Below are positions 1 through 64,000 of a stretch of 64,000 nt of DNA, in pieces. The notes below the pieces were generated by a model, which was not told the origin of the DNA, searched no databases, and saw only the letters and a list, made by a program, of their open reading frames with translations. Numbering within the stretch: position 1 is the stretch's first letter; the number at the start of each line of letters is the position of its first letter. The DNA is taken from the IMG/VR virus record IMGVR_UViG_3300024999_000030, positions 62,001-126,000 of that record; one strand, written 5' to 3'. The position numbers were made by a program, and so were the translations under genes.

Positions 1-1
1 G

Positions 2-772
2 GGGAAGGGAACTGTTTCTTCTACTGTAACTGGCGCTAGAGGCGCAGCTCGGGTTGGTTCTGGTGGCTCACCTCCAGGCACTATTAGAGGTCAATATGGG
101 GAAACGAGAATAGACAGTAGAGGTCGTAGATATTTACATAGTGGAATTGATATTTCCGGTAAAGAAGGAACAGTATTTCCTTCTCCTGTGACGGGGATAG
201 CCACCTATCACCCAGAGGGTTTTCCTGGATATAAAAATATGGGAAATACGGTTAGCGTAATTACTGGTAACGAGGAGCATGTGTTTGGTCATTTATCTGG
301 TATTCCCGATGGGTTTAAAAACGGTCCAGTAAACATTGGTGAACCAATTGGTCTAGTTGGAAGTACGGGCCGCTCTACGGGCCCGCATATTCATTACGAA
401 GTGAGGAGTTTAGACTCTTCTAATCGTTCACGCACGGCTGGTGGCAGAATAGTTACTATCGAACCACCTCAAAATAATGTTTTATCATTACGCGCAGCGG
501 TAAGTAATCTTCCACCTCGTATTTCGCCCACTGTGCCTAAGTTACCCTCTTCATTGCCAACTAGTGACGTCACTTCATCGTCCAAGTTAATCGCTAGCAA
601 TGAAATGGCAACCAACACTAAAGCCCCTTCTTCGCAGATGGATTCAAATCAAAATGAACCCAAATCAAAGGGGCCCGTTAATAAAACTACAACTGTTAAT
701 GCCGCTCTCATTCAAACCAAAAATGCTCCTCTTGAAAATGAATCTACTGGCGGAACCCCAGGAAGCAAATGA
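2..772 (+). CDS. 5'-truncated virion/tail protein with M23 (LytM-type) metallopeptidase domain and S/T/P-rich C-terminal tail
   Basis: Frame is open from nt 2, upstream of the track's GTG at 188. It has HSGID (HxxxD, nt 137-151) and GSTGRSTGPHIHYEV (HxH), both M23 zinc-ligand motifs. Its stop overlaps the next ATG (ATGA, 769-772). Confidence 0.85.
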   Translation, partial: GKGTVSSTVTGARGAARVGSGGSPPGTIRGQYGETRIDSRGRRYLHSGIDISGKEGTVFPSPVTGIATYHPEGFPGYKNMGNTVSVITGNEEHVFGHLSGIPDGFKNGPVNIGEPIGLVGSTGRSTGPHIHYEVRSLDSSNRSRTAGGRIVTIEPPQNNVLSLRAAVSNLPPRISPTVPKLPSSLPTSDVTSSSKLIASNEMATNTKAPSSQMDSNQNEPKSKGPVNKTTTVNAALIQTKNAPLENESTGGTPGSK

Positions 773-3588
773 ACGAACAAGATAAAAATATTCAACGTGC
801 GACTAAAGCAGCTATAGAATCTTCTAATGTTGCATATGAGTCATATTTACGCGTTCTTCAGCGATTAACGCGGTCCTTTAAGTTAATGGAAAATACTGCT
901 GATGATATGAATAGTATTTTAAATGATCAAATTAAAACTTTATCAGATTCTGGTGTAATAAGAAATCTTACTTCCATGATGAAGAAAAGTGAAAATTTAA
1001 AAATTAAAACAGCTGGCAATTTATTAGAATCTGGAGCTAATCTTATAGACACAGTAACAACATTTGAACAAGCTATGATTAAAACCAAAACTAGTGCAAT
1101 TCAATTAGGAGCCTCTTTTGGGCAAACCACGGAAGAAGTTAGTCGATTTGCTAATGCCACACTTTCTCATATTGGTGAATTAAAATCAACACTACATGTT
1201 CAGCAAGACAGAATAGATCAATATCTTAATACTGTAAAAATGATGGCAGGTTCTTATGCCATGCTTAATGCTCAAATTATTGATTCTAGCGGTAATGTTG
1301 TTGATAATTTACAAAGCACTTTATTTAAATTTAGCAACGCCTTTCAATATGATATTATTCCCCTCACTAAGATGGTATATGGCGCCGCTGGTAGAATGGG
1401 CGCCTCCGATGATCCAAAAATTGCAGCATATAGAATGATGGAAGCTTGGGTAGATGCAACTAAAATGTTACGTATAGTTGGAATGTCTACCACTAAGGGC
1501 CTTGGAGATTTAGCTTCAATTGTGGCTGGGACAGAAGGTAGTATTGTAGATGGAACTAGGCGCATTGCGAATATTACATCTTTATATACTAGTGTTTTTA
1601 CTATTTTAAGAAATAAGGGACAAGAAGCTTTGACTGATGAATTTACGCGCATTATGGATGATGGAATGCGAAATTTATCTCCAGTTATATCTGGTCTTAT
1701 GGTGTCTGGTGGTTTCGCTAAAAATATTATTGGTGATGTTCAAGATCCATTAGTTGGCGGTATGATGTTGCGTGCTGCAGTTCGAGCTGGAAAGGATTTA
1801 AGAACTGGAAAAAATGTTTCCACAAATGATGTTATGGATATGATTATAAACACTCTTGAGGGTTCTGCTAAAACGCCCCTCTTTGTTTGGGGCCCAGAAT
1901 TTACTAAGGGCTTAACTCATTCACAAGCTAACACAGCGGCCAATCAATCTTTGTTGTTTGATCAATTACTGTCTAGTGTCTTTGGAGTTAAAGATAAAAA
2001 CCAAGCAATGTTAATGCGTGGAATTTTAATTGATTATAAAAAAACTAATAAAGTTACAGAAGCTAATTATAAAAAAATGCAACAAACAATGGGAAATGGT
2101 TTAAGTGAAGCTGAAGCAATAGAAAGTATGAAAAGAACCACATTACAGCAAATTTGGGACCATGTTTCTGGTATGTATATGAAAGCGATTGGAATGGCTG
2201 GTAATAATGTAGAATCCACTAAACGTAAATCCGATATATTATTTTCTCTTACTTCTGGATCTAAACAACACTATATAGATACTAGATTGGAAACCTTTCA
2301 AAAGGAAAATAAAACAGATAAAGTAGTGGCTGCAACAGCGCTTGGTAAGCAATGGGAAAATATGAAGCGCGCAGATGTTATGGCTTCTTCTGATCCCATA
2401 CATGGTTCAGAATATATAGCCGACACACTTAAAGAAATTTCTAAGAAATATGCATTACGTGTGAAACTAACTGCTGCGGAAGAGGCAATTTTAAATGACC
2501 CAGCTTCTTCAGCAGAAGCTAAAATGTCAATATATGGTAAGGCACTGGGAATAGTAGTTGCTCAAGATTTGTCGGCATCAGGAATTAAAGACGAAGCATA
2601 CACCCGCGAAGCAATCACTGCATTAAATCCCTGGAGCGTTGAAGCAGAGGCTAATGAAAAACGAGCTAGATTACAGGGAGAAGCCTTGACACCTATGGGT
2701 GGTTCAGGTGGCTCTCTCGCCGCCGCCTTTAAAGAAACAACTCAAGGTAGTTCTACATCTTTAAAAGATATAAAACAACAAGGTATTCCATCTGGAGACA
2801 CCGAGGGAGTTACGATGCACGGCCAGGGCCAAATTCTTAGACACCAAGAAGGAGAGGCTACGATAGGGGCTTCAGATATGTTACGTATTCAGAACATGGG
2901 TGGCTTACAATATATTCTTAGTAAAGCAAAAATGCTTTCTGAAGCTAACCTTTCTGGTGCAGCATTAGATGAATTAAAAGCTGAAGTAGCGGGAGTAGAA
3001 TCTGGACCAGATGGATATTATGCCGCTAATAAGCAAACAAGTGCCACAGGAAAATATCAATTTGTACAAAGCACAGCAAAAGAGCTTTATGAAAAACATA
3101 CGTCGGCATTTTCAAATATGGGTGTTTCCACTCAAGATTTTTCGTCTAAAGAGTCTATGCGCCAAATGATGTTTGGTCCTGAAGGTGCTAAAATTCAAGA
3201 AACAATGATGGGTTTAGCGGTTCAGGATTACGCTAAAGGGCTACGTAATATAAACATACCAGTAACAGCGGAAACTTTAAAATTAGTACATTTTATGGGT
3301 CTTGGTGGTTTTAAAAAATGGATTAAAGAAGGGGCATCATTAGATTATAATCCAACAGCTGGTGGTGTCAAAAATGCTACAGTTGGTCAATATTTAGGAT
3401 TAGGTAGACGTTCTGGAGCAATGGCATCGGCGGTTGCCTCTCAGCTAACTGTTGGTGGAATGGATAATTGGTTTGATGTAGACGCGGGTCCTCAAGAGAT
3501 TAAGATAGATAAATTGATTGCAGCAGTAAACACATCGGGTGCTCGCACTGGTGAAGAATATCGTCTTCAGGCAACTATTAGGTTTTAA
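769..3588 (+). CDS. Tape-measure-like protein with C-terminal lysozyme/lytic-transglycosylase-like domain
   Basis: 939 aa, mostly helical and A/S/M/K-rich. C-terminal AGVESG (catalytic-Glu-like), SATGKYQFVQST and VHFMGLGG match the lysozyme-fold motif order. It precedes the baseplate genes. Confidence 0.7.
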   Translation: MNEQDKNIQRATKAAIESSNVAYESYLRVLQRLTRSFKLMENTADDMNSILNDQIKTLSDSGVIRNLTSMMKKSENLKIKTAGNLLESGANLIDTVTTFEQAMIKTKTSAIQLGASFGQTTEEVSRFANATLSHIGELKSTLHVQQDRIDQYLNTVKMMAGSYAMLNAQIIDSSGNVVDNLQSTLFKFSNAFQYDIIPLTKMVYGAAGRMGASDDPKIAAYRMMEAWVDATKMLRIVGMSTTKGLGDLASIVAGTEGSIVDGTRRIANITSLYTSVFTILRNKGQEALTDEFTRIMDDGMRNLSPVISGLMVSGGFAKNIIGDVQDPLVGGMMLRAAVRAGKDLRTGKNVSTNDVMDMIINTLEGSAKTPLFVWGPEFTKGLTHSQANTAANQSLLFDQLLSSVFGVKDKNQAMLMRGILIDYKKTNKVTEANYKKMQQTMGNGLSEAEAIESMKRTTLQQIWDHVSGMYMKAIGMAGNNVESTKRKSDILFSLTSGSKQHYIDTRLETFQKENKTDKVVAATALGKQWENMKRADVMASSDPIHGSEYIADTLKEISKKYALRVKLTAAEEAILNDPASSAEAKMSIYGKALGIVVAQDLSASGIKDEAYTREAITALNPWSVEAEANEKRARLQGEALTPMGGSGGSLAAAFKETTQGSSTSLKDIKQQGIPSGDTEGVTMHGQGQILRHQEGEATIGASDMLRIQNMGGLQYILSKAKMLSEANLSGAALDELKAEVAGVESGPDGYYAANKQTSATGKYQFVQSTAKELYEKHTSAFSNMGVSTQDFSSKESMRQMMFGPEGAKIQETMMGLAVQDYAKGLRNINIPVTAETLKLVHFMGLGGFKKWIKEGASLDYNPTAGGVKNATVGQYLGLGRRSGAMASAVASQLTVGGMDNWFDVDAGPQEIKIDKLIAAVNTSGARTGEEYRLQATIRF

Positions 3589-3600
3589 TGGGAGATAATT

Positions 3601-4260
3601 ATGGCTGAGTGGAAAAGACACTTAATGGTGTGGGAACTATATGATGGAACTATGGTTGAAATGTATATTAATCCACAACAAGTAGTATTCAATCATACTA
3701 AAAAAATTACATCCACTCGCACAAAGGGCGGGTTTGTTGTGCAATATTGGGGAGACGACCTTGATACTTTACAACTTACGGGCACTACCGGCTCCGCAGG
3801 AATAGAAGCGATTGAGGTATTGTATGATATTTATCGATCTGAACAATTAAGTGAATCTGGTCTTTCCGTTTTAGGCCAAATAGAAAAAAGATATAACAAA
3901 TCTTTAACCACAGACAAAAAACAAGATGATAATTCTCAAACAGCATATCATAGTTCAGATTTAGTGTCACGAGCCACACAGGTGACACTATGGTATGGCA
4001 ATAAAAGATATTATGGTTTTTTCACAAATTTTAGTATTACTGAATCGGCCTCTTCCCCAGGAGAATATACATATACTATTAATTTTACTGTATGGAAGAC
4101 GAAGGGTAGGGATGCCAATTATATGCCTTGGCATAGGACCGTTCAAGGTGAGCTTACCTTTCCCTCTTCAAGGGAAAACGAAAAAGCAGCTCAAAATGTT
4201 TCAACTCAGCAGGCAGCAGATAAACAATCTGCTTCTAAATCACAAATTAGTGAAGATTAA
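3601..4260 (+). CDS. Putative tail-tube initiator / baseplate protein
   Basis: MYINPQQV...TRTKGGFVVQYWG...LTGTTG and YYGFFTNFSITESASSPGEYTYTINF resemble tube-fold initiator proteins. It sits between tape measure and hub. Confidence 0.55.
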   Translation: MAEWKRHLMVWELYDGTMVEMYINPQQVVFNHTKKITSTRTKGGFVVQYWGDDLDTLQLTGTTGSAGIEAIEVLYDIYRSEQLSESGLSVLGQIEKRYNKSLTTDKKQDDNSQTAYHSSDLVSRATQVTLWYGNKRYYGFFTNFSITESASSPGEYTYTINFTVWKTKGRDANYMPWHRTVQGELTFPSSRENEKAAQNVSTQQAADKQSASKSQISED

Positions 4261-4287
4261 AATTTAATTTTAAAAAGGAAAGAATAG

Positions 4288-7200
4288 ATGTCTAATCCCA
4301 ATAATTATTCTATTGTGTTACATAAACCACCTAAAACGCAACCATCTTTACGGGTTAATTGGGAATATTCTCTGATAAATGGCGAAGCCCCTAACACTAG
4401 ATTTCCTTATTATTATCAAGAAAAAGATCAAGTGGGCTCATTTGTTGAGCCTAATGAGTGGAGGAAGGACGAGTCTCCTGGTTCTTCGACTGGAACCTCT
4501 TCAACCCCAGCTGTTAATCCATCCCCCACGGCTACACCAGAAAAAACACAACCTTCAAACGCAGCACCCTTAACCACTCCGTCGTCCGCCTCAGGTGGTC
4601 CAGAAACTATCTCTTGGGATGAGATTTCTGGCGTGGCCCAAACATATCGTAAACAAATGTTAGCTTCTGAATTAACATATACCAGAGAGTGGCGAGATGA
4701 TATTTTGAGAGTACAGGAGGGAAGATATAAAAGCTGGGAAGAAGCAGATGGTACATATTTTTCAGAACCAGGAACTATAGCTAAGGATTTACAACGTATT
4801 CCAGAAATAGATGCTAATAAATCATTAGTTGTTGTTCAAACACCCTCCGCATCTGTATATTTTAGGAAAAAATACTTTAGATTATTAACCTCCGCTGCTG
4901 CTTGGAGCCCTGCCTTTCAATCTGCTGTAACTGACTTGATGATTCAAAAAACAGTTGATATTTCTACTATTGAAGCTCTCACTAAATACAGATATATGTA
5001 TGGTGTGTCTGAAACAGATGCAGAGGGGACACTTACTAAAATAGCTAAAAACCATGGTACTGAAGCACCACAAAGTAAAGAATATAATCATTATCGTGCA
5101 TATTGGTATGGTAAACAAGTTACTGGTATTGATGTCGGTGGGGTTTTAGAAGTAACTAATTTTTCTTCATTAACTACAAATCTTTCCATAGACACTGGCG
5201 ATGCTGGTAGTTGTTCTATCACCTTAGAGGATCCATATAATTTATTATATGTGAGTAAAAAAGATATAGATAATCTATTTGATTATACTAAAGATTTAAA
5301 TAGGCAAGACAGTAAAACACGTCAGGATAGAGTTGATTTAGAAAAAAAACTTACAGATGCTCAAGCGGCGTTGACTATTGCTAATCAAAAAAGAGATAAA
5401 GCAGTTCATGATCTCGCAGCTGTATCGCCAACCACAGAACCATCTGGAAGTGTTACAGCTGCCGCACCAGATAGTGACCAAGTGCTTACTCAATTAGTTA
5501 AATCAATTCAAGTTAAAATTAATGATTCCCGCCGTGGGGGCGGTATACAATCAGTTTGGCCTAATGAATCAATTCCTTTTAATACAGATATTTCATTAAC
5601 AGAAGAAGACATGATTGCTATTTCCAAGGCTTTAATTTCAGAAGATGAAAACGCTATTATGCCTAAAGATAAATTAGATAATTGGTGGAGACAGCAGCTT
5701 AGTACTATTTATGACGACCAGGTTGTTAATCATCAGGAGTGGAGATCTAATATTTCCAAAGTTAGAGTAAGTACAATTGTTGGTGATCATCGTTTATCTT
5801 ATTTATTAAATAATGTTGAGCCCACGTGGTCCAATTTGGTGGCATTATATTATTCTTTACAATCAGACGTTTTCTCCACAGCTTTATCTACTAATCAATG
5901 TGAACAAATAACTTCGGTTCCATTAATGCAAGATATGTGGCATTCTTGGGGTAATAAGGTAATGCAAGATGCCGGTTCTTCAGCATATTTTTTAGATTTA
6001 GGGGTGAGTACAAATGATTGTACATCTACTTGCGGCGCGGCTATTAAAGCAATAGATAGATTTATGGCTTTAGCCACAGCTATGTCTTTAGTATATTCTA
6101 TGGCCTTAGATGTTTTAGATGCTGCTCCACCAGGAGACTCAACCGAGCCATCACCGCCAGAAAAAGAAAAAAATCCATTAGATATAATTAATGATGAAGT
6201 GGCAAATGCTGAAATATCCGTTGTCGATGCTCAAAAGGCTTTAGATAATTTTGATAGTGGACAAATTGAGCAGCGCCCTATAGCAAAACTTAAAAGTGGG
6301 GCTACTTTTACCCGTAAATCCGAAATAGATAATTTGTATAAATTTTTAGTAGGAAGAAGTGTGTTTACGGTAATGGACGAAATTTATGTTTGGATGTCTC
6401 CAGAAAAAGAAAATTTAATGGATTTCAATTTACTTCAGGAATTATACGATAGATATAAATTACTTCAATCTAAAATTAAAGATGGTGTACAAGAAAAGCT
6501 TCAAGAGGACATAGATGCACTTAAACAAGCTAAAGCAGACGAACTTAAAAAAACAGAAGAACCAAAGCCAGTTGAAACCCAAGCACAAGTTCAAGATTGC
6601 CAGTCTTTGATAAAAGAATTGGTGGCTCAAGGTATTGCTGTTATTCAAAGTCTTAGACCTTTAAGTTCACCTATGTGGAATCCTTCTGCCACAGACTTAG
6701 ATCCTGCACAATTATTTTCAACGGAATCTATTGCTCAACTTAAATCATTATGTACATACGATGTTGCTATGGGGCATGTGGATGCTTTTTTAAAAAACTA
6801 TACCATTGGTAATAGAAATTTAGCTCCCGAAACTATATTAACTATGAATTCTGATATGGATGTTTTTATTCCATTTCCTGCCAATTGGGACACTCTTATG
6901 TTTAAATATAGTGGATATTTTTTATATAATTTAACGAAGGGCAGCTCTCAAAGATGGATGGTTTATGCAGAAAACAGCACATCACCATTTGTTGGTGTAT
7001 CTTTTGATAGTCCAAACTTATCTACTTCACAGCTTGCTGAGTTAGCAACATACACTACTGCATATTTAAATTGGCGTTCTCAAATTATTATAGCTCAAAC
7101 TGGAAAATCTAAAATACATAGTGTTATTAATATTAAAAGTATTTTAAATGGTATTATTTCTATTATGCAAATCGTTTTACCTCCAATACATGATGGTCAC

Positions 7201-10161
7201 CAACAACCCCTCTATCTTCCAACAGATACTTTAAGGTTTGTTGGTAACAATAGGGGATCCTGTTGGTATAAAGATAATTTTTGGGATACTTTAGGTTTAT
7301 TTAATTACAATCAAAGCAATGCTCAATGCGCGGAAAACAATAGTGTGACCTATGATGCGGACACTAGTGCAGTGGTGTCAGAGGCTCTTTGGCTGTTGAA
7401 GGATTATTTATCTAGTTTAAATCAATCTTCTAGTGATAATTTTATGTCTTCTCAAGACGCTACAGCCAAAGAAGAAACAACTTCTGTTCAAACTTCTGAC
7501 CCCGCAATTGCTGGTCAGGTTGAAGCGGATGTCTCCGCCGAAGCTAATTCAAATAAACAAATGTCTGAATATTTAGCGGCAAATCAAGCTACACAGGAAT
7601 ATGATAATCAAATTACAGCATATACGGAACAATTAAATCAACTTAATGATTATAAAACAGAAATGGCAGATATTGAAACCAGATTTAAGGCTTTTGGTTT
7701 AAGTCCTACAACTATCCCTAAAGATTTAAGTCAGTTTATGGTGTTTGCTCTTTCTGGGGGAATGCAAGTTTTTAGTGGCGTTGTCACTCGGGTATCAGAA
7801 GCCTATAATGACGGAGTTCATACTGTAAATATTAATGCTTCTTCGGTAATGAGATTTTTAGAAATGACAAGATTTATTAATTCACCATCAGTTACTAACT
7901 TTGGTGGTTATTTGTATGACCCGATTGACGTAGAGGTAAAAGTAGAAACTGACGAGACCGTTACTCCAACGGGACATTTTAGTTGGAGACATGGTCAATA
8001 TTTTGTGGCGGGTAATGCTAACTCTATGGCTATTTTTACAAGCGCATACGACAGAGCTACTGCTTTGGAATCTATGACCTCTGATTACGTTAAACGAGTT
8101 GGGTTAGCCTTTGAGAAGGCACCTCTTCAATCATTGGATTCTGCAAACATTATATCTGTGATTACTACTGGGTTGGCCTTTAATCCACAATTATCCATGA
8201 AAGCCTCTATTCCAGATTCTAATCATTCTTTTAGAAGATATTTGGATACAAAAATTGCACAGTCTCCAATTCCAGATAAATGGATTAATTTATTGCAAAT
8301 TGCCGCCAATGCTCAAAATAAAGCTTTTGGAGATTTCACACCATTTGGATGGATACCAGCAGATATTTCTCTATATGACCCTAAAACATTTAAAGATGAG
8401 CAATATATACATCAAGTAATTATGTTTGATAGCGCGGAAGATTCCACTCCACTTCCATCTCCTCAGGGGGTCCCAAGAACAGAAGCACTTAAAGAAAATG
8501 AAAAATTTAGAGCACTTATTAATGGTGCTATATTTCCAGGTCAAACCCTGTCAGAACAAATTGTGTTATCAACCTATGGTCAAGTCGGAAAGTACAGAAA
8601 TATTGTAGCAACGGGCAAAAGAAGCACCTCGCTTGCTTGGGCTGATATGAAAATTACCGGGGCCCAGATAGACGAAGAATTAGATCAACTTAAAATATTA
8701 GAGTTAAGTAATATTCACAAGGACGATATAACTGAATTTAGAGTTGATAGTGTAATTGGTGGTTATCCAAGTGTAGATGCCCCCGATGATGATGCGTTAT
8801 TAAAATGTATCAATTATAGAGATGCCCAGTTAGCTGTATTGCAAAATAAACGTAGCGATGTAGTTATGAACATAGATCAGAATTTTGTGATTATAGATAT
8901 GACTTATATGGCTAGTATAGCTGTAAGGGCGTTTAATTTTCAAGTCAATCAAAACATGGAACTCTGGGATACGGATAGATTAAATCCTAAACAAATATGT
9001 GAAGACGTCGTAGAGCAATTAGATTGGGAATTTTTTCCAGACGCACAGGGTAATCTTTGGTATAGAAAGCCACAATATAATCGAGTTCCATTGAGTGTGT
9101 TTAAAGAAAAAATTCTACCATATGTTTTATCATTTTTGAAAAACTCACCAGATTTTGCGGAAGCTGGTAGTTGGGCAGATTGGGAAAGACAAATCGGCAC
9201 TGACGCAGCTAGCCAGAGATTATTAAAATATTTACCAGGTATAGATAAATCTTGGGTAAGGGCATATCAATATAAATATTTATTAGCACATTTAGTAGAG
9301 GTGGATTATCCAATTTCAGAAGAAGGTGTGGCTAAGGAAATATTTGGGGATTCTATTCTTCCATCTTCGTCCGCCAGGTCACATTATTATATTAAAGATA
9401 AAAATATATTAAGTTGGTCTTTCGATGAGAGTGAACCTAAATTTTGCCGCTTAAATGTACTGGGCAAATATGATGGACTTACTGATACTCCTGGAATTCC
9501 AGTTTATTTAACTGCAGCTGGAGTGGATTTTGATTTGTGGTATCATTATGGATTTAGAGAAGAAAAAGTACAAAAAGCATTTATAACCAATGCTCAAAGC
9601 CAGGGTATGCCATACGTTTCTGCTTATTTAACCAGGCAGTATTCTGCGCTGCTGAGTGGTTCAATACAAATAATTGGTAATCCGTTTTATCAGACAGGGG
9701 AAGTTATATATGTGGAAAGCCGTAATATGTTATTTTATGTAACAAAAGTGGCTCATAATTTTTCTTATAGTGGTCAATTTACCACTACTCTTTCTTTGGG
9801 GTATGGACACTATCCTGGAGTTTGGATTCCTAATCCATATGATCAAACTGCAGCATTGCTATCTCATGATACTAGATTTTTAACGAGTTATGATGTATCT
9901 AATTTCACTAAATTACTTGAGTTCAAAAGAGATAAAATAAAAAATGCCACGAGCGATCCGTCTAGCAATACTCACTCTGTAGAATGGAATGAAATATGCG
10001 GTTTAAATTGCGATAAAGAGAATATTATTAAGGCTACTTGGGATCCGAGCATAGTTGATAGATTAAGGGCCTCCCTCTATTATGATAGGGCTGAACATGA
10101 ATTAAAATTGGTATCAGAATTAAGATCCGCTACTCAATCTCCAGGACTTACAGAGGGATAA
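4288..10161 (+). CDS. Giant baseplate hub protein (gp27/VgrG/gpD-like) with large helical insertions
   Basis: Hub-type segments QVFSGVVTRVSE, WEFFPDAQGNLWYRKPQYN and GSIQIIGNPFYQTGEVIY...FYVTKVAHNFSYSGQFTTTLSLGYG; synteny agrees. Confidence 0.7.
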   Translation: MSNPNNYSIVLHKPPKTQPSLRVNWEYSLINGEAPNTRFPYYYQEKDQVGSFVEPNEWRKDESPGSSTGTSSTPAVNPSPTATPEKTQPSNAAPLTTPSSASGGPETISWDEISGVAQTYRKQMLASELTYTREWRDDILRVQEGRYKSWEEADGTYFSEPGTIAKDLQRIPEIDANKSLVVVQTPSASVYFRKKYFRLLTSAAAWSPAFQSAVTDLMIQKTVDISTIEALTKYRYMYGVSETDAEGTLTKIAKNHGTEAPQSKEYNHYRAYWYGKQVTGIDVGGVLEVTNFSSLTTNLSIDTGDAGSCSITLEDPYNLLYVSKKDIDNLFDYTKDLNRQDSKTRQDRVDLEKKLTDAQAALTIANQKRDKAVHDLAAVSPTTEPSGSVTAAAPDSDQVLTQLVKSIQVKINDSRRGGGIQSVWPNESIPFNTDISLTEEDMIAISKALISEDENAIMPKDKLDNWWRQQLSTIYDDQVVNHQEWRSNISKVRVSTIVGDHRLSYLLNNVEPTWSNLVALYYSLQSDVFSTALSTNQCEQITSVPLMQDMWHSWGNKVMQDAGSSAYFLDLGVSTNDCTSTCGAAIKAIDRFMALATAMSLVYSMALDVLDAAPPGDSTEPSPPEKEKNPLDIINDEVANAEISVVDAQKALDNFDSGQIEQRPIAKLKSGATFTRKSEIDNLYKFLVGRSVFTVMDEIYVWMSPEKENLMDFNLLQELYDRYKLLQSKIKDGVQEKLQEDIDALKQAKADELKKTEEPKPVETQAQVQDCQSLIKELVAQGIAVIQSLRPLSSPMWNPSATDLDPAQLFSTESIAQLKSLCTYDVAMGHVDAFLKNYTIGNRNLAPETILTMNSDMDVFIPFPANWDTLMFKYSGYFLYNLTKGSSQRWMVYAENSTSPFVGVSFDSPNLSTSQLAELATYTTAYLNWRSQIIIAQTGKSKIHSVINIKSILNGIISIMQIVLPPIHDGHQQPLYLPTDTLRFVGNNRGSCWYKDNFWDTLGLFNYNQSNAQCAENNSVTYDADTSAVVSEALWLLKDYLSSLNQSSSDNFMSSQDATAKEETTSVQTSDPAIAGQVEADVSAEANSNKQMSEYLAANQATQEYDNQITAYTEQLNQLNDYKTEMADIETRFKAFGLSPTTIPKDLSQFMVFALSGGMQVFSGVVTRVSEAYNDGVHTVNINASSVMRFLEMTRFINSPSVTNFGGYLYDPIDVEVKVETDETVTPTGHFSWRHGQYFVAGNANSMAIFTSAYDRATALESMTSDYVKRVGLAFEKAPLQSLDSANIISVITTGLAFNPQLSMKASIPDSNHSFRRYLDTKIAQSPIPDKWINLLQIAANAQNKAFGDFTPFGWIPADISLYDPKTFKDEQYIHQVIMFDSAEDSTPLPSPQGVPRTEALKENEKFRALINGAIFPGQTLSEQIVLSTYGQVGKYRNIVATGKRSTSLAWADMKITGAQIDEELDQLKILELSNIHKDDITEFRVDSVIGGYPSVDAPDDDALLKCINYRDAQLAVLQNKRSDVVMNIDQNFVIIDMTYMASIAVRAFNFQVNQNMELWDTDRLNPKQICEDVVEQLDWEFFPDAQGNLWYRKPQYNRVPLSVFKEKILPYVLSFLKNSPDFAEAGSWADWERQIGTDAASQRLLKYLPGIDKSWVRAYQYKYLLAHLVEVDYPISEEGVAKEIFGDSILPSSSARSHYYIKDKNILSWSFDESEPKFCRLNVLGKYDGLTDTPGIPVYLTAAGVDFDLWYHYGFREEKVQKAFITNAQSQGMPYVSAYLTRQYSALLSGSIQIIGNPFYQTGEVIYVESRNMLFYVTKVAHNFSYSGQFTTTLSLGYGHYPGVWIPNPYDQTAALLSHDTRFLTSYDVSNFTKLLEFKRDKIKNATSDPSSNTHSVEWNEICGLNCDKENIIKATWDPSIVDRLRASLYYDRAEHELKLVSELRSATQSPGLTEG

Positions 10162-10162
10162 T

Positions 10163-10477
10163 ATGACAGATATAGATACACTATTAATCAAATTACGTCA
10201 AGTGGCAGATGCTTTTTCTGGACACGGTTCCATCGACACTTATTTGGTGGTGTTATATGATCCACAGAAAGTAGTTGAACTTCAACAGTCGGGCATCATT
10301 AAATCTATGGCCGAATTAGACACCCTAACAATTAAAAATTGTAATGTGGTAATAGCTGAATTAAAAACCGAATTGGGTAACGCAGCAGACATATTTAATT
10401 TTCATACTGAAACACGTATTGATAGCGTGAGTGGTAACGGTTCTCAACTTTTCATATTTATCGACTATTTCGCTTAA
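10163..10477 (+). CDS. Hypothetical protein (104 aa)
   Basis: ORF tightly packed between hub and spike; no motif recognised. Confidence 0.6.
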   Translation: MTDIDTLLIKLRQVADAFSGHGSIDTYLVVLYDPQKVVELQQSGIIKSMAELDTLTIKNCNVVIAELKTELGNAADIFNFHTETRIDSVSGNGSQLFIFIDYFA

Positions 10478-10489
10478 GGCAAGGAAAAT

Positions 10490-13400
10490 ATGGCAACTGG
10501 ACAAAGGCAATATTCTTTTTCTGATTTAAGATTCGCAACTATTGTTACTGCCAACGGAGATGGTACTTATGATATTTCATATGGAGATAATTCTCCATAT
10601 CAGATTCGTAAGGGAGTAACCTCTTTACTTCCTGGTGCAGGATTTGGTGGTGGTCTACACACTGCTTACGCCCCAGGCGAAGTTGTGGGAGTTATACATG
10701 CAACTTATGGCATACCTTATATTATAGGGGGTTTGCCACTTGCATCTTATAAAGATGGGGTTGATCAAAATACTGGTCAACGTTCAGTCTTTCATTCTAC
10801 ATATAGAACAGGGAAACCTGGTGATCATATTTTAAGTAGTGGTAGTGGTGGCGATGCCGCCGTTGCTGTGCTTGCAAACGGTTCAGTTGTTATAGACGGT
10901 CCCACGGGAGAGGATTATTTTAAACTCTCTCCAGATACACGCTCTACAACTCTAGTCTCACGAAAACACTACCACGCTACAGATGCCTTTAATTTAAGAG
11001 CGGGTTCTACTAAGCGAGATATGTATCGTATTACCAATAAAGATGAAGATTTGAGATTGGATTTAGAAAAGGGCGATGATGCAGATAGAATAGCTTTAAC
11101 AGTAGGGGCTAAAGCTAAACACTTGGCCCTTAGAACAACGGTAGAGTTTGCTGGTAAAAATAGTAAAGACATGAATCAGGCGCCCATCAATAAATCTAAA
11201 AATGAAGGTTTAGCTGAATGTAGAATCGTATATCGTGAATTTGCTGCTTCATATTTAGATCCATTAGATGATCAAATTAAAGCAGAAGACGAGAATAGAA
11301 ATTTTTATAGAAAAGTGTATTTGCGATCTAACACTTTGGAATTAGCAGACAATGATTTGGCTGAGATAGTATATGGCCCACTTGTAGATATTAATGGCTT
11401 AGTATTGGATATTAATCATATGCCAATTCACGCAGACGACTCTGCCTCTCATGCTGAAATTAATACTGTGTTGCTTGAGGGCGTGAGCGTTTCGGGCACT
11501 CAAGAAGATAAGCTTTCTAAAGCTTACCCAACTTTACTTAATAATGCCACTGTACTTAATATTAGGATTAACACACTTGGAACCGACTATAAAAGAGAAA
11601 TGCATCATAGTGATGGTAAAGATGGTGCAAGACGATTTGAGGGCTTAGCTAAGGGTCAAATATCTAAAAACTGGGCCTATGATACGGCGTTGGACAGTGA
11701 TATTTGGAGTAATATTAATCCAGATGACCTAAATGAACTCAAGTCTAACAAGGGTGCATTTTTACCGCCAATATTCGATTTTTCTGTTGATAAAAATGGA
11801 ACTTTTAAATTACATGTTCCAGCCTCTTCATTAACTCATTCAATTGCAGAATGGACTAAATATGACCTTGATGAGACCGCTGAAGTTTCAATACAAAGCA
11901 GTCCAGAAGAAAATCATGTGCGCTCTAAAACTAAAAACTTAGAGCTTTTTCAACGCATTAAACGTTATGGTGGTGAGCTTTATCATCCTGTTCATCAAAC
12001 TTCTTTAAATACGATTGGTGGTGAACTTCGAGTTTTAACAGATAATGTAGGCGTAAAACACTATGCTATGCTTTCTCCTGTTGGAGCTAATGCTGAAACT
12101 GGCACAGCGTCTAGTCAAGAAAAAACTGATTTATTTGATAATGCGTCTGGAGATAGTCACACTAAAGCTTATTGTCCTATAGGTCAATCTGCAAAAATTA
12201 GTTTAGATGGTCGTATGGATCTGTCAATCGGGCGCGATCATGCAGATTGGAAATCTCTTGTAGCGGATTTACGTGGCGGAGCAATTTTACGTTTAGGTAG
12301 AATGTACGATGTACAACCTTGCGAATGCCAAGCTGAGGCTCCGTGGGGAGACACTAAAGTAGCTGCCCGAAGCGGTAAATCTTCTCAAGAAAAAATATTT
12401 AATGATAGACGATCTTTAGTATTTGAAACAGATGGTTCAATTACTGGCACTATAGGCAGGTCCATTGAAAGGGAGTTGAGCCTTGATTTAAACATGAAGG
12501 CTGGATTGAAATTACATATAGGTAAAGCTAATTATGGTATATCGTTACGTAGAAAACTTATTCATTATTTTAGAGATTATAATCCAAACACGACTTTTGA
12601 TATAGATAGTAAAATTAATGTTGGTTATAGATTTTTTGATTCTTCTCAGTCTACTGAGACTTGGGATGAATTTGATGAAGAGAGACATGATAAAATTGCT
12701 TACAATCCCCGTTTAATAGACGGCACCTTTAAGGGAGCTGAACCTCAACCATTTCCCGACGGTAAGGGAAAACAAACGCCAGAGTCAACTAATAAAATAG
12801 CTGATAGATCTCTTGAGGCCGCTGATCCCAAAAATCACCATGAACCCAATAATGTTATTAATAAAAAACTTACTGATGAGGTTCGAAAAGCTAGAATTAA
12901 ACATGGTCTATTTGAAGAAGTGGCCCATGTTGTTAATAATAGACATCGTTCGCAGGGTTTGGGCTCATATGATAGTGAAACTAGAAATAATGATGAAAGA
13001 CTCACTCTCAAGGCAGATGCAAGAGATACAGAAGCCGGTAGCATCAATATTAATACTGAGGCCGATGTGTTACTTACCATCAGAGACGATTTAGATTATA
13101 CTTATCGTAAGGGAAATAGAACTTCTTTACGTCTAGATACTTCTGGTCAGGTTATAGCTTGGTTGGGAGCAGACATAGACGATTATCGCAGTTTATCATT
13201 AGAATGTGATGGAGCCATTCAAACAACGGTTGGAAAAACCAAATATGAAGGTAAATCTTTATATGGTTTATTAAAGGGTGGAATTAAATTAATTGTAGGT
13301 AAAGATAATGAAGATGTAGAACATAATACAGATGAGGGGCTTCAGGGTTATCCATCTTCAAATTCAGACTATCAATACTCGTCTGAGGCTAACCCAGATG

Positions 13401-14095
13401 GCACAGGACCAGCGAACGGTGGAAAGAAATACGAGAAGGTAGGGTATCACCCTCACATTGACCAGGCGACTCGACAGGCAGCGGGAGCCGAAGAACCGCG
13501 CCCACATAAAGATGATTATGCTACCTGGCAAGCTGCAATACAACAAGTTAATTATGAAGGTACCTCTTTAAACTTAAAAACACTTGGCTCCAACTGGTTA
13601 ACGTTGGGAATGAATAAAGATAAAGAATCACTTGTTTTAGATACGGCGGGGTCGGTGATAGCTCAAATTGGTGTAGATAAAAAGAATCGTAGTGCCATTA
13701 TACATTGTGATGGTTCTATGAGTGCTTATTTTGGAAAAGACAATAGACCAGGCGGTGATGGTGGTCGTAGTCTTAATGTCCAAATGGCTGGTGGGGCACA
13801 TATATCAATTAAACCTGGTAATACTAAAACAAATGACTTTGGCGATTCTAATACCGGAGACGGCTTAATTTTAGCTGTTAGTGGTAATGTAAAAATTGTG
13901 GTATTGGAATCTGATTCTGTTCAAGTGGACATTACGACTAAAAAATATCATGAGCAAATTCATGCTACAGATGCAATTGATTTTGTATATGATGCACCAG
14001 AAATTAGACAAACATATAATGGCAATCTCACAAATATAGTTAATGGAGTTAAGATCTATAGTGGAAAAGAGTTAGGGGTCACAGAGGAGAAGTAA
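10490..14095 (+). CDS. Baseplate central spike-like protein (gp5/gpV-like: N-terminal OB-type region, long beta-repeat region)
   Basis: N-terminal ...AYAPGEVVGVIHATYGIPYIIGGLP and KPGDHILSSG resemble gpV/gp5 OB-region motifs. About 12 SLxLxxxGxIxxxIG repeats follow. It lies directly after the hub. Confidence 0.6.
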   Translation: MATGQRQYSFSDLRFATIVTANGDGTYDISYGDNSPYQIRKGVTSLLPGAGFGGGLHTAYAPGEVVGVIHATYGIPYIIGGLPLASYKDGVDQNTGQRSVFHSTYRTGKPGDHILSSGSGGDAAVAVLANGSVVIDGPTGEDYFKLSPDTRSTTLVSRKHYHATDAFNLRAGSTKRDMYRITNKDEDLRLDLEKGDDADRIALTVGAKAKHLALRTTVEFAGKNSKDMNQAPINKSKNEGLAECRIVYREFAASYLDPLDDQIKAEDENRNFYRKVYLRSNTLELADNDLAEIVYGPLVDINGLVLDINHMPIHADDSASHAEINTVLLEGVSVSGTQEDKLSKAYPTLLNNATVLNIRINTLGTDYKREMHHSDGKDGARRFEGLAKGQISKNWAYDTALDSDIWSNINPDDLNELKSNKGAFLPPIFDFSVDKNGTFKLHVPASSLTHSIAEWTKYDLDETAEVSIQSSPEENHVRSKTKNLELFQRIKRYGGELYHPVHQTSLNTIGGELRVLTDNVGVKHYAMLSPVGANAETGTASSQEKTDLFDNASGDSHTKAYCPIGQSAKISLDGRMDLSIGRDHADWKSLVADLRGGAILRLGRMYDVQPCECQAEAPWGDTKVAARSGKSSQEKIFNDRRSLVFETDGSITGTIGRSIERELSLDLNMKAGLKLHIGKANYGISLRRKLIHYFRDYNPNTTFDIDSKINVGYRFFDSSQSTETWDEFDEERHDKIAYNPRLIDGTFKGAEPQPFPDGKGKQTPESTNKIADRSLEAADPKNHHEPNNVINKKLTDEVRKARIKHGLFEEVAHVVNNRHRSQGLGSYDSETRNNDERLTLKADARDTEAGSININTEADVLLTIRDDLDYTYRKGNRTSLRLDTSGQVIAWLGADIDDYRSLSLECDGAIQTTVGKTKYEGKSLYGLLKGGIKLIVGKDNEDVEHNTDEGLQGYPSSNSDYQYSSEANPDGTGPANGGKKYEKVGYHPHIDQATRQAAGAEEPRPHKDDYATWQAAIQQVNYEGTSLNLKTLGSNWLTLGMNKDKESLVLDTAGSVIAQIGVDKKNRSAIIHCDGSMSAYFGKDNRPGGDGGRSLNVQMAGGAHISIKPGNTKTNDFGDSNTGDGLILAVSGNVKIVVLESDSVQVDITTKKYHEQIHATDAIDFVYDAPEIRQTYNGNLTNIVNGVKIYSGKELGVTEEK

Positions 14096-15103
14096 ATGCA
14101 AGTCAGTACTACCCAATATGATATTGAATTTGGCGGTAAGTTAGATGAATTTCTAGGTTCTTTATTTGGAGACTTTGGGTCTGGTGGTTCTGGTCAAGGC
14201 GGACCCGGAGGAGTGACAACAATTACAGAGGCTCTTTCTGCTGCAGAATGTTCTAATAAAGAGCACATTCAACGTGCTCTAGAGGCTGTAGATAAAATGG
14301 ACTTCTGTGTTATGGGCCCGTTAAGAATTTATTTATCTATAGTAAAGGCTTTATCGCAAGTTGTGGGAGCTTCGCTTGGGGCTATAGATTTAGGTCCAAT
14401 CGCTTCTGCTATCTCGATGTTATCTGGATCCATTCAATCTCTTGGCGATATTAACATGGGTATTATTAAAATCCATACAGACATTGCTGTAAGTGCTGCT
14501 GGTATTAAGGGCCAAGGGCTTATGAATATTAAAACTTTAAGCGACTTGAATGTTACTATAGCCGGAAGACAAATGAATCTTAAACAAATGAAAGATAATA
14601 AAAGTGAATTTTCTAAAATAATGAAGGAAACAGCTAAAAATTGGTGGGATTCACAGCAAGCGGTAGTGGCTATTAAAAATACTAAAGACCTTATGAAAAA
14701 GGGTGTTGGTAAAATTAGAAAATTAATTGATGATATGGACACCCAAGAAAAAAAGGCGATGGATAAAGTTAATGATATTTTTAAAATAGCCAATATGCTT
14801 AAGTCTATGATTTGTTCAATTTTTGGATTATTAAGAGCATTTTTATCAGCATTGCAAGCGGCAGGCATCGCTATCGGTATTCAGGGGACAATAGTAGCGG
14901 AAGTGGTTCAGGTGTTGCAGGCTATTCTCTCTGCTTTAGCGGCCTTTTTTGCTGCATTACAAGATATGCTTAATTTTTTAAGTGTGTTAATTACGGAATC
15001 TGAAGGAATTTCTCTTAAAATGTTTGATCATACTCTTTCATTGGTAAAAGAAAAATTCAGAGAACTTAAATACGCCGCATTTGGTGGCCCCGGAGGCGGA
15101 TAA
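14096..15103 (+). CDS. Hypothetical amphipathic/hydrophobic helical virion protein
   Basis: 335 aa with a 61-aa stretch holding only 3 charged residues; GGPGG near both termini. Confidence 0.55.
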   Translation: MQVSTTQYDIEFGGKLDEFLGSLFGDFGSGGSGQGGPGGVTTITEALSAAECSNKEHIQRALEAVDKMDFCVMGPLRIYLSIVKALSQVVGASLGAIDLGPIASAISMLSGSIQSLGDINMGIIKIHTDIAVSAAGIKGQGLMNIKTLSDLNVTIAGRQMNLKQMKDNKSEFSKIMKETAKNWWDSQQAVVAIKNTKDLMKKGVGKIRKLIDDMDTQEKKAMDKVNDIFKIANMLKSMICSIFGLLRAFLSALQAAGIAIGIQGTIVAEVVQVLQAILSALAAFFAALQDMLNFLSVLITESEGISLKMFDHTLSLVKEKFRELKYAAFGGPGGG

Positions 15104-17619
15104 TGTATTGTGCATTTGACGAAGCCGATCTATTAAGTCGCATTAACGATCCAGTTGCCACAATTCGCCTGGGCGGCGTGCAAGAGGCTATTAGAGTGCA
15201 AGCTAATACGCCAGCTATTATAGATGCTTTCAAGGGTCGTATTAATGGTCCAAGTTCAGAATTTGTGTTGGTATCGGGCTCTATAGGTCAAGCAATTATT
15301 AATTCTTGTGTTTATGCTTTGGGACGATTGGGTGACGCCGATTATGTGTCAACAACGGAAGAGGATTATTTAGCAGATCTTATTGATGATCCTCCCATTA
15401 TTAATCAATCTAGAAACGCGGAACCAACGCGTTATCAATATGAGGGCTCAGTAGTTGGAAACGCTTATGAAATAGATAGTGAATTAATGTTGATGGAAAC
15501 TTCAAATTATGATTTTATTTCTTTAGGTGTTGTAGCTGGAGATAAAATTGTAATTAGAGATATATATTTAACAGAATCTCCAATTGATGGAGCTTGGATA
15601 GATAGTTCATTTGTAGATGGAAATTTGGTTTTAGATAAATTATCATTAAATACTTCATCAGGTATTGATGTAGCTACTAGAAACTCTATTATAACTACTA
15701 TGAAGGCTTATAATTGGATAATATCAGAAGTCTCTACAGATGGATATTTTGTTACCGTGGAGAGAAATCCAACTATCCAGCCCTTTAAAGTTACTGATTT
15801 ATATGGTGGAGCATATGTAGATGTTCCTGGGTCTTTTTTTCAAGTAAGTGGCACCCCTGATGATTATGTAGTATATTTTGCGGCTATTCGTTTAGACGCA
15901 TTTGATTATGCTATATATGATTCCTTGGGGATATTAAAATATGAAAGTTACATCGCGGAAGCCCCAGTCATTGACGCAGATAATTCATTATTTCATAAAG
16001 CCCTAACCAAAGCAATAATAGCGGATGCTTTAATAGAATTAGCTGCTCGTAAATATGTTAAGCCAACAACCGTTACGCGAACGTTAAATAATTTATATAC
16101 AGATGCTCTGGCCTCCACGGATCCAGAGTTGGAAATTTCTGCTTATGCCGCCTCAACGTTAACATTAGCACGAAAAGCGGCTAAAAGATATGATGAAGAC
16201 ACGGCAAATTCCATTGATGAAGATGTCCAAACTAAATTTTACAGTCCCGGTTCACCCACATTGGGTTGTAATACCGATGTGTTGGCCGGAGAAGATCCCA
16301 CTAATACGTGCATTACTTATTTTTCACCAATTGTAAATATGCGCTGTGGTAATTTACAGCCGATATATGAAAATAGAACTGTGTCTTTTGGACCAACAGT
16401 ATTTGATAGCTCTGGAAACTTAGTATTAGATGCTGGTGTTCCAGATTTAAACTATCATACAATGTCTTATTCATGGGACTTTGGAGACGAAACAACCTCC
16501 ACGGACCCCTCACCCACTCATACTTATATTATTGCTGGTGTATATGTTGTAACTTTTATTGCTACAGACTTAATTTCTGGTTTAGCCCAAGAGGCAACAT
16601 GTAACGTGGAAGTGTTAACAGAATATGTGAACGTAACAGTGCCCACACACGTTATTCCACAGGAACCATTTTGTATAACAGTCGCATATAGATATGTTGA
16701 AGATTTAACTATAGAACCGTTTGGAATTTCTATAGACGGAAACGGCTGTTATGAAGTTACACTACCTTTACCTGGCACCACACACGGCGCCGTGGGGCCC
16801 ACCGAATTTGACGTAACTGCAGTGGAACCACTTACCCTTAATTTAGAATCTGATGCAGTAAATTGTCCAAATGTATCTAAAAGCTTTACAGCTATTGTTG
16901 CTGGGGGCTTGGAACCATATGAATATGTATGGGCCGTGGATGCTGTTTCTGTTAATGATGTTGGTGAATTATTGGCCGAAGTATTTGAAGAAGGAGAGCA
17001 CACTGTATCAATAGTGGTAACAGATGCCATGGGAACTGTCATTAGTGGAAGTATAGATTTTGTTATTTATCCACGATTGGATGCTTATATTAATTATATG
17101 GTTACTAATGTAATAGGAAATGATAGACTCCCGGGATATACAATTGATTTAGCTCCATGTGTTACTTCTACTGGATTACCAAACCAATATGAATATTCTT
17201 GGGATTTTGGTGATGGAGAAGTGAATTCTGGAGCTGATCAAACACACACTTACACTACTCCTGCCGAATACACCATTTCTTTACATTTAACGGATCCAAA
17301 TGGGTGTTCGGAGACACTGGATGTCAATTCTACAATCTCAATATACGGAGCGCCAATAATTTTATTACGTAATATAACGGAAGATAAACAACTTTGTCCT
17401 CGTAAATTAATTATGGAGATTTCTATTTCGCGTGGCTTAGCTCCACATACATTAACAGTGGACATGGGAGATGGTCAAATTTTATATCCAGTCTCATCAG
17501 GGGGCATATTTTCATTTGAGCATTTTTATGCTCTTTCTGGCACATATACTGTTCGTTTAACTGTCACGGATGCACAAATGATTACATCTGAATTAGATAC
17601 CATAGTGAGTGTGGGATGA
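15103..17619 (+). CDS. PKD-domain virion protein with HEAT-like N-terminus
   Basis: PKD signatures YSWDFGDETT...HTY, YSWDFGDGEV...HTY and VDMGDGQ...EHFY...GTYTVRLTVTD, plus one divergent copy (YEYVWAVD...GEHTVSIVVTD). Confidence 0.75.
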   Translation: MYCAFDEADLLSRINDPVATIRLGGVQEAIRVQANTPAIIDAFKGRINGPSSEFVLVSGSIGQAIINSCVYALGRLGDADYVSTTEEDYLADLIDDPPIINQSRNAEPTRYQYEGSVVGNAYEIDSELMLMETSNYDFISLGVVAGDKIVIRDIYLTESPIDGAWIDSSFVDGNLVLDKLSLNTSSGIDVATRNSIITTMKAYNWIISEVSTDGYFVTVERNPTIQPFKVTDLYGGAYVDVPGSFFQVSGTPDDYVVYFAAIRLDAFDYAIYDSLGILKYESYIAEAPVIDADNSLFHKALTKAIIADALIELAARKYVKPTTVTRTLNNLYTDALASTDPELEISAYAASTLTLARKAAKRYDEDTANSIDEDVQTKFYSPGSPTLGCNTDVLAGEDPTNTCITYFSPIVNMRCGNLQPIYENRTVSFGPTVFDSSGNLVLDAGVPDLNYHTMSYSWDFGDETTSTDPSPTHTYIIAGVYVVTFIATDLISGLAQEATCNVEVLTEYVNVTVPTHVIPQEPFCITVAYRYVEDLTIEPFGISIDGNGCYEVTLPLPGTTHGAVGPTEFDVTAVEPLTLNLESDAVNCPNVSKSFTAIVAGGLEPYEYVWAVDAVSVNDVGELLAEVFEEGEHTVSIVVTDAMGTVISGSIDFVIYPRLDAYINYMVTNVIGNDRLPGYTIDLAPCVTSTGLPNQYEYSWDFGDGEVNSGADQTHTYTTPAEYTISLHLTDPNGCSETLDVNSTISIYGAPIILLRNITEDKQLCPRKLIMEISISRGLAPHTLTVDMGDGQILYPVSSGGIFSFEHFYALSGTYTVRLTVTDAQMITSELDTIVSVG

Positions 17620-19418
17620 TATATCAAGCTAGATGTGTTGACTTTGCTTATGGACATAAAATTGTAGTTAATACTGATAATGTGGATGATTCTACTAGAA
17701 TTATTACGTCTGTGTTTCCCATTGGGTCTAGTTCTCCTTTGAATATTACTAGTAGTGGATTTGAAAATTATGCAAATAGAGATGATTTAAATTTAGCTTT
17801 AAGTGCTGCTATAGAGGTAGCAAAACAATCTCTCGTGCCAGCATTAACACCTTCCGCCCCTCCACTTAACCTTCCAGATCCGTTATCTCCATCTTCTCGT
17901 CCAATGACCTCGGCCCCAGGGCCCACCCAAACCACATTGACCCCCAAAACCGAAGAACTTAAAGCATATAAACAAAGCGTGGGAAATGAAACACCAGCAG
18001 ATGTTGCTCGTGACATGATGGGTATTATTAGTTCTGTAAAAGCTGGTCAGGCCTCATATGTTGATACGGCAGGTCAAGCTAAATGGGAAACCTTGCGTGG
18101 TTCGTTTGAAAGGCTTTTGGGGTTGAAGTCTGATGAAATTCCAGAAGAACAGCTTTTAGCAGGTAGTCAAAAACCTTTTGTATATTTTGTATATGCTCTA
18201 TTGCATGACAAGGGAGTGGTTCAAAGTATTGATGGGCAAGAGGTTTCTGGTCAAGATTTAATTAATAAACTTTATGAGTCTATGATTAAAAGACTTAGAG
18301 AACTAGATGGACATAATTTAGTGGCTACTATGTCGGTGGCAGATGCAATTAGAACCACTGGTACACAAATACTTTCTACTATTGCTTCCGCGAAAGCGGG
18401 AGTAACACCAACCAAACAAAAAATTAGTGATGATTTATCTAAAGGTGTAAATAAAGCTCAAGGAATAATTAACACTATTGAAAGTTTTGCATCTACTTCT
18501 TTTTCTCCTCTTGAACAAAAAGAACTATTTAAAGAAGAGGCAAAATTTGGAAGTATTGACTATCAAAAATTTAGATTTGATAGGAACGATGCGGGTAATG
18601 TGTTTGCCACCACACCAGAAACAGCAAGCCTTATGCAAAATACATCACTCTCCAGCGCATGGTTAAATACCGGTGCGGATACTATGCGTAAACAAAAATT
18701 GGATTTATTAAATCGTAGCCAAGCATATGCAGCTAGGTATAGATTTTCTGGTGATGTATATTCTGTATTAGTAGAGGGGAAGGGGTTGGAAAATGATCCC
18801 AATACGCTCACTATGCGAATGGTTGTATCTTATTTTGCTTCTTGTTTAAAAACCATGAAAGGTACATGCTCAGAGTGTAGGCATTACAATGGGGCCGGTA
18901 GTTATTCTCCATCTAGGGATAATACAAAAGCCCCCTCACCCCCTCTCCAACCAGAATCACATCCATCCGCTGCATGGGACACAATTTATAATCAAGCTAA
19001 ATCTGATTGGGAAAGTGGTAACTATACTAAATATAATAATGTAACTGCTTCTTTGAGTAGAATAATCAGTGGGACAGATTCATCTCAAGAACAAAAAAAT
19101 CAAGCATCACAACTTAAAGAAGAAATTACTAATCAGGTTATAGAAAGGGGAAAGGGTTATGTAATAGTAAAGCACGTTGATACGATGCTTACGACGAGAG
19201 ATGAAGTCCAAGCTGAGCGTGCTAAATTAGCTAAAGCAAAACCGCCCTCCTGTGCCTTAGGTTTCACTAATCCAAATAATACAAATAAAGGACCAGACGA
19301 TTATTGTTGGGTTGATGCAGTGGCACCTGGTCGCGGAGCTAGTGGTATTAAATACGAGTTAAATACTGATATTTCTAAGAAAATTAGAGAATTAGCTAAA
19401 AACTTATCTAAAGGATAA
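17616..19418 (+). CDS. Hypothetical virion protein (600 aa) with P/S/T-rich linkers
   Basis: Long ORF coupled by ATGA overlap within the baseplate cluster. Confidence 0.6.
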   Translation: MIYQARCVDFAYGHKIVVNTDNVDDSTRIITSVFPIGSSSPLNITSSGFENYANRDDLNLALSAAIEVAKQSLVPALTPSAPPLNLPDPLSPSSRPMTSAPGPTQTTLTPKTEELKAYKQSVGNETPADVARDMMGIISSVKAGQASYVDTAGQAKWETLRGSFERLLGLKSDEIPEEQLLAGSQKPFVYFVYALLHDKGVVQSIDGQEVSGQDLINKLYESMIKRLRELDGHNLVATMSVADAIRTTGTQILSTIASAKAGVTPTKQKISDDLSKGVNKAQGIINTIESFASTSFSPLEQKELFKEEAKFGSIDYQKFRFDRNDAGNVFATTPETASLMQNTSLSSAWLNTGADTMRKQKLDLLNRSQAYAARYRFSGDVYSVLVEGKGLENDPNTLTMRMVVSYFASCLKTMKGTCSECRHYNGAGSYSPSRDNTKAPSPPLQPESHPSAAWDTIYNQAKSDWESGNYTKYNNVTASLSRIISGTDSSQEQKNQASQLKEEITNQVIERGKGYVIVKHVDTMLTTRDEVQAERAKLAKAKPPSCALGFTNPNNTNKGPDDYCWVDAVAPGRGASGIKYELNTDISKKIRELAKNLSKG

Positions 19419-19421
19419 TAC

Positions 19422-19433
19422 CTATTAATAAAA
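19422..19433 (+). promoter_or_regulatory. Candidate late promoter CTATTAATAAAA
   Basis: Intergenic. The TATTAATA core ends 26 nt before the GTG of the gp25-like gene. The same motif recurs at 37361 and 63572. Confidence 0.55.
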
Positions 19434-19456
19434 GCTGATAATCTGGAGGGATTTAC

Positions 19457-19933
19457 GTGTCTTTTGACCTTCGAATCGAAAACGGAGACATATCTTTTCA
19501 AAATAGCAAGGTGGAGACGGTAACTAATGAGGATAAGCTAGTTCAGTCCCTCGTTAGAATTCTCTTAACCCCGCTTGGAGAAGTTAGGCTTCGTCCATAT
19601 TATGGAACCAATCTTGGTGGCATTATTGCTCGCCCCCTTATGCCAGATTTTATTTTTATCACAAAAATTGAAGATTCTGTGAAAGAAGCTTTAGAGTTTT
19701 TAATGGCTCAACAGTCCACACAGGCTAGATATCAATATGTGAGTCCCGGAGAAGAGATACGAGAAATTTTAAGTGTTATGGCTGAAAAATCTTTATCTGA
19801 TCCTAGACAAATTAATGTAGGTATTGCTATTAGAGCTGGTAGTGGGGACGTTGTAGCTAAAACCTTTACCATTTCCCCTGGAGCTATAGTACAGGTAACC
19901 GGTGGTGTGGTAACCGAGCGAGGTGGGTTCTAA
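19457..19933 (+). CDS. Baseplate wedge gp25-like protein
   Basis: MSFDLRIENGDI...KLVQSLVRILLTPLGEVRLRPYYGTNL is the typical gp25/GpW pattern. GGAGG RBS; immediately upstream of baseplate J. Confidence 0.8.
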   Translation: MSFDLRIENGDISFQNSKVETVTNEDKLVQSLVRILLTPLGEVRLRPYYGTNLGGIIARPLMPDFIFITKIEDSVKEALEFLMAQQSTQARYQYVSPGEEIREILSVMAEKSLSDPRQINVGIAIRAGSGDVVAKTFTISPGAIVQVTGGVVTERGGF

Positions 19934-22900
19934 TGATTAAAAATTATCAGCAGATAGTGGCTGATTTAAAAGATAAGCTCCGTAGTCGCATTCAGGGAGC
20001 AGATTTAACTGACGGCTCGGTTATTAAGGAATTATTAGATTCTTATGCCGATGAGCTTTCTGGTTTATATGCTGAAGTCAAAAATATGCAAAATCTGCAG
20101 TCAGTAAAAACAGTATTTGGTTCTGATTTAGATAAACTTGCTTCTAATTATTCCATGCAAAGAAAACAAGCACAAACCGCTGGTGGTGTGGTGTTATTAA
20201 CTCGTTCATTGTTATCCCCTGATGAGCGCATAATAGTGCGTTCTGGATCATTGGTATATACCTCTTCCAGTTCTATTGCCACTAATGCTCCAGTCTCTTT
20301 TAGAATTGTGGGTGATGTGGTTATTTCTGGTGCCAATAGAGAGATTTATCGAGCAACAGCAAATCAATATCGTAGTTTTCTAGATGCCAATGGTATTTAC
20401 GATACATATGCAATTGCTGTGTCGGTTACGGCAGTTAATCAGGGATCCACATCCAATGTTGCAAAGGGCTCTATTCGGAAACACGCAATAGCAGCCGTCA
20501 ATAATGTTATTAACTTTGAAACCACTTCTGGTGGAGAAGATTTAGAGTCAGATGATAATTTCAGAAAAAGATTATTATTAGTATTTGCTGGTAGTAATTT
20601 AACCACTATGTTTGGATTGAAATCATTTTTCATGTCCCAACCAACAGTGAGCGACGTTGCTATTATTGGACCAGGCCACCCATTAATGGTCCGAGATGGT
20701 ACGGTTTCCGACGGCGAAACAGTTCTTGTTCCAGGTTCTGGTGGTATGTTGGATGTTTATATCGCAGGTCGAAAACTAGAACGTGGAGAAGAAAATTTCA
20801 TATTTAGTCCCGTAGCGGGCGTGCCTATTACAGATTCTTCTAATGATTATGTGTTGGGTCGTTCTTCCTATATTGATAGATTTTCTGGATTACTAAGAGA
20901 GTTAGATGCCAGCAATAGAAAGTTATTAGCTTCAGACCCACAATTATATGTGCAAGCGCCCATAGCCGACTTAGTTAGCGTTGTTGGTTCTCAGTCTGGA
21001 GCGTTTGAAAAGGATGTCAATTACACACTTATTAAAGATGCTGATAGTGATTCTCCATCCGCCTTTGCTAATAGTAGTTTTGGTTTTGATAGAATTAGAT
21101 GGCTCAAACAAGAAAAAAGTATTATAGCTGAAGACGTTACAAGAACTCGTGACTCTTCTTATGATTTCACTCAATATACCGATTTGACATCTATTGATGA
21201 TATTCATTCACAATTACCGGTTAATCAAGAGCCAGCGATTGTATCTTCTTCCATTGTAAATGAAAATGGAACATTAGTGGCCACTGTGTATACTAGACAT
21301 ATTCCGGTGTCATCAGTTAGTGCGGTGGAGAATTATGATACTGGTGAAAGATATATTATTGAAAGCTATGATTCAAGCGGTAAAATTAAGATTTCTGGTA
21401 GAGCCTTACCTACCACAGATGCCACTGTTTTAATTTCATATACTTGGGATAAATATTTTGATCCGTCTTTTGATTATTCATTAATTGATAATATGATTTA
21501 TTGGACAGATTCATCTGCACCTTTATTGCAAGTTGGTAAAGATGACATTATCAATGGTGTGGTTTTATCAGATACTATCAACATAAGTGGTGTTACTGGT
21601 TCCATTACAGTGCCCAATGAAATAAATTTAACCGTTTCTGCTCGTGGTACGGGTAAACGTATTGCCGTTGTTCAGGGAATTAGTATTACTACGGTAATGA
21701 ATCAATATCAGCGCGTGACATCAAATATTTCTCTCGATGACACTGGAGCGGCTTATGTTTTTAGAGTAATTCCGCCCACTGATGCTTCTGGAATTATTGG
21801 CGGCGTATATGAAAGAGATGTGGTGACGTCATATGTATCATTGGCTCGTAGGGGAGATACTATTGGGCGTGTCTATCCTGAAACAAATCCTTTGTCGCTA
21901 AATGGCACCTTCACTTATCCAGAACCAGTTGTAATGTATAGTAATGACACTATTCAGGAAAATAAAATTGTATCATATTCAACAACTAGCAATGGCCTAC
22001 AGTTATTAATTTCAACTACAGATATAACACAACCACGCCCAGGAGATGATATATATTTATCATTCCTTTGGGAAGTGCGACATCCAGTTTCATCCACATC
22101 CAACACTACACGCCACGCTGATGAGACCGGTACGATTAGAACATATTATGTGTTAGGAACAACGGAAGGGCTCACTGAAGACACAATAAGAAATGTGAAT
22201 AATCCAATGTATGTTAATCCTAATTCTGGTTTAGCTAATATTGGTAACTATGATAGATTGATTTTTGCTGGAGCGATTAGTGGCTCCAACAATGCTCAAT
22301 ATACATATAAGAGATTTGCCACAATAGATAATATTGCAGTATCCACAGATAATTATTCTTTATTTACTGGTGTAACTGTAAGCTTAGTGTCTTCTCCAAT
22401 TTCCTCCACGCGCTATAAAGTAAATTATACATATTCCTCTCCAAAACCCGGTGAGCGCATTTTAACAACATACTTTTATAATAAATCGGTTGGAGACTTA
22501 ACTAAAACTATAGAAAGCGAGCGCATTATTAATACTGACATATTGGTGAAAGCCGCTATCGAAGTCCCATTATTTGTGGCTGTGTCAATAGTGGCCGCAA
22601 GTGGCAGTAATCCAGTTACTATGCAATCTGCTGTATCGAATGCCCTTCTTACCATTATGAATACAGAAAGTTTAGGCGGGACTTTACAACCTTCATATGT
22701 CTCATCTGAACTTTTTAGATTAGTATCGGGCCTCATAAATGTTAATTTTACTAGATTTAGTAAACAAACGGAAACAGGTACAAAAGAAATATTATTAAAA
22801 GATAATGAATATTATAGTTTGAGTTCGTCTAATGCAACAGTCGTCGTGGCTGTGGGCCGTGAAACTGTTGGTAAAGATTATTTTACCGAAGGAGCCACCT

Positions 22901-22989
22901 CCCCAACGCTACAACCTACGGGGCAGGCTTCGACATGTGAGAATGCTCGAAACGTTATTTATAATCCCAAAGAGTGTTCTCCTAGATAA
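19933..22989 (+). CDS. Baseplate J / gp6-like wedge protein (enlarged, 1018 aa)
   Basis: DLTDGSVIKELLD, GSDLDKLASNYSMQRKQAQTAGGVV, AVNQGSTSNV...I and TSGGEDLESDDNFRKR are baseplate J motifs. Confidence 0.85.
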   Translation: MIKNYQQIVADLKDKLRSRIQGADLTDGSVIKELLDSYADELSGLYAEVKNMQNLQSVKTVFGSDLDKLASNYSMQRKQAQTAGGVVLLTRSLLSPDERIIVRSGSLVYTSSSSIATNAPVSFRIVGDVVISGANREIYRATANQYRSFLDANGIYDTYAIAVSVTAVNQGSTSNVAKGSIRKHAIAAVNNVINFETTSGGEDLESDDNFRKRLLLVFAGSNLTTMFGLKSFFMSQPTVSDVAIIGPGHPLMVRDGTVSDGETVLVPGSGGMLDVYIAGRKLERGEENFIFSPVAGVPITDSSNDYVLGRSSYIDRFSGLLRELDASNRKLLASDPQLYVQAPIADLVSVVGSQSGAFEKDVNYTLIKDADSDSPSAFANSSFGFDRIRWLKQEKSIIAEDVTRTRDSSYDFTQYTDLTSIDDIHSQLPVNQEPAIVSSSIVNENGTLVATVYTRHIPVSSVSAVENYDTGERYIIESYDSSGKIKISGRALPTTDATVLISYTWDKYFDPSFDYSLIDNMIYWTDSSAPLLQVGKDDIINGVVLSDTINISGVTGSITVPNEINLTVSARGTGKRIAVVQGISITTVMNQYQRVTSNISLDDTGAAYVFRVIPPTDASGIIGGVYERDVVTSYVSLARRGDTIGRVYPETNPLSLNGTFTYPEPVVMYSNDTIQENKIVSYSTTSNGLQLLISTTDITQPRPGDDIYLSFLWEVRHPVSSTSNTTRHADETGTIRTYYVLGTTEGLTEDTIRNVNNPMYVNPNSGLANIGNYDRLIFAGAISGSNNAQYTYKRFATIDNIAVSTDNYSLFTGVTVSLVSSPISSTRYKVNYTYSSPKPGERILTTYFYNKSVGDLTKTIESERIINTDILVKAAIEVPLFVAVSIVAASGSNPVTMQSAVSNALLTIMNTESLGGTLQPSYVSSELFRLVSGLINVNFTRFSKQTETGTKEILLKDNEYYSLSSSNATVVVAVGRETVGKDYFTEGATSPTLQPTGQASTCENARNVIYNPKECSPR

Positions 22990-23010
22990 AAATCCTAGGG
23001 GCGTGGACCA

Positions 23011-26000
23011 ATGAATAAATTACCTGTGAAGCTAATTGCTGTTACAGCAATAGCTTTAGATGAACTGGAGGCGGTATTTAACCAGCCAGTTAATCCCAAC
23101 CTTACCAATGCTAATTTTGTTATTTCCCCACTTTATGGGGTTGGCAATTTAAACATAGTTTCCATTACACAGTCACTAGATAGTTCTGTAACAATTATAA
23201 TACATACAGATACACAAATACCATTTATGCTGTATCGAGTAGTGACTTCTGGTGTGCGTGCTCTCACTAGTAGTGCTATTATAGAAACAAATTCGGTAGA
23301 CAATATAGCTGTATTTGATGGTTTTGCGACTGATAGTGTTATTTTAGATCGAATGATAGATTCTTTGTCTCCTATGTTAGCTAATAAAACTAAGATAGAA
23401 CCCACCACAGGACAAGAGGTAGAAACTTTTACTAGTAAGCTATTTAGGGTTGTGTCCGATGAATTATCCAGAATTGAAGATGAAATTGGAAAAACTGAAG
23501 CAGATTATTTTATTGGTGTTCAAGTTGACTCTGAAGCTGTAACGCGTGGTCGAGGCCACTATGATAAATTAAATAACATAGGCGCAAATGAAATTACAAG
23601 AGTTGCAAAAGAAAAATCTAGTAAAGCAATTATTAAATCTGATACTTCTTCAGTATTTTTTGATGGAGATGTTCAACTTATAACTCAAAGTATTATGGGG
23701 TCGTTAACCGTGTCTCTAACTCCTAGTTCTGGTTATTTGGAGGTGGACGCTCTTAGTCCCTCCTTAATCAATGCTAGTAGATTTATGTTGGGTTTTCCCG
23801 CTCCCCAAGCTGGAGATAAGAGATATATTCGTTTTGTAAATGCTGAAGAAGCCACTATCACAGCTACCCCATATGTTTTAGAGGTCCAATTGGGGCCTAT
23901 TCTTAAAGTGTTGGCTGTAATGGTCCAAACTGGACCAGTTATGGCAATGTACGATTTGTCTAGTTATGCATTGAAGACTAATTTTTATGATGTTGGAAAT
24001 GCTTATGTTGATGTTAAATTAACAGACACCCAATTTAAATTAAGTCCGGTTTTAGGAGTCCCTCCTCCACAAGCTGGAGATAAAGTTTTTGTGGTATATT
24101 CTTATAATAACTCTACTAGAAAAATTCAGGAAAATTTAAATGTTACCGCTGTAGTTGGCTTACCACCTGCTAGAGTCACCAACACCACATTACCAATTAT
24201 AGGTACACCAGATCCAAATTTAGATCCAGTTTTTAATGAAATAGAAATGGAACAATCTTCAGCTTCTGGCGGCGCATTTTTCATTAACAATGTTGGTTTG
24301 TTATCTTATTCTGGAATTAGTAATGCAACTTCTACTAATACCTCTTTAGTCATTATGAAAAAAGAAGTTGATGTTTTAATTCGTATAGACCATGATTTAA
24401 CTTTAACTGAACTTTCAGATGGTAGATTTGTTTGTTTAAATCCATTTCAACGTGAAGTATCTTGGTCTGTGGTGCGTACTTTAAGCTGGGGCGAGTATAT
24501 GGTAAATTATAGAAATACTCAATCCACTTCAGCTCAAACAGAAATAGCTATTGCACAATTTGATGCAGGGTCGCCCAATGATACACTTTTAGCGGCAAGA
24601 TTGACCGCTTTTCCACAAGTGATATACGTAAGTTATTTGAGATTAGCTACATATGAAGAAGATATTGACTATAGCGTTATTTTAGGTAACGCTAATGTAT
24701 ATGCAAACAACCCATTGATGACTGGCGCGATTGCTTTGCCATCATCTGATTCTAGTCAAATATCAGAAGGCCAGATTGTAAATATAGCCTATCAATATGA
24801 AGATGTTTTTGTTGAGGGCCGGGATTATAATTTATTTGCAAATGTTGAGGAATGTTATGAAAGGGTTGGTTCCTCTATGTTTATAGATGAAGATGGTAAA
24901 TTTAACATTAAAACACAACATAGTCCCATAGAAGAAGTAAACAAAGTATTTAGTGAAGGTACTGGTATCGATTATACAGTTAATCATGTTTATGATGATC
25001 GTATAATTGTAAATGAACCGATTAGTGTTGAAAATGTAATAGAGGTAGTAACATTTAAAGACGTTACAGATGTTATAGAATTAAAGGATGTTGCTGGAGC
25101 CCTTTCACTCTCCCATGCAATGTTACTTAATGAAGCAAAGACAACTATAGGTGGAACTGTATATGATTCAGTATCATTACAAAAAGTTGATAAAATTGCG
25201 ATTAGGACGGCATATCTTAGTGGAACCGATGGGTTTTTATTACAATTCCAAAATAAATTAATTTCCGAAGGTGAAACCGCAGACAGATTTACCGGTATTG
25301 ATACCACTAGTGTATTGTATCCATTTACAATTGATCCATATTTATTAACGGACGCTTATCTTCAAAATCAAGGTCTTTTTGAAGATGTTTTTAATAAAAA
25401 TGATTGTATAAATATTACCACGTTTGTAGGAATCAATGAAGAGCCAACATGTTTTTATGGTACTATTGATTCCTCTGTTTCATTTGAGCCTACAGTTTGC
25501 GTTCATGATACTGGAGCGGTTTGTGACGTTACTGGTACGGCATTTAGTCCCATTGACGGGTATAATGTTGATGCTAATTTATATAAATCTCATTGTAAGT
25601 CTCAGTCTTGTTTTAAATATACATCAGTATTTCATAAAGAAGTACCGTTTATTGATGGTAAAACTGAATTTTATCGGCGTGTTATTGGAGAGGATGGCAT
25701 TCCCCTTGTAGATAAAAATGGACAATATATTTTTACCAGACGTGAAGCTCCAGGGGCTTATTCTATTGATTATATAAACGGGGTTGTTCATGTGGCAATT
25801 GATTCTTGGGCACCGGTCGTGGGTCTTCAGTCTCAAATTGTAGCTAGATATACCACGGCAGCACTTCAAGCTAGACATCAAAATGTCTTAAATGTTAATT
25901 ATGTACAAAAACAAGCAATTTCATCTTCTGCTGGTCAAAACATTCAAAAGACTGCATTAAACTATCTTAAGGTAGATCACATTGATAACGATACAATTTA

Positions 26001-29000
26001 TCTATCTGATGTTTGTCGTTTTGATAATAATATTCATTGTACTAATTACCCATATCCAATGTCACAATTTGAACAAACTTATCAGGGTGCCTTTACTCCT
26101 GCGGGCTGTGTTTACGATCAAACTACTGGTTCTTATAGTTCTTGTGTTAAAATGGACGGTATAATTGCTGCTGATGGAGCTTCACCAGTAGAAGCTGATC
26201 CAGATTTTATTTATCGTAAATCCGCAACGTCTAAAGTGAACAGTATTTGCTTAGAAACCTCTTGTAGGTTTTATAGCGCCTCTGGTAAACAAAAGGATTT
26301 TGCTGGTATTAACGGTCGGGGATTATATTATCAAAATTGCCGTAATTCTTTATGTCCAAATTATCAACCTATTTTATTGGGTAATAATGAAGAAATTCTC
26401 GCTAATTATAATTACGTAGTGGATAATATAGTTGTTGATTATGTCTATGGTGATAATGGTATAGACTGGAGCCCTAATTTATCAGCTTTACGTCAAACTG
26501 CGGGTAGATTTGGCATTGACACAGCAGGAGAAACATATTATGTTTCCTATAAATACGGAGCTAGGGAACCCGCTCTTTATAGTAATTTTGCTTATTTATT
26601 GGGAACAAGAGAGCTGGATGAAAGTTCTAGACGGTGGGCAAAAGAAACCTATAGAAAAGCTATTAGCGGAGTTATCGCTGCCTATCTTAAGGGTCCAACT
26701 TTATTTGGAATAGAAGAACTCGTCAAAACATTTACAGCTACCACACCTGAAATTAAAGAAGGAAACACTCTTGGTTGGCGTTTAGATATTGATCATTTAT
26801 ATAGTTTACCTGCGATATTTACTGGAACTACATTTTATAGTACCTCTACTCCAGTTACGGGCCAATCAGATCCATTTGGTAAGGGTCTTTGGATGCGGGA
26901 CAATAATGCCCTAACATATGATGCTGATGTTAATTTTAGAATTTCTGAAGGTGGGCTAGATTTATTTGTTGGTACAAATTGGTTGCGTAAAAATACATCA
27001 CCTGTTATTTTAGATTTATATCAAAATAATTCTAAAGGTTTACGTGGTGAAGCCATTATTACCGACACCTCAGTTAGTGCTGTGGGATTAGTATATGATC
27101 CTGATTCTGAATCAGCACAAATTTCGCATCAAGCAATTTGGGAAAATGTAATTGATGCCGGAGCAGTTGTATCTTGGAAATCTTTTAGTTTGGGTTCAGC
27201 TATCACCAACGGTAAGGTTAACGAATTTTCTGCAGTTGATGTTGATGTGTGGTTTTTACCCTGGAATGAAGCTGAGTATGGCAGCGAATATTGTGGTATT
27301 GTTGGGCAAGCGGACACTGAGTCTTATGCAACTTGGTATGGAGAAAATTATGGTTATCCAGAAATTGGTCCTCCTTATGCTAGAATTTCTTTAGAAACTT
27401 TTACTGGTACTGACGGTTATTTGTGTCCACATTTAAATATGGAATCGTGTGCTCAAAATACTCCACCAGCATATTGCTTAAACAAAGATTCTTCTGTATT
27501 GTATGTGACGGGTGAGAATGACGAAAACGCAACGATTACTATTGAAAAATTACAAAAAGCCGTTGGTCGTAGAGTCACAATTATTAATGGCGAGCAGGCA
27601 AATAGAAATTATTATGTGTTAGATTATGTTGCTGAAGACACAACGATTGGAAACACAACATATCATGTATATGGATTGCATTTAGATGGCATGTCAGCTA
27701 TGGATTATGCTGAAAACATTGAATACATTATTCACTCATCGCCTATTCAATCTTTATCTTTATCTTTACCTAATTCCAGACATTTACGCGTCAGAATGCA
27801 AATCTCAGTTAATCCATTAAGTGAAACTGGATATGGTGAATATTATAATGAATATCAAGGTTATGGAGAATATTACGGGGAAGTAGAAAATCTAAGTACG
27901 GCTAAACTTGGAATTACTGATATAGTGGTTACTTATAATAATCCAGTGTGTGCGGTTCCAAGTGCTAAAATTACGACTCTGTTTGATGTAAATCATGAAA
28001 ATAGTGGTCCATATAGTAATCGATTATCTATTTTCAAAGATACAGAAAATTTATTACATTTTAGATTATATGAACATGTGGAATTAAACAAAACATCAAT
28101 GTTGAAGCCAATGTCCAGTGGCATTTCTTCTGTGTTTATTTCAGAAGAGGGATGCAGATCTTATTATGAAGTTGTTTTAGATTTAGAAAAATTTGATTTT
28201 GATTTAATGTGGTCTCGTCGAACACGTCAATACATTGCTATGAGTTGGAAATTAAATGATGGAACGCAAACCTGCGCTCAGAAAGATAGTGAAATTCACG
28301 CTTTTATTAATGGCGCTGAAATTAGCACTCAACCAGAAGATGGACAAAGTTTACAAGATTGGATTGAAAATAGAGTGAGTTGGGTAAGAAGGGGAATTTT
28401 GTGTCCCGATGGAACATTAACAGAAACTGATATATTCAATTTATCTAAAAACAATGGGCTTGTTGATGTAGTGAGGGAGGATTCATTTATTCAAAGAGAT
28501 AGGTTTAATACTATAACGCTTTGTGATTCCCCTAAGTATGACACTACTGATATTTCTGTTTGGTTTAATGGTTGGAAAGAAGACACTACTGCCCAATGGG
28601 CACAAACAACTGTAACCCCTGAAAACATTAGTTACTATGGTAATAGACTTATGTTAGAAGCTGTAGATTTAAATAAATTGTGGCCATGCGCATTTATTCT
28701 CAATAGCTATCCATCGGCTGGAAATATTTATGGTGAACCGGTTTCTGGCGTATATACTTCTCAAATATATGATAGTACGATGTTGGGATTGGAGTGGACT
28801 AAATTAGCAATTAAAGCCTCTACATCAAGCCTTCAACGTCGAGGTTATATTATGAGAGATACCATTGGTTGTGGTATTAGTTTAGATGGCTGTACATCAG
28901 AATACTGTGATTATGGATATGATGCATATGGGTATGATGCATATGGCTCTAGCGCGCTTAAATCGTTATTTAAAATTATGTATCGCACTGCGGACTATTC

Positions 29001-29307
29001 TGATACATTGATAACAGAACCATGGATTGAATTAGATCTTATTAATAATATATCCAGTGAAGACGATGGATATGTTTACAGTGATTCAGTGTACGCTTAT
29101 GTTTTAAAATGTGATTGGACAGTAGATTATGAAGCCACATTATCTGGAGTTAACGGTAGATATATTCAATATCGCATAGAAATGTTAACAAATGGTAAGG
29201 ATTCACCGGTAATTTTTTCTGTAGATTTTAATAGTGTTAAAACTTTATTCAGCACTGATTTGAATTTTAATTTATCTGGTCAAGAACTCACGATGTCGTT
29301 AATATAA
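23011..29307 (+). CDS. Giant baseplate wedge/fibre-attachment protein (Ig-like N-terminus, gp7/gpI-like segment, LamG-like region, Cys-rich and Tyr-Gly motifs)
   Basis: Follows J. Ig-like start (VTAIALDELEAVFNQPV...NFVI); TYRKAISGVIAAYLKGPTLFGIEELVKTF resembles the gpI/gp7 helical segment; ends GRYIQYRIEML...SPVIFSV. Confidence 0.6.
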   Translation: MNKLPVKLIAVTAIALDELEAVFNQPVNPNLTNANFVISPLYGVGNLNIVSITQSLDSSVTIIIHTDTQIPFMLYRVVTSGVRALTSSAIIETNSVDNIAVFDGFATDSVILDRMIDSLSPMLANKTKIEPTTGQEVETFTSKLFRVVSDELSRIEDEIGKTEADYFIGVQVDSEAVTRGRGHYDKLNNIGANEITRVAKEKSSKAIIKSDTSSVFFDGDVQLITQSIMGSLTVSLTPSSGYLEVDALSPSLINASRFMLGFPAPQAGDKRYIRFVNAEEATITATPYVLEVQLGPILKVLAVMVQTGPVMAMYDLSSYALKTNFYDVGNAYVDVKLTDTQFKLSPVLGVPPPQAGDKVFVVYSYNNSTRKIQENLNVTAVVGLPPARVTNTTLPIIGTPDPNLDPVFNEIEMEQSSASGGAFFINNVGLLSYSGISNATSTNTSLVIMKKEVDVLIRIDHDLTLTELSDGRFVCLNPFQREVSWSVVRTLSWGEYMVNYRNTQSTSAQTEIAIAQFDAGSPNDTLLAARLTAFPQVIYVSYLRLATYEEDIDYSVILGNANVYANNPLMTGAIALPSSDSSQISEGQIVNIAYQYEDVFVEGRDYNLFANVEECYERVGSSMFIDEDGKFNIKTQHSPIEEVNKVFSEGTGIDYTVNHVYDDRIIVNEPISVENVIEVVTFKDVTDVIELKDVAGALSLSHAMLLNEAKTTIGGTVYDSVSLQKVDKIAIRTAYLSGTDGFLLQFQNKLISEGETADRFTGIDTTSVLYPFTIDPYLLTDAYLQNQGLFEDVFNKNDCINITTFVGINEEPTCFYGTIDSSVSFEPTVCVHDTGAVCDVTGTAFSPIDGYNVDANLYKSHCKSQSCFKYTSVFHKEVPFIDGKTEFYRRVIGEDGIPLVDKNGQYIFTRREAPGAYSIDYINGVVHVAIDSWAPVVGLQSQIVARYTTAALQARHQNVLNVNYVQKQAISSSAGQNIQKTALNYLKVDHIDNDTIYLSDVCRFDNNIHCTNYPYPMSQFEQTYQGAFTPAGCVYDQTTGSYSSCVKMDGIIAADGASPVEADPDFIYRKSATSKVNSICLETSCRFYSASGKQKDFAGINGRGLYYQNCRNSLCPNYQPILLGNNEEILANYNYVVDNIVVDYVYGDNGIDWSPNLSALRQTAGRFGIDTAGETYYVSYKYGAREPALYSNFAYLLGTRELDESSRRWAKETYRKAISGVIAAYLKGPTLFGIEELVKTFTATTPEIKEGNTLGWRLDIDHLYSLPAIFTGTTFYSTSTPVTGQSDPFGKGLWMRDNNALTYDADVNFRISEGGLDLFVGTNWLRKNTSPVILDLYQNNSKGLRGEAIITDTSVSAVGLVYDPDSESAQISHQAIWENVIDAGAVVSWKSFSLGSAITNGKVNEFSAVDVDVWFLPWNEAEYGSEYCGIVGQADTESYATWYGENYGYPEIGPPYARISLETFTGTDGYLCPHLNMESCAQNTPPAYCLNKDSSVLYVTGENDENATITIEKLQKAVGRRVTIINGEQANRNYYVLDYVAEDTTIGNTTYHVYGLHLDGMSAMDYAENIEYIIHSSPIQSLSLSLPNSRHLRVRMQISVNPLSETGYGEYYNEYQGYGEYYGEVENLSTAKLGITDIVVTYNNPVCAVPSAKITTLFDVNHENSGPYSNRLSIFKDTENLLHFRLYEHVELNKTSMLKPMSSGISSVFISEEGCRSYYEVVLDLEKFDFDLMWSRRTRQYIAMSWKLNDGTQTCAQKDSEIHAFINGAEISTQPEDGQSLQDWIENRVSWVRRGILCPDGTLTETDIFNLSKNNGLVDVVREDSFIQRDRFNTITLCDSPKYDTTDISVWFNGWKEDTTAQWAQTTVTPENISYYGNRLMLEAVDLNKLWPCAFILNSYPSAGNIYGEPVSGVYTSQIYDSTMLGLEWTKLAIKASTSSLQRRGYIMRDTIGCGISLDGCTSEYCDYGYDAYGYDAYGSSALKSLFKIMYRTADYSDTLITEPWIELDLINNISSEDDGYVYSDSVYAYVLKCDWTVDYEATLSGVNGRYIQYRIEMLTNGKDSPVIFSVDFNSVKTLFSTDLNFNLSGQELTMSLI
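27829..27882 (+). repeat. Imperfect 30-bp-period repeat encoding GYGEYYNEYQGYGEYYGE
   Basis: ggatatggtgaatattat ... ggttatggagaatattac. Confidence 0.7.
28912..28947 (+). repeat. 15-bp tandem repeat (about 2.4 copies) encoding YGYDA-YGYDA-YG
   Basis: tatggatatgatgca tatgggtatgatgca tatggc. Confidence 0.8.
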
Positions 29308-29320
29308 TGGATATGAAATA

Positions 29321-31207
29321 ATGTCAGATTACTTAGGTCCTCTCCAGAATCCACCCCCAGCCAGAAGTGATGGCATAGGTATAAAATTGTCTTCTGGTAA
29401 TGTTTTATTTGCTGGTGGGTGGGGAATAGATGGAACTTTAATATCTAGCTCTGTTATATATAATATCATAGACAATGGTTTTTATTCCGTTGGGGACCTT
29501 AACGTCTCACGCGCATATGGTCCTCCAGCAATTTTACTTGATGATGGAAACGTATTGGTGGTTGGTGGTTTGACTGGTTCCGATCCCACCTGGCTTAGCA
29601 CAGCATCTTGTGAATTATATAATCCAAATACTGGTCTTTGGACTTTTACTGGCTCCTTGTCTATATCAAGGCAATTTCACGCCATAGTTAAACTTATTGA
29701 TGGTAGGGTATTGGCCATAGGTGGTTCTACCACAGATGGTGGCGGAGGTAGTTTAGACACCTGTGAGATATATGATCCTATTTTGGGAACCTGGTCGCCT
29801 GCGGGCTCATTAAATATTTCTCGTGATGCTGTTGCAGCGGTGAGATTAGTGTCTGGTAAAATATTGGTAGCTAGCTGGAACGAAACCTCTAGTGAAACAT
29901 ATGATCCAGATACAGACACATGGTCAATTGTGGGAGATTTATCTTTACCGCCCCAAAATTCAATAAATTTAAATTTACTAAATAACAATACCGTATTATC
30001 TTCATGTACAGGAACAGACACTTGTGAATTATTTGATCCCAACTCTAACACGTGGTCTGTTACTGGTTCACTCTCTGCTGTGCGATTTTGGGGGGGGGCA
30101 GTTAAACTTTCTGATGGAAATGTTTTAGTTTTTGGGGGCACAACTACTTCAGACTTTACTGGAATTTTAGATTCAGCAGAAATATATAATGTGGCTAGCG
30201 GAACCTGGTCTTTAACAGGATCTATGAATGTTCCAAGAATGGAATTGGGACAAGTAGCCGCTAGCGTACAATATGCCCTTTTAGATGACAATACGGTATT
30301 GGTTTATGGTGGTTGGGGCGGACTTCCAGATGTTCTTCCACTTAGTACTGCAGAAATTTACTATCCTGATTTAGGTACATGGGGACTAGATTCTTATTCA
30401 CCTTGTCTTTCTCCGACTATTGACACACAACCATCAGGGGAAACTATTTCCCTTGGAGATACGGCAATTTTAACTGTGGTGGCGAGTGGCACGTTATCAT
30501 TGTCTTACCAATGGTACGAAGGCCTTAGTGGAGATACGTCAACTCCAGTCGGAACAGATTCAAACACATATACAACTCCAGCTTTAACCACAGAAACCAA
30601 CTATTGGGTAAGGGTTACTGGTCAATGTGATCCACCTGCTGATAGCACTACGGCAACTATAAGTATAAATTCGGAACCATATTTGACTATTATTTCTAAT
30701 GTTTTTGATGGTCCCCCTACTCTTCAAGCAACATGGCCCACTAAAACAATTGTTAATTGTGTGTGGGCGGCTAATGAAGAAATTATAGTTAGTACACCAA
30801 ACACGTTTTTAGTGCCCACTATAGATGCAACATATTCTGTAATTTTAACAGCCTCTGATAGCTCAGTGGGAATTCCAAATGATATTGATGTGACTGTTTC
30901 ATATGTTGATATGAATTTTGAATTAATTACATATAATTCTATTGCTAATGCCTCTAATATAAGTCGTTATGCTACTTTTATTTTTGATATTATAGAAACT
31001 CATGGAAAATATTTTCCACTATCATATGTTAATTTTTCTATATATCAAAATGGAGCCGTAATAGAAGATTTAACAAAAACTTCATCGGAAGTTTCTTATT
31101 CAGAAATATCTAATGGCTGGCGTTTTGTTATTAATGGCGGAGAGATTAAACATAGATTTAAATCTGGTTCCAATATTACAGTCACAATTAACGTTGCTAA
31201 TAATTAA
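29321..31207 (+). CDS. Kelch (7-blade) propeller + Ig-like domain + C-terminal anchor domain; candidate receptor-binding protein
   Basis: Seven Kelch-type blades (VLxxGG...EIYDP..GTW...GSL..R). Then PTIDTQP...SYQWYEG...YWVRVTGQC, an Ig-like domain. The C-terminal domain is shared with 33902..35470. Confidence 0.85.
   Translation: MSDYLGPLQNPPPARSDGIGIKLSSGNVLFAGGWGIDGTLISSSVIYNIIDNGFYSVGDLNVSRAYGPPAILLDDGNVLVVGGLTGSDPTWLSTASCELYNPNTGLWTFTGSLSISRQFHAIVKLIDGRVLAIGGSTTDGGGGSLDTCEIYDPILGTWSPAGSLNISRDAVAAVRLVSGKILVASWNETSSETYDPDTDTWSIVGDLSLPPQNSINLNLLNNNTVLSSCTGTDTCELFDPNSNTWSVTGSLSAVRFWGGAVKLSDGNVLVFGGTTTSDFTGILDSAEIYNVASGTWSLTGSMNVPRMELGQVAASVQYALLDDNTVLVYGGWGGLPDVLPLSTAEIYYPDLGTWGLDSYSPCLSPTIDTQPSGETISLGDTAILTVVASGTLSLSYQWYEGLSGDTSTPVGTDSNTYTTPALTTETNYWVRVTGQCDPPADSTTATISINSEPYLTIISNVFDGPPTLQATWPTKTIVNCVWAANEEIIVSTPNTFLVPTIDATYSVILTASDSSVGIPNDIDVTVSYVDMNFELITYNSIANASNISRYATFIFDIIETHGKYFPLSYVNFSIYQNGAVIEDLTKTSSEVSYSEISNGWRFVINGGEIKHRFKSGSNITVTINVANN
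30090..30098 (+). repeat. G9 homopolymer inside the Kelch gene
   Basis: ttt tgg ggg ggg gca; the longest G run seen in this AT-rich window. Confidence 0.9.
31097..31138 (+). repeat. 42-bp near-identical direct repeat, copy 1 (partner 35357..35398)
   Basis: tattcagaaatatc(t/c)aatgg(c/g)tggcgtttt(g/a)ttattaatggc; 3 mismatches. Confidence 0.85.
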
Positions 31208-31224
31208 AAAATAGGGAGATAGGC

Positions 31225-33888
31225 ATGTCAACGTGGTATATGGATTATGAAAATGGATTAGATGCTACTACCGCCACTCCATATGGATGGTGGAGCGTAG
31301 CGGTAACTGTCACTGGAGGTAGTAGTCCCGTCGCTGGTGACAAGATGACGGGACAAACCAGTGCCAAGGTAGCTTATCTCACAGTGACTCCTGGTGCGTG
31401 GGCTGGCGTAGTTACCTGCTATTTCTATGGGAGGAGTGGGACTTTCGTAGCAGAAAACGTCACCTACGGGAATGAAGGTGGTGGTCCTGGAACTGGTACT
31501 GGATCTATTGCTGGTGATTTGACTTACTGTGCTTGGAAAACCATAACCAACGGAGCCACAGCAGCTAGGATTGCTCCAGGAGACACCATTAGAATAGCAA
31601 AAAGCCTTGCTCCAATTTTAATTTCTGGGGGAGATTGTTCATGGACAGGTGTGACAAATGTTGGTGGAGTTGTTACCGGAACAAAAACTATTAATGCAGC
31701 TACCAATGCCTCTCCCATTGAAATAACAACTATTACAAATCATGGTTACATAACTGGAGACATAGTTCAAATTATAGGAAATACTGTTAATACAGCAGCA
31801 AATGGGGCTTGGGTAATAACCTATGTATCAGATACTAAATTTACACTTGATAATTCAGTGGGAAATGGGGTCGGTGGAGCCGGAACTTCTCGTTTAGTAA
31901 ATGTTAAAGCAGTAAAATTAACCACAGCCCAAACAACAACCATTGATAGATGTGAAGTTGCTTGGACTGTAGACAACACATCCACCGTAACCCGCACCGC
32001 AGTCACCACTCAAGCTAAAGAGGGTGGAGCCTGCATGAAAATTACTAAAGCCACTTATGCGATAAATACATTATATGCACATAAAACTATAACCTCTGTT
32101 GATTTATCCTCTAAGCAAAAAATAACTTTTTGGATTTACAATAGTGCAGCCACCCTAGCAACTCATTGGGTTATTAAATTATGTTCAGATACTGCTGGAG
32201 TCACTGCCGTCGATACGTTTACTCTTCCAGCAATTCCATCTATAAATGTGTGGGTTCCTTTAACTTTAACTAGAGATGGGGGTGGAAATCTTAGTGGAGC
32301 CGGAGGTGGACCAACTAACATTCAATCCATTGCTTTGTATACCGGATCAGTGGTTCCTACTGCGGCTTCATATCTTTATTTAGATAATTTTGAAGCAGCC
32401 ACCAGTACTGGTTTAAATCTCCAAAGCCTTATAAGTAAAAATTCGACAGAACAAGACGGAGATGAGGCTTGGTATGCCATACAAAGCATTAATGGGCGAG
32501 TTGTTTTATTAGAAACAGATCCGTCAACTAAACCAGATTCCATCATTGAGAGGGGTTATTCGGGAGACACAGAAATTGTTCCCACTTACACAAGGGAAAC
32601 TATTAAAACAACATTATCGACCAGTCTTACTGCTAGTGTTCAAGAAATACAGGAGAGTGGAACATCAGGAAATAATATTCAATATCAGGGGGGATATGAC
32701 ACTAATACCAACCTGCAAACTGGGGAAACATTTTTTGATGGATTAAATGGTTTAGGTCGAGGTCTTTTTTCAACAAGCAAAGATTATATAACTCTTAATT
32801 ATTTGAATTTTTATAGATATAATTATGGAACATATTTACTTAGCTGTGATTATTGGAATTTCCAAAACATTAACAACTGTAGTAATAATGGCTCTGGTGG
32901 AGGATATTGGAGTTCTTTTACAAATGGCATAGGCTCTCTTGGATTTTTCAATAATAATGGTGGGATAGGTTTAGATTTTAACAGTAGTAGTCAAGGTAAT
33001 TTATTCACTCTTTTAAAGGGTGTTAGTAATAATACTTCTTATGGTTTGATGATTAATGCATCAGATAATAATGATTTTTCATTAATATCTAATCTTAACA
33101 ATAATAGCTATGGTCTATATTCTATAAATAGTGCGGCTCGTAATAATATACACACTATTACAAATGCAAATTACAATAGTACGTCTGGAATATTTATACA
33201 AAGCATTACAGAGGACGTATTTAATACAATAACTCAAGCAAATTATAATGGACAATATGGTTTACAAATATCCACGGTTTCCCTTAATAATAAGGTTTAT
33301 TCTATTACCACAACTGGTAACGGCACCAATGGTATTTATGTTGCCGTTGGGCCAAATTATGTTTCCAATGCTCTTTGTGCAGAGGGCCTGCCAAGTGCCC
33401 CAATAACCACTGCACTTAATTATCGAGTTTATTTTCCAAAATGGGGGCAAGCAATAGATAGTCATTATTTCTTTACTGATGCGGCAATCGTGAATACTGT
33501 AACTACAGACCCAGAAAGACACACGGCCACTGGAATTGCTTGGAAAATGGCAATTACTGGATCATCTAGAAATAGTTGGTATCCCCTAAAACTTTCTATT
33601 GCTAAGGTGGCCGTACTAAATTCTGGATTAGTTACTGCTCGTGTGTGGGTTAAGAAAACCCATGCAACAAATATTTCTGCTAAATTGTTTATTCAGGGGA
33701 ATCAACTGTCGGGTGTTCCAGAAGATTTAATAGCCACTAAAGCAGACGATGTGAATTACGAAGAATTAACTTTAACTTTTACTCCTTCGGAAACTGGCGT
33801 TATCGAAATTGAATGTTGGGTATGGTCAAATACAGCTTCAATAGTTGATTCTGTATATGCAGACGACTTTACAGTAACGCAAGCGTAA
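31225..33888 (+). CDS. Tailspike/fibre-like protein with parallel beta-helix (about 8 Asn-rich 24-aa coils) and jelly-roll/CBM-like domains
   Basis: Contains INAATNASPIEITT..NHGY.TGD.VQI, a phage tail FCCH-like module. About 24-aa repeats end N..YG/SG/NG (e.g. TITNANYNSTSGIFI, TITQANYNGQYGLQI). C-terminal ARVWVKK...FTPSETGVIEIECW...YADDF is jelly-roll-like. Confidence 0.7.
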   Translation: MSTWYMDYENGLDATTATPYGWWSVAVTVTGGSSPVAGDKMTGQTSAKVAYLTVTPGAWAGVVTCYFYGRSGTFVAENVTYGNEGGGPGTGTGSIAGDLTYCAWKTITNGATAARIAPGDTIRIAKSLAPILISGGDCSWTGVTNVGGVVTGTKTINAATNASPIEITTITNHGYITGDIVQIIGNTVNTAANGAWVITYVSDTKFTLDNSVGNGVGGAGTSRLVNVKAVKLTTAQTTTIDRCEVAWTVDNTSTVTRTAVTTQAKEGGACMKITKATYAINTLYAHKTITSVDLSSKQKITFWIYNSAATLATHWVIKLCSDTAGVTAVDTFTLPAIPSINVWVPLTLTRDGGGNLSGAGGGPTNIQSIALYTGSVVPTAASYLYLDNFEAATSTGLNLQSLISKNSTEQDGDEAWYAIQSINGRVVLLETDPSTKPDSIIERGYSGDTEIVPTYTRETIKTTLSTSLTASVQEIQESGTSGNNIQYQGGYDTNTNLQTGETFFDGLNGLGRGLFSTSKDYITLNYLNFYRYNYGTYLLSCDYWNFQNINNCSNNGSGGGYWSSFTNGIGSLGFFNNNGGIGLDFNSSSQGNLFTLLKGVSNNTSYGLMINASDNNDFSLISNLNNNSYGLYSINSAARNNIHTITNANYNSTSGIFIQSITEDVFNTITQANYNGQYGLQISTVSLNNKVYSITTTGNGTNGIYVAVGPNYVSNALCAEGLPSAPITTALNYRVYFPKWGQAIDSHYFFTDAAIVNTVTTDPERHTATGIAWKMAITGSSRNSWYPLKLSIAKVAVLNSGLVTARVWVKKTHATNISAKLFIQGNQLSGVPEDLIATKADDVNYEELTLTFTPSETGVIEIECWVWSNTASIVDSVYADDFTVTQA

Positions 33889-33901
33889 ATGAGGTAATTG
33901 A

Positions 33902-35470
33902 ATGTCTCTGCCTGGTAGCAACGATTTAATTGGAATGGATTATGCCTTTGAAGCACAACCGTTTGTCCAAATTCCAGCCAAAGCAGAGGCAGGTCCATTA
34001 GATTTATCTTTTAACGCAGAACCCTTTTTACCAGCAAACTTACCAATTAATATATATGGCGATTCATCTGGCTGCACTAGCGTAGCTCTATCTACTGATG
34101 TATATGACGTTTATCGGTGGCAAACTTCTCCTGACAATTCCACTTGGTCTGATATTGTTTTGGCTACAAGTTCAACTTATTCAGTAGTCTCCACTGCTTA
34201 CTATAGGATTTCTGCCAGGGTTACAATTTCTGATCCGTGGCTTTATTCCAATGGATTGTTTGTAACTATTTATGTTGCCCCAATAATGGGTATAATTGGA
34301 GATTCCTCTGATTGTACGTCAGTCACTTTAACGGCAACTGGTTCTGACATTGTTACTTATCAATGGGCTAAAGATGGTAATCCTATTGGTGTAAATAGTG
34401 ATACATATGTTGCCACTGAAAGTGGATCATACACTGTGGCTGGAACCAATTCTAACGGTTGTTATGGAATCTCATCTACTCATGCGGTTGTCATTTATAG
34501 TTTTCCGACTATTTCTATTATTGGAGATGCTTCTGGTTGCGATTCTATATCTCTTTCTACGGCCTCTTCTGGTGTAAATTCTTATCAATGGAAATTAGAT
34601 GGAGTTATTATTAGTGGAGCGGAAAGCAGTACATATATAGCAACTGTAAGTGGTAATTATACTGTTGTCGGAACAAGTGTAAATTCATGCGCTATGGAAT
34701 CGAATAGTCACGCTGTAATTGTGTATGTTGCGCCATCCGCGCCGACAATCAATGTGTCTTTTTATACATTATCCGTACCAGATATTTACATTTCTTATCA
34801 GTGGCGCTTGGAAGGCGTTGATATTTTTAGTGCAACTACTTTTACATATTTAGCTGGATTACCTGGTAATTATTCGGTATTGGTGACCGATTCTAATGGA
34901 TGTTCTGTGATTTCTGAGGAAGTTTATCTTACTATGGATGCATATATTTCCATAACACCAGATTCATTGGGTCCAGCAACATTATCTGCATTATGGCCTG
35001 GTAAAACTATTGCTAGAACTTATTGGTTTTTAGATAATATTATGTTATTTGACACAACAGAAGAGTTATTTTTACCGACAGCTCCAGGATATTATAAAGC
35101 GGCAATGCAATCGATTGATAATTTTACAACTATGACGTCAAATATTTATGTTGCAAGTTCTTATGTTAATCAAGAGCCAGGATTAATATTAAATGGTTCA
35201 GTCTCAACTGGATCAATATTAAGTAGATATACTGATATTATGTTTGATGTAATAGATTCTACTGATAGGGCTATTCCTATTTCGTATATTAATTTCTTTG
35301 TATATCAGAATGGAGGTCTCTTAGAAACTCTTACTAAAGACTCCTCTTATGTGTCATATTCAGAAATATCCAATGGGTGGCGTTTTATTATTAATGGCCC
35401 TACCGTTAATCCCAAATATAGATTCAAAAATGGATCTGTCATAGAAGTAAAAGTTATGATAACCAATTGA
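33902..35470 (+). CDS. Tandem Ig/PKD-like repeat stalk protein with shared C-terminal anchor domain
   Basis: Repeats C.S(V/I)(T/S)L...YQW..DG..I.....Y.AT.SG.YTV....NGC. The C-terminal domain (~80 aa aligned by eye) is paralogous to that of 29321..31207. Confidence 0.75.
   Translation: MSLPGSNDLIGMDYAFEAQPFVQIPAKAEAGPLDLSFNAEPFLPANLPINIYGDSSGCTSVALSTDVYDVYRWQTSPDNSTWSDIVLATSSTYSVVSTAYYRISARVTISDPWLYSNGLFVTIYVAPIMGIIGDSSDCTSVTLTATGSDIVTYQWAKDGNPIGVNSDTYVATESGSYTVAGTNSNGCYGISSTHAVVIYSFPTISIIGDASGCDSISLSTASSGVNSYQWKLDGVIISGAESSTYIATVSGNYTVVGTSVNSCAMESNSHAVIVYVAPSAPTINVSFYTLSVPDIYISYQWRLEGVDIFSATTFTYLAGLPGNYSVLVTDSNGCSVISEEVYLTMDAYISITPDSLGPATLSALWPGKTIARTYWFLDNIMLFDTTEELFLPTAPGYYKAAMQSIDNFTTMTSNIYVASSYVNQEPGLILNGSVSTGSILSRYTDIMFDVIDSTDRAIPISYINFFVYQNGGLLETLTKDSSYVSYSEISNGWRFIINGPTVNPKYRFKNGSVIEVKVMITN
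35357..35398 (+). repeat. 42-bp near-identical direct repeat, copy 2 (partner 31097..31138)
   Basis: Encodes YSEISNGWRF(I/V)ING in both genes. Confidence 0.85.
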
Positions 35471-35477
35471 GGATAAT

Positions 35478-37358
35478 ATGGCTTTAGAAATTGTTTTTAC
35501 TTGGTCGGATAATCCAGAGTTTCGTTGTGTAACAGCTACTGCTACAGATGGATATAGTTCTTATTTATGGAACAATGGAGAAACTGACAGAATTATTACA
35601 ATTACGGAAGATGGTTTATATTATGTAACGGCTGATGCTGAAGAATCTCAACATTATTATATAGATATTAGCGCTAATATTATTAATTCAGAATTGTCTT
35701 TTTCTTTTTCCATTGAATCTATCAACTCTTTACCACCAGGTAAATATGTTTTTGAATATGATACCGGTTTAGATATTAAAATGAAAAAAACTGGTCGTTC
35801 TTTATATTTAGGATCATCTTCATCTCAAATGAAGTATGACTTAGCCCCTCATCTTGGAATTTCAAAACCAAAATATGATTCGGGATATACTTACGATTCG
35901 TATTATCCAGCCGATGCCATTCTCTTAGAGCAGCGTCTTTTGGATAAATCATTTAATAATGATTTGATTTCTAATTCTTTAGGTATTAGTCCAATTAAAA
36001 CTAATAATAGATTGGCTCCATTTATCGATTCAGGCAGACATAATCTTATGGTCGTTCATTTTGATGATTGTTTTGATAATTTTGCACCATTTTATCCATT
36101 ATATTCTGGTGTTTTCTTAGCAGACTCTTTGTTCGGTCAAGCAGGAGTGTTTAGTGGCACGCCCCTGATTGTTCCAAATGTGAAATATTTTAGTGCAACA
36201 ACTGGATCTATACAGTTATGGGCTAAAAGACTCTGTAAAACCAGAGGAACCAAATACTATATAGTTGACATGCAGCCTTTTGTCGGCTCTAATAATTTAG
36301 CTGCTTCTTTTTCCCTTTATATCGATGAGATTGATAATTTAACATTTGAAATTATAGGTTTTACTCCTATATCGGGAACAAATTCTGTACGTACAGATAA
36401 ATATGTAATTCATTGTCCTTTATCCACTAAAGATTTAAATGGCAATGAATATAATCATATAGCTATTACATGGAATAATTCCTCCTCCCCGACTGAAAAT
36501 TTCATGAGACTATATCTTAATGGAGAGTTGCGTAGTTTACTTAAATATGACACAGGCGCTACATTTGGTATTGACGAGGTTACAGCTGAAGAGAGATTGT
36601 TTGGAGATTATGCTGATTCTACATTTATTGGTGGAGATGCCCAAACCCACGAAGTGAAAGCTAGGGTTAATAAGTTTATTGTGGAAAAGTTAGGTGGTAT
36701 CGTAGATCCAAGCACGATTACGATAGGGAATCCCACAGGAAGTAAATTTTCAAGAACCATATCTGGTTTAGAGAGCTTCTTTAATCAATTTATTGATGGC
36801 GTGTCGTATCAAATAGCAACATATGAAAATGAAACATTTACAGTATCCAATCAGGTTTATGGTGGTACTTTTTATGATTGGTTGGGATTAATGAATGAGC
36901 AACCCACTCAAAAATATAATACTGAACCTACAGATTGGCTAGATACTGTTAAAAGTAAAGCTGCGGTAAAGGAAATTAGTGGACAATTTATTGACAATGC
37001 CTCTGATTTTACTCATATTTATATTGGGGAAGATATTAATGGTTTGTATCCTGGTCAAGTTCTCATTGATCAATTGGCCATTACGAATGCTCCGCTTTCA
37101 ACTGCAGAGGTGGCTGCTTTTAAACGTCAGCAACCTGTTTCAATAAGCGACAGTAGAGTAACACTTGGATATGATTTTAATATTGCCGCCATTGAAGCTA
37201 TGACATTTACTAATTTGCAGGACGAATATGGTCGTAATTTTGAGTTTATTGTTAACGTGCTAAATCCTTTCAGTTTTCCATTAGATAAGGCATTGATTAC
37301 AAATCTTATCTCAATGGTTAAACCAGCTAATAGTACGGCTTTTGTGAATTTTGCTTAA
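35478..37358 (+). CDS. LamG/concanavalin-like virion protein ending in a KPA-type wedge motif
   Basis: TGSIQLWAKR, YNHIAITWNN, MRLYLNGE and IDQLAITNAPLS are LamG pattern elements. C-terminus LITNLISMVKPANSTAFVNF. Confidence 0.65.
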   Translation: MALEIVFTWSDNPEFRCVTATATDGYSSYLWNNGETDRIITITEDGLYYVTADAEESQHYYIDISANIINSELSFSFSIESINSLPPGKYVFEYDTGLDIKMKKTGRSLYLGSSSSQMKYDLAPHLGISKPKYDSGYTYDSYYPADAILLEQRLLDKSFNNDLISNSLGISPIKTNNRLAPFIDSGRHNLMVVHFDDCFDNFAPFYPLYSGVFLADSLFGQAGVFSGTPLIVPNVKYFSATTGSIQLWAKRLCKTRGTKYYIVDMQPFVGSNNLAASFSLYIDEIDNLTFEIIGFTPISGTNSVRTDKYVIHCPLSTKDLNGNEYNHIAITWNNSSSPTENFMRLYLNGELRSLLKYDTGATFGIDEVTAEERLFGDYADSTFIGGDAQTHEVKARVNKFIVEKLGGIVDPSTITIGNPTGSKFSRTISGLESFFNQFIDGVSYQIATYENETFTVSNQVYGGTFYDWLGLMNEQPTQKYNTEPTDWLDTVKSKAAVKEISGQFIDNASDFTHIYIGEDINGLYPGQVLIDQLAITNAPLSTAEVAAFKRQQPVSISDSRVTLGYDFNIAAIEAMTFTNLQDEYGRNFEFIVNVLNPFSFPLDKALITNLISMVKPANSTAFVNFA

Positions 37359-37360
37359 AA

Positions 37361-37372
37361 CTATTAATAAAA
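37361..37372 (+). promoter_or_regulatory. Candidate late promoter CTATTAATAAAA
   Basis: Intergenic, 2 nt after the upstream stop. The core ends 25 nt before the ATG at 37395. Confidence 0.55.
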
Positions 37373-37394
37373 TACTAATCTTTGGGGATGAAAT

Positions 37395-40300
37395 ATGAGC
37401 GATACTGTATTGAAACCAACATTTTACAGCGGGCAGAATATATATCGAGATAATTTACAGAGAATTGTATCTTATGATTCCTCTAAACGCACGGCATTAA
37501 TTCTGTCTATGTTTAATAATGGCGTCGTAAATCCAACTCCATATGATTTGAGTGCTATGCGAGTTGTTGTTGATTCCTATCGCAACAATAGTTGTTATTT
37601 AGACTTTCAATCTTCATCTCAGGCTAATAATCCAATCACTATGTCAGCATCTGGCGATCCTCGTATTTTATATGCTCAAAAATTTTATGCTAGAAGTAAC
37701 AATATTCAAAAAGTTAGACTATGGATGTTAGTGGATGTACCCCCAGGCACACAGTTTGGTGAAATTTTTGTAGAAATTAGGGCTCTTGTTGGTTCCGATT
37801 GTACATCCAGCAATAGCTGTAATTGCAATTCAACATTACCCACCGGTGCCAGCCCCCTCATCACTGAACCAGCTTCTCAGGTTTTAGCTAGACGGGTGTT
37901 AGACCACAATACCATTAATAATTCTTTTCCGTATATTGATGTGAGTTTTGCCACAGAGCCACTTGTTTCTAATCTTGATGACAGATCTTTGATGATTCCT
38001 GGTCAATACTATGCTATTGTTATTGGGCGTAATTATTCTACAACCGGAACTTTACAAATTCATGGTAATTTTGGTAATAATCTAGCTAACTTAGAAAGCT
38101 ATGTTACTAAATTTGATCCAACAACCGGACTATGGACAAACTATGAAGGTGATTCAATAGCTTATCAAATTTTTTCTAATACTGTAGAGCTTCTCCCTGG
38201 GGATGGTATTGTTAGTGGTGCATCTATTAACAACCCAACGTACGTAGAAGACTCTGTTGGTAATACAGTGAGATATCATCTAGGAAACTTAGATTTAGCT
38301 CACGTTAAAAACATTGTGAGTGCTGGTGCTGTCGATCAGAATGGCGATGGGCGTAATATGGTTATTGCTCGTATTCGTGAAGTTGAAATGGAATATCAAC
38401 CTAATCCTAGAACGGGTAATCCAAATGCTACTGCAACGGCTGAGGTTATTGAGGCCTCTATTACCACTGAGAGGCTCTGGTCCGAAATGTCCAGTACCGA
38501 TCAAGCCGCTTGGTTGATATTAGCCTATGTTACCGATGAAAACACTAAAACAATTAAGGGATTATATGAACCACCCTGCGATATTAATGCTGCCGCAATT
38601 GCGGGTAATTGGTCTCCAGGTTTAATCAATATTGAAGACGCTAGGGTGTTTGTTCCTCACGCACAGGCCCTTAAATATAGCCTATTAGATGAGCCACCCG
38701 CTAGAGCCATTTCCACTTCTTATAACACTAATTTAATTATTCCTCAAGCTGATTCAACATTGGCATTAGCTTCAGTCTATATTAACACTGAGTCTGGGGC
38801 CCCGAGCAGTGTTTTTAAAACCGGATGTGTAGAGCGCAATCAATTGTCGGTTTTTGATAGTGCCTTTGGAATGACACTTACCACACCACATATGGGTAAG
38901 TATTTATATTATGCGGATGATGCGGGTACTCTTAAAAAATTAAATATCATTCCACCAATGGTTCAAAGTTCTATTGCTAGTGCCGACATTACCTCTGTTC
39001 CAAGGACATTAAATGCCTCTACAACCATTGGGGCCTGCGTGAACGCCAACATGGGTCTACGCGTTAGATTACAGTGGACACCTCCCTCGGACCCGACTTC
39101 TTATCGTGGGTTAGTTATTGTTAGGTCTACGGAAGACTATCCACGCTCTATCGACGATGGAGTAATTATTGCTGTATCTGAAAAAACATTTACTACTTTA
39201 GATGGACGAGTTTATAATTTTGATCCAGTCGGACAAGCAAATCCATGTTGTAATGCTGATAATCCAGAAGCGGGTATTATAGGAAAACGTCGTGGATTAA
39301 ATTCCCCACTTCCAGAATTATCTATGGAATTGGTTAGTGCGATGTCTGGTACTCTTAATAGTTTAAACGATATCGTAGAATATTCCATAATTCCTGGTAC
39401 GGAATTTAATATTAACGTGTCAGCCTTTAATCTTAGTTCCGCTATTCTTCATCCTCGTTTTGATGTTGATATTATATATGCGGGCGGTTCAATAAATCTT
39501 TTGAGGGATTATCAAGCAGTAAATGCTTCCACAATGTATGTGAGTTCTTCAGCTATTAATGATATTATTTTACCTGTTACAATTCCAACTACAATTAACA
39601 ATAGCTCTTTTCCAACCGGATATACATACTTAATGATTAGAGTATATGACGGATTTGTGTCAACTCATCCTCAAATTGGTACTCTTACATTAATTTTGAA
39701 AAATGAAACAGGTGAAAGTTTTAATTCTGGTCTTACTGCTATAGCTGCTCCACTATATGAAAACGACCAAGCTGTGGAAGATTATATTGCAGATTCAACA
39801 ACATTATTATCTGTTTCAGCAATGAGCTTTTTAAATATTTCAGCTATACCGTTTGGTAGATTATCACTTAAATCTCAATGGATGGCTAATTATTACAATG
39901 GCACTACCAATCAAATTGTACCCACAGATTCTATTAATTTAACTCCTTTAGAAACTGTAAATGGATCAGAAATTACAATGGAGACTTTGTTGGATTATGT
40001 TGGAGCTAATGCTTCTGTGGTTCCAGTTTCCATATCTTCTGACACATTTAGATTACAATTTATTGATATTGTTGGCAGTTCCATCGCCATAGGAAATAGC
40101 ACGACAGCCGCTCCTTCAGAATTATTTTTATCTGTTGTAGATGAAACTTCTGAGGCGGATATTAAACCAATTGTGGCATATTATAATCAGGATTTATATT
40201 TAGTTCCACGTCAACAGCTTGTTTTAAATCAAGAGTGCTCTTGCTATGTAGATGCTTACTCTGGAACGGCGTATTCTGCCGGTTTTGTCGGTTGTGAGCG

Positions 40301-40967
40301 GGGATACAATGCTGCAGCTTGTAATAACGGTATGTCCTATAATTTAATTTATTATTATACTGTTTTTACATATAACGATGCTGGACATTTTAGTTATGTT
40401 GACAGTTGCGCTCGCGCTGAATATGGTATTGGTAATGCTTTACCTCCTGGCCCAGTATGTCAACTTGCTATTGTTCCTCAAGCTAGTGGTAATCATGGCC
40501 CACTGTATGATAGCATCTCTTTATCGTGGGTAAATCCAGACGAATCTTCACTTTATGGAGTTAGAATTTACGTTTCTAAATATCGCTATGCTACAAACTT
40601 CGTAGAGCCATTCGATGCCAGCGATCCAATGTATATTTTATATGACTCCGTGTTTACCCCTAATTTAAATGCTATTGTTAATGTTGGTCCGGGTACAAGT
40701 TCAGCTATTATTGATGGGGTGGATAATTTTATAGCAGATCCCGACCATCCCGAACCCGATCCATATTATGGACACACTCAAGGTTATCGTGGTCTTTATA
40801 AGCTTTCTTCTGGCGGAGACGCTGTATTTACTGAATCCTCTACGTCTTCGGCGGTCCAATTTGAGAATGGAGTTATATATCATTATACTGTGTTCACATA
40901 TGATGTAAATGGCAATTACAATACCCCAACTTGTGTGGATAGGGGTCAAGTAAGCTATGCTTTATAA
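37395..40967 (+). CDS. Large virion structural protein with FN3-like domains (1190 aa)
   Basis: N-terminal KPTFYSGQNIYRDNL resembles the start of phage baseplate/fibre proteins. FN3-like strands LQWTPP, ISLSWVNP, YYYTVFTYND and YHYTVFTYDVNGNY. Confidence 0.6.
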   Translation: MSDTVLKPTFYSGQNIYRDNLQRIVSYDSSKRTALILSMFNNGVVNPTPYDLSAMRVVVDSYRNNSCYLDFQSSSQANNPITMSASGDPRILYAQKFYARSNNIQKVRLWMLVDVPPGTQFGEIFVEIRALVGSDCTSSNSCNCNSTLPTGASPLITEPASQVLARRVLDHNTINNSFPYIDVSFATEPLVSNLDDRSLMIPGQYYAIVIGRNYSTTGTLQIHGNFGNNLANLESYVTKFDPTTGLWTNYEGDSIAYQIFSNTVELLPGDGIVSGASINNPTYVEDSVGNTVRYHLGNLDLAHVKNIVSAGAVDQNGDGRNMVIARIREVEMEYQPNPRTGNPNATATAEVIEASITTERLWSEMSSTDQAAWLILAYVTDENTKTIKGLYEPPCDINAAAIAGNWSPGLINIEDARVFVPHAQALKYSLLDEPPARAISTSYNTNLIIPQADSTLALASVYINTESGAPSSVFKTGCVERNQLSVFDSAFGMTLTTPHMGKYLYYADDAGTLKKLNIIPPMVQSSIASADITSVPRTLNASTTIGACVNANMGLRVRLQWTPPSDPTSYRGLVIVRSTEDYPRSIDDGVIIAVSEKTFTTLDGRVYNFDPVGQANPCCNADNPEAGIIGKRRGLNSPLPELSMELVSAMSGTLNSLNDIVEYSIIPGTEFNINVSAFNLSSAILHPRFDVDIIYAGGSINLLRDYQAVNASTMYVSSSAINDIILPVTIPTTINNSSFPTGYTYLMIRVYDGFVSTHPQIGTLTLILKNETGESFNSGLTAIAAPLYENDQAVEDYIADSTTLLSVSAMSFLNISAIPFGRLSLKSQWMANYYNGTTNQIVPTDSINLTPLETVNGSEITMETLLDYVGANASVVPVSISSDTFRLQFIDIVGSSIAIGNSTTAAPSELFLSVVDETSEADIKPIVAYYNQDLYLVPRQQLVLNQECSCYVDAYSGTAYSAGFVGCERGYNAAACNNGMSYNLIYYYTVFTYNDAGHFSYVDSCARAEYGIGNALPPGPVCQLAIVPQASGNHGPLYDSISLSWVNPDESSLYGVRIYVSKYRYATNFVEPFDASDPMYILYDSVFTPNLNAIVNVGPGTSSAIIDGVDNFIADPDHPEPDPYYGHTQGYRGLYKLSSGGDAVFTESSTSSAVQFENGVIYHYTVFTYDVNGNYNTPTCVDRGQVSYAL

Positions 40968-40991
40968 TACAAGACAAAAAAGAGAGGATAC

Positions 40992-42911
40992 ATGGACATT
41001 TTGTATAGCGCCTACGTTGGCTCGACGTCCTCATGGTCGATTGTCGCTAGAAATGTAATTTCCAATTTACTAACCCTTGGTAATAAAATTAGAGTATCTA
41101 GTACCAATGGATGGGAAAACGTACCATCTGAAATAGTATCATTGGCATCTACTCAATTAACCGATCCTGTTTTTCTTGGATATACGGTCCCACATCGTCT
41201 ACCTGCAATTCCTCAAAAATCTAGATTTCTTATTTATAATTACGAATCCTCTTTATTGCCATCTGGATGGGCCTCTATTATCAATCAACATGCTCAACTG
41301 GTATTTCCTGCCTCTGCATATGCAGCTAATATTTTACGCGACAATGGAGTTATATCTGATAAAATTGTGGTGTTACCATATGGCGTAGATACTACAGTTT
41401 TCTCTCCTAATGTTCCCCCAGCTATTCCGCGAGATAAATTCAATTTTTTATATTGTGCAATTCCACACGTTAGAAAGGGTATTGATTTACTATTGAGGGC
41501 CTATTATGAGGCCTTTGACGCTAATGATGCGGTCAGGCTTATTCTTAAAACTTCTAGGCGAACAGCTCCCCCTCAAAGCTTTGTTATAGATATTGATAAA
41601 ACAATAGCAAATGCTAAAGCCCTATTTCCAGGAAAAAATCTTCCAGAAGTAATGGTAATAGATCACACTTACCATAATCTATCGTCTCTCTATACTTCTG
41701 CTTCCGCCTATGTGGCACCCAGCCGATCAGAGGGCTTTGGTATGACTCCACTAGAAGCAATGGCCTGCGGGGTTCCAGTAATAGCCTCAGCCTATGGTGG
41801 CCATTTGGACTTTTTAAATAGTGATAATTCTTATCCAGTTTTAACCCGCGAAGTAGAAGCAACTCACCAGATGCAATATTGGCAATATCAAAGGGGTGCA
41901 AAAATTGGAGAACCAGATGTACAAGATTTAAGAGATAAAATGATCTACGTGTATTCTAACTATGAGAGCACTGTAGATGTTATTCGCAATGGATTAGCAA
42001 CTGTTAAAAAATACAATTGGAAAGATATTATTGTTGGTTTAGATGCTACGATGAGAGATAGTTTAGGTGTAGCTAAATCCAATAAGATTATCCCCCCAAT
42101 TAAAGGAAAGGTTGTTACCACTCTTTCCTCTGCTGCTAAAATAGCTATGACCCCAGGCAATGCCAATAAGATAGATAGGGCAAATGCTAGAAAAATATTA
42201 AAGGGCAGTGCGGCAAATAGTTTAACTACTCCTGGGCAACATTCCGTGGTTGTTGCGGCTAATTCCCTACCAGCTAAAGCAACAAAGCAAAAAATTCTAC
42301 AACAGGCAGTTGTATTAAATACCATGAACATCTCTCCAAAAACCCCATCCACCGCCCTACCAAAGCCCCCACTTCCCATCAATCAACCAACTACACAAGA
42401 CTCAACAGTTGTTTTATCTGCTCCTAGGGATTATATTTTCTTATATAATGGGATTACGAATGATAAATATTCATACATACGCGCTCTCTCTTCGGCAATT
42501 GGAAACACGCGCGGAATGTATGTTATTGATGGTGCCTCTTCCCCATCAAGTAGCGTTGGTGTCCTGCGCGAGGTTTTTAGTTCTAGATCTATAAAATATG
42601 CAGCTAAATGCAAGGCCGTGGCGGCAGAGGCTACTGTTGTTGTCCACCTAAGTGATTTACCTGTATGTGAATATTATTTGAGAGCTATTATGCCAGCATA
42701 TGAAATTTATTATATCACCGACTTACCTATTGATCGTGTAAATTTTGCTGCTTTACCTAGGGGTAAAACAACCGTGATATTAAATGCTCTTCCAGAAAAT
42801 CACAGCTACTCTAATCAAATAGAAACAGAGGGTTGTGTGTATGTAGATACTTTTGACGTGGACCCAGAGACGTTAGTCAATTTACAGTTCACGCAGGGGA
42901 TGATTCTATGA
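40992..42911 (+). CDS. Glycosyltransferase family 4 (GT-B) with P/T/K-rich linker and unknown C-terminal domain
   Basis: VLPYGVD, RKGIDLLLRAY and YVAPSRSEGFGMTPLEAMACGVPVIAS (the GT4 E-x7-E signature). Confidence 0.9.
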   Translation: MDILYSAYVGSTSSWSIVARNVISNLLTLGNKIRVSSTNGWENVPSEIVSLASTQLTDPVFLGYTVPHRLPAIPQKSRFLIYNYESSLLPSGWASIINQHAQLVFPASAYAANILRDNGVISDKIVVLPYGVDTTVFSPNVPPAIPRDKFNFLYCAIPHVRKGIDLLLRAYYEAFDANDAVRLILKTSRRTAPPQSFVIDIDKTIANAKALFPGKNLPEVMVIDHTYHNLSSLYTSASAYVAPSRSEGFGMTPLEAMACGVPVIASAYGGHLDFLNSDNSYPVLTREVEATHQMQYWQYQRGAKIGEPDVQDLRDKMIYVYSNYESTVDVIRNGLATVKKYNWKDIIVGLDATMRDSLGVAKSNKIIPPIKGKVVTTLSSAAKIAMTPGNANKIDRANARKILKGSAANSLTTPGQHSVVVAANSLPAKATKQKILQQAVVLNTMNISPKTPSTALPKPPLPINQPTTQDSTVVLSAPRDYIFLYNGITNDKYSYIRALSSAIGNTRGMYVIDGASSPSSSVGVLREVFSSRSIKYAAKCKAVAAEATVVVHLSDLPVCEYYLRAIMPAYEIYYITDLPIDRVNFAALPRGKTTVILNALPENHSYSNQIETEGCVYVDTFDVDPETLVNLQFTQGMIL

Positions 42912-43987
42912 CGGGCGTTAAATTTGTTGGTAATCCTGAGGATCACACGGGCTATGGACGCGCTTGTCTTAATACTATATTAGCTCTATTAAAGACTAAG
43001 ATTCCTATAACACTTTGCAATATTCGTTTTATACATAACACCAAACAGCCATTACCACCTGAAATCAAGGCACGAATTGATGTTAAGATTCCATATGACA
43101 CTGTTATAGTTCAATGTACTCCTAGTTCATCTGTTCAATTTTTTGAGCCCGGCAAGAAAAACATTATTTATTTTTTTTGGGAAACCGATTGTATTCCAAG
43201 CGTGTGGGTAGATGCCTGTAATAGTGCACAGGAAATTTGGGTGGCGTGTCAAAGTAATAAAGATGCGTGCATAAAAAGTGGAGTTACTACTCCAATACGT
43301 ATTGTGCCACAAGCAATGTCCCTACATACACATTCGCAACGTTTATATTTACCAGGAGTAACACCTAATACATATGTCTTTTATAACATTTTTCAGTGGA
43401 CCCCTAGAAAAAACCCAAGAGCTATGCTACATGCATATTGGAAAGCTTTTACAGCAATGGATGATGTGTTGTTAGTTGTTAAAACATATGGTTCATCAGA
43501 TAACAATCAAGATGTAGAACGAATTAAATCGGAAATTAAAAACTATAAAGCTGAATTACAACTATCCTCCTTTCCTAGATTATGGTTTATTCATAAAATT
43601 ATTAGTGATTTTACCATAGAGAGCCTTCATAATACTGCACACTGTTTTGTGTCTAGCTCTAAGGGTGAGGGATGGAATATGTCTCTCGCTACCTCGGCTA
43701 TGCTAAATAAACCAATTATTTCTTCTACCTATGGGGGACTGGTAGACTTTATGTCTCCAGAAGATTATTACTCTGTGGATAGTAGTAAGTGGGAATCAGT
43801 TTCTGGTATGAGTTGGATTCAATGGTACGAGAAAACTCAAAAATGGACAGATCCAAATATTGAGGATTTAAGTCTCAAAATGAGACAGGTTTTTGATGAA
43901 AACGTAAGACATGTTGAATATGAAATTGCAAAAAACATTACACTAGAGGCCGTAGGGGCTCAAATGCGAGAGCTATTATGGAAATAA
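42908..43987 (+). CDS. Glycosyltransferase family 4-like (GT-B)
   Basis: TGYGRA, FFWETD, WTPRKN and CFVSSSKGEGWNMSLATS; paralogous to the upstream GT4. Confidence 0.85.
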   Translation: MTGVKFVGNPEDHTGYGRACLNTILALLKTKIPITLCNIRFIHNTKQPLPPEIKARIDVKIPYDTVIVQCTPSSSVQFFEPGKKNIIYFFWETDCIPSVWVDACNSAQEIWVACQSNKDACIKSGVTTPIRIVPQAMSLHTHSQRLYLPGVTPNTYVFYNIFQWTPRKNPRAMLHAYWKAFTAMDDVLLVVKTYGSSDNNQDVERIKSEIKNYKAELQLSSFPRLWFIHKIISDFTIESLHNTAHCFVSSSKGEGWNMSLATSAMLNKPIISSTYGGLVDFMSPEDYYSVDSSKWESVSGMSWIQWYEKTQKWTDPNIEDLSLKMRQVFDENVRHVEYEIAKNITLEAVGAQMRELLWK

Positions 43988-44571
43988 CAACTTGTATTTT
44001 AGCTAAAAATGCCGCTAATTATATTGATTTGCCGATAAAATCAGCTAAACTTTTTTCATCTGAAGTAATAGTGGCCATAGATTCATTAAGTGATGATGAT
44101 ACTACCGCTAAGGTAGCCGCCTCCGACGTAATTTATTATTCATATGATTTTATTCATTTTGGAGACGCTAGAGATAAACTTATTGATTCTGCACATGGAA
44201 ATTGGATTTTTATGCTTGACGCCGATGAAGACTTGACCGCACAAGATTGCAGTAATATGAAAAAAGCAGCCGGGTGTTGTCCCGAGTGTGATTCGTTTTT
44301 ATTTCCAAGATATCAATGGTTAGATTGGGAAAGAACTAAATATGACCAACCTTATCCAGATTATCAATTGAGATTGTTTAAGCGGCTTCCACATATTAAA
44401 TATGGAAATCAACCAGTACATGAAGCACCTAAGGGTGTAAATAGAACTTCAGTAATACCATTTAATATTCATTTAAATCATTATAATAGAGTGTTTAGGC
44501 AGTGGATAGATTGGCATAACACTGCCATGTTTTATAATATCTTATCTGAAAAATATAAGGATGAAAAATGA
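43978..44571 (+). CDS. Glycosyltransferase family 2 (GT-A)
   Basis: EVIVAIDSLSDDDT, WIFMLDADE (DxD) and PDYQLRLF...VHE. Confidence 0.88.
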   Translation: MEITTCILAKNAANYIDLPIKSAKLFSSEVIVAIDSLSDDDTTAKVAASDVIYYSYDFIHFGDARDKLIDSAHGNWIFMLDADEDLTAQDCSNMKKAAGCCPECDSFLFPRYQWLDWERTKYDQPYPDYQLRLFKRLPHIKYGNQPVHEAPKGVNRTSVIPFNIHLNHYNRVFRQWIDWHNTAMFYNILSEKYKDEK

Positions 44572-45302
44572 TAACTAGTATAGTGAATTCACGTATGTTT
44601 CGGGAAGAATATAATCAATGGATTGATGAGTTTCAAACTATTATAGCTCCAACACCAGAAGAGCAATATAAATTGCAACATTTGAGGTATAGTGATTTTT
44701 TCTTTATACATCAAGCCATGAAGCCGACTGTTACAGATAAAATTTTAGAGCTTGGTGCGTGGCCCACATATGGGTTTCTCTATTTCGCTCAATTTGCCGC
44801 AGAAACAGTTATATCTGATAATTTACAATGGGATTCTGAGAGAGATTTAGCTGGTGTAGATAAATCTCCATCCCCATGGTTGAAAAATTGCGCTTCTTTC
44901 CCTAAAACCGTTGCTGAAAAAATAGACGCATGTAATATTCCATATGACAATTATTTTAATTTTATTTATTCTGTGTCTGTTATAGAACATGTTGTTGATG
45001 ATAATTTAGCTTTGAGGCAAATGTACAAGGCTTTAGCTCCTGGTGGAACAATGATATTAACCACTGAGGTTAATTTGTTTACATCAATGCCTTACCAGCC
45101 AGATGTATATTTTAGAGTATATAAGTTTAGTGAAATTATAGAGCAAATAAGGGCTGCAGGATTTATTGTTTCTAATAATATTGAAGGGGTGGACGCTGAA
45201 GTGGAAGCCATGATGTCCGGTGCCATTAATCATGAGACGGAGCTGAGGCAGCCATATAAACATTTCATGTCAGGCGGTGTAGTATGTCGCAAACCACTAT
45301 AG
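44568..45302 (+). CDS. Class I SAM-dependent methyltransferase
   Basis: ILELGA (motif I), FIYSVSVIEHV and LAPGGTMILT. Confidence 0.85.
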   Translation: MITSIVNSRMFREEYNQWIDEFQTIIAPTPEEQYKLQHLRYSDFFFIHQAMKPTVTDKILELGAWPTYGFLYFAQFAAETVISDNLQWDSERDLAGVDKSPSPWLKNCASFPKTVAEKIDACNIPYDNYFNFIYSVSVIEHVVDDNLALRQMYKALAPGGTMILTTEVNLFTSMPYQPDVYFRVYKFSEIIEQIRAAGFIVSNNIEGVDAEVEAMMSGAINHETELRQPYKHFMSGGVVCRKPL

Positions 45303-45958
45303 ATTATCATTTAAGCGCATTACCAGATTTAATGGAATATCTTGGAGAGACATATGTTCATAGGAATGGACAGGTGGAATTAAGAGATAAATGGTTATCT
45401 TGGCAAGGGGGAGTTTCAGAGTACTATAAAGACTGCGTGAATGATTCATATTTGTTTGATCTATCTCAATGGCACGCCTCTGGTACATTGACTGGTTGGG
45501 GTAATATAATTAAAGATCACGCTCATGGGGTGACATTGGATTTCGGTGGTGGTATAGGTACTTATTCTTTAATTATGGCCTCTTCTGATAAAACCAGTGA
45601 AGTTTGGTTTTATGATATTAATGAGGCTAATGAAAAATTTACCAAATATCGTATAGATAAACATAGTTTAGCTCATAAAGTGAAATATGGAATGCCCACA
45701 ACTCAAGTAGATACAATTGTGGCCATTGACGTTTTAGAGCATATGCCGGATAGAGTTTTAGCTGTTAAAGAGTGGGTTGATAAATTAAATCCTGGTGGTG
45801 TATTAATCTTAACTCACACCACCACAACGAGTGGCGGACAACATCCTATGCATCTTATGACTGATATCGAAATTCCAGTTGTAGCAGCCGCCCTTTCTGT
45901 GTCCTGCACCAAATTAGGCACTTTTTGGCCGCAGGTATGGGTGAAAAATGCACACTAA
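45284..45958 (+). CDS. Class I SAM-dependent methyltransferase
   Basis: TLDFGGGIG, DTIVAIDVLEHM and LNPGGVLIL. Confidence 0.88.
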   Translation: MSQTTIDYHLSALPDLMEYLGETYVHRNGQVELRDKWLSWQGGVSEYYKDCVNDSYLFDLSQWHASGTLTGWGNIIKDHAHGVTLDFGGGIGTYSLIMASSDKTSEVWFYDINEANEKFTKYRIDKHSLAHKVKYGMPTTQVDTIVAIDVLEHMPDRVLAVKEWVDKLNPGGVLILTHTTTTSGGQHPMHLMTDIEIPVVAAALSVSCTKLGTFWPQVWVKNAH

Positions 45959-46574
45959 CAACATACATACTGAAAAAGCATATATGGAAAGAGCACATGG
46001 GCCAGTTAGTCCAGTTTATTATACTGATGGTAGACCCATTACAGTCGGTTATAAATTATTAGATGAGTTATCTATACAGGGTGCCTTGGTTATAGATGTT
46101 GGCGCTTTTGCGGGATTTATAGGTAATTATTGTTTGCAGCGCGGAGCCCGAGTTACATTAATTGATATATTTAAGGGGGCGTTTCCCTCTTTTATGTTTA
46201 GCGTTCAGGGATCCAAAGAACAAATGCCATTTAGAGATAATTTTTTTGATTTTGCTGTATGTGGTGACACATTACATCATGGAGATTTAGATTCAACTCT
46301 ATTGGAAATTTATAGAATTCTTCGTCCAGGTGGCCAATTTATTTCTGTACGGGAGCCCTGTATAGCTTCCTCAGAAGACGAATGGACAGTATTACAAAAG
46401 GACTGCGGTTTAGTTGTTGCAGAGGGTATTTGTGAACGTAGGCCGAATCTAATTCAATATAAACGCGCTCTTACAGTGTTTCCTAAATTTAGTGTTTATA
46501 GTGGTGTGGACTTAACTCCAGCTAAAGATTTAAATTATGGAGATAAGGGCATTGTTATAAAGGCAATAAAATAG
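45948..46574 (+). CDS. Class I SAM-dependent methyltransferase
   Basis: VIDVGAFAG, MPFRDNFFDFAVCGDTLHH and ILRPGG. Confidence 0.88.
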   Translation: MHTNNIHTEKAYMERAHGPVSPVYYTDGRPITVGYKLLDELSIQGALVIDVGAFAGFIGNYCLQRGARVTLIDIFKGAFPSFMFSVQGSKEQMPFRDNFFDFAVCGDTLHHGDLDSTLLEIYRILRPGGQFISVREPCIASSEDEWTVLQKDCGLVVAEGICERRPNLIQYKRALTVFPKFSVYSGVDLTPAKDLNYGDKGIVIKAIK

Positions 46575-46585
46575 GACGGCGAAAA

Positions 46586-47275
46586 ATGAAACTTTCATTA
46601 TGTATGATGACATTAGATGGCGCTGATCGCATTGAAAAATGTTTACTTAATTTTGTTGGAATGGTCGATCAGATTGTTATATGTGTAGATGATAAAACAG
46701 TAGACAGCACAAGAGAGGTAGCGGCTAAAATTACCAATGAGGTATATGATTTTACTTTTGTACATTGGGGACAGGCAAAAGATAATATGTTACAATATCT
46801 CACTGGAGACTGGATACTTCTTATGGACGATGATGAAGATATGTCGATTGAAGATATTGGAATGCTCAAAACTGTAATAGAAACGGCTCCACTAGATGTG
46901 GATCTCTATGTAGTTCCCAGAAGACATTGGTTGGACTTGTCATGTACCAAATTAGATGAAACAAGGCCATACCCAGATTATCAATTAAGACTACATAGAA
47001 ATGTAGATTATATTAAGTGTGGAAATAAATTTGCCCATGCGTCCCCATCTGGGTACAATAAAAGCGAAATTATTCCATATGATATTCACATTAATCATTA
47101 TAATAAGGTGTATCACGACAGAGATTGGCATTTACGTCGTTATCAAATGTATGATGAATTGTTTCATAAATATGAGGGTATATCGTATTTGGAATTTATT
47201 AAAGAACACGTCAATCCGTTAGTACAAAAAATAGAAGAATGTCTTCCGACATTTAAACCAGAGGACAAAGAATGA
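46586..47275 (+). CDS. Glycosyltransferase family 2 (GT-A)
   Basis: LSLCMMTLD, CVDDKTVDST, WILLMDDDE and PYPDYQLRL; paralog of 43978..44571. Confidence 0.88.
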   Translation: MKLSLCMMTLDGADRIEKCLLNFVGMVDQIVICVDDKTVDSTREVAAKITNEVYDFTFVHWGQAKDNMLQYLTGDWILLMDDDEDMSIEDIGMLKTVIETAPLDVDLYVVPRRHWLDLSCTKLDETRPYPDYQLRLHRNVDYIKCGNKFAHASPSGYNKSEIIPYDIHINHYNKVYHDRDWHLRRYQMYDELFHKYEGISYLEFIKEHVNPLVQKIEECLPTFKPEDKE

Positions 47276-47868
47276 TATATAATGCTGATTTTTATTTAAA
47301 TAGAAATAAAATTACACGACCATCAGCTCTTGTGGTTTGTCCAATAGTTTTTGCTTTACTAGATGCCCCACAAACTGTGTGTGATTTTGGGTGTGGAGTA
47401 GGCACTTGGTTAAAAGTGTTTTCTGAGCTTGGAACGCAAGATGTTTTGGGATTAGAGGGAGATTGGCTAGATACTCAATATGTAGTGATTCCATTTGAAT
47501 CGTTGAAAATTACAGACTTATCTTCTACGGTGCAATTAAACAAAATATATGATTTAGCTGTATCTTTAGAGGTGGCTGAGCATATTGATGAAAAATATGC
47601 TGATGTGTTTGTGGATAATATAGCCCAAGCTTCAGATACTATATTGTTTTCTGCGGCAATTCCGGGTCAAGGTGGTGTCAATCATGTTAATGAGCAACCC
47701 CACCAATACTGGATAGATAAATTCGAAAACAGAGGATATGTTACTTTCGATTGCATTAGGTGGAGAATTGCCAATAATCCAAAAGTGTTTCCGTGGTATC
47801 AAAATAATATTTATATTTTTTCACGCAATCCTCGACATTCTATTAAACTCACGACCCTAAGTTCATAA
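47272..47868 (+). CDS. Class I SAM-dependent methyltransferase (surface-glycan-cluster type)
   Basis: VCDFGCGVGTWL, YDLAVSLEVAEHI and PGQGGVNHVNEQPHQYW. Confidence 0.9.
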   Translation: MIYNADFYLNRNKITRPSALVVCPIVFALLDAPQTVCDFGCGVGTWLKVFSELGTQDVLGLEGDWLDTQYVVIPFESLKITDLSSTVQLNKIYDLAVSLEVAEHIDEKYADVFVDNIAQASDTILFSAAIPGQGGVNHVNEQPHQYWIDKFENRGYVTFDCIRWRIANNPKVFPWYQNNIYIFSRNPRHSIKLTTLSS

Positions 47869-47869
47869 C

Positions 47870-47898
47870 TTGCAATTTATCTCGATAGGTATTATATT
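47870..47898 (+). promoter_or_regulatory. Sigma70-like promoter TTGCAA-17-TATATT
   Basis: Exact 17-bp spacer; upstream of the GGAGGT RBS of the radical SAM gene. Confidence 0.6.
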
Positions 47899-47916
47899 AT
47901 TACCTTGGAGGTTAAT

Positions 47917-48726
47917 ATGGTTCCACAGTTAATTCAAATAGAATCCTCCACAGCATGTAGTGCTGCATGTGATTTTTGCCCACATAGTTCACTTCAGAGA
48001 AAAATGGGTTCTATGACGGATGCTTTGTTTTTAAAAATTATTAACGATGCTAATAATATGGGAATAAAGCACATTCTTCTTTTTCTTAATGGTGAGCCTT
48101 TGATTTTTAATCGTTTTTTTTACTGGCTTGAAGAATTGCGTCAGCGGAATATGGTGACTACTATCTTTACTAATGCTTCACATTTAACTGAAGATAAAGC
48201 TCATCGTTTAATTTCTTACGCTGATGTAATTAGAGATATTTTTTTCAGCGTTGCTGGTATAAATAAGGAAACCTGTTTTAATCTTACTGGTTTAGATTTT
48301 GATACGGTGGTTTCTAATGTTAAATATTTTGTGAATCTGAATAATGGTTTAATCCCAATTGCCGCTCATATGCCACTATATAGCAAAACAGTAGCCTTTT
48401 CGAAGCAATGGAAATTATTTTGGTCAGATGTGGTTGGTAGGGCCGATTTAACCGATTATTATAATTTTGCTGGATTAGTCACGCCAGAGAAAAGTCAAAG
48501 AAAAAAAGCGTTTTGTGGTCGCCTTACTCATTTAACAGTGTTATATGATGGTAGGGTGTGTCTGTGCTGTATGGACCCAGAGGGACAAGTAATTTTAGGA
48601 GATCTAAACACTCAGTCTATCACGGAAGTTTATAATGGTGAAATAATGGAAAAATATCGTATGGCCCATCACCGTGGAGACTTTTCTTACCCGTTGTGTT
48701 GTAACTGCAATATGAATGAAGTATAA
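47917..48726 (+). CDS. Radical SAM protein with SPASM/twitch domain
   Basis: CSAACDFC (CxxxCxxC), GEPL, and C-terminal CGRL...YDGRVCLCCMD...CCNC. Start moved from the track's TTG at 47905 to the ATG at 47917 behind GGAGGT. Confidence 0.9.
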   Translation: MVPQLIQIESSTACSAACDFCPHSSLQRKMGSMTDALFLKIINDANNMGIKHILLFLNGEPLIFNRFFYWLEELRQRNMVTTIFTNASHLTEDKAHRLISYADVIRDIFFSVAGINKETCFNLTGLDFDTVVSNVKYFVNLNNGLIPIAAHMPLYSKTVAFSKQWKLFWSDVVGRADLTDYYNFAGLVTPEKSQRKKAFCGRLTHLTVLYDGRVCLCCMDPEGQVILGDLNTQSITEVYNGEIMEKYRMAHHRGDFSYPLCCNCNMNEV

Positions 48727-48727
48727 T
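48699..48727 (+). promoter_or_regulatory. Sigma70-like promoter TTGTAA-17-TATAAT upstream of gmd
   Basis: Consensus -10 with 17-bp spacing, overlapping the end of the radical SAM gene. Confidence 0.45.
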
Positions 48728-48763
48728 ATTGTGGTTATCTAACTTAAGAGGAAAGGAATTGAT

Positions 48764-49738
48764 ATGAAAAAGGCATTAGTTACTGGTATTTATGGACAAG
48801 ATGGTGGTTTTTTAGCAAAACAGCTACTTCAAGAGAACTATGAAGTGTGGGGTGTAAAGCGCCGCTCAGCCTCATCTATTCCATGGCGGCTGGAAGCACT
48901 TGGTATCTTATCTCACCCAAATCTCCATATTATTGAGGGAGATGTAACAGATCCAATTTCCATGTTAGACTGTGTAAAACGCTCTCAACCAGATGAAGTT
49001 TATAATACGGCAGCCATGAGTCATGTGGGAACCTCATTTAAACAGCCTCTTGCCACTGCCCAAATTGATGGGTTGGGAGTTCTAAATATATTAGAGGCTA
49101 TTCGTACATTAGCTCCTGAAGCTAGATTTGTACAGTGTTCCACCTCGGAGCTTTATGGTAATTTACCCCCGGAGCAACAATCTCTAGGCGTATATCATCC
49201 ACGTAGTCCATATGGGGTGGCAAAGCTTTTTGGTTTTTGGACTACAGTTAATTATCGTGAAACATATAATATTTTTGCTTGCAATTCCATTTGCTATAAT
49301 CACGAATCAGCTTTACGCGGCGAAGACTTTGTTACTAGAAAAATTACACTTGGCTTAGCTGATATTGTAGCTGGTAAAAGCAAGGTGATTAAGTTGGGAA
49401 ATATTGATGCTCGTCGAGATTGGCAACATGCTAAAGATGCGTGTCGAGCAATGATTATGATGGCCCGCGCGGATGTAGCGGATGATTTTGTTGTTGCTAC
49501 TGGAGAATCTCATTCTGTACGAGAGTTTATTCAATTGGCGGTGAAGAAAGCTGGCTTAGGAGATGATTGTGAACGTTTTATTGAAATCGATCCACAGTTT
49601 TATCGTCCTGCTGAGGTCCCAGATTTGAAAGGGAATCCAGATAAAATTATGAAAACTTTGGGATGGAAACCTATTACATCTTACGAACAGTTAGTCGAGG
49701 AAATGGTTAATTATGATGTCTTTGGGAAGAAGCCTTGA
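48764..49738 (+). CDS. gmd: GDP-mannose 4,6-dehydratase
   Basis: KKALVTGIYGQDG, AAMSHVGTSF, STSELYG, PRSPYGVAK (YxxxK), NHESALRGEDFVTRKIT, LGNIDARRDW and YRPAEV. Confidence 0.95.
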   Translation: MKKALVTGIYGQDGGFLAKQLLQENYEVWGVKRRSASSIPWRLEALGILSHPNLHIIEGDVTDPISMLDCVKRSQPDEVYNTAAMSHVGTSFKQPLATAQIDGLGVLNILEAIRTLAPEARFVQCSTSELYGNLPPEQQSLGVYHPRSPYGVAKLFGFWTTVNYRETYNIFACNSICYNHESALRGEDFVTRKITLGLADIVAGKSKVIKLGNIDARRDWQHAKDACRAMIMMARADVADDFVVATGESHSVREFIQLAVKKAGLGDDCERFIEIDPQFYRPAEVPDLKGNPDKIMKTLGWKPITSYEQLVEEMVNYDVFGKKP

Positions 49739-49763
49739 CTTTTTCTAACTTTAAAATTATATT
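49735..49763 (+). promoter_or_regulatory. Sigma70-like promoter TTGACT-17-TATATT upstream of the tubulin gene
   Basis: The -35 overlaps the gmd stop codon; exact 17-bp spacer. Confidence 0.7.
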
Positions 49764-49799
49764 CCTCATGTAGAGAGAATCATATGCAAGGAGAAAATT

Positions 49800-51104
49800 A
49801 TGAGTGATAACGAATTTAAGATAGAGGCTACTGGAAATAGTGGCATTCATATCGAGAGTACTGGCGGAGTTAAAATTGAAGCAAAAGCTGGAACTCCGGT
49901 AGAGGTGAGAGGAGTAAAAGTGGGAATGACAGGTGAGCTTGCGATTCGTTTCGGTGTCATCGGTGCCGGGCAGGGAGGCTCTAGAATAGCCGAGGTGTTT
50001 GGTGCGCTGGGTTACCCATCTTGTGCCATTAACACGGCCAAACAAGATCTAAAATATATTAAACTGCCTGAAGACCGTAAACTTTGTATGGAATATGGTC
50101 TTGGCGGCGCAGGACGAGACATTCAATTAGGTGCCGAAGCCTTTACTGCTCATCGAGAATCTGTGCAGGCCCTTATTGATCGCACTTTTTCTGATGATGT
50201 GGACTATGCATTAGTGTGTGTTGGTGGTGGTGGTGGTACGGGATCAGGTGTAGCCGAACAACTTATTACGTTGTTACATTCTTATAATATGCCGGTTGGT
50301 ATGATTTACACTTTACCTCAATCTAATGAAGACGCTTTAACCCACGCTAATGCCGTTAAAGTGTTGGATAAGCTCAGTAAATTGGTTAAGGAAAAAATAC
50401 TCACTACTCTTATCGTGGTAGATAACGCTAAGATTGAAGCCATTTATCCTTCTTTATCTACTGTGGCTTTTTGGCAGAAAGCAAATGGTGACTTAGTTAA
50501 TATTCTCCATCAATTCAATCGTCTTACTGCACAGCCATCTCGTTTTGTATCTCTTGATCCCATGGACTTTGCTAAAATTATAACTGAGGGAGGGTGTACT
50601 GTATATGGAGCAGCTAGACTCTCAGAATATAAAGATGCAGAAAGCCTTGCGCAGACGGTAATTAACAGTGTTAAATCCGGCCTATTAGCCTCTGAATTTA
50701 CTCTATCTGAAGCCACAATGGGTGGATTAATTGTTACTGGTTCATTTGATATGCTTTCAACTGTTCCACAGGAAGATATCAATTATGCTTTATATAATCT
50801 TACTTCTATAGTTGGCCATGCTGGTCTTTATAGAGGAATTTATGATTTAGATTCTACGGATGCTGGACATGGCCTTGTGGTTTATACTATGTTGAGTGGT
50901 CTTGGTGTGCCCCATCGTAGAGTTGAAGCCCTTATCCAACGTGGCGAAGAGGGCGCTCAAGCCCTTGAGATTAAAAAGAATGATCATGCTAAAATGAACG
51001 TTATTGATTCTGATTCTTCCAGCGCCGATAATGACCGTCTTAAAAACATGCAAGCTAAACATGGTCCATTGGGTAAACTTTTGGGAAATAGAAAGAAGCC
51101 TTAA
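49800..51104 (+). CDS. Tubulin/FtsZ-superfamily GTPase
   Basis: GVIGAGQGGSRI (T1), NTAKQDL, GGAGRDIQLG, GGGGGTGSG (signature loop), VVDN and LDPMDF (T7-like loop). AAGGAG RBS. Confidence 0.92.
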   Translation: MSDNEFKIEATGNSGIHIESTGGVKIEAKAGTPVEVRGVKVGMTGELAIRFGVIGAGQGGSRIAEVFGALGYPSCAINTAKQDLKYIKLPEDRKLCMEYGLGGAGRDIQLGAEAFTAHRESVQALIDRTFSDDVDYALVCVGGGGGTGSGVAEQLITLLHSYNMPVGMIYTLPQSNEDALTHANAVKVLDKLSKLVKEKILTTLIVVDNAKIEAIYPSLSTVAFWQKANGDLVNILHQFNRLTAQPSRFVSLDPMDFAKIITEGGCTVYGAARLSEYKDAESLAQTVINSVKSGLLASEFTLSEATMGGLIVTGSFDMLSTVPQEDINYALYNLTSIVGHAGLYRGIYDLDSTDAGHGLVVYTMLSGLGVPHRRVEALIQRGEEGAQALEIKKNDHAKMNVIDSDSSSADNDRLKNMQAKHGPLGKLLGNRKKP

Positions 51105-51113
51105 GGAGAGAAG

Positions 51114-51278
51114 ATGAACTTTATAAAAGGTTTAGGGTCTTTGGGTTTATGGAATTTCATATTTTTCCAGTGGTTTTTTACTAGATTGGCTTTTAAATAT
51201 GATTTAAATACTAATGCTTATCTGGGATGGAAAATTCTTTTCCCGGTAGTTCCATTGACTCGATGGATTTTTAATTAA
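51114..51278 (+). CDS. 54-aa aromatic/hydrophobic small protein (below track cutoff)
   Basis: AAGGAG RBS. MNFIKGLGSLGLWNFIFFQWFFTRLAFKYDLNTNAYLGWKILFPVVPLTRWIFN; ends before the terminator. Confidence 0.7.
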   Translation: MNFIKGLGSLGLWNFIFFQWFFTRLAFKYDLNTNAYLGWKILFPVVPLTRWIFN

Positions 51279-51298
51279 ATTTTTAAGTTAAGTTTTAT

Positions 51299-51322
51299 GG
51301 CGCCCGCAAGGGCGCCTTTTTT
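51299..51322 (+). terminator. Rho-independent terminator
   Basis: GGCGCCC-GCAA-GGGCGCC followed by T6 (7-bp stem, GNRA loop). Confidence 0.92.
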
Positions 51323-51334
51323 GTTTCTTTTAGT

Positions 51335-51344
51335 CTATTAATGA
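51335..51344 (+). promoter_or_regulatory. Candidate late promoter variant CTATTAATGA
   Basis: Directly after the terminator. The context ctattaat(g)ataattgtta resembles 63572. About 30 nt before the ATG at 51374. Confidence 0.4.
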
Positions 51345-51373
51345 TAATTGTTATATGGATTGAGGAAAATATA

Positions 51374-51858
51374 ATGACAAAAATAATTTTTCTTTTTGGA
51401 AAAGAGGCTAAAAAATGTACTAAATGTCAACAAGATAAGTTATTATCAGAATTTCCAAAAAACAAAAGGGAAAAGAATAAAATATTATTAAGAAAGAAAG
51501 CACAAATACGCAGAAAAGCTAGAGCCCTACAAGACCCAGAATATAGATTGCTTCTTTGCTGTAGGAGCCGAATTAGCGATGCTATTAGAAGAAATAGGGG
51601 TTTTAGTGGAAAAAATCAAACCACTAAACAGCTAATAGGATGTTCATTATTACAACTTAGGCAACATATTGAAAGTAAGTGGCAACCGGGAATGACTTGG
51701 GAAAATTATGGTATCCGAGGGTGGCACATAGATCATATTAAACCATGTGCTTCGTTTATTCTAACGGACGAAAAACAATTACAACAATGTTTTTTCATTA
51801 TACAAATCTTCAGCCCTTGTGGTGGAGAGATAATTTAACGAAAGGAGCGAAAACATGA
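51374..51858 (+). pseudogene. Degenerate/frameshifted HNH endonuclease-like gene
   Basis: Has KKCTKC, LIGCS...HIE and MTWENYG..GWHIDHIKPCASF. After a T6 run (51790-51795) the -1 frame continues HYTNLQPLWWRDNLTKG and stops at TGA 51856-58, overlapping the amidase ATG. Confidence 0.8.
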
Positions 51859-52496
51859 AATTTAATACTGATTATTCCGCAACAACCACGGATTATTATC
51901 TGGTGGAAACAGTAAAACAAGGCATAACACTTCATTATACTGCTGGCAGCACTGCTTCTGGAGCCATTAGCACGTTATGTCAACAAGATATGGTATGTGT
52001 GCCTTTTGTGGTGGATAAAGATGGCACTGTCTATCAACTTTTTAATCCAAAATATTATGCTTTTCATTTGGGGATCCGTGGAGCAGCAGAAGGTTATAAA
52101 AAAGGACATTTTGATAAAAAATTTCTAAGTGTGGAAATCGTCAATGAGGGACCATTAAAAAAAGTTGGTTCAGATTATTTATGGTGGCCTAAAAATTGGG
52201 GAGCTAAATATACAGGAAAAGTAGTTAATTATTCTTTTCGTGGTTTTGATTATCATGCGGCATTTCCAGAGGTTCAAATCCAGGCTGTTTGTGAATTAAT
52301 AAAACATCTTTGTACTGAGTTTAATATTTCTAAAAGTTTAGTGCCAAAAGATAAACGTGAATTATTAGATTTAGATTATATGGATACCTTTGAGGGGATA
52401 TGTTCGCATGTTAATTTCAGGTGGGACAAATGGGACATTCCAGGTGAACCAGTCTTTCCGTGGGATAGGCTACAAAAGTATTTAGAAGACAAATGA
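51855..52496 (+). CDS. N-acetylmuramoyl-L-alanine amidase (Amidase_2), probable endolysin
   Basis: ITLHYTAG, FVVDKDGTVYQ, SVEIVNEG and ICSHVNFRWDKWD (zinc ligands H/H/D plus catalytic E). Confidence 0.88.
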   Translation: MKFNTDYSATTTDYYLVETVKQGITLHYTAGSTASGAISTLCQQDMVCVPFVVDKDGTVYQLFNPKYYAFHLGIRGAAEGYKKGHFDKKFLSVEIVNEGPLKKVGSDYLWWPKNWGAKYTGKVVNYSFRGFDYHAAFPEVQIQAVCELIKHLCTEFNISKSLVPKDKRELLDLDYMDTFEGICSHVNFRWDKWDIPGEPVFPWDRLQKYLEDK

Positions 52497-53398
52497 TTGA
52501 AATTACAGATCAGATAACCGGCATATATGAAAAAATTACAATAATCAATGAATTGCATTGGTCGCATAAACTTATGCATATTAATGAAGCTTGGGCTAGG
52601 GCAACAGGTAAAGGCGTTAAAATAGGTATAGTAGATACTGGTTGCGACATTCATCATCCAGATTTAAATGGCGCTATTGTTGGATGTCATAACTTTTCTC
52701 AATCATCGGGGCAATGCGAAGATATGCATGGGCATGGCACACACATAGCGGGTATTATAGCGGCTAAAATTACTGGCTCCGGTGTTTCGGGCGTAGCTCA
52801 TGGAGCTAGTTTATATATCGCAAGAGCTATAGATAATTCTGGAGTAGGAAATCCAGCAAACATAGCTAGGGCTATTGAAGCTTGTATAGATGCTGGATGT
52901 GATGTTATTAATTTATCTCTTGGGTGTCCAGAAGAATACATTCCAATGTCTCGGGCTATTCAACGAGCTACTGAAAAAAATATTATTGTTGTAGCTGCAG
53001 CAGGCAATTGTGGAGATAATAACGTTTCAACGGTAGAAGAACAGTGGCCAGCTAGATTACCATTTGTTATTTCTGTAGCTGCTATTAATAAAAAACTAAT
53101 TAACGCTTCATGGTCAGCTTCTGGTGATATTGAGTTTTCTGCTCCAGGAGTTGATATTTTATCTTGTTATCCAGGTGGTAGGTATGCTACTATGAGTGGC
53201 ACGAGTCAGGCCTGCCCGTTTATAACTGGGGCGTGTGCTCTAATGAAAGAAATAAAACGCGATATAAATAGAGAGCAAATTGTTAAATTGCTGTCGCAGT
53301 ATTCTATGTCTATAGGACATCAAGCCAGCTTTGGGGCCGGGGTGGTTAACGTTGTTGCTGCTTTAGAGTCCCTAGAGGGTATGTTGAAGCGAGGTTAA
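52493..53398 (+). CDS. Subtilisin-family (S8) serine protease with no signal peptide
   Basis: Catalytic triad IVDTG / HGTHIAG / GTSQACP, oxyanion AAGN. Confidence 0.95.
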   Translation: MIEITDQITGIYEKITIINELHWSHKLMHINEAWARATGKGVKIGIVDTGCDIHHPDLNGAIVGCHNFSQSSGQCEDMHGHGTHIAGIIAAKITGSGVSGVAHGASLYIARAIDNSGVGNPANIARAIEACIDAGCDVINLSLGCPEEYIPMSRAIQRATEKNIIVVAAAGNCGDNNVSTVEEQWPARLPFVISVAAINKKLINASWSASGDIEFSAPGVDILSCYPGGRYATMSGTSQACPFITGACALMKEIKRDINREQIVKLLSQYSMSIGHQASFGAGVVNVVAALESLEGMLKRG

Positions 53399-54109
53399 AT
53401 GAGTCAAGCGTCCGACCAAGCACGTGAGGAAATTTTAAAAGAAATCAAAGAGCTGCTTTCTGAAGGTGGTTCAGTTTCTCTTATTCCTAAATTAAGGGTT
53501 CCCAAACCTCCTCTTGCAGACAGAATGGCCGAAAAGCTTACTAATCTAGTAGGTTCCTGGCGCTTTGCACTATCCATGGTCGGCGCAGTTGTTCTATGGT
53601 TTCTTTGCAATATTGGGTTTTTCTTTTTTATGCCCTCTTTTGACCCATATCCATTTAATTTTTTAAATTTAATGTTAGCGGCGGTAGCAGCTTTTCAGGC
53701 TCCAGCTATTTTAATGGCACAAAACGCACAATATAGACGTGATTTACAACGAGAGATCCATCAATATGAAGTTATTTTAGCTGTTGAGGGTGAACTTCGT
53801 GCGTTATATAATAAATTATCTCATCTTGGAACTGATGTCGCTGTTGCTATTGAGGAGCTAGAGTTTTCACAAGATCAATCTAAAAAAGAATTGGGGGAAC
53901 TTTCAAATAATGTATCAAAAAATCTTAGTAGTACTTATGGCTGTCATTTAAAAATGGAAAAACTTCAAGATACAGCAGAAGATATTGTAACTAAAACTTC
54001 CATAATGCTTAGTCTAATTAAGAAACTAAAAGATGCCTCAGATCCATTTCCAATTACAAAAGAGATAAATGATAAAGGAAGGATTTTTCCAGATGATCCA
54101 AAGGGTTAA
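53399..54109 (+). CDS. DUF1003-like membrane protein with C-terminal coiled coil (candidate holin)
   Basis: LADRMAEKLTNLVGSWRF and FDPYPFNFLNLMLAAVAAFQAPAILMAQN match the DUF1003 pattern; two hydrophobic segments. Confidence 0.8.
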   Translation: MSQASDQAREEILKEIKELLSEGGSVSLIPKLRVPKPPLADRMAEKLTNLVGSWRFALSMVGAVVLWFLCNIGFFFFMPSFDPYPFNFLNLMLAAVAAFQAPAILMAQNAQYRRDLQREIHQYEVILAVEGELRALYNKLSHLGTDVAVAIEELEFSQDQSKKELGELSNNVSKNLSSTYGCHLKMEKLQDTAEDIVTKTSIMLSLIKKLKDASDPFPITKEINDKGRIFPDDPKG

Positions 54110-54125
54110 CCAGAAGGAGAAGAAA

Positions 54126-54401
54126 ATGTGGAATAAAATTAAAACCTGTATAATGAATTTAAAACAATGTTTATGCTCTAGCATTAAAGATATTCAGCTG
54201 GAAGAGTTAAAAAAACAATATCAAATGCAATTAAATGAAAATATTCACCTGCATCGTAAATTAGAAGAATGCGAAATTGCTATGCAGGCAGCTAAAGATA
54301 CAGTTACTGAGCTTAGTGATAAATTAAAAAAGACTGCTACAGATGAAATTCGCAAAAAAACTGTACTTCCTAAGAAAAACAATCAAAAACCCAAACGCTA
54401 A
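54126..54401 (+). CDS. Coiled-coil hypothetical protein
   Basis: AAGGAG RBS favours the ATG at 54126 over the track's 54069; heptad-like, with a basic tail. Confidence 0.65.
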   Translation: MWNKIKTCIMNLKQCLCSSIKDIQLEELKKQYQMQLNENIHLHRKLEECEIAMQAAKDTVTELSDKLKKTATDEIRKKTVLPKKNNQKPKR

Positions 54402-54430
54402 TTGACTTTTATCTTTAATAGTTTTATATT
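54402..54430 (+). promoter_or_regulatory. Sigma70-like promoter TTGACT-17-TATATT upstream of the replication operon
   Basis: Starts immediately after the upstream stop; exact 17-bp spacer. Confidence 0.7.
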
Positions 54431-54434
54431 ATAC

Positions 54435-54460
54435 AAGAGGGGTTTTATCCTCTTTTGTAT
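54435..54460 (+). terminator. Possible terminator hairpin closing the lysis operon
   Basis: AAGAGG-8nt-CCTCTT followed by TTGTAT; extends to ATACAAGAGG/CCTC(TT)TTGTAT. Confidence 0.4.
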
Positions 54461-54474
54461 TATTGGAGACAAAT

Positions 54475-56046
54475 TTGTTAACTTTTGTAGTTCAACATAA
54501 TATAACTAAAGTAGAAAAAATAGAGGATGTACCTCAAAGTTTTTTATTTGCATTGAATGATTATCTTAGTTATACCGAACAAGACTATCAATATACTTGG
54601 AGATATAAAAATACAGCCTGGAATGGAAAGAATTATCTTCTAGGCGGACGTTGGAACAAAGATATTTTTGTTCCTAGTTTTAGTTCTTTGAGTTTTAGGT
54701 CTGGTTTATTAAAGCGTGTTTTATATTTTTGCAAACAAAACGATATTGGATATTTAGTAATCGATGAACGTTCTTTTCCAGATTTAAATGATGGGTTACT
54801 GTGGAAGGGAAATTTACGTGATTATCAACAAATAGCCATAGATAGATTTTTAGATTATAAAAAGGGTATTATGGCCGCAGCCACAGGGGCGGGAAAATCT
54901 ATTATTATTACTAATATTGTTAGTCGTCTTAATATTCCCACTGTTATTTTATGCGGGACCATAGACCTTGTTATACAAATGAAAGAACATTTAGAACATG
55001 AGATTCCAGATTCAGCTATTGGAATTGTGGGCGATGGAAAATGTGAAATAGAACAAATTACCGTAAGTACTTGGCAATCTGCAGCAAGATCAATTGACAC
55101 TAGGGCCAAAACTTATTTTTATGACAGACAGGTGTCAGAAAAATTTGACACATCGCATTCTAATAAAATAACCACCATGCTTAAAGCCGCTCAATTAGTT
55201 GTATTAGACGAATCTCATTGTGCGAGAGCTAAAACCATTCAAACGGTTTTGCGTAACATCAACGCACCATATGTGTTGGGCACAAGTGCTACCCCCAAAC
55301 GCGATGAGGGAGATGATTTACTAATAGAAGCTGAGCTTGGTAATATTTTTTATGATATTAGTGCTTCTACTCTTATTGATAAGGGCTGGCTTGTTAGACC
55401 AACCATAGAATATCACTATATAGATAACTCGGCTCGCAGAGGAGAGTGGGACGATTTTCATGCTGTTTATAAACAACTCATTGTCAATAACGATGTTAGG
55501 AATTATATTATTGGAGAGAAGGCTCGTGAAATGGTACGAGCTGGCAGAAAAACATTAATACTGGTAGATTATTTAGAGGAGCACGGTAAGGTACTTGAAG
55601 AGATGCTATCAGATGTTCAAGCTGAATTTTTGAATGCCACTCTTTCATCTAAAAGAAGACAAACACTGTTAAATGCATTTAGAAATGGAGAAATAGATTG
55701 TATGATTGCGACTTCTTTAGCCGATGAGGGTCTCGATGTTCCCATTATTTCTGGTGAAATTTTAGCAGGTGGAAAGCGGGGCAAGACTAAAATAAGGCAA
55801 CGGGTTGGTCGCGTCTTACGTCCCCATGAAGATAAAGTAGATGCTCGTGTTATAGACTTTATAGACGATGGCAAGTTTGTTTTAGATCATAGTGTTGCTA
55901 GAATTGCTGCACTTAAAATGGAACCAGCATTTGACTTAGTGGCGAATAATGTTCCTAAAGAACGTAAAGAAATTATTCTTAAGAAGATTGAAAAAGCTGT
56001 AGGACGGATGAGAAAGGATGAGTTCGATGAGCAAACAACTGGATAA
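54475..56046 (+). CDS. Superfamily 2 DNA helicase (UvsW/XPB-like)
   Basis: ATGAGKS, DESH, SATPKR, ATSLADEGLDVP and QRVGRVLR. Start is probably the TTG at 54475 after GGAG (track gives 54463). Confidence 0.9.
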   Translation: MLTFVVQHNITKVEKIEDVPQSFLFALNDYLSYTEQDYQYTWRYKNTAWNGKNYLLGGRWNKDIFVPSFSSLSFRSGLLKRVLYFCKQNDIGYLVIDERSFPDLNDGLLWKGNLRDYQQIAIDRFLDYKKGIMAAATGAGKSIIITNIVSRLNIPTVILCGTIDLVIQMKEHLEHEIPDSAIGIVGDGKCEIEQITVSTWQSAARSIDTRAKTYFYDRQVSEKFDTSHSNKITTMLKAAQLVVLDESHCARAKTIQTVLRNINAPYVLGTSATPKRDEGDDLLIEAELGNIFYDISASTLIDKGWLVRPTIEYHYIDNSARRGEWDDFHAVYKQLIVNNDVRNYIIGEKAREMVRAGRKTLILVDYLEEHGKVLEEMLSDVQAEFLNATLSSKRRQTLLNAFRNGEIDCMIATSLADEGLDVPIISGEILAGGKRGKTKIRQRVGRVLRPHEDKVDARVIDFIDDGKFVLDHSVARIAALKMEPAFDLVANNVPKERKEIILKKIEKAVGRMRKDEFDEQTTG

Positions 56047-56884
56047 TGCGGTCAAACATCTTACTGTAGAAATTTTAGAAAATCTAGCTCCAGAAGCTGT
56101 GTTGAAAAATGCAGATATGGAATATAGTAAACCTAATATTACAATGGCCCGTCGCGCTATCACCCGATTTAAAAAACAAATGATTAGTGCAGCTAATGCT
56201 GATGCTATTGAAATGGATCCAACTGTCACCAAATTTAAAAATTCCTATATTAAAAACACTCGTGATGTAGCTGATGTACGTGAAAAAGGTAGAGTCCGCG
56301 CATCATCTGATGGCTCTTTAACCCCCATGGAAGAATGGGGGCAATTTGAGTTGCTTTCTTATTTTTTTGAATTATATTATAGTAGGACGGGTAAAGATTA
56401 TCCAATAGAAACTCCTGGTGTAATTTATAGTAGATTTATAAAAAATAAAGGAACGTGGGAACAAAAATCAACTAGGGGTTTAAATGTTATGTCTTTTTTA
56501 TTGAAAAAATTGAATTCTCCAGAATCTGTTAAAGATTATTTAGATTGGTGGTTTGCATATTCATTTACAAGGGGGCAGTCGTTAAATTGGGGATGGTTGG
56601 CTAGTGCGACAATGTTAAGTTCATATACGGTTTACATGACCAATTTACAACATAAAACTGTGGCTCCAGCAACTACAATATCCCCAACTTTACCAATAGA
56701 TTTTATAGGATATATACAGGGGATCGGCGGTATTTTTAATTATATTGGAAATATGAAAACCCATAAAGATTTGCAATATGTATATGCAGCTTGGAAAGAT
56801 AAAATGCAAACGCTTCCATCTCATCCAGTGGTTAAAATGTTAGAAGAAGCCCAAAGCCGTGGCCTATTAGGAGAAAAGAAATGA
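56018..56884 (+). CDS. Hypothetical protein, possible replication initiator
   Basis: Lies upstream of the DnaC-like/DnaB pair; helical and basic; no motif certain. Confidence 0.5.
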   Translation: MSSMSKQLDNAVKHLTVEILENLAPEAVLKNADMEYSKPNITMARRAITRFKKQMISAANADAIEMDPTVTKFKNSYIKNTRDVADVREKGRVRASSDGSLTPMEEWGQFELLSYFFELYYSRTGKDYPIETPGVIYSRFIKNKGTWEQKSTRGLNVMSFLLKKLNSPESVKDYLDWWFAYSFTRGQSLNWGWLASATMLSSYTVYMTNLQHKTVAPATTISPTLPIDFIGYIQGIGGIFNYIGNMKTHKDLQYVYAAWKDKMQTLPSHPVVKMLEEAQSRGLLGEKK

Positions 56885-57273
56885 AGAAATATGTTTTAGT
56901 TAGGGCTGAAGATGGTACGTTATTAGGCGGGGGAATTTATGCTGGCGCTTGGGGGGAAGCTTTTATTAAAATTGAAAGAAGCGATAATGAAACTATTATG
57001 ATAAATGTTTCTAAGGCGATAGCTTTACATTTTTTTGAGGAACCCCCTGAAGCTTTATTAAATTATATGCGTATCACAAATTCTTCTTCCGTTGACCCTC
57101 CTGCTCCTGGAATTGTGGGTACGTCTTCAAGGTCTTCTCGCCCATCCGTAGATCAAGGGGTTCAGGGTTTAGTGGATGCTGGTCCTCCAGGCCACACTTC
57201 TGATGCTTCTGGCGTTGGATTGGCAGATTTGCCCATACCTAAAAAATCTAACAGGCCCAGGAGAAAAACATGA
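56881..57273 (+). CDS. Hypothetical protein with P/S-rich C-terminus
   Basis: ATGA-coupled ORF in the replication operon. Confidence 0.6.
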   Translation: MKKYVLVRAEDGTLLGGGIYAGAWGEAFIKIERSDNETIMINVSKAIALHFFEEPPEALLNYMRITNSSSVDPPAPGIVGTSSRSSRPSVDQGVQGLVDAGPPGHTSDASGVGLADLPIPKKSNRPRRKT

Positions 57274-58025
57274 TAATTGGCAGTAATAGGTCTGTAGTTT
57301 TTAAAAAACTCGCAGAACTCAAAGAACGCACAGTAAATCAGTGTGTTGTTTGTCATGGTGCTGATCCAGGCTGTCGATGTCATGCCCTTATGTTAATGTA
57401 TGAAGCAGCGGCAGCGGCTAATGTGCCAGCAAAATTTTGGAGCATAAAGACAACAGACTTTGGTGTTGGTCAAGAGCAGAATCCAGTCGTTTCAGATTTA
57501 AAAAGTAAATGGATTAAACTAATTTTTGAAATTGAAAACACAGTACAAAATATTCCTTTAATTGTTGTTAGTGGCCCAAATGGCACAGGTAAAACAATGA
57601 TGGCTAGTATCCTCTTGAAGTCTGCTGCTACCGTACGTGGTATTTCACCTCAATATATTTTGTTTAATCAACTCATTTCTCTACATTATTCTAAAGAAGG
57701 CAATAAAGATGAAATTTTGGAAAGATTACATGCATGTGATTTACTTGTTATAGATGAATTCGGAAAAGAGTATACTAAAACTAATCAATTTGGGGAGATA
57801 GATACAACTAGCTCCATTGCCAATTATGCTAAGTTTGTAGCTGAAAACATATTAAAAACCAGAAGCGATGCAAGTTTAACCACGGTGATTATTACCAATG
57901 ACACTATTGATGAGCTTAAGTCTAAATATGGGGGTCCAGGAAGATCTGTAGATTCTATTTTGGCCGCCTCCTCGACTGTAACGCTACATCATGCGGGTAT
58001 AGATTTTAGGAAGGTGAAAATTTGA
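57270..58025 (+). CDS. DnaC/IstB-like AAA+ helicase loader
   Basis: N-terminal CVVC...CRC, Walker A GPNGTGKT, Walker B LLVIDEFGKE and TVIITN; directly upstream of DnaB. Confidence 0.85.
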   Translation: MIIGSNRSVVFKKLAELKERTVNQCVVCHGADPGCRCHALMLMYEAAAAANVPAKFWSIKTTDFGVGQEQNPVVSDLKSKWIKLIFEIENTVQNIPLIVVSGPNGTGKTMMASILLKSAATVRGISPQYILFNQLISLHYSKEGNKDEILERLHACDLLVIDEFGKEYTKTNQFGEIDTTSSIANYAKFVAENILKTRSDASLTTVIITNDTIDELKSKYGGPGRSVDSILAASSTVTLHHAGIDFRKVKI

Positions 58026-59521
58026 TTGATCAAAACATTTCTATAGATGAACATCTACTTTCAATTTTATTACAAGATAAACAACATGTGATTTCCATAT
58101 TAGAAGAAGACAAACTTACTGGAGATTATTTTGATCCTGAGTGGCGCCCAGTCTTTGACAATATTGTTATATACTATAGAAAATTTAAAGAAATATTAGA
58201 TAAAGATAAAGTCTTTGATCAGCTCAAACGTCGCGGAGTATCAAGCGTGGAGTTATCTAAGAGATATGCTATATATCTTTCTCTTGAAAATCTTAAAACG
58301 CCCACTAAAGACTATAAATATTATGTAGATGCTATTAAAACTCGTAAATATAAAATTATGTTGCACGAAGTTGTATCTAAAGCCGATAAAATGTGTAACA
58401 CCATGAATGACCCAATATCAGCGGCAAAAGATTTGGCAAAAGTTGGTAGCGAAATCGCAACACTGTCGGCTCAAGATAGAGTAGTGAGAACTTCTTTAGC
58501 CGAAAGCGCTCCAGTCATGAGCGATAATTATCGTATTGCAAAATCCAATCCAGAAATTATAAGAGGTATAATGACTGGATTCCAAAAATTAGATGAATTA
58601 ACTTGGGGTATAAATCCTGGTGAAGTTTTATTGATAGTCGGGCCGACTGGAGGTGGTAAGTCCATTAGCTTAGTCTCTATGTCTGCATACATCGCTAATG
58701 GTATTAGATATTGTGCAAAATGCGGATTTCAATTGTTTTTACATACTCAAAACAGATGTCCAAAGTGTGGAACTATTTTTGCTACTCCGGGGGATATTTA
58801 TCGAATATCTCCAAAGAATGTAGCCTATGTTTCTATTGAGATGCCAGCGGAAGACTGCTTAAGGAGATTTTGTTCAGCTTCGTTGGGACTTAAGGAGAAA
58901 GAAGTTAGACGTGGCCAGTTAAGCGACCAGGATGAACAAATATATCTTAATTACTTAGAATCAGTTAGAAGTGGAAAGGGACCAGTTGGATTTTATGTTA
59001 TTGATGTGCCAAGAGGTGAAGATATAAACTTTGTCTCTACAGAAATTGACCGTCAGGAAGCCCTACATGGCGTCAGGATGGACGTAGTGGTTATTGACTA
59101 CCTGCAGCTCATGAAAGCTACTACCGGCGACCACAGAGACACTGGCGAAGATTGGAAGGCTCAGACGGCTATTTCTGAAGAGGTACATGAATATGCTAGA
59201 ACTAAACGTATTCCAGTAATCACAGCCGCTCAGTCCACCTCTCTTCGTGGTATTAAAGGCGAAGCTGTAAGATATGGAACCCACCGTGTTTCTAGGGCAG
59301 AGGGCACCGCATTTAATATGAATATTATTGTTCAAATTGAGGACCCATTAGAAAAACAAGAAGAAGAGAAAAAAGAAGATGATACTGAACTAACAATGAA
59401 GTTTTATGTTGTTAAAAATAGAGGCGGAGAAAAGGGTGTCATTGTAATGCAAAAAGATTTTTCAAGAATGCAAATTCATCATATTTTGGATATTTCTTAT
59501 GCGACTTTAGAAGCCTCATAA
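58022..59521 (+). CDS. dnaB: DnaB-like replicative helicase with zinc-ribbon insertion
   Basis: TGFQKLDELTWG, GPTGGGKS, SIEM, VVVIDYLQLM, IPVITAAQ and VVKNRGG; TTG start. Confidence 0.9.
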   Translation: MIDQNISIDEHLLSILLQDKQHVISILEEDKLTGDYFDPEWRPVFDNIVIYYRKFKEILDKDKVFDQLKRRGVSSVELSKRYAIYLSLENLKTPTKDYKYYVDAIKTRKYKIMLHEVVSKADKMCNTMNDPISAAKDLAKVGSEIATLSAQDRVVRTSLAESAPVMSDNYRIAKSNPEIIRGIMTGFQKLDELTWGINPGEVLLIVGPTGGGKSISLVSMSAYIANGIRYCAKCGFQLFLHTQNRCPKCGTIFATPGDIYRISPKNVAYVSIEMPAEDCLRRFCSASLGLKEKEVRRGQLSDQDEQIYLNYLESVRSGKGPVGFYVIDVPRGEDINFVSTEIDRQEALHGVRMDVVVIDYLQLMKATTGDHRDTGEDWKAQTAISEEVHEYARTKRIPVITAAQSTSLRGIKGEAVRYGTHRVSRAEGTAFNMNIIVQIEDPLEKQEEEKKEDDTELTMKFYVVKNRGGEKGVIVMQKDFSRMQIHHILDISYATLEAS

Positions 59522-59617
59522 GTAATATATGTAGTTTGAAGCTCATTGAGAGAACATATTTTGAACACGGAAAGTCACTATTAATACGAATATTTTAGAT
59601 ATCAAATTGGAAAAATC

Positions 59618-59635
59618 GGGGCCGATAACGGCCCC
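59618..59635. other. GC-rich hairpin in the nrdJ leader
   Basis: GGGGCCG-ATAA-CGGCCCC, with no + strand U-tract. Confidence 0.75.
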
Positions 59636-59677
59636 ATCGCCATTAACCAACATAGAGTAGGCAAGGAGAAGAGTGAA

Positions 59678-62647
59678 ATGAACAAGTTAAGTTTATCTCG
59701 AAAAATATTGTCAGATATTACGGTATATGCTAAATATGCTAAATTTATTCCTAAATTAAAACGTAGAGAGACGTGGGAAGAAATTGTAACACGTAATATG
59801 GAAATGCATATAAGAAAATTTCCAAAATTAAAAACAGAAATTGAAGATGCTTTTAAATTAGTATATAGTAAAAAAGTTGTACCTTCGATGAGGTCAATGC
59901 AGTTTGCTGGGAAACCCATAGAGCTGTCTCCTAATCGCGGCTACAATTGTTCTTTTGTTGCTATTGATGATTTTCACGCTTTTTCCGAGACCATGTTTTT
60001 ATTGTTGGGTGGGTCAGGTGTTGGGTTTAGTGTCCAGCGGCACCATGTAGAACAACTGCCAGTAATATATAAGCCAATTAAATCACGGCGCTTTTTGGTC
60101 GGCGACTCAATTGAAGGGTGGGCAGACGCTGTTAAGGCGCTTTTCCGTGCTTATATGTGCGGAAAAACTTTACCAGAATATGATTTTAGAGATATTCGTC
60201 CGAAGGGTGCTCGTCTTATTACATCTGGGGGTAAGGCCCCAGGACCGGAACCTCTAAAAGACTGTTTACATAATATTCAAAAAATTTTAGATAGAAAAGT
60301 GGGTGGATCTAAGTTAACCACATTAGAATGTCATGATATTATGTGTTATATTGCTGATGCTGTTTTAGCTGGGGGAATTCGGCGTGCTGCCATGATTAGT
60401 TTATTTTCTTTTGACGATGAGGACATGCTTACTTGTAAATATGGCAATTGGTATGAATTAAATCCTCAACGTGCAAGAGCTAATAATTCTGTAGTTATTT
60501 TACGTCATCGGATCAAAGAAAAGGAATTTAAACAACTTTGGAAAAAAGTGCAAATGTCAAAAAGTGGAGAGCCAGGTATTTTCTTTACAAATAATAAAGA
60601 AATGGGTATCAATCCTTGTTTATCGGGAGACACTTGGATACATACTACGCAAGGAGCTAAACAAGTTAACGAACTGGTGAATAAAAAATTCACGGCGATT
60701 GTGAATGGAAAACATTTTGATTCTACGGAGTCTGGTTTTTTTAGCACTGGTGTTAAATCGTTGCTATCACTTGAAACAAACAATGGAAACAATTTAAAAT
60801 TGACAAATAATCATAAACTACTTAAGGTTCTTAAACGAACCTCTAAAAAAATTTATACGGATTGGGTAGAAGCTAATCAACTAACCGTTGGAGACGAGAT
60901 TTTGTTGTCTGTTCATGATGGCGTAGCAAAATTTGGTGAAAACAACCCAGGCGATTTTGATCGCGGCTGGTTACTCGGAGAGCTTCTGGGAGATGGTTGT
61001 TTTTCGGGGCCATCCTCCGCTTGTTTAGACTTTTGGGGGCCCTCTGCTCAACATATGTCTTCATTAGCTTATAATAGAATTAAAGGCGTTTTAGAAACTC
61101 GCTCAGATTTCGGTGTTATAGATCAATATCAAAAAGACAAATTACGTATTCGTTGTGTTGCGGTAGCTAATTTAGCAAAACAATATAATATTACGCAAAA
61201 GACAAAGTTATTAACTCCTGCAATTGAAGCTGAGAGTTATGATTTTATTGCTGGATGTTTGAGAGGATTGTTTGATGCGGATGGCACTGTAATAGGAAAT
61301 CAGATTAAGGGAGTATCTATTCGATTGGGACAAGTAAGTTTGAATAATTTACAATGTGCACAAAGAATGTTATCCCGATTGGGAATAGTTTCTAAAATTT
61401 ATAAAAATCGTCACCCCGCTGAATTCAGATATATGCCGGATGGAAAAGGAGGAACAAAAAAATATTGGTGCCAATCTATGAATGAATTAGTAATTTCTGG
61501 ACACAATATGCATGTGTTTCAGTCTGTAGTGGGATTTGATGAACCAGCAAAAGCCACCAAACTTGCGAATTTATTAGGAACATATAAACGAAAGCTTAAT
61601 CGCGAACGTGGTTTAACGACCATCACAAAAATTATTCCCATTGGAGAGGCCGAGGTGTTTGACGCAACTATACCAGGGATTCATGAATTTTGTGCTAACG
61701 GTCTGCGGGCTCATAATTGTTCTGAAATTTCTCTTAAATCGGCACAAATGTGTAACTTAACAGAAGTGAACGTATCCGATGTTCATAGCCAGGAAGACCT
61801 CAATGAACGCTGTCGTGTTGGTGCCTTTATTGGTACATTGCAAGCGAGCTATACTGAGTTTCATTATCTCAGAGATCTTTGGCAAAAAAATTGTGAGAAG
61901 GATGCCTTGCTTGGTGTCGGTATGACTGGAATTTGTTCTGGTGGTATATTAAATTTAAATCTTGAAATGGCAGCAGATATTTGTGTAAAAGAAAATGAGC
62001 GCACCGCTGCTCTTTTAGGTATTAATAAAGCCGCTAGGGTAACTTGCATTAAACCCAGTGGTACCACAAGTTTAGTGTTTGGTTGTTCATCTGGAATTCA
62101 TGAATGGCACGATGAATATTATATTAGAAGAATGCGTATTGGTAAAAATGAAGAATTATACAAATATTTAAGTGAACATTGTCCAGATATTTTAGAAGAT
62201 GATTTTTTTAAGCCTACTATTCAAGCGGTAATTAGTATTCCACAAAAGGCCCCAGAGGGAGCTATTTTAAGAAAACATAGTGATCCAATTAAACTTTTAG
62301 AGCGCGTAAAAAAGTTTTCTCAAGAATGGGTTGTACCTGGACATAACGACGGTGATAACAGACATAATGTTTCGGTTACAGTTAGCTTAAAGGATGATGA
62401 GTATCAAATTACTGGCGAGTGGTTATGGAAAAATAGGGACCATTATACTGGTATTACAGTGCTCCCGCTTGATGATCATTCGTATATGCAAATGCCCTTT
62501 GAATCATGTACTGAAGAGGTGTATGATAAAATGTTACGTAAAATTAAAGATATTGATTTGTCTAAGGTTGTTGAGATAGACGACCACACCACGTTAACAG
62601 AACAGGCGGCATGTGCTGGGGGAGCCTGCACTATTACCAGAGTATAA
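59678..62647 (+). CDS. nrdJ: Class II (B12-dependent) ribonucleotide reductase, monomeric RTPR type, intein-interrupted
   Basis: RETWEE, PSMRSMQ, NCSF, GGSGVGFS, GGIRRAAMI, NP|C-SEI, TCIKPSGT and C-terminal CAGGAC. Confidence 0.92.
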   Translation: MNKLSLSRKILSDITVYAKYAKFIPKLKRRETWEEIVTRNMEMHIRKFPKLKTEIEDAFKLVYSKKVVPSMRSMQFAGKPIELSPNRGYNCSFVAIDDFHAFSETMFLLLGGSGVGFSVQRHHVEQLPVIYKPIKSRRFLVGDSIEGWADAVKALFRAYMCGKTLPEYDFRDIRPKGARLITSGGKAPGPEPLKDCLHNIQKILDRKVGGSKLTTLECHDIMCYIADAVLAGGIRRAAMISLFSFDDEDMLTCKYGNWYELNPQRARANNSVVILRHRIKEKEFKQLWKKVQMSKSGEPGIFFTNNKEMGINPCLSGDTWIHTTQGAKQVNELVNKKFTAIVNGKHFDSTESGFFSTGVKSLLSLETNNGNNLKLTNNHKLLKVLKRTSKKIYTDWVEANQLTVGDEILLSVHDGVAKFGENNPGDFDRGWLLGELLGDGCFSGPSSACLDFWGPSAQHMSSLAYNRIKGVLETRSDFGVIDQYQKDKLRIRCVAVANLAKQYNITQKTKLLTPAIEAESYDFIAGCLRGLFDADGTVIGNQIKGVSIRLGQVSLNNLQCAQRMLSRLGIVSKIYKNRHPAEFRYMPDGKGGTKKYWCQSMNELVISGHNMHVFQSVVGFDEPAKATKLANLLGTYKRKLNRERGLTTITKIIPIGEAEVFDATIPGIHEFCANGLRAHNCSEISLKSAQMCNLTEVNVSDVHSQEDLNERCRVGAFIGTLQASYTEFHYLRDLWQKNCEKDALLGVGMTGICSGGILNLNLEMAADICVKENERTAALLGINKAARVTCIKPSGTTSLVFGCSSGIHEWHDEYYIRRMRIGKNEELYKYLSEHCPDILEDDFFKPTIQAVISIPQKAPEGAILRKHSDPIKLLERVKKFSQEWVVPGHNDGDNRHNVSVTVSLKDDEYQITGEWLWKNRDHYTGITVLPLDDHSYMQMPFESCTEEVYDKMLRKIKDIDLSKVVEIDDHTTLTEQAACAGGACTITRV
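60617..61717 (+). mobile_element. Full-length intein with LAGLIDADG homing endonuclease (367 aa)
   Basis: Starts CLSGDTWI, has LLGELLGDG and LRGLFDADG, ends EVFD...ANGLRAHN. The +1 residue is the active-site Cys of the NPCxE motif. Confidence 0.95.
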
Positions 62648-62676
62648 TTGAAAAAAACCTATTTTAGAGTTATATT
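62648..62676 (+). promoter_or_regulatory. Sigma70-like promoter TTGAAA-17-TATATT
   Basis: Begins immediately after the nrdJ stop; followed by an AAGGAG RBS. Confidence 0.65.
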
Positions 62677-62693
62677 TACATAAGGAGAGCAAA

Positions 62694-62858
62694 ATGACGA
62701 GAGATCAGGTAAAATGTTCCCATTGCGGTGGAGACACAAAGTTTGTAAGAAAATATGAAACAGTGTATATATTTCAGTGTATTCTTTGTCGTAGAAAAAC
62801 TCAAATTATGACTGAAATGATTAGGGAGCCGGAGAAGAAAAAGAATGAGAGGAAATAA
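62694..62858 (+). CDS. 54-aa zinc-ribbon protein (below track cutoff)
   Basis: AAGGAG RBS. MTRDQVKCSHCGG...FQCILCRRK (CxxC...CxxC). Confidence 0.75.
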   Translation: MTRDQVKCSHCGGDTKFVRKYETVYIFQCILCRRKTQIMTEMIREPEKKKNERK

Positions 62859-63369
62859 TTCTAGTTTTATTCGTATTGGTGATGCTATTAAATCTTTCGT
62901 GATTGTACCAGATACAGAACGGACTTATGTGTCGCATTATGTTAATATTGATGGTAAAAATCAAAAGCGAAATTGTCATTGTAATGCGACTTGTCCATAT
63001 TGCCTCAATGGAACGAGTACTTTTAAGGGAGTTTATGCTATTGCTTTAGCTGAAGGCGGTCAGCTTGGGTTTATTGATCTTAAACCCGGCTTGATTAAAC
63101 AGCTTAGTATAACCGCTGCAAAGGAAGGTGTTTCATTAGGTGTATTTTTAAATAAGCGTCTTTTGGGAGTTAGCAGAGAAATTAAAAATCATTATACTGA
63201 ATATCAAATCAATAGTACGATTTTAACTGATGCCGATCATGACGCTTTGATGCGCTCTATTTATGAGGGTAAAAATAGCGATACAATGATGAAATTAATG
63301 GAAAAATTAGAAACGTTAGTCGTTCCAGGATCGGAGAGAGAAGATGGCGGATTCGACAATCAAAATTAA
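62845..63369 (+). CDS. Hypothetical protein with His/Cys cluster, possible gp32-like ssDNA-binding fold
   Basis: SHYV...NCHCNATCPYC followed by beta-rich segments. Confidence 0.45.
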   Translation: MRGNNSSFIRIGDAIKSFVIVPDTERTYVSHYVNIDGKNQKRNCHCNATCPYCLNGTSTFKGVYAIALAEGGQLGFIDLKPGLIKQLSITAAKEGVSLGVFLNKRLLGVSREIKNHYTEYQINSTILTDADHDALMRSIYEGKNSDTMMKLMEKLETLVVPGSEREDGGFDNQN

Positions 63370-63523
63370 TTCAAAGGATATTGAAACATTATATAATATT
63401 ATGATTAAGTATCAAGATTTTTTTATAGATTTAGCTAAAATCGGCGGCACAGAGCATGTACATGACTTCAACACGGTAGCTAAAATTATAAATGATATGT
63501 TGGAGCAGGTAGACAGTCATTAA
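63344..63523 (+). CDS. 59-aa hypothetical protein
   Basis: GGAG RBS; MADSTIKINSKDIETLYN...; ends before the terminator. Confidence 0.55.
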   Translation: MADSTIKINSKDIETLYNIMIKYQDFFIDLAKIGGTEHVHDFNTVAKIINDMLEQVDSH

Positions 63524-63543
63524 AAATAATGTTATATTTCTAA

Positions 63544-63570
63544 AGCTGTTCAGAAATGAACAGCTCTTTT
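63544..63570 (+). terminator. Probable intrinsic terminator
   Basis: AGCTGTTC-AGAAAT-GAACAGCT then CTTTT. Confidence 0.6.
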
Positions 63571-63571
63571 C

Positions 63572-63581
63572 CTATTAATAA
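63572..63581 (+). promoter_or_regulatory. Candidate late promoter CTATTAATAA
   Basis: Directly after the terminator; the core ends 25 nt before the ATG at 63606. Confidence 0.55.
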
Positions 63582-63605
63582 TTGTTAATTTAGCGGAGGT
63601 GTCCT

Positions 63606-63893
63606 ATGGCGTGTGGCGGCTGTGGCGGTTATCGTAAAATTGAAAAACCGGCAGTTCAACAACCGGCGATTTCATCTGTTCCCCAACCTCTTCCACCCCC
63701 ACCCCCTCCTCCAATTTCGGTAACTTCTGTTCCTGGTACACCTACCCCTCCACCAAAACCCAAAACTGTGGTATTGGCTGTTTCATCCACTCCATCTAAA
63801 CCAGTGGACGCACAAGAGGCAGTAACAGACTTGATTAAAAAGAAAAGAGAAGCTCTTTTGGCTCTTAGGCGTAGTCAACAAAGACAATACTAA
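63606..63893 (+). CDS. Small Pro/Ser/Thr-rich protein with N-terminal CGGCGG
   Basis: GGAGGT RBS. MACGGCGG, PLPPPPPPP and a basic helical C-terminus. Confidence 0.75.
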   Translation: MACGGCGGYRKIEKPAVQQPAISSVPQPLPPPPPPPISVTSVPGTPTPPPKPKTVVLAVSSTPSKPVDAQEAVTDLIKKKREALLALRRSQQRQY

Positions 63894-63902
63894 GGAGAAA
63901 AA

Positions 63903-64000
63903 ATGCCAAGTTGTTGTTCTACAGGTTGCTCTTCAGGTTGTAATTCTAATACTTCTGAGTTACTCAAGGTCCCATTTGATGTTTTTGCCTTGACCCCAGA
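63903..64000 (+). CDS. 3'-truncated ORF with Cys-rich N-terminus
   Basis: AAGGAG RBS. MPSCCSTGCSSGCNSN...; runs off the window. Confidence 0.65.
   Translation, partial: MPSCCSTGCSSGCNSNTSELLKVPFDVFALTP

What the first reader, a model, noticed from the sequence alone, without database searches (positions are those of the whole stretch)
49800..51104. The tubulin looks closer to archaeal CetZ than to PhuZ/FtsZ and has unusual termini
Seen versus recalled CetZ1 motifs (from memory, not aligned): IGAGQGGSRI/IGFGQAGGKV, NTAKQDL/NSAKADL, GAGRDIQLGAE/GVGADNELGAE, LPQSNED/LPGSDEG, LDPMDFAKIITEGG/VDSSEIINTLAGGG. The N-terminus has a short triple repeat (KIEATG/HIESTG/KIEAKAG). The C-terminus has a helical linker and an amphipathic basic tail (PLGKLLGNRKKP) that could bind membrane.
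Basis: inference. Interest (0 to 1): 0.6.

Follow-up and report, generated by a model that had tools for sequence, protein, structure and literature searches.

The report
TubZ-like tubulin of a huge phage
The gene encodes an intact tubulin/FtsZ-type GTPase of a 333-kb groundwater phage. Its nearest characterised relatives are the plasmid DNA-moving TubZ proteins, with archaeal CetZ second. It belongs to a large, unstudied huge-phage family with a conserved basic C-terminal peptide.

Summary
The ORF at 49800-51104 (+) is real: 434 aa, with a strong Shine-Dalgarno site, a full tubulin/FtsZ GTPase core and an intact T7 catalytic loop.

The window belongs to a complete 332.7-kb huge phage from Rifle groundwater, published by Al-Shayeb et al. 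2020. The gene is labelled 'hypothetical' there.

The CetZ-like motifs exist, but TubZ shares them. Every measure ranks the families TubZ/RepX > CetZ > FtsZ >> PhuZ: pairwise bits, profile-profile scores, Foldseek, VIA-align Z, and the Pfam TubZ-like_C domain.

In a 48-sequence ML tree the protein and 27 metagenomic relatives form their own clade (100/99). That clade lies outside CetZ, FtsZ and PhuZ and joins TubZ only weakly (69/89). A sister relation to CetZ is not rejected (AU p = 0.09).

- **N-terminal repeat:** real (shuffle P = 0.0016) but disordered and specific to the subclade.
- **C-terminal tail:** basic and part of a family-wide motif, K-x-S-x-[FLM]-G-[KR]. It is not measurably amphipathic.

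The genome has no TubR-like gene, flanking centromere-type repeats, chimallin, integrase or ParB. The gene lies in conserved synteny just upstream of UvsW helicase, helicase loader and DnaB.

Best reading: a cytomotive TubZ-like filament that positions replicating phage DNA, with the tail acting as a partner or subunit docking peptide.

The parts
49735..49763 (+). Promoter-like site, TTGACT-17-TATATT, just upstream of the gene
   Evidence: Consensus scan, 10 of 12 matches. The number of such sites in the region is not above the shuffle expectation, so this is only a lead.
49789..49794 (+). Shine-Dalgarno sequence AAGGAG, 8 nt before the ATG
   Evidence: Read directly from the sequence. It supports the annotated start and translation of the N-terminal extension.
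49800..51104 (+). Tubulin/FtsZ-superfamily gene, TubZ-like, 434 aa (P0001)
   Evidence: ORF and translation. Pfam PF00091 plus PF22453. Best PDB matches are TubZ/RepX. AF2 model has pLDDT 86.5 and pTM 0.82.
49800..49931 (+). N-terminal extension (aa 1-44). It holds three copies of the motif h-[KH]-[IV]-E-[AS]-x-G at aa 6, 16 and 24, followed by PVEVRGVKVG.
   Evidence: Repeat statistic P = 0.0016. pLDDT is below 50 for aa 1-31, with a short hairpin at 34-41. Compared with the 84% relative L028 there are 15 synonymous and 13 non-synonymous codon differences and the frame is kept. Extension length varies from 32 to 163 aa across the family.
49944..50981 (+). GTPase core and activation domain (about aa 49-394). 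It includes the T1 loop GAGQGG, the T4 G-box GGGGGTGSG, the T7 loop SLDPMDF, and the long C-terminal helix at aa 372-394.
   Evidence: Motif columns. Invariant residues in 120 relatives include G55, G57, G60, G145, G146, G148, N209, N229, D253 and D256. Secondary structure comes from the model.
50982..51101 (+). C-terminal region (aa 395-434). It comprises the conserved K-x-x-K-M-x-V segment, an acidic Ser/Asp linker, and the tail DRLKNMQAKHGPLGKLLGNRKKP that carries the family motif K-x-S/G-x-[FLM]-G-[KR]-[LM] followed by basic residues.
   Evidence: Alignments A1 and A2: G425 is nearly invariant and M399 is invariant. Tails are listed. The motif is found in 10 of 14 loci with the window's gene context and in 0 of 67 others.
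51299..51326 (+). Intrinsic-terminator-like hairpin, GGCGCCC-GCAA-GGGCGCC followed by a T run, about 195 nt after the stop codon
   Evidence: Terminator scan: 7 G-C pairs plus TTTTTTGTTT. This suggests the tubulin gene, with the 54-aa ORF, is its own transcription unit (inference).
54463..59521 (+). Conserved downstream replication block: UvsW-type helicase (54463-56046), a 288-aa and a 130-aa ORF, an IstB/DnaC-like AAA loader (57270-58025) and a DnaB-type helicase (58022-59521)
   Evidence: Pfam. The same order, tubulin then UvsW then loader then DnaB, appears in relatives at 39-84% identity.

Best explanation
The gene encodes a polymerising, GTP-hydrolysing tubulin-superfamily protein of the TubZ structural type. 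It is made by a 333-kb lytic-type huge phage.

Inferred mechanism:
- GTP-bound subunits assemble head to tail. The T7 loop (D253/D256) of one subunit completes the GTPase site of the next.
- This gives dynamic, treadmilling (cytomotive) filaments.
- The filaments position or move replicating phage DNA, or the replication factory, inside the host cell. TubZ does this for plasmids and PhuZ does it for phage DNA.
- The long helix (aa 372-394), flexible acidic linker and conserved basic end peptide (K-H-G-P-L-G-K-L-L-G-N-R-K-K-P) act as the docking element. By analogy with TubZ, it contacts the next subunit in the filament and/or recruits the cargo or adaptor.
- The adaptor is not a classical TubR and remains unidentified.

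What is shown: fold, family affinity, intact catalytic residues, conserved tail motif and conserved gene neighbourhood. What is inferred: polymerisation, the cargo, and the role of the tail.
For: **Family affinity**
- Pfam Tubulin plus TubZ-like_C.
- The best PDB sequence hits are TubZ-Bt and RepX.
- Foldseek's top 22 hits are all TubZ, and VIA-align gives TubZ Z 38-42.
- The hhalign score against plasmid TubZ is 303, against 153 for CetZ.

**Intact enzyme**
- GTP-binding and T7 residues are invariant in 120 relatives.

**TubZ-like architecture**
- The confident AF2 model shows a long C-terminal helix followed by a disordered linker.
- The tail motif is conserved down to about 37% identity.
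- Plasmid TubZ tails also end basic...SNPFKKR and ...DNPLLRKRH.
- The TubZ tail is documented to contact upper subunits and to bind TubRC and TubY (PMC5322520).

**Context**
- The order tubulin, UvsW, loader, DnaB is conserved across huge-phage contigs of 206-481 kb.
- The family is essentially phage-borne. At least 197 relatives were found in IMG/VR. Only one 3.3-kb contig was found in 185,579 species genomes.
Against: - No TubR-like gene lies upstream or anywhere in the genome by pairwise search, which is a low-sensitivity test.
- No iteron or centromere-like repeat array flanks the gene.
- Monophyly with TubZ is only weakly supported (69/89), and a CetZ sister position is not rejected.
- No expression or polymerisation data exist.
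- Gene neighbourhood is weak evidence for function.
- In the closest relative the upstream genes differ. In the window, 6 lysis or other genes separate the tubulin from UvsW.
Confidence: 0.6

Rival explanations
1. Membrane-tethered, CetZ/FtsZ-like filament. The basic C-terminal peptide binds the host membrane directly, like the short MinD or FtsA membrane-targeting sequences. The filaments would remodel cell shape, block or redirect host division, or anchor the replication or assembly site at the envelope.
For: - CetZ is the second-closest family by structure and profile.
- The tail is short, Leu/Lys-rich and carries net charge +4.
- No phage-encoded adaptor is conserved next to the gene in two unrelated phage lineages. 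This fits a universal target such as membrane, DNA or the protein itself.
- CetZ1 associates with liposomes in vitro (bioRxiv 10.1101/2024.04.08.588506).
Against: - The helical hydrophobic moment of the tail is 0.15-0.20, no better than shuffles.
- The most conserved tail positions are S, G and K/R rather than a hydrophobic face.
- CetZ tails are acidic and hydrophobic (...ELDALF...ELDSLF), unlike this one.
- The protein lies outside the CetZ clade.
Confidence: 0.15
2. Type III partition motor for a plasmid-like prophage or pseudolysogenic state, as with TubZ-TubR-tubS of Clostridium phage c-st. The filament would segregate the circular phage genome to daughter cells.
For: - TubZ is the nearest characterised family.
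- The published genome is circular and 332,697 bp.
- Jumbo-phage tubulins have been proposed to serve pseudolysogeny (PMC7824862).
Against: - No TubR-like gene in the usual upstream position or elsewhere.
- No centromere-like repeats beside the gene.
- No tyrosine integrase and no ParB in the genome.
- The c-st TubZ is a distant relative, at 36 bits and hhalign 101.
Confidence: 0.1
3. PhuZ-like spindle. The filaments would centre a proteinaceous phage nucleus and deliver capsids to it.
For: - It is a huge-phage tubulin.
- Al-Shayeb et al. 2020 referred to the huge-phage tubulin homologues collectively as PhuZ (PMC7162821).
- More distant relatives (type B) sit between the terminase and capsid genes.
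Against: - PhuZ is the most distant family tested: phrog_4733 E 0.099, 3-7 bits, hhalign 74.5, and a separate clade at 100/100.
- No chimallin was found with the 201phi2-1 protein or with Pfam PF25677.
- PhuZ tails are acidic (...DEDGMVV), whereas this one is basic.
Confidence: 0.1

Closest known systems
TubZ / RepX of Bacillus low-copy plasmids (pBtoxis TubZ-Bt, pXO1-type RepX; PDB 2xka, 3m89, 4ei7)
   Same: - It is the best match by sequence, profile and structure.
- The Pfam TubZ-like_C domain is present.
- It shares the GxGQxG T1 loop, the LP..(D/E) T5 motif and the DxxD T7 loop.
- It shares the long C-terminal helix followed by a flexible tail with a basic tip.
   Different: - Identity is only about 25-30%.
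- The protein sits in its own clade, joined to TubZ with weak support (69/89).
- There is no upstream TubR gene and no tubC-like repeats.
- It is encoded by a huge lytic-type phage beside replication genes, not in a plasmid replication/partition operon.
- It has a 44-aa N-terminal extension with a triple repeat.
CetZ (archaeal cell-shape tubulins; H. volcanii CetZ1/CetZ2, PDB 4b46/4b45)
   Same: - It is the second-closest family: VIA Z 35.6-38.1 and CetZ2 88 bits against the family profile.
- It shares the GQxGG T1 loop, ELGAE in T3 and LPxxxE in T5.
- A sister relationship is not statistically excluded (AU p = 0.092).
   Different: - The protein lies outside the well-supported CetZ clade (98/95).
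- The profile score is half that for TubZ.
- CetZ tails end acidic and hydrophobic (ELDALF), whereas this one is basic.
- CetZ is archaeal and chromosomal; this protein is phage-borne.
Bacillus phage G gp138 and a Pontibacillus homologue (uncharacterised TubZ-like)
   Same: - Phage G is the only cultured phage with a hit: 27% identity, E 7e-21.
- It gives the highest BLASTP score among the references, 125 bits.
- It is also from a megaphage.
   Different: - It forms a separate clade with the Pontibacillus protein (99/99).
- It has a 98-aa gene directly upstream with faint TubR similarity.
- It has no N-terminal extension and lacks the S-x-F-G-K tail motif.
PhuZ (phiKZ-like nucleus-forming phages) and TubZ of Clostridium phage c-st
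   Same: Both are phage-encoded tubulin-superfamily filaments that move or position phage DNA.
   Different: - PhuZ is the most distant family tested.
- The PhuZ tail is acidic and its chimallin partner is absent here.
- The c-st TubZ scores only 36 bits, with hhalign 101.

Membership tests
Tubulin/FtsZ superfamily | GTPase domain with the G-box GGGTG(S/T)G, T1-T6 nucleotide-binding loops and a T7 loop carrying acidic catalytic residues | tested here: met
   PF00091 scores 49.7 bits against a cut-off of 33. GGGGGTGSG and SLDPMDF are present and invariant across 120 relatives. The fold has Z > 30 to dozens of FtsZ, TubZ and CetZ structures.
TubZ (type III partition tubulin) | TubZ-type C-terminal domain, with a long C-terminal helix followed by a flexible tail | tested here: met
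   PF22453 TubZ-like_C scores 27.6 bits against a cut-off of 26, which is marginal. The model has a helix at 372-394 followed by a disordered linker. The best structural matches are TubZ, with 342-368 residues aligned.
TubZ (type III partition tubulin) | Operon partner TubR (a small winged-helix centromere-binding protein directly upstream) and tubC/tubS repeat centromere | tested here: not met
   The upstream gene is GDP-mannose 4,6-dehydratase. No repeat array flanks the gene. No TubR-like protein was found in the genome: best E 0.025, using pairwise search only. All plasmid TubZ loci and phage G do have a roughly 100-aa gene upstream.
TubZ (type III partition tubulin) | Monophyly with characterised TubZ/RepX | tested here: inconclusive
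   The family, plasmid TubZ and the phage G group fall on one side of a branch, but with support of only 69/89. The c-st TubZ falls outside this grouping.
CetZ | Membership of the archaeal CetZ clade | tested here: not met
   The CetZ clade has 98/95 support and the query's family clade 100/99, and the two are separate. A sister position is not rejected (AU p = 0.092), but placement within CetZ is excluded by the starred branches.
CetZ | CetZ-type conserved C-terminal peptide (acidic and hydrophobic, ...ELDxLF) | tested here: not met
   The CetZ1 orthologue ends GGELDALF and the pHV4 CetZ ends ADELDSLF. The query ends GNRKKP.
CetZ | CetZ1-subfamily long M-loop with a hydrophobic tip (as described) | not tested
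   This region was not examined specifically.
PhuZ | Sequence membership, an acidic C-terminal tail, and co-occurrence with chimallin | tested here: not met
   phrog_4733 gives E 0.099 and phmmer 3-7 bits. PhuZ forms a separate clade at 100/100. PhuZ tails are acidic. No chimallin was found.
FtsZ | TIGR00065 equivalog score | tested here: not met
   The score is 62.7 bits against a cut-off of 295.2. FtsZ forms a separate clade at 100/100.
Tubulin/FtsZ superfamily | GTP-dependent polymerisation | not testable with these tools
   This needs biochemistry. The homodimer prediction was requested seven times and never answered.

The most novel reading that the evidence does not exclude
These proteins form a fifth, functionally distinct branch of prokaryotic and viral tubulins, restricted to huge phages. 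It would work without TubR or chimallin. Its conserved basic C-terminal peptide (K-x-S-x-F-G-K-L...DRRKR) would hook the filament directly to a universal target, either phage DNA or replisome or the host membrane. This would organise a shell-less replication factory. The clade-specific N-terminal strand repeats would act as a second, multivalent docking site.
Probability: 0.25. Interest if true: 0.7.

Novelty: new variant of a known kind. Interest (0 to 1): 0.45.

Why it matters
Only two phage tubulin systems have been studied: PhuZ with the chimallin nucleus, and the c-st TubZ-TubR partition system.

This gene represents a third group, which appears much larger in metagenomes:
- More than 550 relatives were found in the protein search.
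- At least 197 relatives were found in IMG/VR.
- The contigs carrying it reach 481 kb.

The group lacks both known partner systems and is consistently placed next to replication genes. In the published genome the gene is annotated only as 'hypothetical', and the paper refers to huge-phage tubulins collectively as PhuZ.

Characterising one member would show how huge phages without a nucleus shell organise their DNA in the cell. It would also show what a TubZ-type tail binds when TubR is absent. The work is directly testable with a purified protein and a GFP fusion.

Tried and rejected
**Rejected**
- **CetZ membership:** tree and tail comparison.
- **PhuZ membership:**
- **Chimallin in the genome:** not found with the 201phi2-1 gp105 protein or with PF25677.
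- **TubR-like gene:** neither the upstream position nor a genome-wide phmmer with five TubR-position proteins gave a hit. This test has low sensitivity.
- **Centromere-like repeats:** none around the gene here or in two relatives. The apparent 1.4-kb gene-free gap after the tubulin in L025 is an intein-containing UvsW helicase.
- **Conserved small partner gene next to the tubulin:** none is shared between the window, L025 and L026. None of the type-B neighbour families has a homologue in this genome.
- **Integrase and ParB:** absent.
- **DNA-level tandem repeat for the N-terminal motif:** none.
- **Amphipathic helix in the tail:** not supported.

**Led nowhere**
- Complex prediction for a homodimer (aa 45-434, two copies) was requested seven times and the machine did not complete, so there is no result either way.
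- The supplement text of Al-Shayeb et al. has no mention of tubulin, PhuZ or TubZ in the files held.

**Limits of the tree**
- Eukaryotic tubulin and BtubA/B could not be included, because no tool supplied their sequences.
- The large representative search was not used, because the word search already gave hundreds of relatives.
Full report
**What is there**

The window is bases 62001-126000 of a 332,730-bp virus record that CheckV rates as complete. The exact protein lies on 24 read contigs, most of them about 332 kb. These include a Rifle groundwater metagenome assembly and GCA_902730415.1.

It matches the circular 332,697-bp genomes GWB1_PHAGE_CIR_38_192, GWC1, GWC2 and GWD1 of Al-Shayeb et al. 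2020. In that GenBank file the gene is 'hypothetical protein', with its best UniRef hit in Anaeromusa acidaminophila.

The ORF at 49800-51104 (+) encodes 434 aa. AAGGAG lies 8 nt before the ATG. A promoter-like site lies at 49735-49763, and a strong terminator-like hairpin at 51299-51316.

**Is it a tubulin, and which kind?**

Family and database hits:
- Pfam gives Tubulin (E 7e-13, aa 55-216) and TubZ-like_C (E 3e-6, 27.6 bits against a cut-off of 26, aa 241-373).
- NCBIfam FtsZ scores far below its cut-off, 62.7 against 295 bits.
- PHROGs gives an unnamed family. PhuZ reaches only E 0.099.
- Among cultured phages, only Bacillus phage G gp138 is hit, at 27% identity.

I fetched natural reference sequences from annotated records:
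- TubZ-Bt, RepX and three other Bacillales plasmid TubZ proteins.
- Phage G gp138 and the c-st TubZ.
- Five PhuZ proteins.
- Four FtsZ proteins: E. coli, Bacillus, Phocaeicola and a haloarchaeon.
- Four haloarchaeal CetZ proteins, including a CetZ1 orthologue that matches PDB 4b46 at E 3e-176.

| Measure | TubZ / RepX | CetZ | FtsZ | c-st TubZ | PhuZ |
|---|---|---|---|---|---|
| PDB phmmer, single sequence (E) | 2e-21 / 1e-19 | 5e-12 to 1e-9 | 6e-12 (archaeal) | 1.6e-8 | no hit |
| Pairwise phmmer (bits) | 74-117 | 20-47 | 26-36 | 36 | 3-7 |
| Family profile vs PDB (bits) | 88-91 / 122 | 88 (CetZ2), 75 (CetZ1) | 80 (M. jannaschii) | 61-65 | not in the 60 shown |
| hhalign, family vs group (score) | 303 (plasmid), 268 (phage G group) | 153 | 130 | 101 | 74.5 |
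| Foldseek E-value | 4e-29 to 6e-26 | 8e-25 | about 1e-22 | not in top 50 | not in top 50 |
| VIA-align Z | 38-42 | 35.6-38.1 | 30-33 | 32 | not in top 50 |

The AF2 model used for the structure searches was built on 120 relatives and is confident (pLDDT 86.5, pTM 0.82). The top 22 Foldseek hits are all TubZ. The order is therefore TubZ > CetZ > FtsZ >> PhuZ.

**Phylogeny**

The tree has 48 sequences and 425 columns, built with IQ-TREE under LG+C20 PMSF using a careful search.

- The query and 27 metagenomic relatives form a clade (100/99).
- CetZ (98/95), FtsZ (100/100) and PhuZ (100/100) are separate clades.
- The family, the plasmid TubZ/RepX group and the phage G group fall on one side of a branch, but with only 69/89 support.
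- Forcing the family together with CetZ costs 11.3 log-likelihood units, with AU p = 0.092, so this is not rejected.

The deep placement is therefore unresolved by the tree. Membership within CetZ, PhuZ or FtsZ is excluded.

The tree lacks eukaryotic tubulin and BtubA/B, because no tool supplied those sequences. Several rows have long branches.

The recalled CetZ1 strings are close to the real ones, so the resemblance is genuine. The same columns are shared by TubZ-type proteins, however:
- T1 is GAGQKG in TubZ-Bt and GAGQGG here.
- T5 is SLPSGDPD in TubZ-Bt and TLPQSNED here.
- T7 is YDPSDLIKLL in TubZ-Bt and LDPMDFAKII here.

The motifs separate the TubZ/CetZ/this-family group from FtsZ and PhuZ. 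They do not point specifically to CetZ.

**Termini**

*N-terminus.*
- Three copies of h-[KH]-[IV]-E-[AS]-x-G lie at residues 6, 16 and 24. This is well above chance (P = 0.0016).
- The repeat is not a DNA tandem repeat.
- Residues 1-31 are predicted disordered.
- The extension is translated and under moderate constraint. Against the 84% relative it shows 15 synonymous and 13 non-synonymous differences, compared with 165 and 44 in the core.
- In the roughly 60% clade the motif appears twice, as GGI(S/T)LE.
- In the wider family the extension ranges from 32 to 163 aa and mostly lacks the repeat.

*C-terminus.*
- A long helix at 372-394 is followed by a conserved K..KM.V segment, an acidic Ser/Asp linker and a tail.
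- The tail's core, K-x-S/G-x-[FLM]-G-[KR]-[LM], is conserved down to about 37% identity. G425 is nearly invariant in 120 sequences.
- Most relatives add ...IIDRRKR at the end.
- The tail is basic (+4), but its helical hydrophobic moment is low (0.15-0.20) and no better than shuffles. 'Amphipathic' is therefore not supported.
- Plasmid TubZ tails also end basic.
- The TubZ tail is known to contact upper subunits in the filament and to bind TubRC and TubY (PMC5322520).

**Context**

Gene order in the window:
- The first 40 kb encode baseplate and tail proteins.
- A glycosylation block follows. It includes glycosyltransferases, methyltransferases, a radical-SAM/SPASM protein and GDP-mannose 4,6-dehydratase.
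- The tubulin gene comes next, followed by a 54-aa hydrophobic ORF, an HNH-like ORF, an Amidase_2, an S8 protease and a DUF1003 protein.
- Then come a UvsW-type helicase, two unknown ORFs, an AAA loader, DnaB, and an intein-bearing ribonucleotide reductase.

The order sugar genes, tubulin, UvsW, loader, DnaB recurs in relatives at 39-84% identity, on contigs of 206-481 kb.

Genes and features looked for and not found:
- A small gene in the TubR position, which every plasmid TubZ locus and phage G do have.
- A TubR-like protein anywhere in the genome.
- Flanking repeat arrays.
- Chimallin.
- Integrase or ParB.

**Distribution**
- The word search found more than 550 relatives. The longest contig carrying one is 481 kb and none exceeds 1 Mb.
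- IMG/VR holds at least 197 relatives.
- The scan of 185,579 species genomes gave a single 3.3-kb contig.
- A more distant subfamily ('type B') covers 67 of the IMG/VR loci at 32-38% identity, with proteins of about 385 aa. It lacks the helix-linker-tail region and sits between the terminase and capsid genes of an unrelated phage lineage. None of its neighbour families has a homologue in this genome.
- The basic tail motif is found in 10 of 14 loci with the replication-block context and in none of the others.

**Interpretation**

The protein is an intact polymerising GTPase of TubZ architecture. It belongs to a large, uncharacterised huge-phage clade.

The most likely role is a cytomotive filament that positions replicating phage DNA, with the tail as docking peptide (confidence 0.6). 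The rivals are:
- A membrane-tethered CetZ/FtsZ-like role (0.15).
- A plasmid-prophage partition motor (0.1).
- A PhuZ-type nucleus spindle (0.1).

Polymerisation, the cargo and the tail's target are all inferred. The homodimer prediction could not be run, and no read data could be obtained.

**Novelty**

The genome and the gene are public. Huge-phage tubulins have been mentioned only collectively, as 'PhuZ' (PMC7162821). Phage G's homologue has been noted as FtsZ/tubulin-like with a KEGG CetZ label (PMC12484599).

I found no characterisation of this clade in the library. It is best described as a new variant of a known kind: TubZ-like, but without TubR or chimallin, and with its own N- and C-terminal modules.

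Noticed in passing
L040-L106 (IMG/VR loci), e.g. L046:7866-9020 and L060:7833-9017: A second, shorter tubulin subfamily ('type B'): about 385 aa, 32-38% identical, ending ...KLEELKKLGDL, with an N-terminal D-I-D-I-S-L-P-D-I-P motif. In 45 of the loci it lies directly after a conserved 659-aa unknown protein. The gene sits between a T4-type large terminase, an ERCC4 nuclease and a capsid-like gene, in a phage lineage unrelated to this one.
   Followed up: partly
window 59678-62647 (+): A 989-aa ORF with ribonucleotide-reductase barrel similarity, interrupted by an intein with a LAGLIDADG homing-endonuclease domain.
   Followed up: no
L025:7402-9930 (+): In a relative (GCA_902730225.1, 305 kb), the UvsW-type helicase directly after the tubulin also carries an intein. 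The public gene call missed its first half and left an apparent 1.4-kb gap.
   Followed up: partly
window 51114-51278 (+): A 54-aa very hydrophobic, Trp/Phe-rich ORF starts 10 nt after the tubulin stop codon and lies before the terminator hairpin. It is called as a gene in the published genome but is absent from the 84%-identical relative L028. It could be a small membrane protein or could be spurious.
   Followed up: partly
window 51341-51838 (+): A 165-aa ORF (154 aa in the published call) with a CxxC...HIDHIKP pattern typical of HNH homing endonucleases. It is weakly similar to a 241-aa protein upstream of the tubulin in L025 (E 2e-8). It is probably a mobile endonuclease inserted beside the tubulin.
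   Followed up: no
window 40992-49738 (+): A ten-gene glycan-modification block lies between the tail genes and the tubulin. It contains three glycosyltransferases, several methyltransferases, a radical-SAM/SPASM protein and GDP-mannose 4,6-dehydratase. Sugar-nucleotide genes precede the tubulin in distant relatives too, but the set differs, and most of the block is missing in the closest relative L028.
   Followed up: partly
window 4288-10161 and 23011-29307 (+): Two giant ORFs (1957 and 2098 aa) in the baseplate/tail module have no PHROG match at E <= 1e-5.
   Followed up: no
window 51855-54109 (+): An Amidase_2 (likely endolysin), a subtilisin-like S8 protease and a DUF1003 membrane protein sit together between the tubulin and the UvsW helicase. 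The S8-DUF1003 pair is kept in L028 and in the P0006 contig.
   Followed up: no
L005:3692-3988 (Bacillus phage G gp137): The 98-aa gene directly upstream of phage G's tubulin shows faint similarity to TubR of pBtoxis (phmmer E 1.5e-3 in a five-sequence set). Phage G may therefore have a TubR-TubZ pair, unlike the phage studied here.
   Followed up: partly

What the first reader, a model, noticed from the sequence alone, without database searches (positions are those of the whole stretch)
51855..54401. Atypical lysis cassette: amidase coupled to a subtilisin protease and a DUF1003 membrane protein
Seen: amidase and S8 share an ATGA overlap, the S8 stop abuts the DUF1003 ATG, and a coiled-coil gene follows. 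All lie between a late-type motif and a hairpin. No classical holin or spanin is visible. The S8 has an intact triad but no signal peptide or long prodomain. Inference: DUF1003 acts as holin, and the protease breaches a proteinaceous envelope (S-layer or sheath), activates the lysin, or destroys defence proteins.
Basis: partly seen in the sequence, partly recalled or inferred. Interest (0 to 1): 0.7.

Follow-up and report, generated by a model that had tools for sequence, protein, structure and literature searches.

The report
Jumbo-phage endolysin–subtilase–DUF1003 late operon
A family of giant groundwater phages keeps its cell-wall-cutting enzyme in one late operon with a cytoplasmic-type subtilisin protease and a two-helix membrane protein of unknown function. 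This may be an unusual way of bursting the host, but only the wall-cutting part is well supported.

Summary
Window 51855-54401 holds Amidase_2, an S8 subtilase, a DUF1003 membrane protein and a small coiled-coil ORF. The genes are tightly packed and sit between two terminator hairpins. Upstream lies a CTATTAAT motif that also precedes tail-fibre, baseplate and virion genes.

The window is part of a 332.7-kb jumbo phage from groundwater. The same order, tubulin – wall hydrolase – S8 – DUF1003 – (small ORF) – UvsW helicase, recurs in at least 10 related contigs, down to about 49% S8 identity.

The key new result concerns a sister lineage whose flanking genes are 84% identical. There the amidase is replaced, in the same slot, by an unrelated GH24 lysozyme. 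So the slot is an endolysin slot.

- The S8 is most like intracellular subtilisins. S8 genes in other large phages are not linked to lysis genes.
- DUF1003 is a widespread cellular family that keeps its invariant residues here. It had no S8 or Amidase_2 neighbour in 157 other loci.
- "Protease activates the lysin" is disfavoured by the enzyme swap.
- DUF1003 as holin is plausible (about 0.4) but untested.

This is a new variant of a known kind, of moderate interest.

The parts
51299..51322 (+). Intrinsic-terminator-like hairpin (7 G-C pairs followed by a T-run). It closes the upstream tubulin unit.
   Evidence: The same hairpin lies after the tubulin gene in L215 and L003.
51335..51342 (+). 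CTATTAAT promoter-like motif, shared with virion structural genes (late type).
   Evidence: The motif is conserved about 30 nt before the hydrolase start in L215 and L003. Structural genes follow the motif elsewhere in the genome.
51374..51858 (+). HNH homing-endonuclease gene, inserted between the promoter/RBS and the amidase. It is frameshifted at a T6 run (51790-51795). The corrected frame ends in a TGA that overlaps the amidase ATG.
   Evidence: phrog_1035 at 1.6e-09; translations. The gene is absent from L215, L009, L010 and L181.
51855..52496 (+). Single-domain Amidase_2 endolysin (213 aa). It has no signal peptide, no TM segment and no cell-wall-binding domain.
   Evidence: Pfam PF01510 at 2.4e-14 and PHROG amidase/endolysin families. 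H27, E94, H185, K192 and D194 are conserved. It is the only PF01510 match in the genome. A GH24 lysozyme replaces it in L003.
52493..53398 (+). S8 subtilase (301 aa) of the intracellular-subtilisin (ISP) type. It has an intact triad, a roughly 25-aa N-terminal extension, and neither a propeptide nor a signal peptide.
   Evidence: Pfam 6.3e-48 and phrog_3677 at 6e-74. The best solved match is 7xr8, 'major intracellular serine protease', at 1.4e-49. Invariant D48, H81, N172 and S238. It is the only PF00082 match in the genome.
53399..54109 (+). DUF1003 membrane protein (236 aa). It has two TM helices (about 54-77 and 85-107); TM2 continues as one long cytoplasmic helix to about residue 214.
   Evidence: Pfam PF06210 at 4.8e-26. 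AlphaFold2 model with mean pLDDT 84. Family-invariant residues are kept, but R110 is A in 9 of 9 phage-lineage copies and the C-terminal tail is about twice as long.
54126..54401 (+). Small soluble helical/coiled-coil ORF (91 aa from ATG 54126, or 110 aa from 54069). It is a poorly conserved positional counterpart of the 89-172-aa ORFs in relatives, and it is absent from L003.
   Evidence: No Pfam or PHROG family match.
54435..54462 (+). Terminator-like hairpin with a T-run that closes the unit, just before the UvsW-type helicase gene.
   Evidence: A similar hairpin lies in L215.

Best explanation
The region is the late lysis operon of a clade of groundwater jumbo phages.

Shown:
- A terminator, then a CTATTAAT late-type motif, then a soluble single-domain wall hydrolase. 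The hydrolase is Amidase_2 here and was swapped for a GH24 lysozyme in a sister lineage.
- The hydrolase gene is tightly coupled to an ISP-type S8 protease gene and a DUF1003 gene, and a terminator follows.

Inferred:
- Neither hydrolase has an export signal, so it needs a membrane lesion to reach the wall.
- The only membrane protein in the unit is a phage-adapted DUF1003. It probably has both ends in the cytoplasm (N-in/C-in), two TM helices and a long cytoplasmic stalk. The near-invariant R110 is lost in every copy.
- It is the best candidate for that membrane step, either as a holin or as a membrane-depolarising component (about 0.4).
- The S8 is made as a cytoplasmic enzyme. It most likely acts on host proteins or on DUF1003 around the time of lysis, not on the lysin.
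- Whether the S8 works inside the cell, or in the envelope after release through the lesion, is open.
For: - Gene content and junctions.
- The unit is bounded by terminators and preceded by a motif shared with tail-fibre, baseplate and virion genes. The same terminator-plus-motif lies before the hydrolase in L215 and L003.
- The order hydrolase–S8–DUF1003 is found wherever the contig reaches far enough, in at least 10 related contigs at 49-84% S8 identity.
- The amidase is replaced by a GH24 lysozyme (PF00959 at 6e-40, phrog_7 endolysin), while the flanking tubulin and helicase stay 84% identical.
- Neither hydrolase has a TM segment or signal peptide, and DUF1003 is the only TM protein in the unit.
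- No known holin family was found in 10 small multi-TM proteins elsewhere in the genome, and no lipobox ORF suggesting an o-spanin was found.
- All 9 phage-lineage DUF1003 copies carry R110A and a doubled C-terminal tail.
- Precedent: the phiKZ lysis cassette has a fifth, cytoplasmic gene that acts on the holin's cytoplasmic domain (PMC12894885).
Against: - The whole neighbourhood (epimerase–tubulin–…–helicase–DnaB) is syntenic, so conservation of the trio is not independent evidence of joint function.
- DUF1003 is a widespread cellular family (3654 representative hits; bacterial loci). Published work links it to stress tolerance (PMC4839699).
- The phage copy keeps almost every family-invariant residue, which is unlike typical holins.
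- At 236 aa it is large for a holin.
- None of 157 other DUF1003 loci has an S8 or Amidase_2 neighbour.
- Among the DUF1003 neighbours tested in seven other huge-phage loci, none matched a wall hydrolase. The ones identified were nucleotide-metabolism genes and a putative metallopeptidase.
- S8 genes of Bacillus and Moorella phages and of contig L218 are not near lysis genes.
- A second wall enzyme, a signal-anchored SLT transglycosylase, exists elsewhere in the genome.
- The genome has dozens of other small membrane proteins that could be the real holin.
Confidence: 0.4

Rival explanations
1. Only the first gene is a lysis gene. The S8 and DUF1003 are unrelated accessory genes that happen to be co-transcribed with the endolysin. 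The S8 would be a cytoplasmic ISP-type protease for host takeover or proteostasis. DUF1003 would be a borrowed cellular membrane or stress protein. The true holin would be one of the many small membrane proteins elsewhere, as in T4-like large phages, whose lysis genes are scattered.
For: - The best solved match of the S8 is an intracellular serine protease.
- S8 genes in SP-15, Tsamsa and the Moorella phage lie among early or replication genes.
- In the distant phage-like contig L218, the S8 sits beside a signal peptidase, a trypsin-like protease, DnaJ and Hsp70, upstream of a UvsW helicase.
- DUF1003 in other huge phages lies beside nucleotide-metabolism genes.
- DUF1003 keeps its cellular invariant residues.
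- The cassette is embedded between tubulin and replication genes.
Against: - The tight overlaps between hydrolase and S8 persist even after the hydrolase was exchanged.
- The unit carries the late structural-gene motif rather than the sigma-70-like TTGACT-N17-TATATT boxes seen before the tubulin and helicase genes.
- No holin family was recognised elsewhere in the genome.
- The phage-lineage changes in DUF1003 (R110A, long tail) suggest a changed function.
Confidence: 0.35
2. Protease-gated pore. The S8 cleaves the long cytoplasmic stalk or the N-terminus of DUF1003 and so triggers hole formation. This would be a proteolytic lysis clock, with the same logic as protease-activated bacterial gasdermins or the regulator–holin pair of phiKZ.
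For: - S8 and DUF1003 are adjacent in every relative, with gaps from -11 to +18 nt.
- The cytoplasmic helix of the phage lineage is unusually long, with a tail of 114-147 aa against a family median of 65.
- An ISP-type enzyme would be cytoplasmic, on the same side as the stalk.
- phiKZ offers a precedent for a cytoplasmic regulator that binds a holin's cytoplasmic domain.
Against: - No direct evidence exists.
- DUF1003 has no gasdermin-like fold.
- No cleavage motif has been identified.
Confidence: 0.08
3. The S8 is a virion or prohead maturation protease that merely lies next to the endolysin.
For: - The unit has late-type expression signals.
- No S77 or S78 prohead protease was found in the genome.
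Against: - The S8 is not located near recognisable head genes.
- The genome has a ClpP homologue that matches head-maturation-protease PHROGs.
- Phage Tsamsa carries both an S8 and a separate head maturation protease.
Confidence: 0.07
4. The S8 activates the endolysin by cleaving a pro-form, like clostridial Csp proteases acting on SleC.
For: The lysin and protease genes are translationally coupled.
Against: - Two unrelated single-domain enzymes (213-aa Amidase_2 and 167-aa GH24) fill the slot, and neither has an extra pro-segment.
- NCBIfam Csp models score far below their cut-offs.
Confidence: 0.03

Closest known systems
Multigene lysis cassettes of Caudoviricetes (lambda S-R-Rz/Rz1; phiKZ holin–endolysin–spanins plus a cytoplasmic regulator, PMC12894885)
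   Same: A late operon that combines a soluble endolysin with a membrane protein. The endolysin gene is exchangeable between relatives. An extra cytoplasmic gene sits inside the cassette, as in phiKZ.
   Different: - The membrane protein is not from any known holin family. It is a 236-aa member of the cellular DUF1003 family.
- There is no i-spanin/o-spanin pair in or near the unit.
- The extra gene is a full catalytic subtilase.
Intracellular subtilisin proteases (ISPs) of Bacillus (PDB 7xr8, 2x8j, 2wv7)
   Same: - The best sequence match among solved structures.
- No signal peptide and no classical propeptide.
- A short N-terminal extension.
- Cysteine-rich, as expected for a cytoplasmic enzyme.
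- An intact Asp-His-Ser triad.
   Different: - Identity to Bacillota homologues is only about 36-41%.
- The LIPY/F inhibitory motif is not clearly present.
- It is encoded by a phage, next to an endolysin.
S8 genes of large Bacillus and Moorella phages (SP-15 gp260, Tsamsa gp173, MTATph1 CDS0070; phrog_3677)
   Same: They belong to the same PHROG, are of similar length and lack an export signal.
   Different: Those genes lie among early, replication or unknown genes, not beside an endolysin or a DUF1003 gene.
Cellular DUF1003 proteins (for example GBS SAN_2180 and its Lactococcus lactis homologue)
   Same: Same Pfam family, same two-TM core, and the same invariant GSW…W…N…FDPYP…N…QAP.I.M.QN…D…E signature.
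   Different: - The phage lineage has R110A in 9 of 9 copies, S107A in 8 of 9, and a C-terminal helix about twice as long.
- The cellular proteins are stand-alone genes linked to stress tolerance, not to lysis.
Clostridial Csp subtilases with the cortex-lytic enzyme SleC, and bacterial gasdermins with their proteases
   Same: A subtilase is genetically paired with a wall hydrolase or a pore-forming protein, which gives a logic for protease-controlled envelope breach.
   Different: There is no pro-lysin, no gasdermin fold and no family membership. These are analogies only.

Membership tests
Phage holin (functional class) | Membrane protein with at least one TM helix and a charged cytoplasmic C-terminus | tested here: met
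   Two TM helices (about 54-77 and 85-107) and a long charged C-terminal helix. At 236 aa it is large for a holin.
Phage holin (functional class) | Encoded in the same late unit as a soluble endolysin | tested here: met
   Same terminator-bounded unit, one gene away from the endolysin, in all relatives.
Phage holin (functional class) | Homology to a described holin family | tested here: not met
   Pfam gives only DUF1003. PHROGs give no lysis family; the single match is phrog_16567 at 0.0097, of unknown function.
Phage holin (functional class) | Forms lethal membrane lesions that release the endolysin | not testable with these tools
   Needs expression or complementation assays.
DUF1003 (PF06210) | Score above the Pfam gathering threshold and the family's invariant residues | tested here: met
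   91.4 bits against a cut-off of 27.4. G52, S53, W54, F56, W67, N71, D82, P85, N90, Q100, A101, P102, I104, M106, N109, D115 and E130 are kept. R110 and S107 are replaced.
Subtilase S8, intracellular (ISP) subgroup | Asp-His-Ser triad and oxyanion Asn | tested here: met
   D48, H81, S238 and N172 are invariant in 17 sequences.
Subtilase S8, intracellular (ISP) subgroup | No signal peptide and no I9-type propeptide; a short N-terminal extension | tested here: met
   No hydrophobic N-terminus. The nearest cellular homologues carry about 70 extra N-terminal residues. The alignment to ISP 7xr8 starts at residue 11.
Subtilase S8, intracellular (ISP) subgroup | N-terminal LIPY/F inhibitory motif and ISP dimer interface | tested here: inconclusive
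   A conserved [IV]-Y-[DE] at residues 11-13 may be the equivalent, but no structural test was done.
Curated S8 subfamilies (mycosin, CspBA, PatA and others) | Score above the NCBIfam cut-off | tested here: not met
   The best is mycosin, at 190 bits against a cut-off of 279. All others are far below their cut-offs.
Amidase_2 endolysin (T7 lysozyme / AmpD / PGRP fold) | Pfam match plus zinc ligands (His, His, Asp/Cys) and the catalytic Lys | tested here: met
   54 bits against a cut-off of 26. H27, H185, D194 and K192 are conserved in 13 sequences. No solved homologue was found by sequence.
Canonical three-step lysis system of diderm hosts | An i-spanin/o-spanin pair or a u-spanin | tested here: not met
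   The small ORF after DUF1003 has no TM segment or lipobox. A genome-wide lipobox scan found one antisense ORF only. The one weak Rz-like match (1e-4) lies far away, at G000 138542-139258.
Protease-activated lysin (Csp/SleC type) | The lysin carries a removable pro-segment | tested here: not met
   The Amidase_2 domain fills the 213-aa protein, and the GH24 domain fills the 167-aa substitute.

The most novel reading that the evidence does not exclude
A cellular DUF1003 membrane protein has been recruited as a new kind of holin whose opening is set by the co-encoded cytoplasmic subtilase, giving a proteolytic lysis clock. Alternatively, or in addition, the subtilase leaves through the lesion with the endolysin and digests protein tethers of the outer envelope, taking the place of the spanins this phage seems to lack.
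Probability: 0.1. Interest if true: 0.85.

Novelty: new variant of a known kind. Interest (0 to 1): 0.55.

Why it matters
- If DUF1003 is the membrane component, this would give a first function to a family found in thousands of bacteria, and it would add a new holin type.
- If the subtilase takes part in lysis, it would be a fourth kind of phage lysis effector, a protease, beside holins, endolysins and spanins/disruptins.
- That would bear on how spanin-less phages breach the outer envelope.
- Even on the modest reading, the swap of amidase for lysozyme locates the endolysin of an uncultured clade of huge phages.
- The motif work also defines a late promoter-like element (CTATTAAT) for that clade.

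Tried and rejected
- Nucleotide search of the cassette against GenBank phages: no match.
- Complex prediction of S8 with DUF1003: score 0.00, no verdict. This is not evidence either way.
- Fold searches with the DUF1003 model against the PDB and Swiss-Prot AlphaFold models: no meaningful match, all E > 0.1.
- Sequence search of the amidase against solved structures: nothing.
- Defence-system models (PADLOC): only a generic subtilase and weak IetS matches for the S8, and nothing for DUF1003 or the amidase. The 'destroys defence proteins' idea gains nothing from this.
- Holin families in 10 small multi-TM proteins: none. One is a PnuC-like fragment and one is DUF1360.
- Prohead protease families S77 and S78: none.
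- Host assignment failed.
  - ClpP identity is 52-63% to very different phyla and does not discriminate.
  - 'Relatives' cannot be drawn for a virus record.
  - Three calls with a wrong handle type failed.
- The sigma-70-like hit at 51348-51375 overlaps the HNH start codon and is absent from L215. It is judged spurious.
- The Enterococcus 'phage' DUF1003 hit is an unverified contig end and was disregarded.
Full report
**Setting.** The window is G000:C1:62001-126000 of a 332,730-bp virus record. Under the standard code it is 92% coding, and most genes are on the plus strand. The cassette sequence occurs in groundwater metagenomes. So this is an uncultured jumbo phage, and its host is unknown.

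**Observation.**
- ORFs and Pfam/PHROG scans confirm four genes. These are Amidase_2 (51855-52496), Peptidase_S8 (52493-53398), DUF1003 (53399-54109) and a small helical ORF (54069 or, more likely, 54126 to 54401).
- The ATGA overlap and the TAA-ATG junction are as described.
- Terminator-like hairpins bracket the unit at 51299-51316 and 54435-54454.
- Between the first hairpin and the amidase lies an HNH endonuclease gene (51374-51858). It is frameshifted at a T6 run. The shifted frame restores the usual HNH C-terminus and ends in a TGA that overlaps the amidase ATG.
- In the 84%-identical relative L215, the same terminator and upstream sequence lead straight into the amidase. So the HNH gene is a recent insertion.

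**The 'late-type motif'.**
- CTATTAAT lies at 51335-51342. Its raw count in the window is not above chance.
- Genome-wide, however, 20 of 43 plus-strand copies fall in the 7.5% of the genome that is intergenic (P about 6e-12). They usually sit 34-76 nt before a start codon. One caveat is that AT-rich spacers favour AT-rich words.
- Genes that follow the motif include a 2526-aa tail fibre, a baseplate wedge protein, a virion structural protein and a 799-aa protein with an M23 domain.
- L003 and L215 carry the terminator plus the motif about 30 nt before their hydrolase genes.
- In contrast, the tubulin and helicase genes on either side are preceded by sigma-70-like TTGACT-N17-TATATT boxes.
- The unit therefore looks like a late transcription unit set inside a replication region.

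**Conservation.** The 300-aa S8 has a clade of relatives at 49-84% identity. Every contig that could be read shows hydrolase–S8–DUF1003, usually followed by a small ORF and a UvsW-type helicase and preceded by a TubZ-like tubulin. Because the wider neighbourhood is syntenic too, this conservation alone does not prove joint function.

**The decisive comparison.**
- In L003 and L004, tubulin and helicase are 84% identical to the window's, S8 is 75% identical and DUF1003 is 74% identical.
- In those contigs, the gene before the S8 is not an amidase. It is a 167-aa GH24 phage lysozyme (PF00959 at 6e-40; phrog_7 endolysin at 7.5e-47), and it still overlaps the S8 start.
- Replacing one wall hydrolase with an unrelated one in a constant frame is typical of endolysin genes. 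It shows what the slot is for.
- Neither enzyme has a signal peptide, a TM segment or a wall-binding domain. So each needs a membrane lesion to reach the wall. Their small single-domain build fits a diderm host better than a Gram-positive one. This last point is an inference from general knowledge of endolysins.
- The amidase keeps H27, H185, D194 and K192, as expected for an active T7-lysozyme/AmpD-type enzyme.

**The S8.**
- D48, H81, N172 and S238 are invariant, and the roughly 70-residue propeptide of the nearest cellular homologues is missing.
- The best solved match is an intracellular serine protease, aligned from residue 11. No curated S8 subfamily is reached.
- Similar S8 genes are common in large Bacillus phages and occur in a Moorella phage. 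There they lie among early, replication or unknown genes, not next to lysins.
- In a more distant phage-like contig, the S8 is followed by a signal peptidase, a trypsin-like protease, DnaJ and Hsp70.
- The protease is therefore probably made as a cytoplasmic enzyme, and its link to lysis is specific to this lineage.
- Activation of the lysin by cleavage is unlikely, given the swap of two compact enzymes.

**DUF1003.**
- The family is large: 3654 representative hits. It is spread over many bacterial phyla in ordinary chromosomal settings. Published work links it only to stress tolerance in streptococci and lactococci.
- The AlphaFold2 model (mean pLDDT 84) shows a short amphipathic helix, then TM1, then a conserved FDPYP loop, then TM2. 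TM2 runs on as one helix to about residue 214. Nothing similar was found by fold search.
- The phage-lineage proteins keep almost all invariant residues. However, they have Ala for the near-invariant Arg110 in 9 of 9 copies and a C-terminal tail about twice the family median.
- In 77 other viral and 80 bacterial DUF1003 loci, my S8 and Amidase_2 profiles found no neighbour within 5 kb.
- Among the DUF1003 neighbours tested in seven other huge-phage loci, none matched a wall hydrolase. Those identified were dihydroorotate dehydrogenase, GAR synthetase, CTP synthase and a putative metallopeptidase, and most had no match at all.
- The case for DUF1003 as holin therefore rests on three things: its position, its topology, and the lack of another candidate in the unit.

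**Rest of the genome.**
- The amidase is the only Amidase_2 match in the genome, and there is no GH24 match.
- A 219-aa SLT transglycosylase with an N-terminal signal or anchor lies next to a ClpP homologue at G000 238894-240150.
- An M23 domain sits in a tail-type protein.
- Ten small multi-TM proteins match no holin family.
- A lipobox scan found no plausible o-spanin.
- One TM-plus-coiled-coil protein matches Rz-like spanins only weakly.
- No S77 or S78 prohead protease was found.

**Verdict.** The unit is very probably the late endolysin operon of this phage clade (about 0.75).
- DUF1003 supplying the membrane step is the best single reading, but it is uncertain (about 0.4).
- The near-equal rival (about 0.35) is that S8 and DUF1003 are unrelated accessory genes and the holin lies elsewhere.
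- The role of the subtilase is open. A host-directed or DUF1003-directed function is favoured over lysin activation.
- The arrangement is a new variant of a lysis cassette, confined so far to one lineage, and it is worth a simple expression test.

Noticed in passing
window 51374-51858: An HNH homing-endonuclease gene is inserted exactly between the promoter/RBS and the amidase start. It is frameshifted at a T6 run (51790-51795), which could be a pseudogene or an assembly error. It is absent from four relatives. An independent 75-kb contig (L002) has the identical sequence.
   Followed up: yes
window 51114-51278: A 54-aa very hydrophobic ORF with a good RBS lies between the tubulin gene and the terminator. 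Relatives L215, L003, L009 and L010 have no room for it. No family match.
   Followed up: partly
window 49800-51104: A TubZ/PhuZ-like tubulin (Tubulin plus TubZ-like_C domains) lies directly upstream of the hydrolase in all relatives. In L010 and L181 the gap is only about 10 nt, so there the hydrolase may be co-transcribed with tubulin.
   Followed up: partly
window 49735-49763 and 54402-54430: Identical sigma-70-like boxes (TTGACT-N17-TATATT) precede the tubulin and helicase genes. This suggests a promoter class different from the CTATTAAT units.
   Followed up: no
whole genome (for example window 19422, 37361, 51335, 63572): The CTATTAAT(A) motif lies 34-76 nt upstream of many structural genes. 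All 11 copies in the window are on the plus strand. A sigma-factor-like gene (G000 270838-271656) is itself led by the motif.
   Followed up: partly
G000:C1:238894-240150 (outside the window; L020 5894-7150): A bona fide ClpP homologue (52-63% identical to bacterial ClpP) is directly followed by a 219-aa SLT lytic transglycosylase with an N-terminal signal or anchor. This may be a secreted or SAR-type second lysin.
   Followed up: partly
window 1-772 (G000 60373-62772): A 799-aa protein with a C-terminal M23 peptidase domain, led by the motif. It is probably a tail-associated wall-piercing enzyme.
   Followed up: partly
G000:C1:138542-140421 (L197 1542-3421): A motif-led 238-aa protein has an N-terminal TM helix, a Q-rich coiled coil and a hydrophobic C-terminus, with a weak Rz-like match. 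Nearby is an 80-aa three-TM protein that resembles the end of the PnuC transporter. Both lie next to an IMP-dehydrogenase-like gene.
   Followed up: partly
L218 6001-12927: In a distant phage-like contig, a 308-aa S8 without a prodomain sits in a cluster with signal peptidase I, a trypsin-like protease, DnaJ and Hsp70, upstream of a UvsW helicase. This looks like a phage proteostasis module.
   Followed up: no
window 47905-49738: A radical-SAM-like protein (CxxxCxxC) and a GDP-mannose-dehydratase/epimerase gene lie upstream. Relatives carry glycosyltransferases and methyltransferases in the same place, which suggests a sugar-modification module.
   Followed up: no
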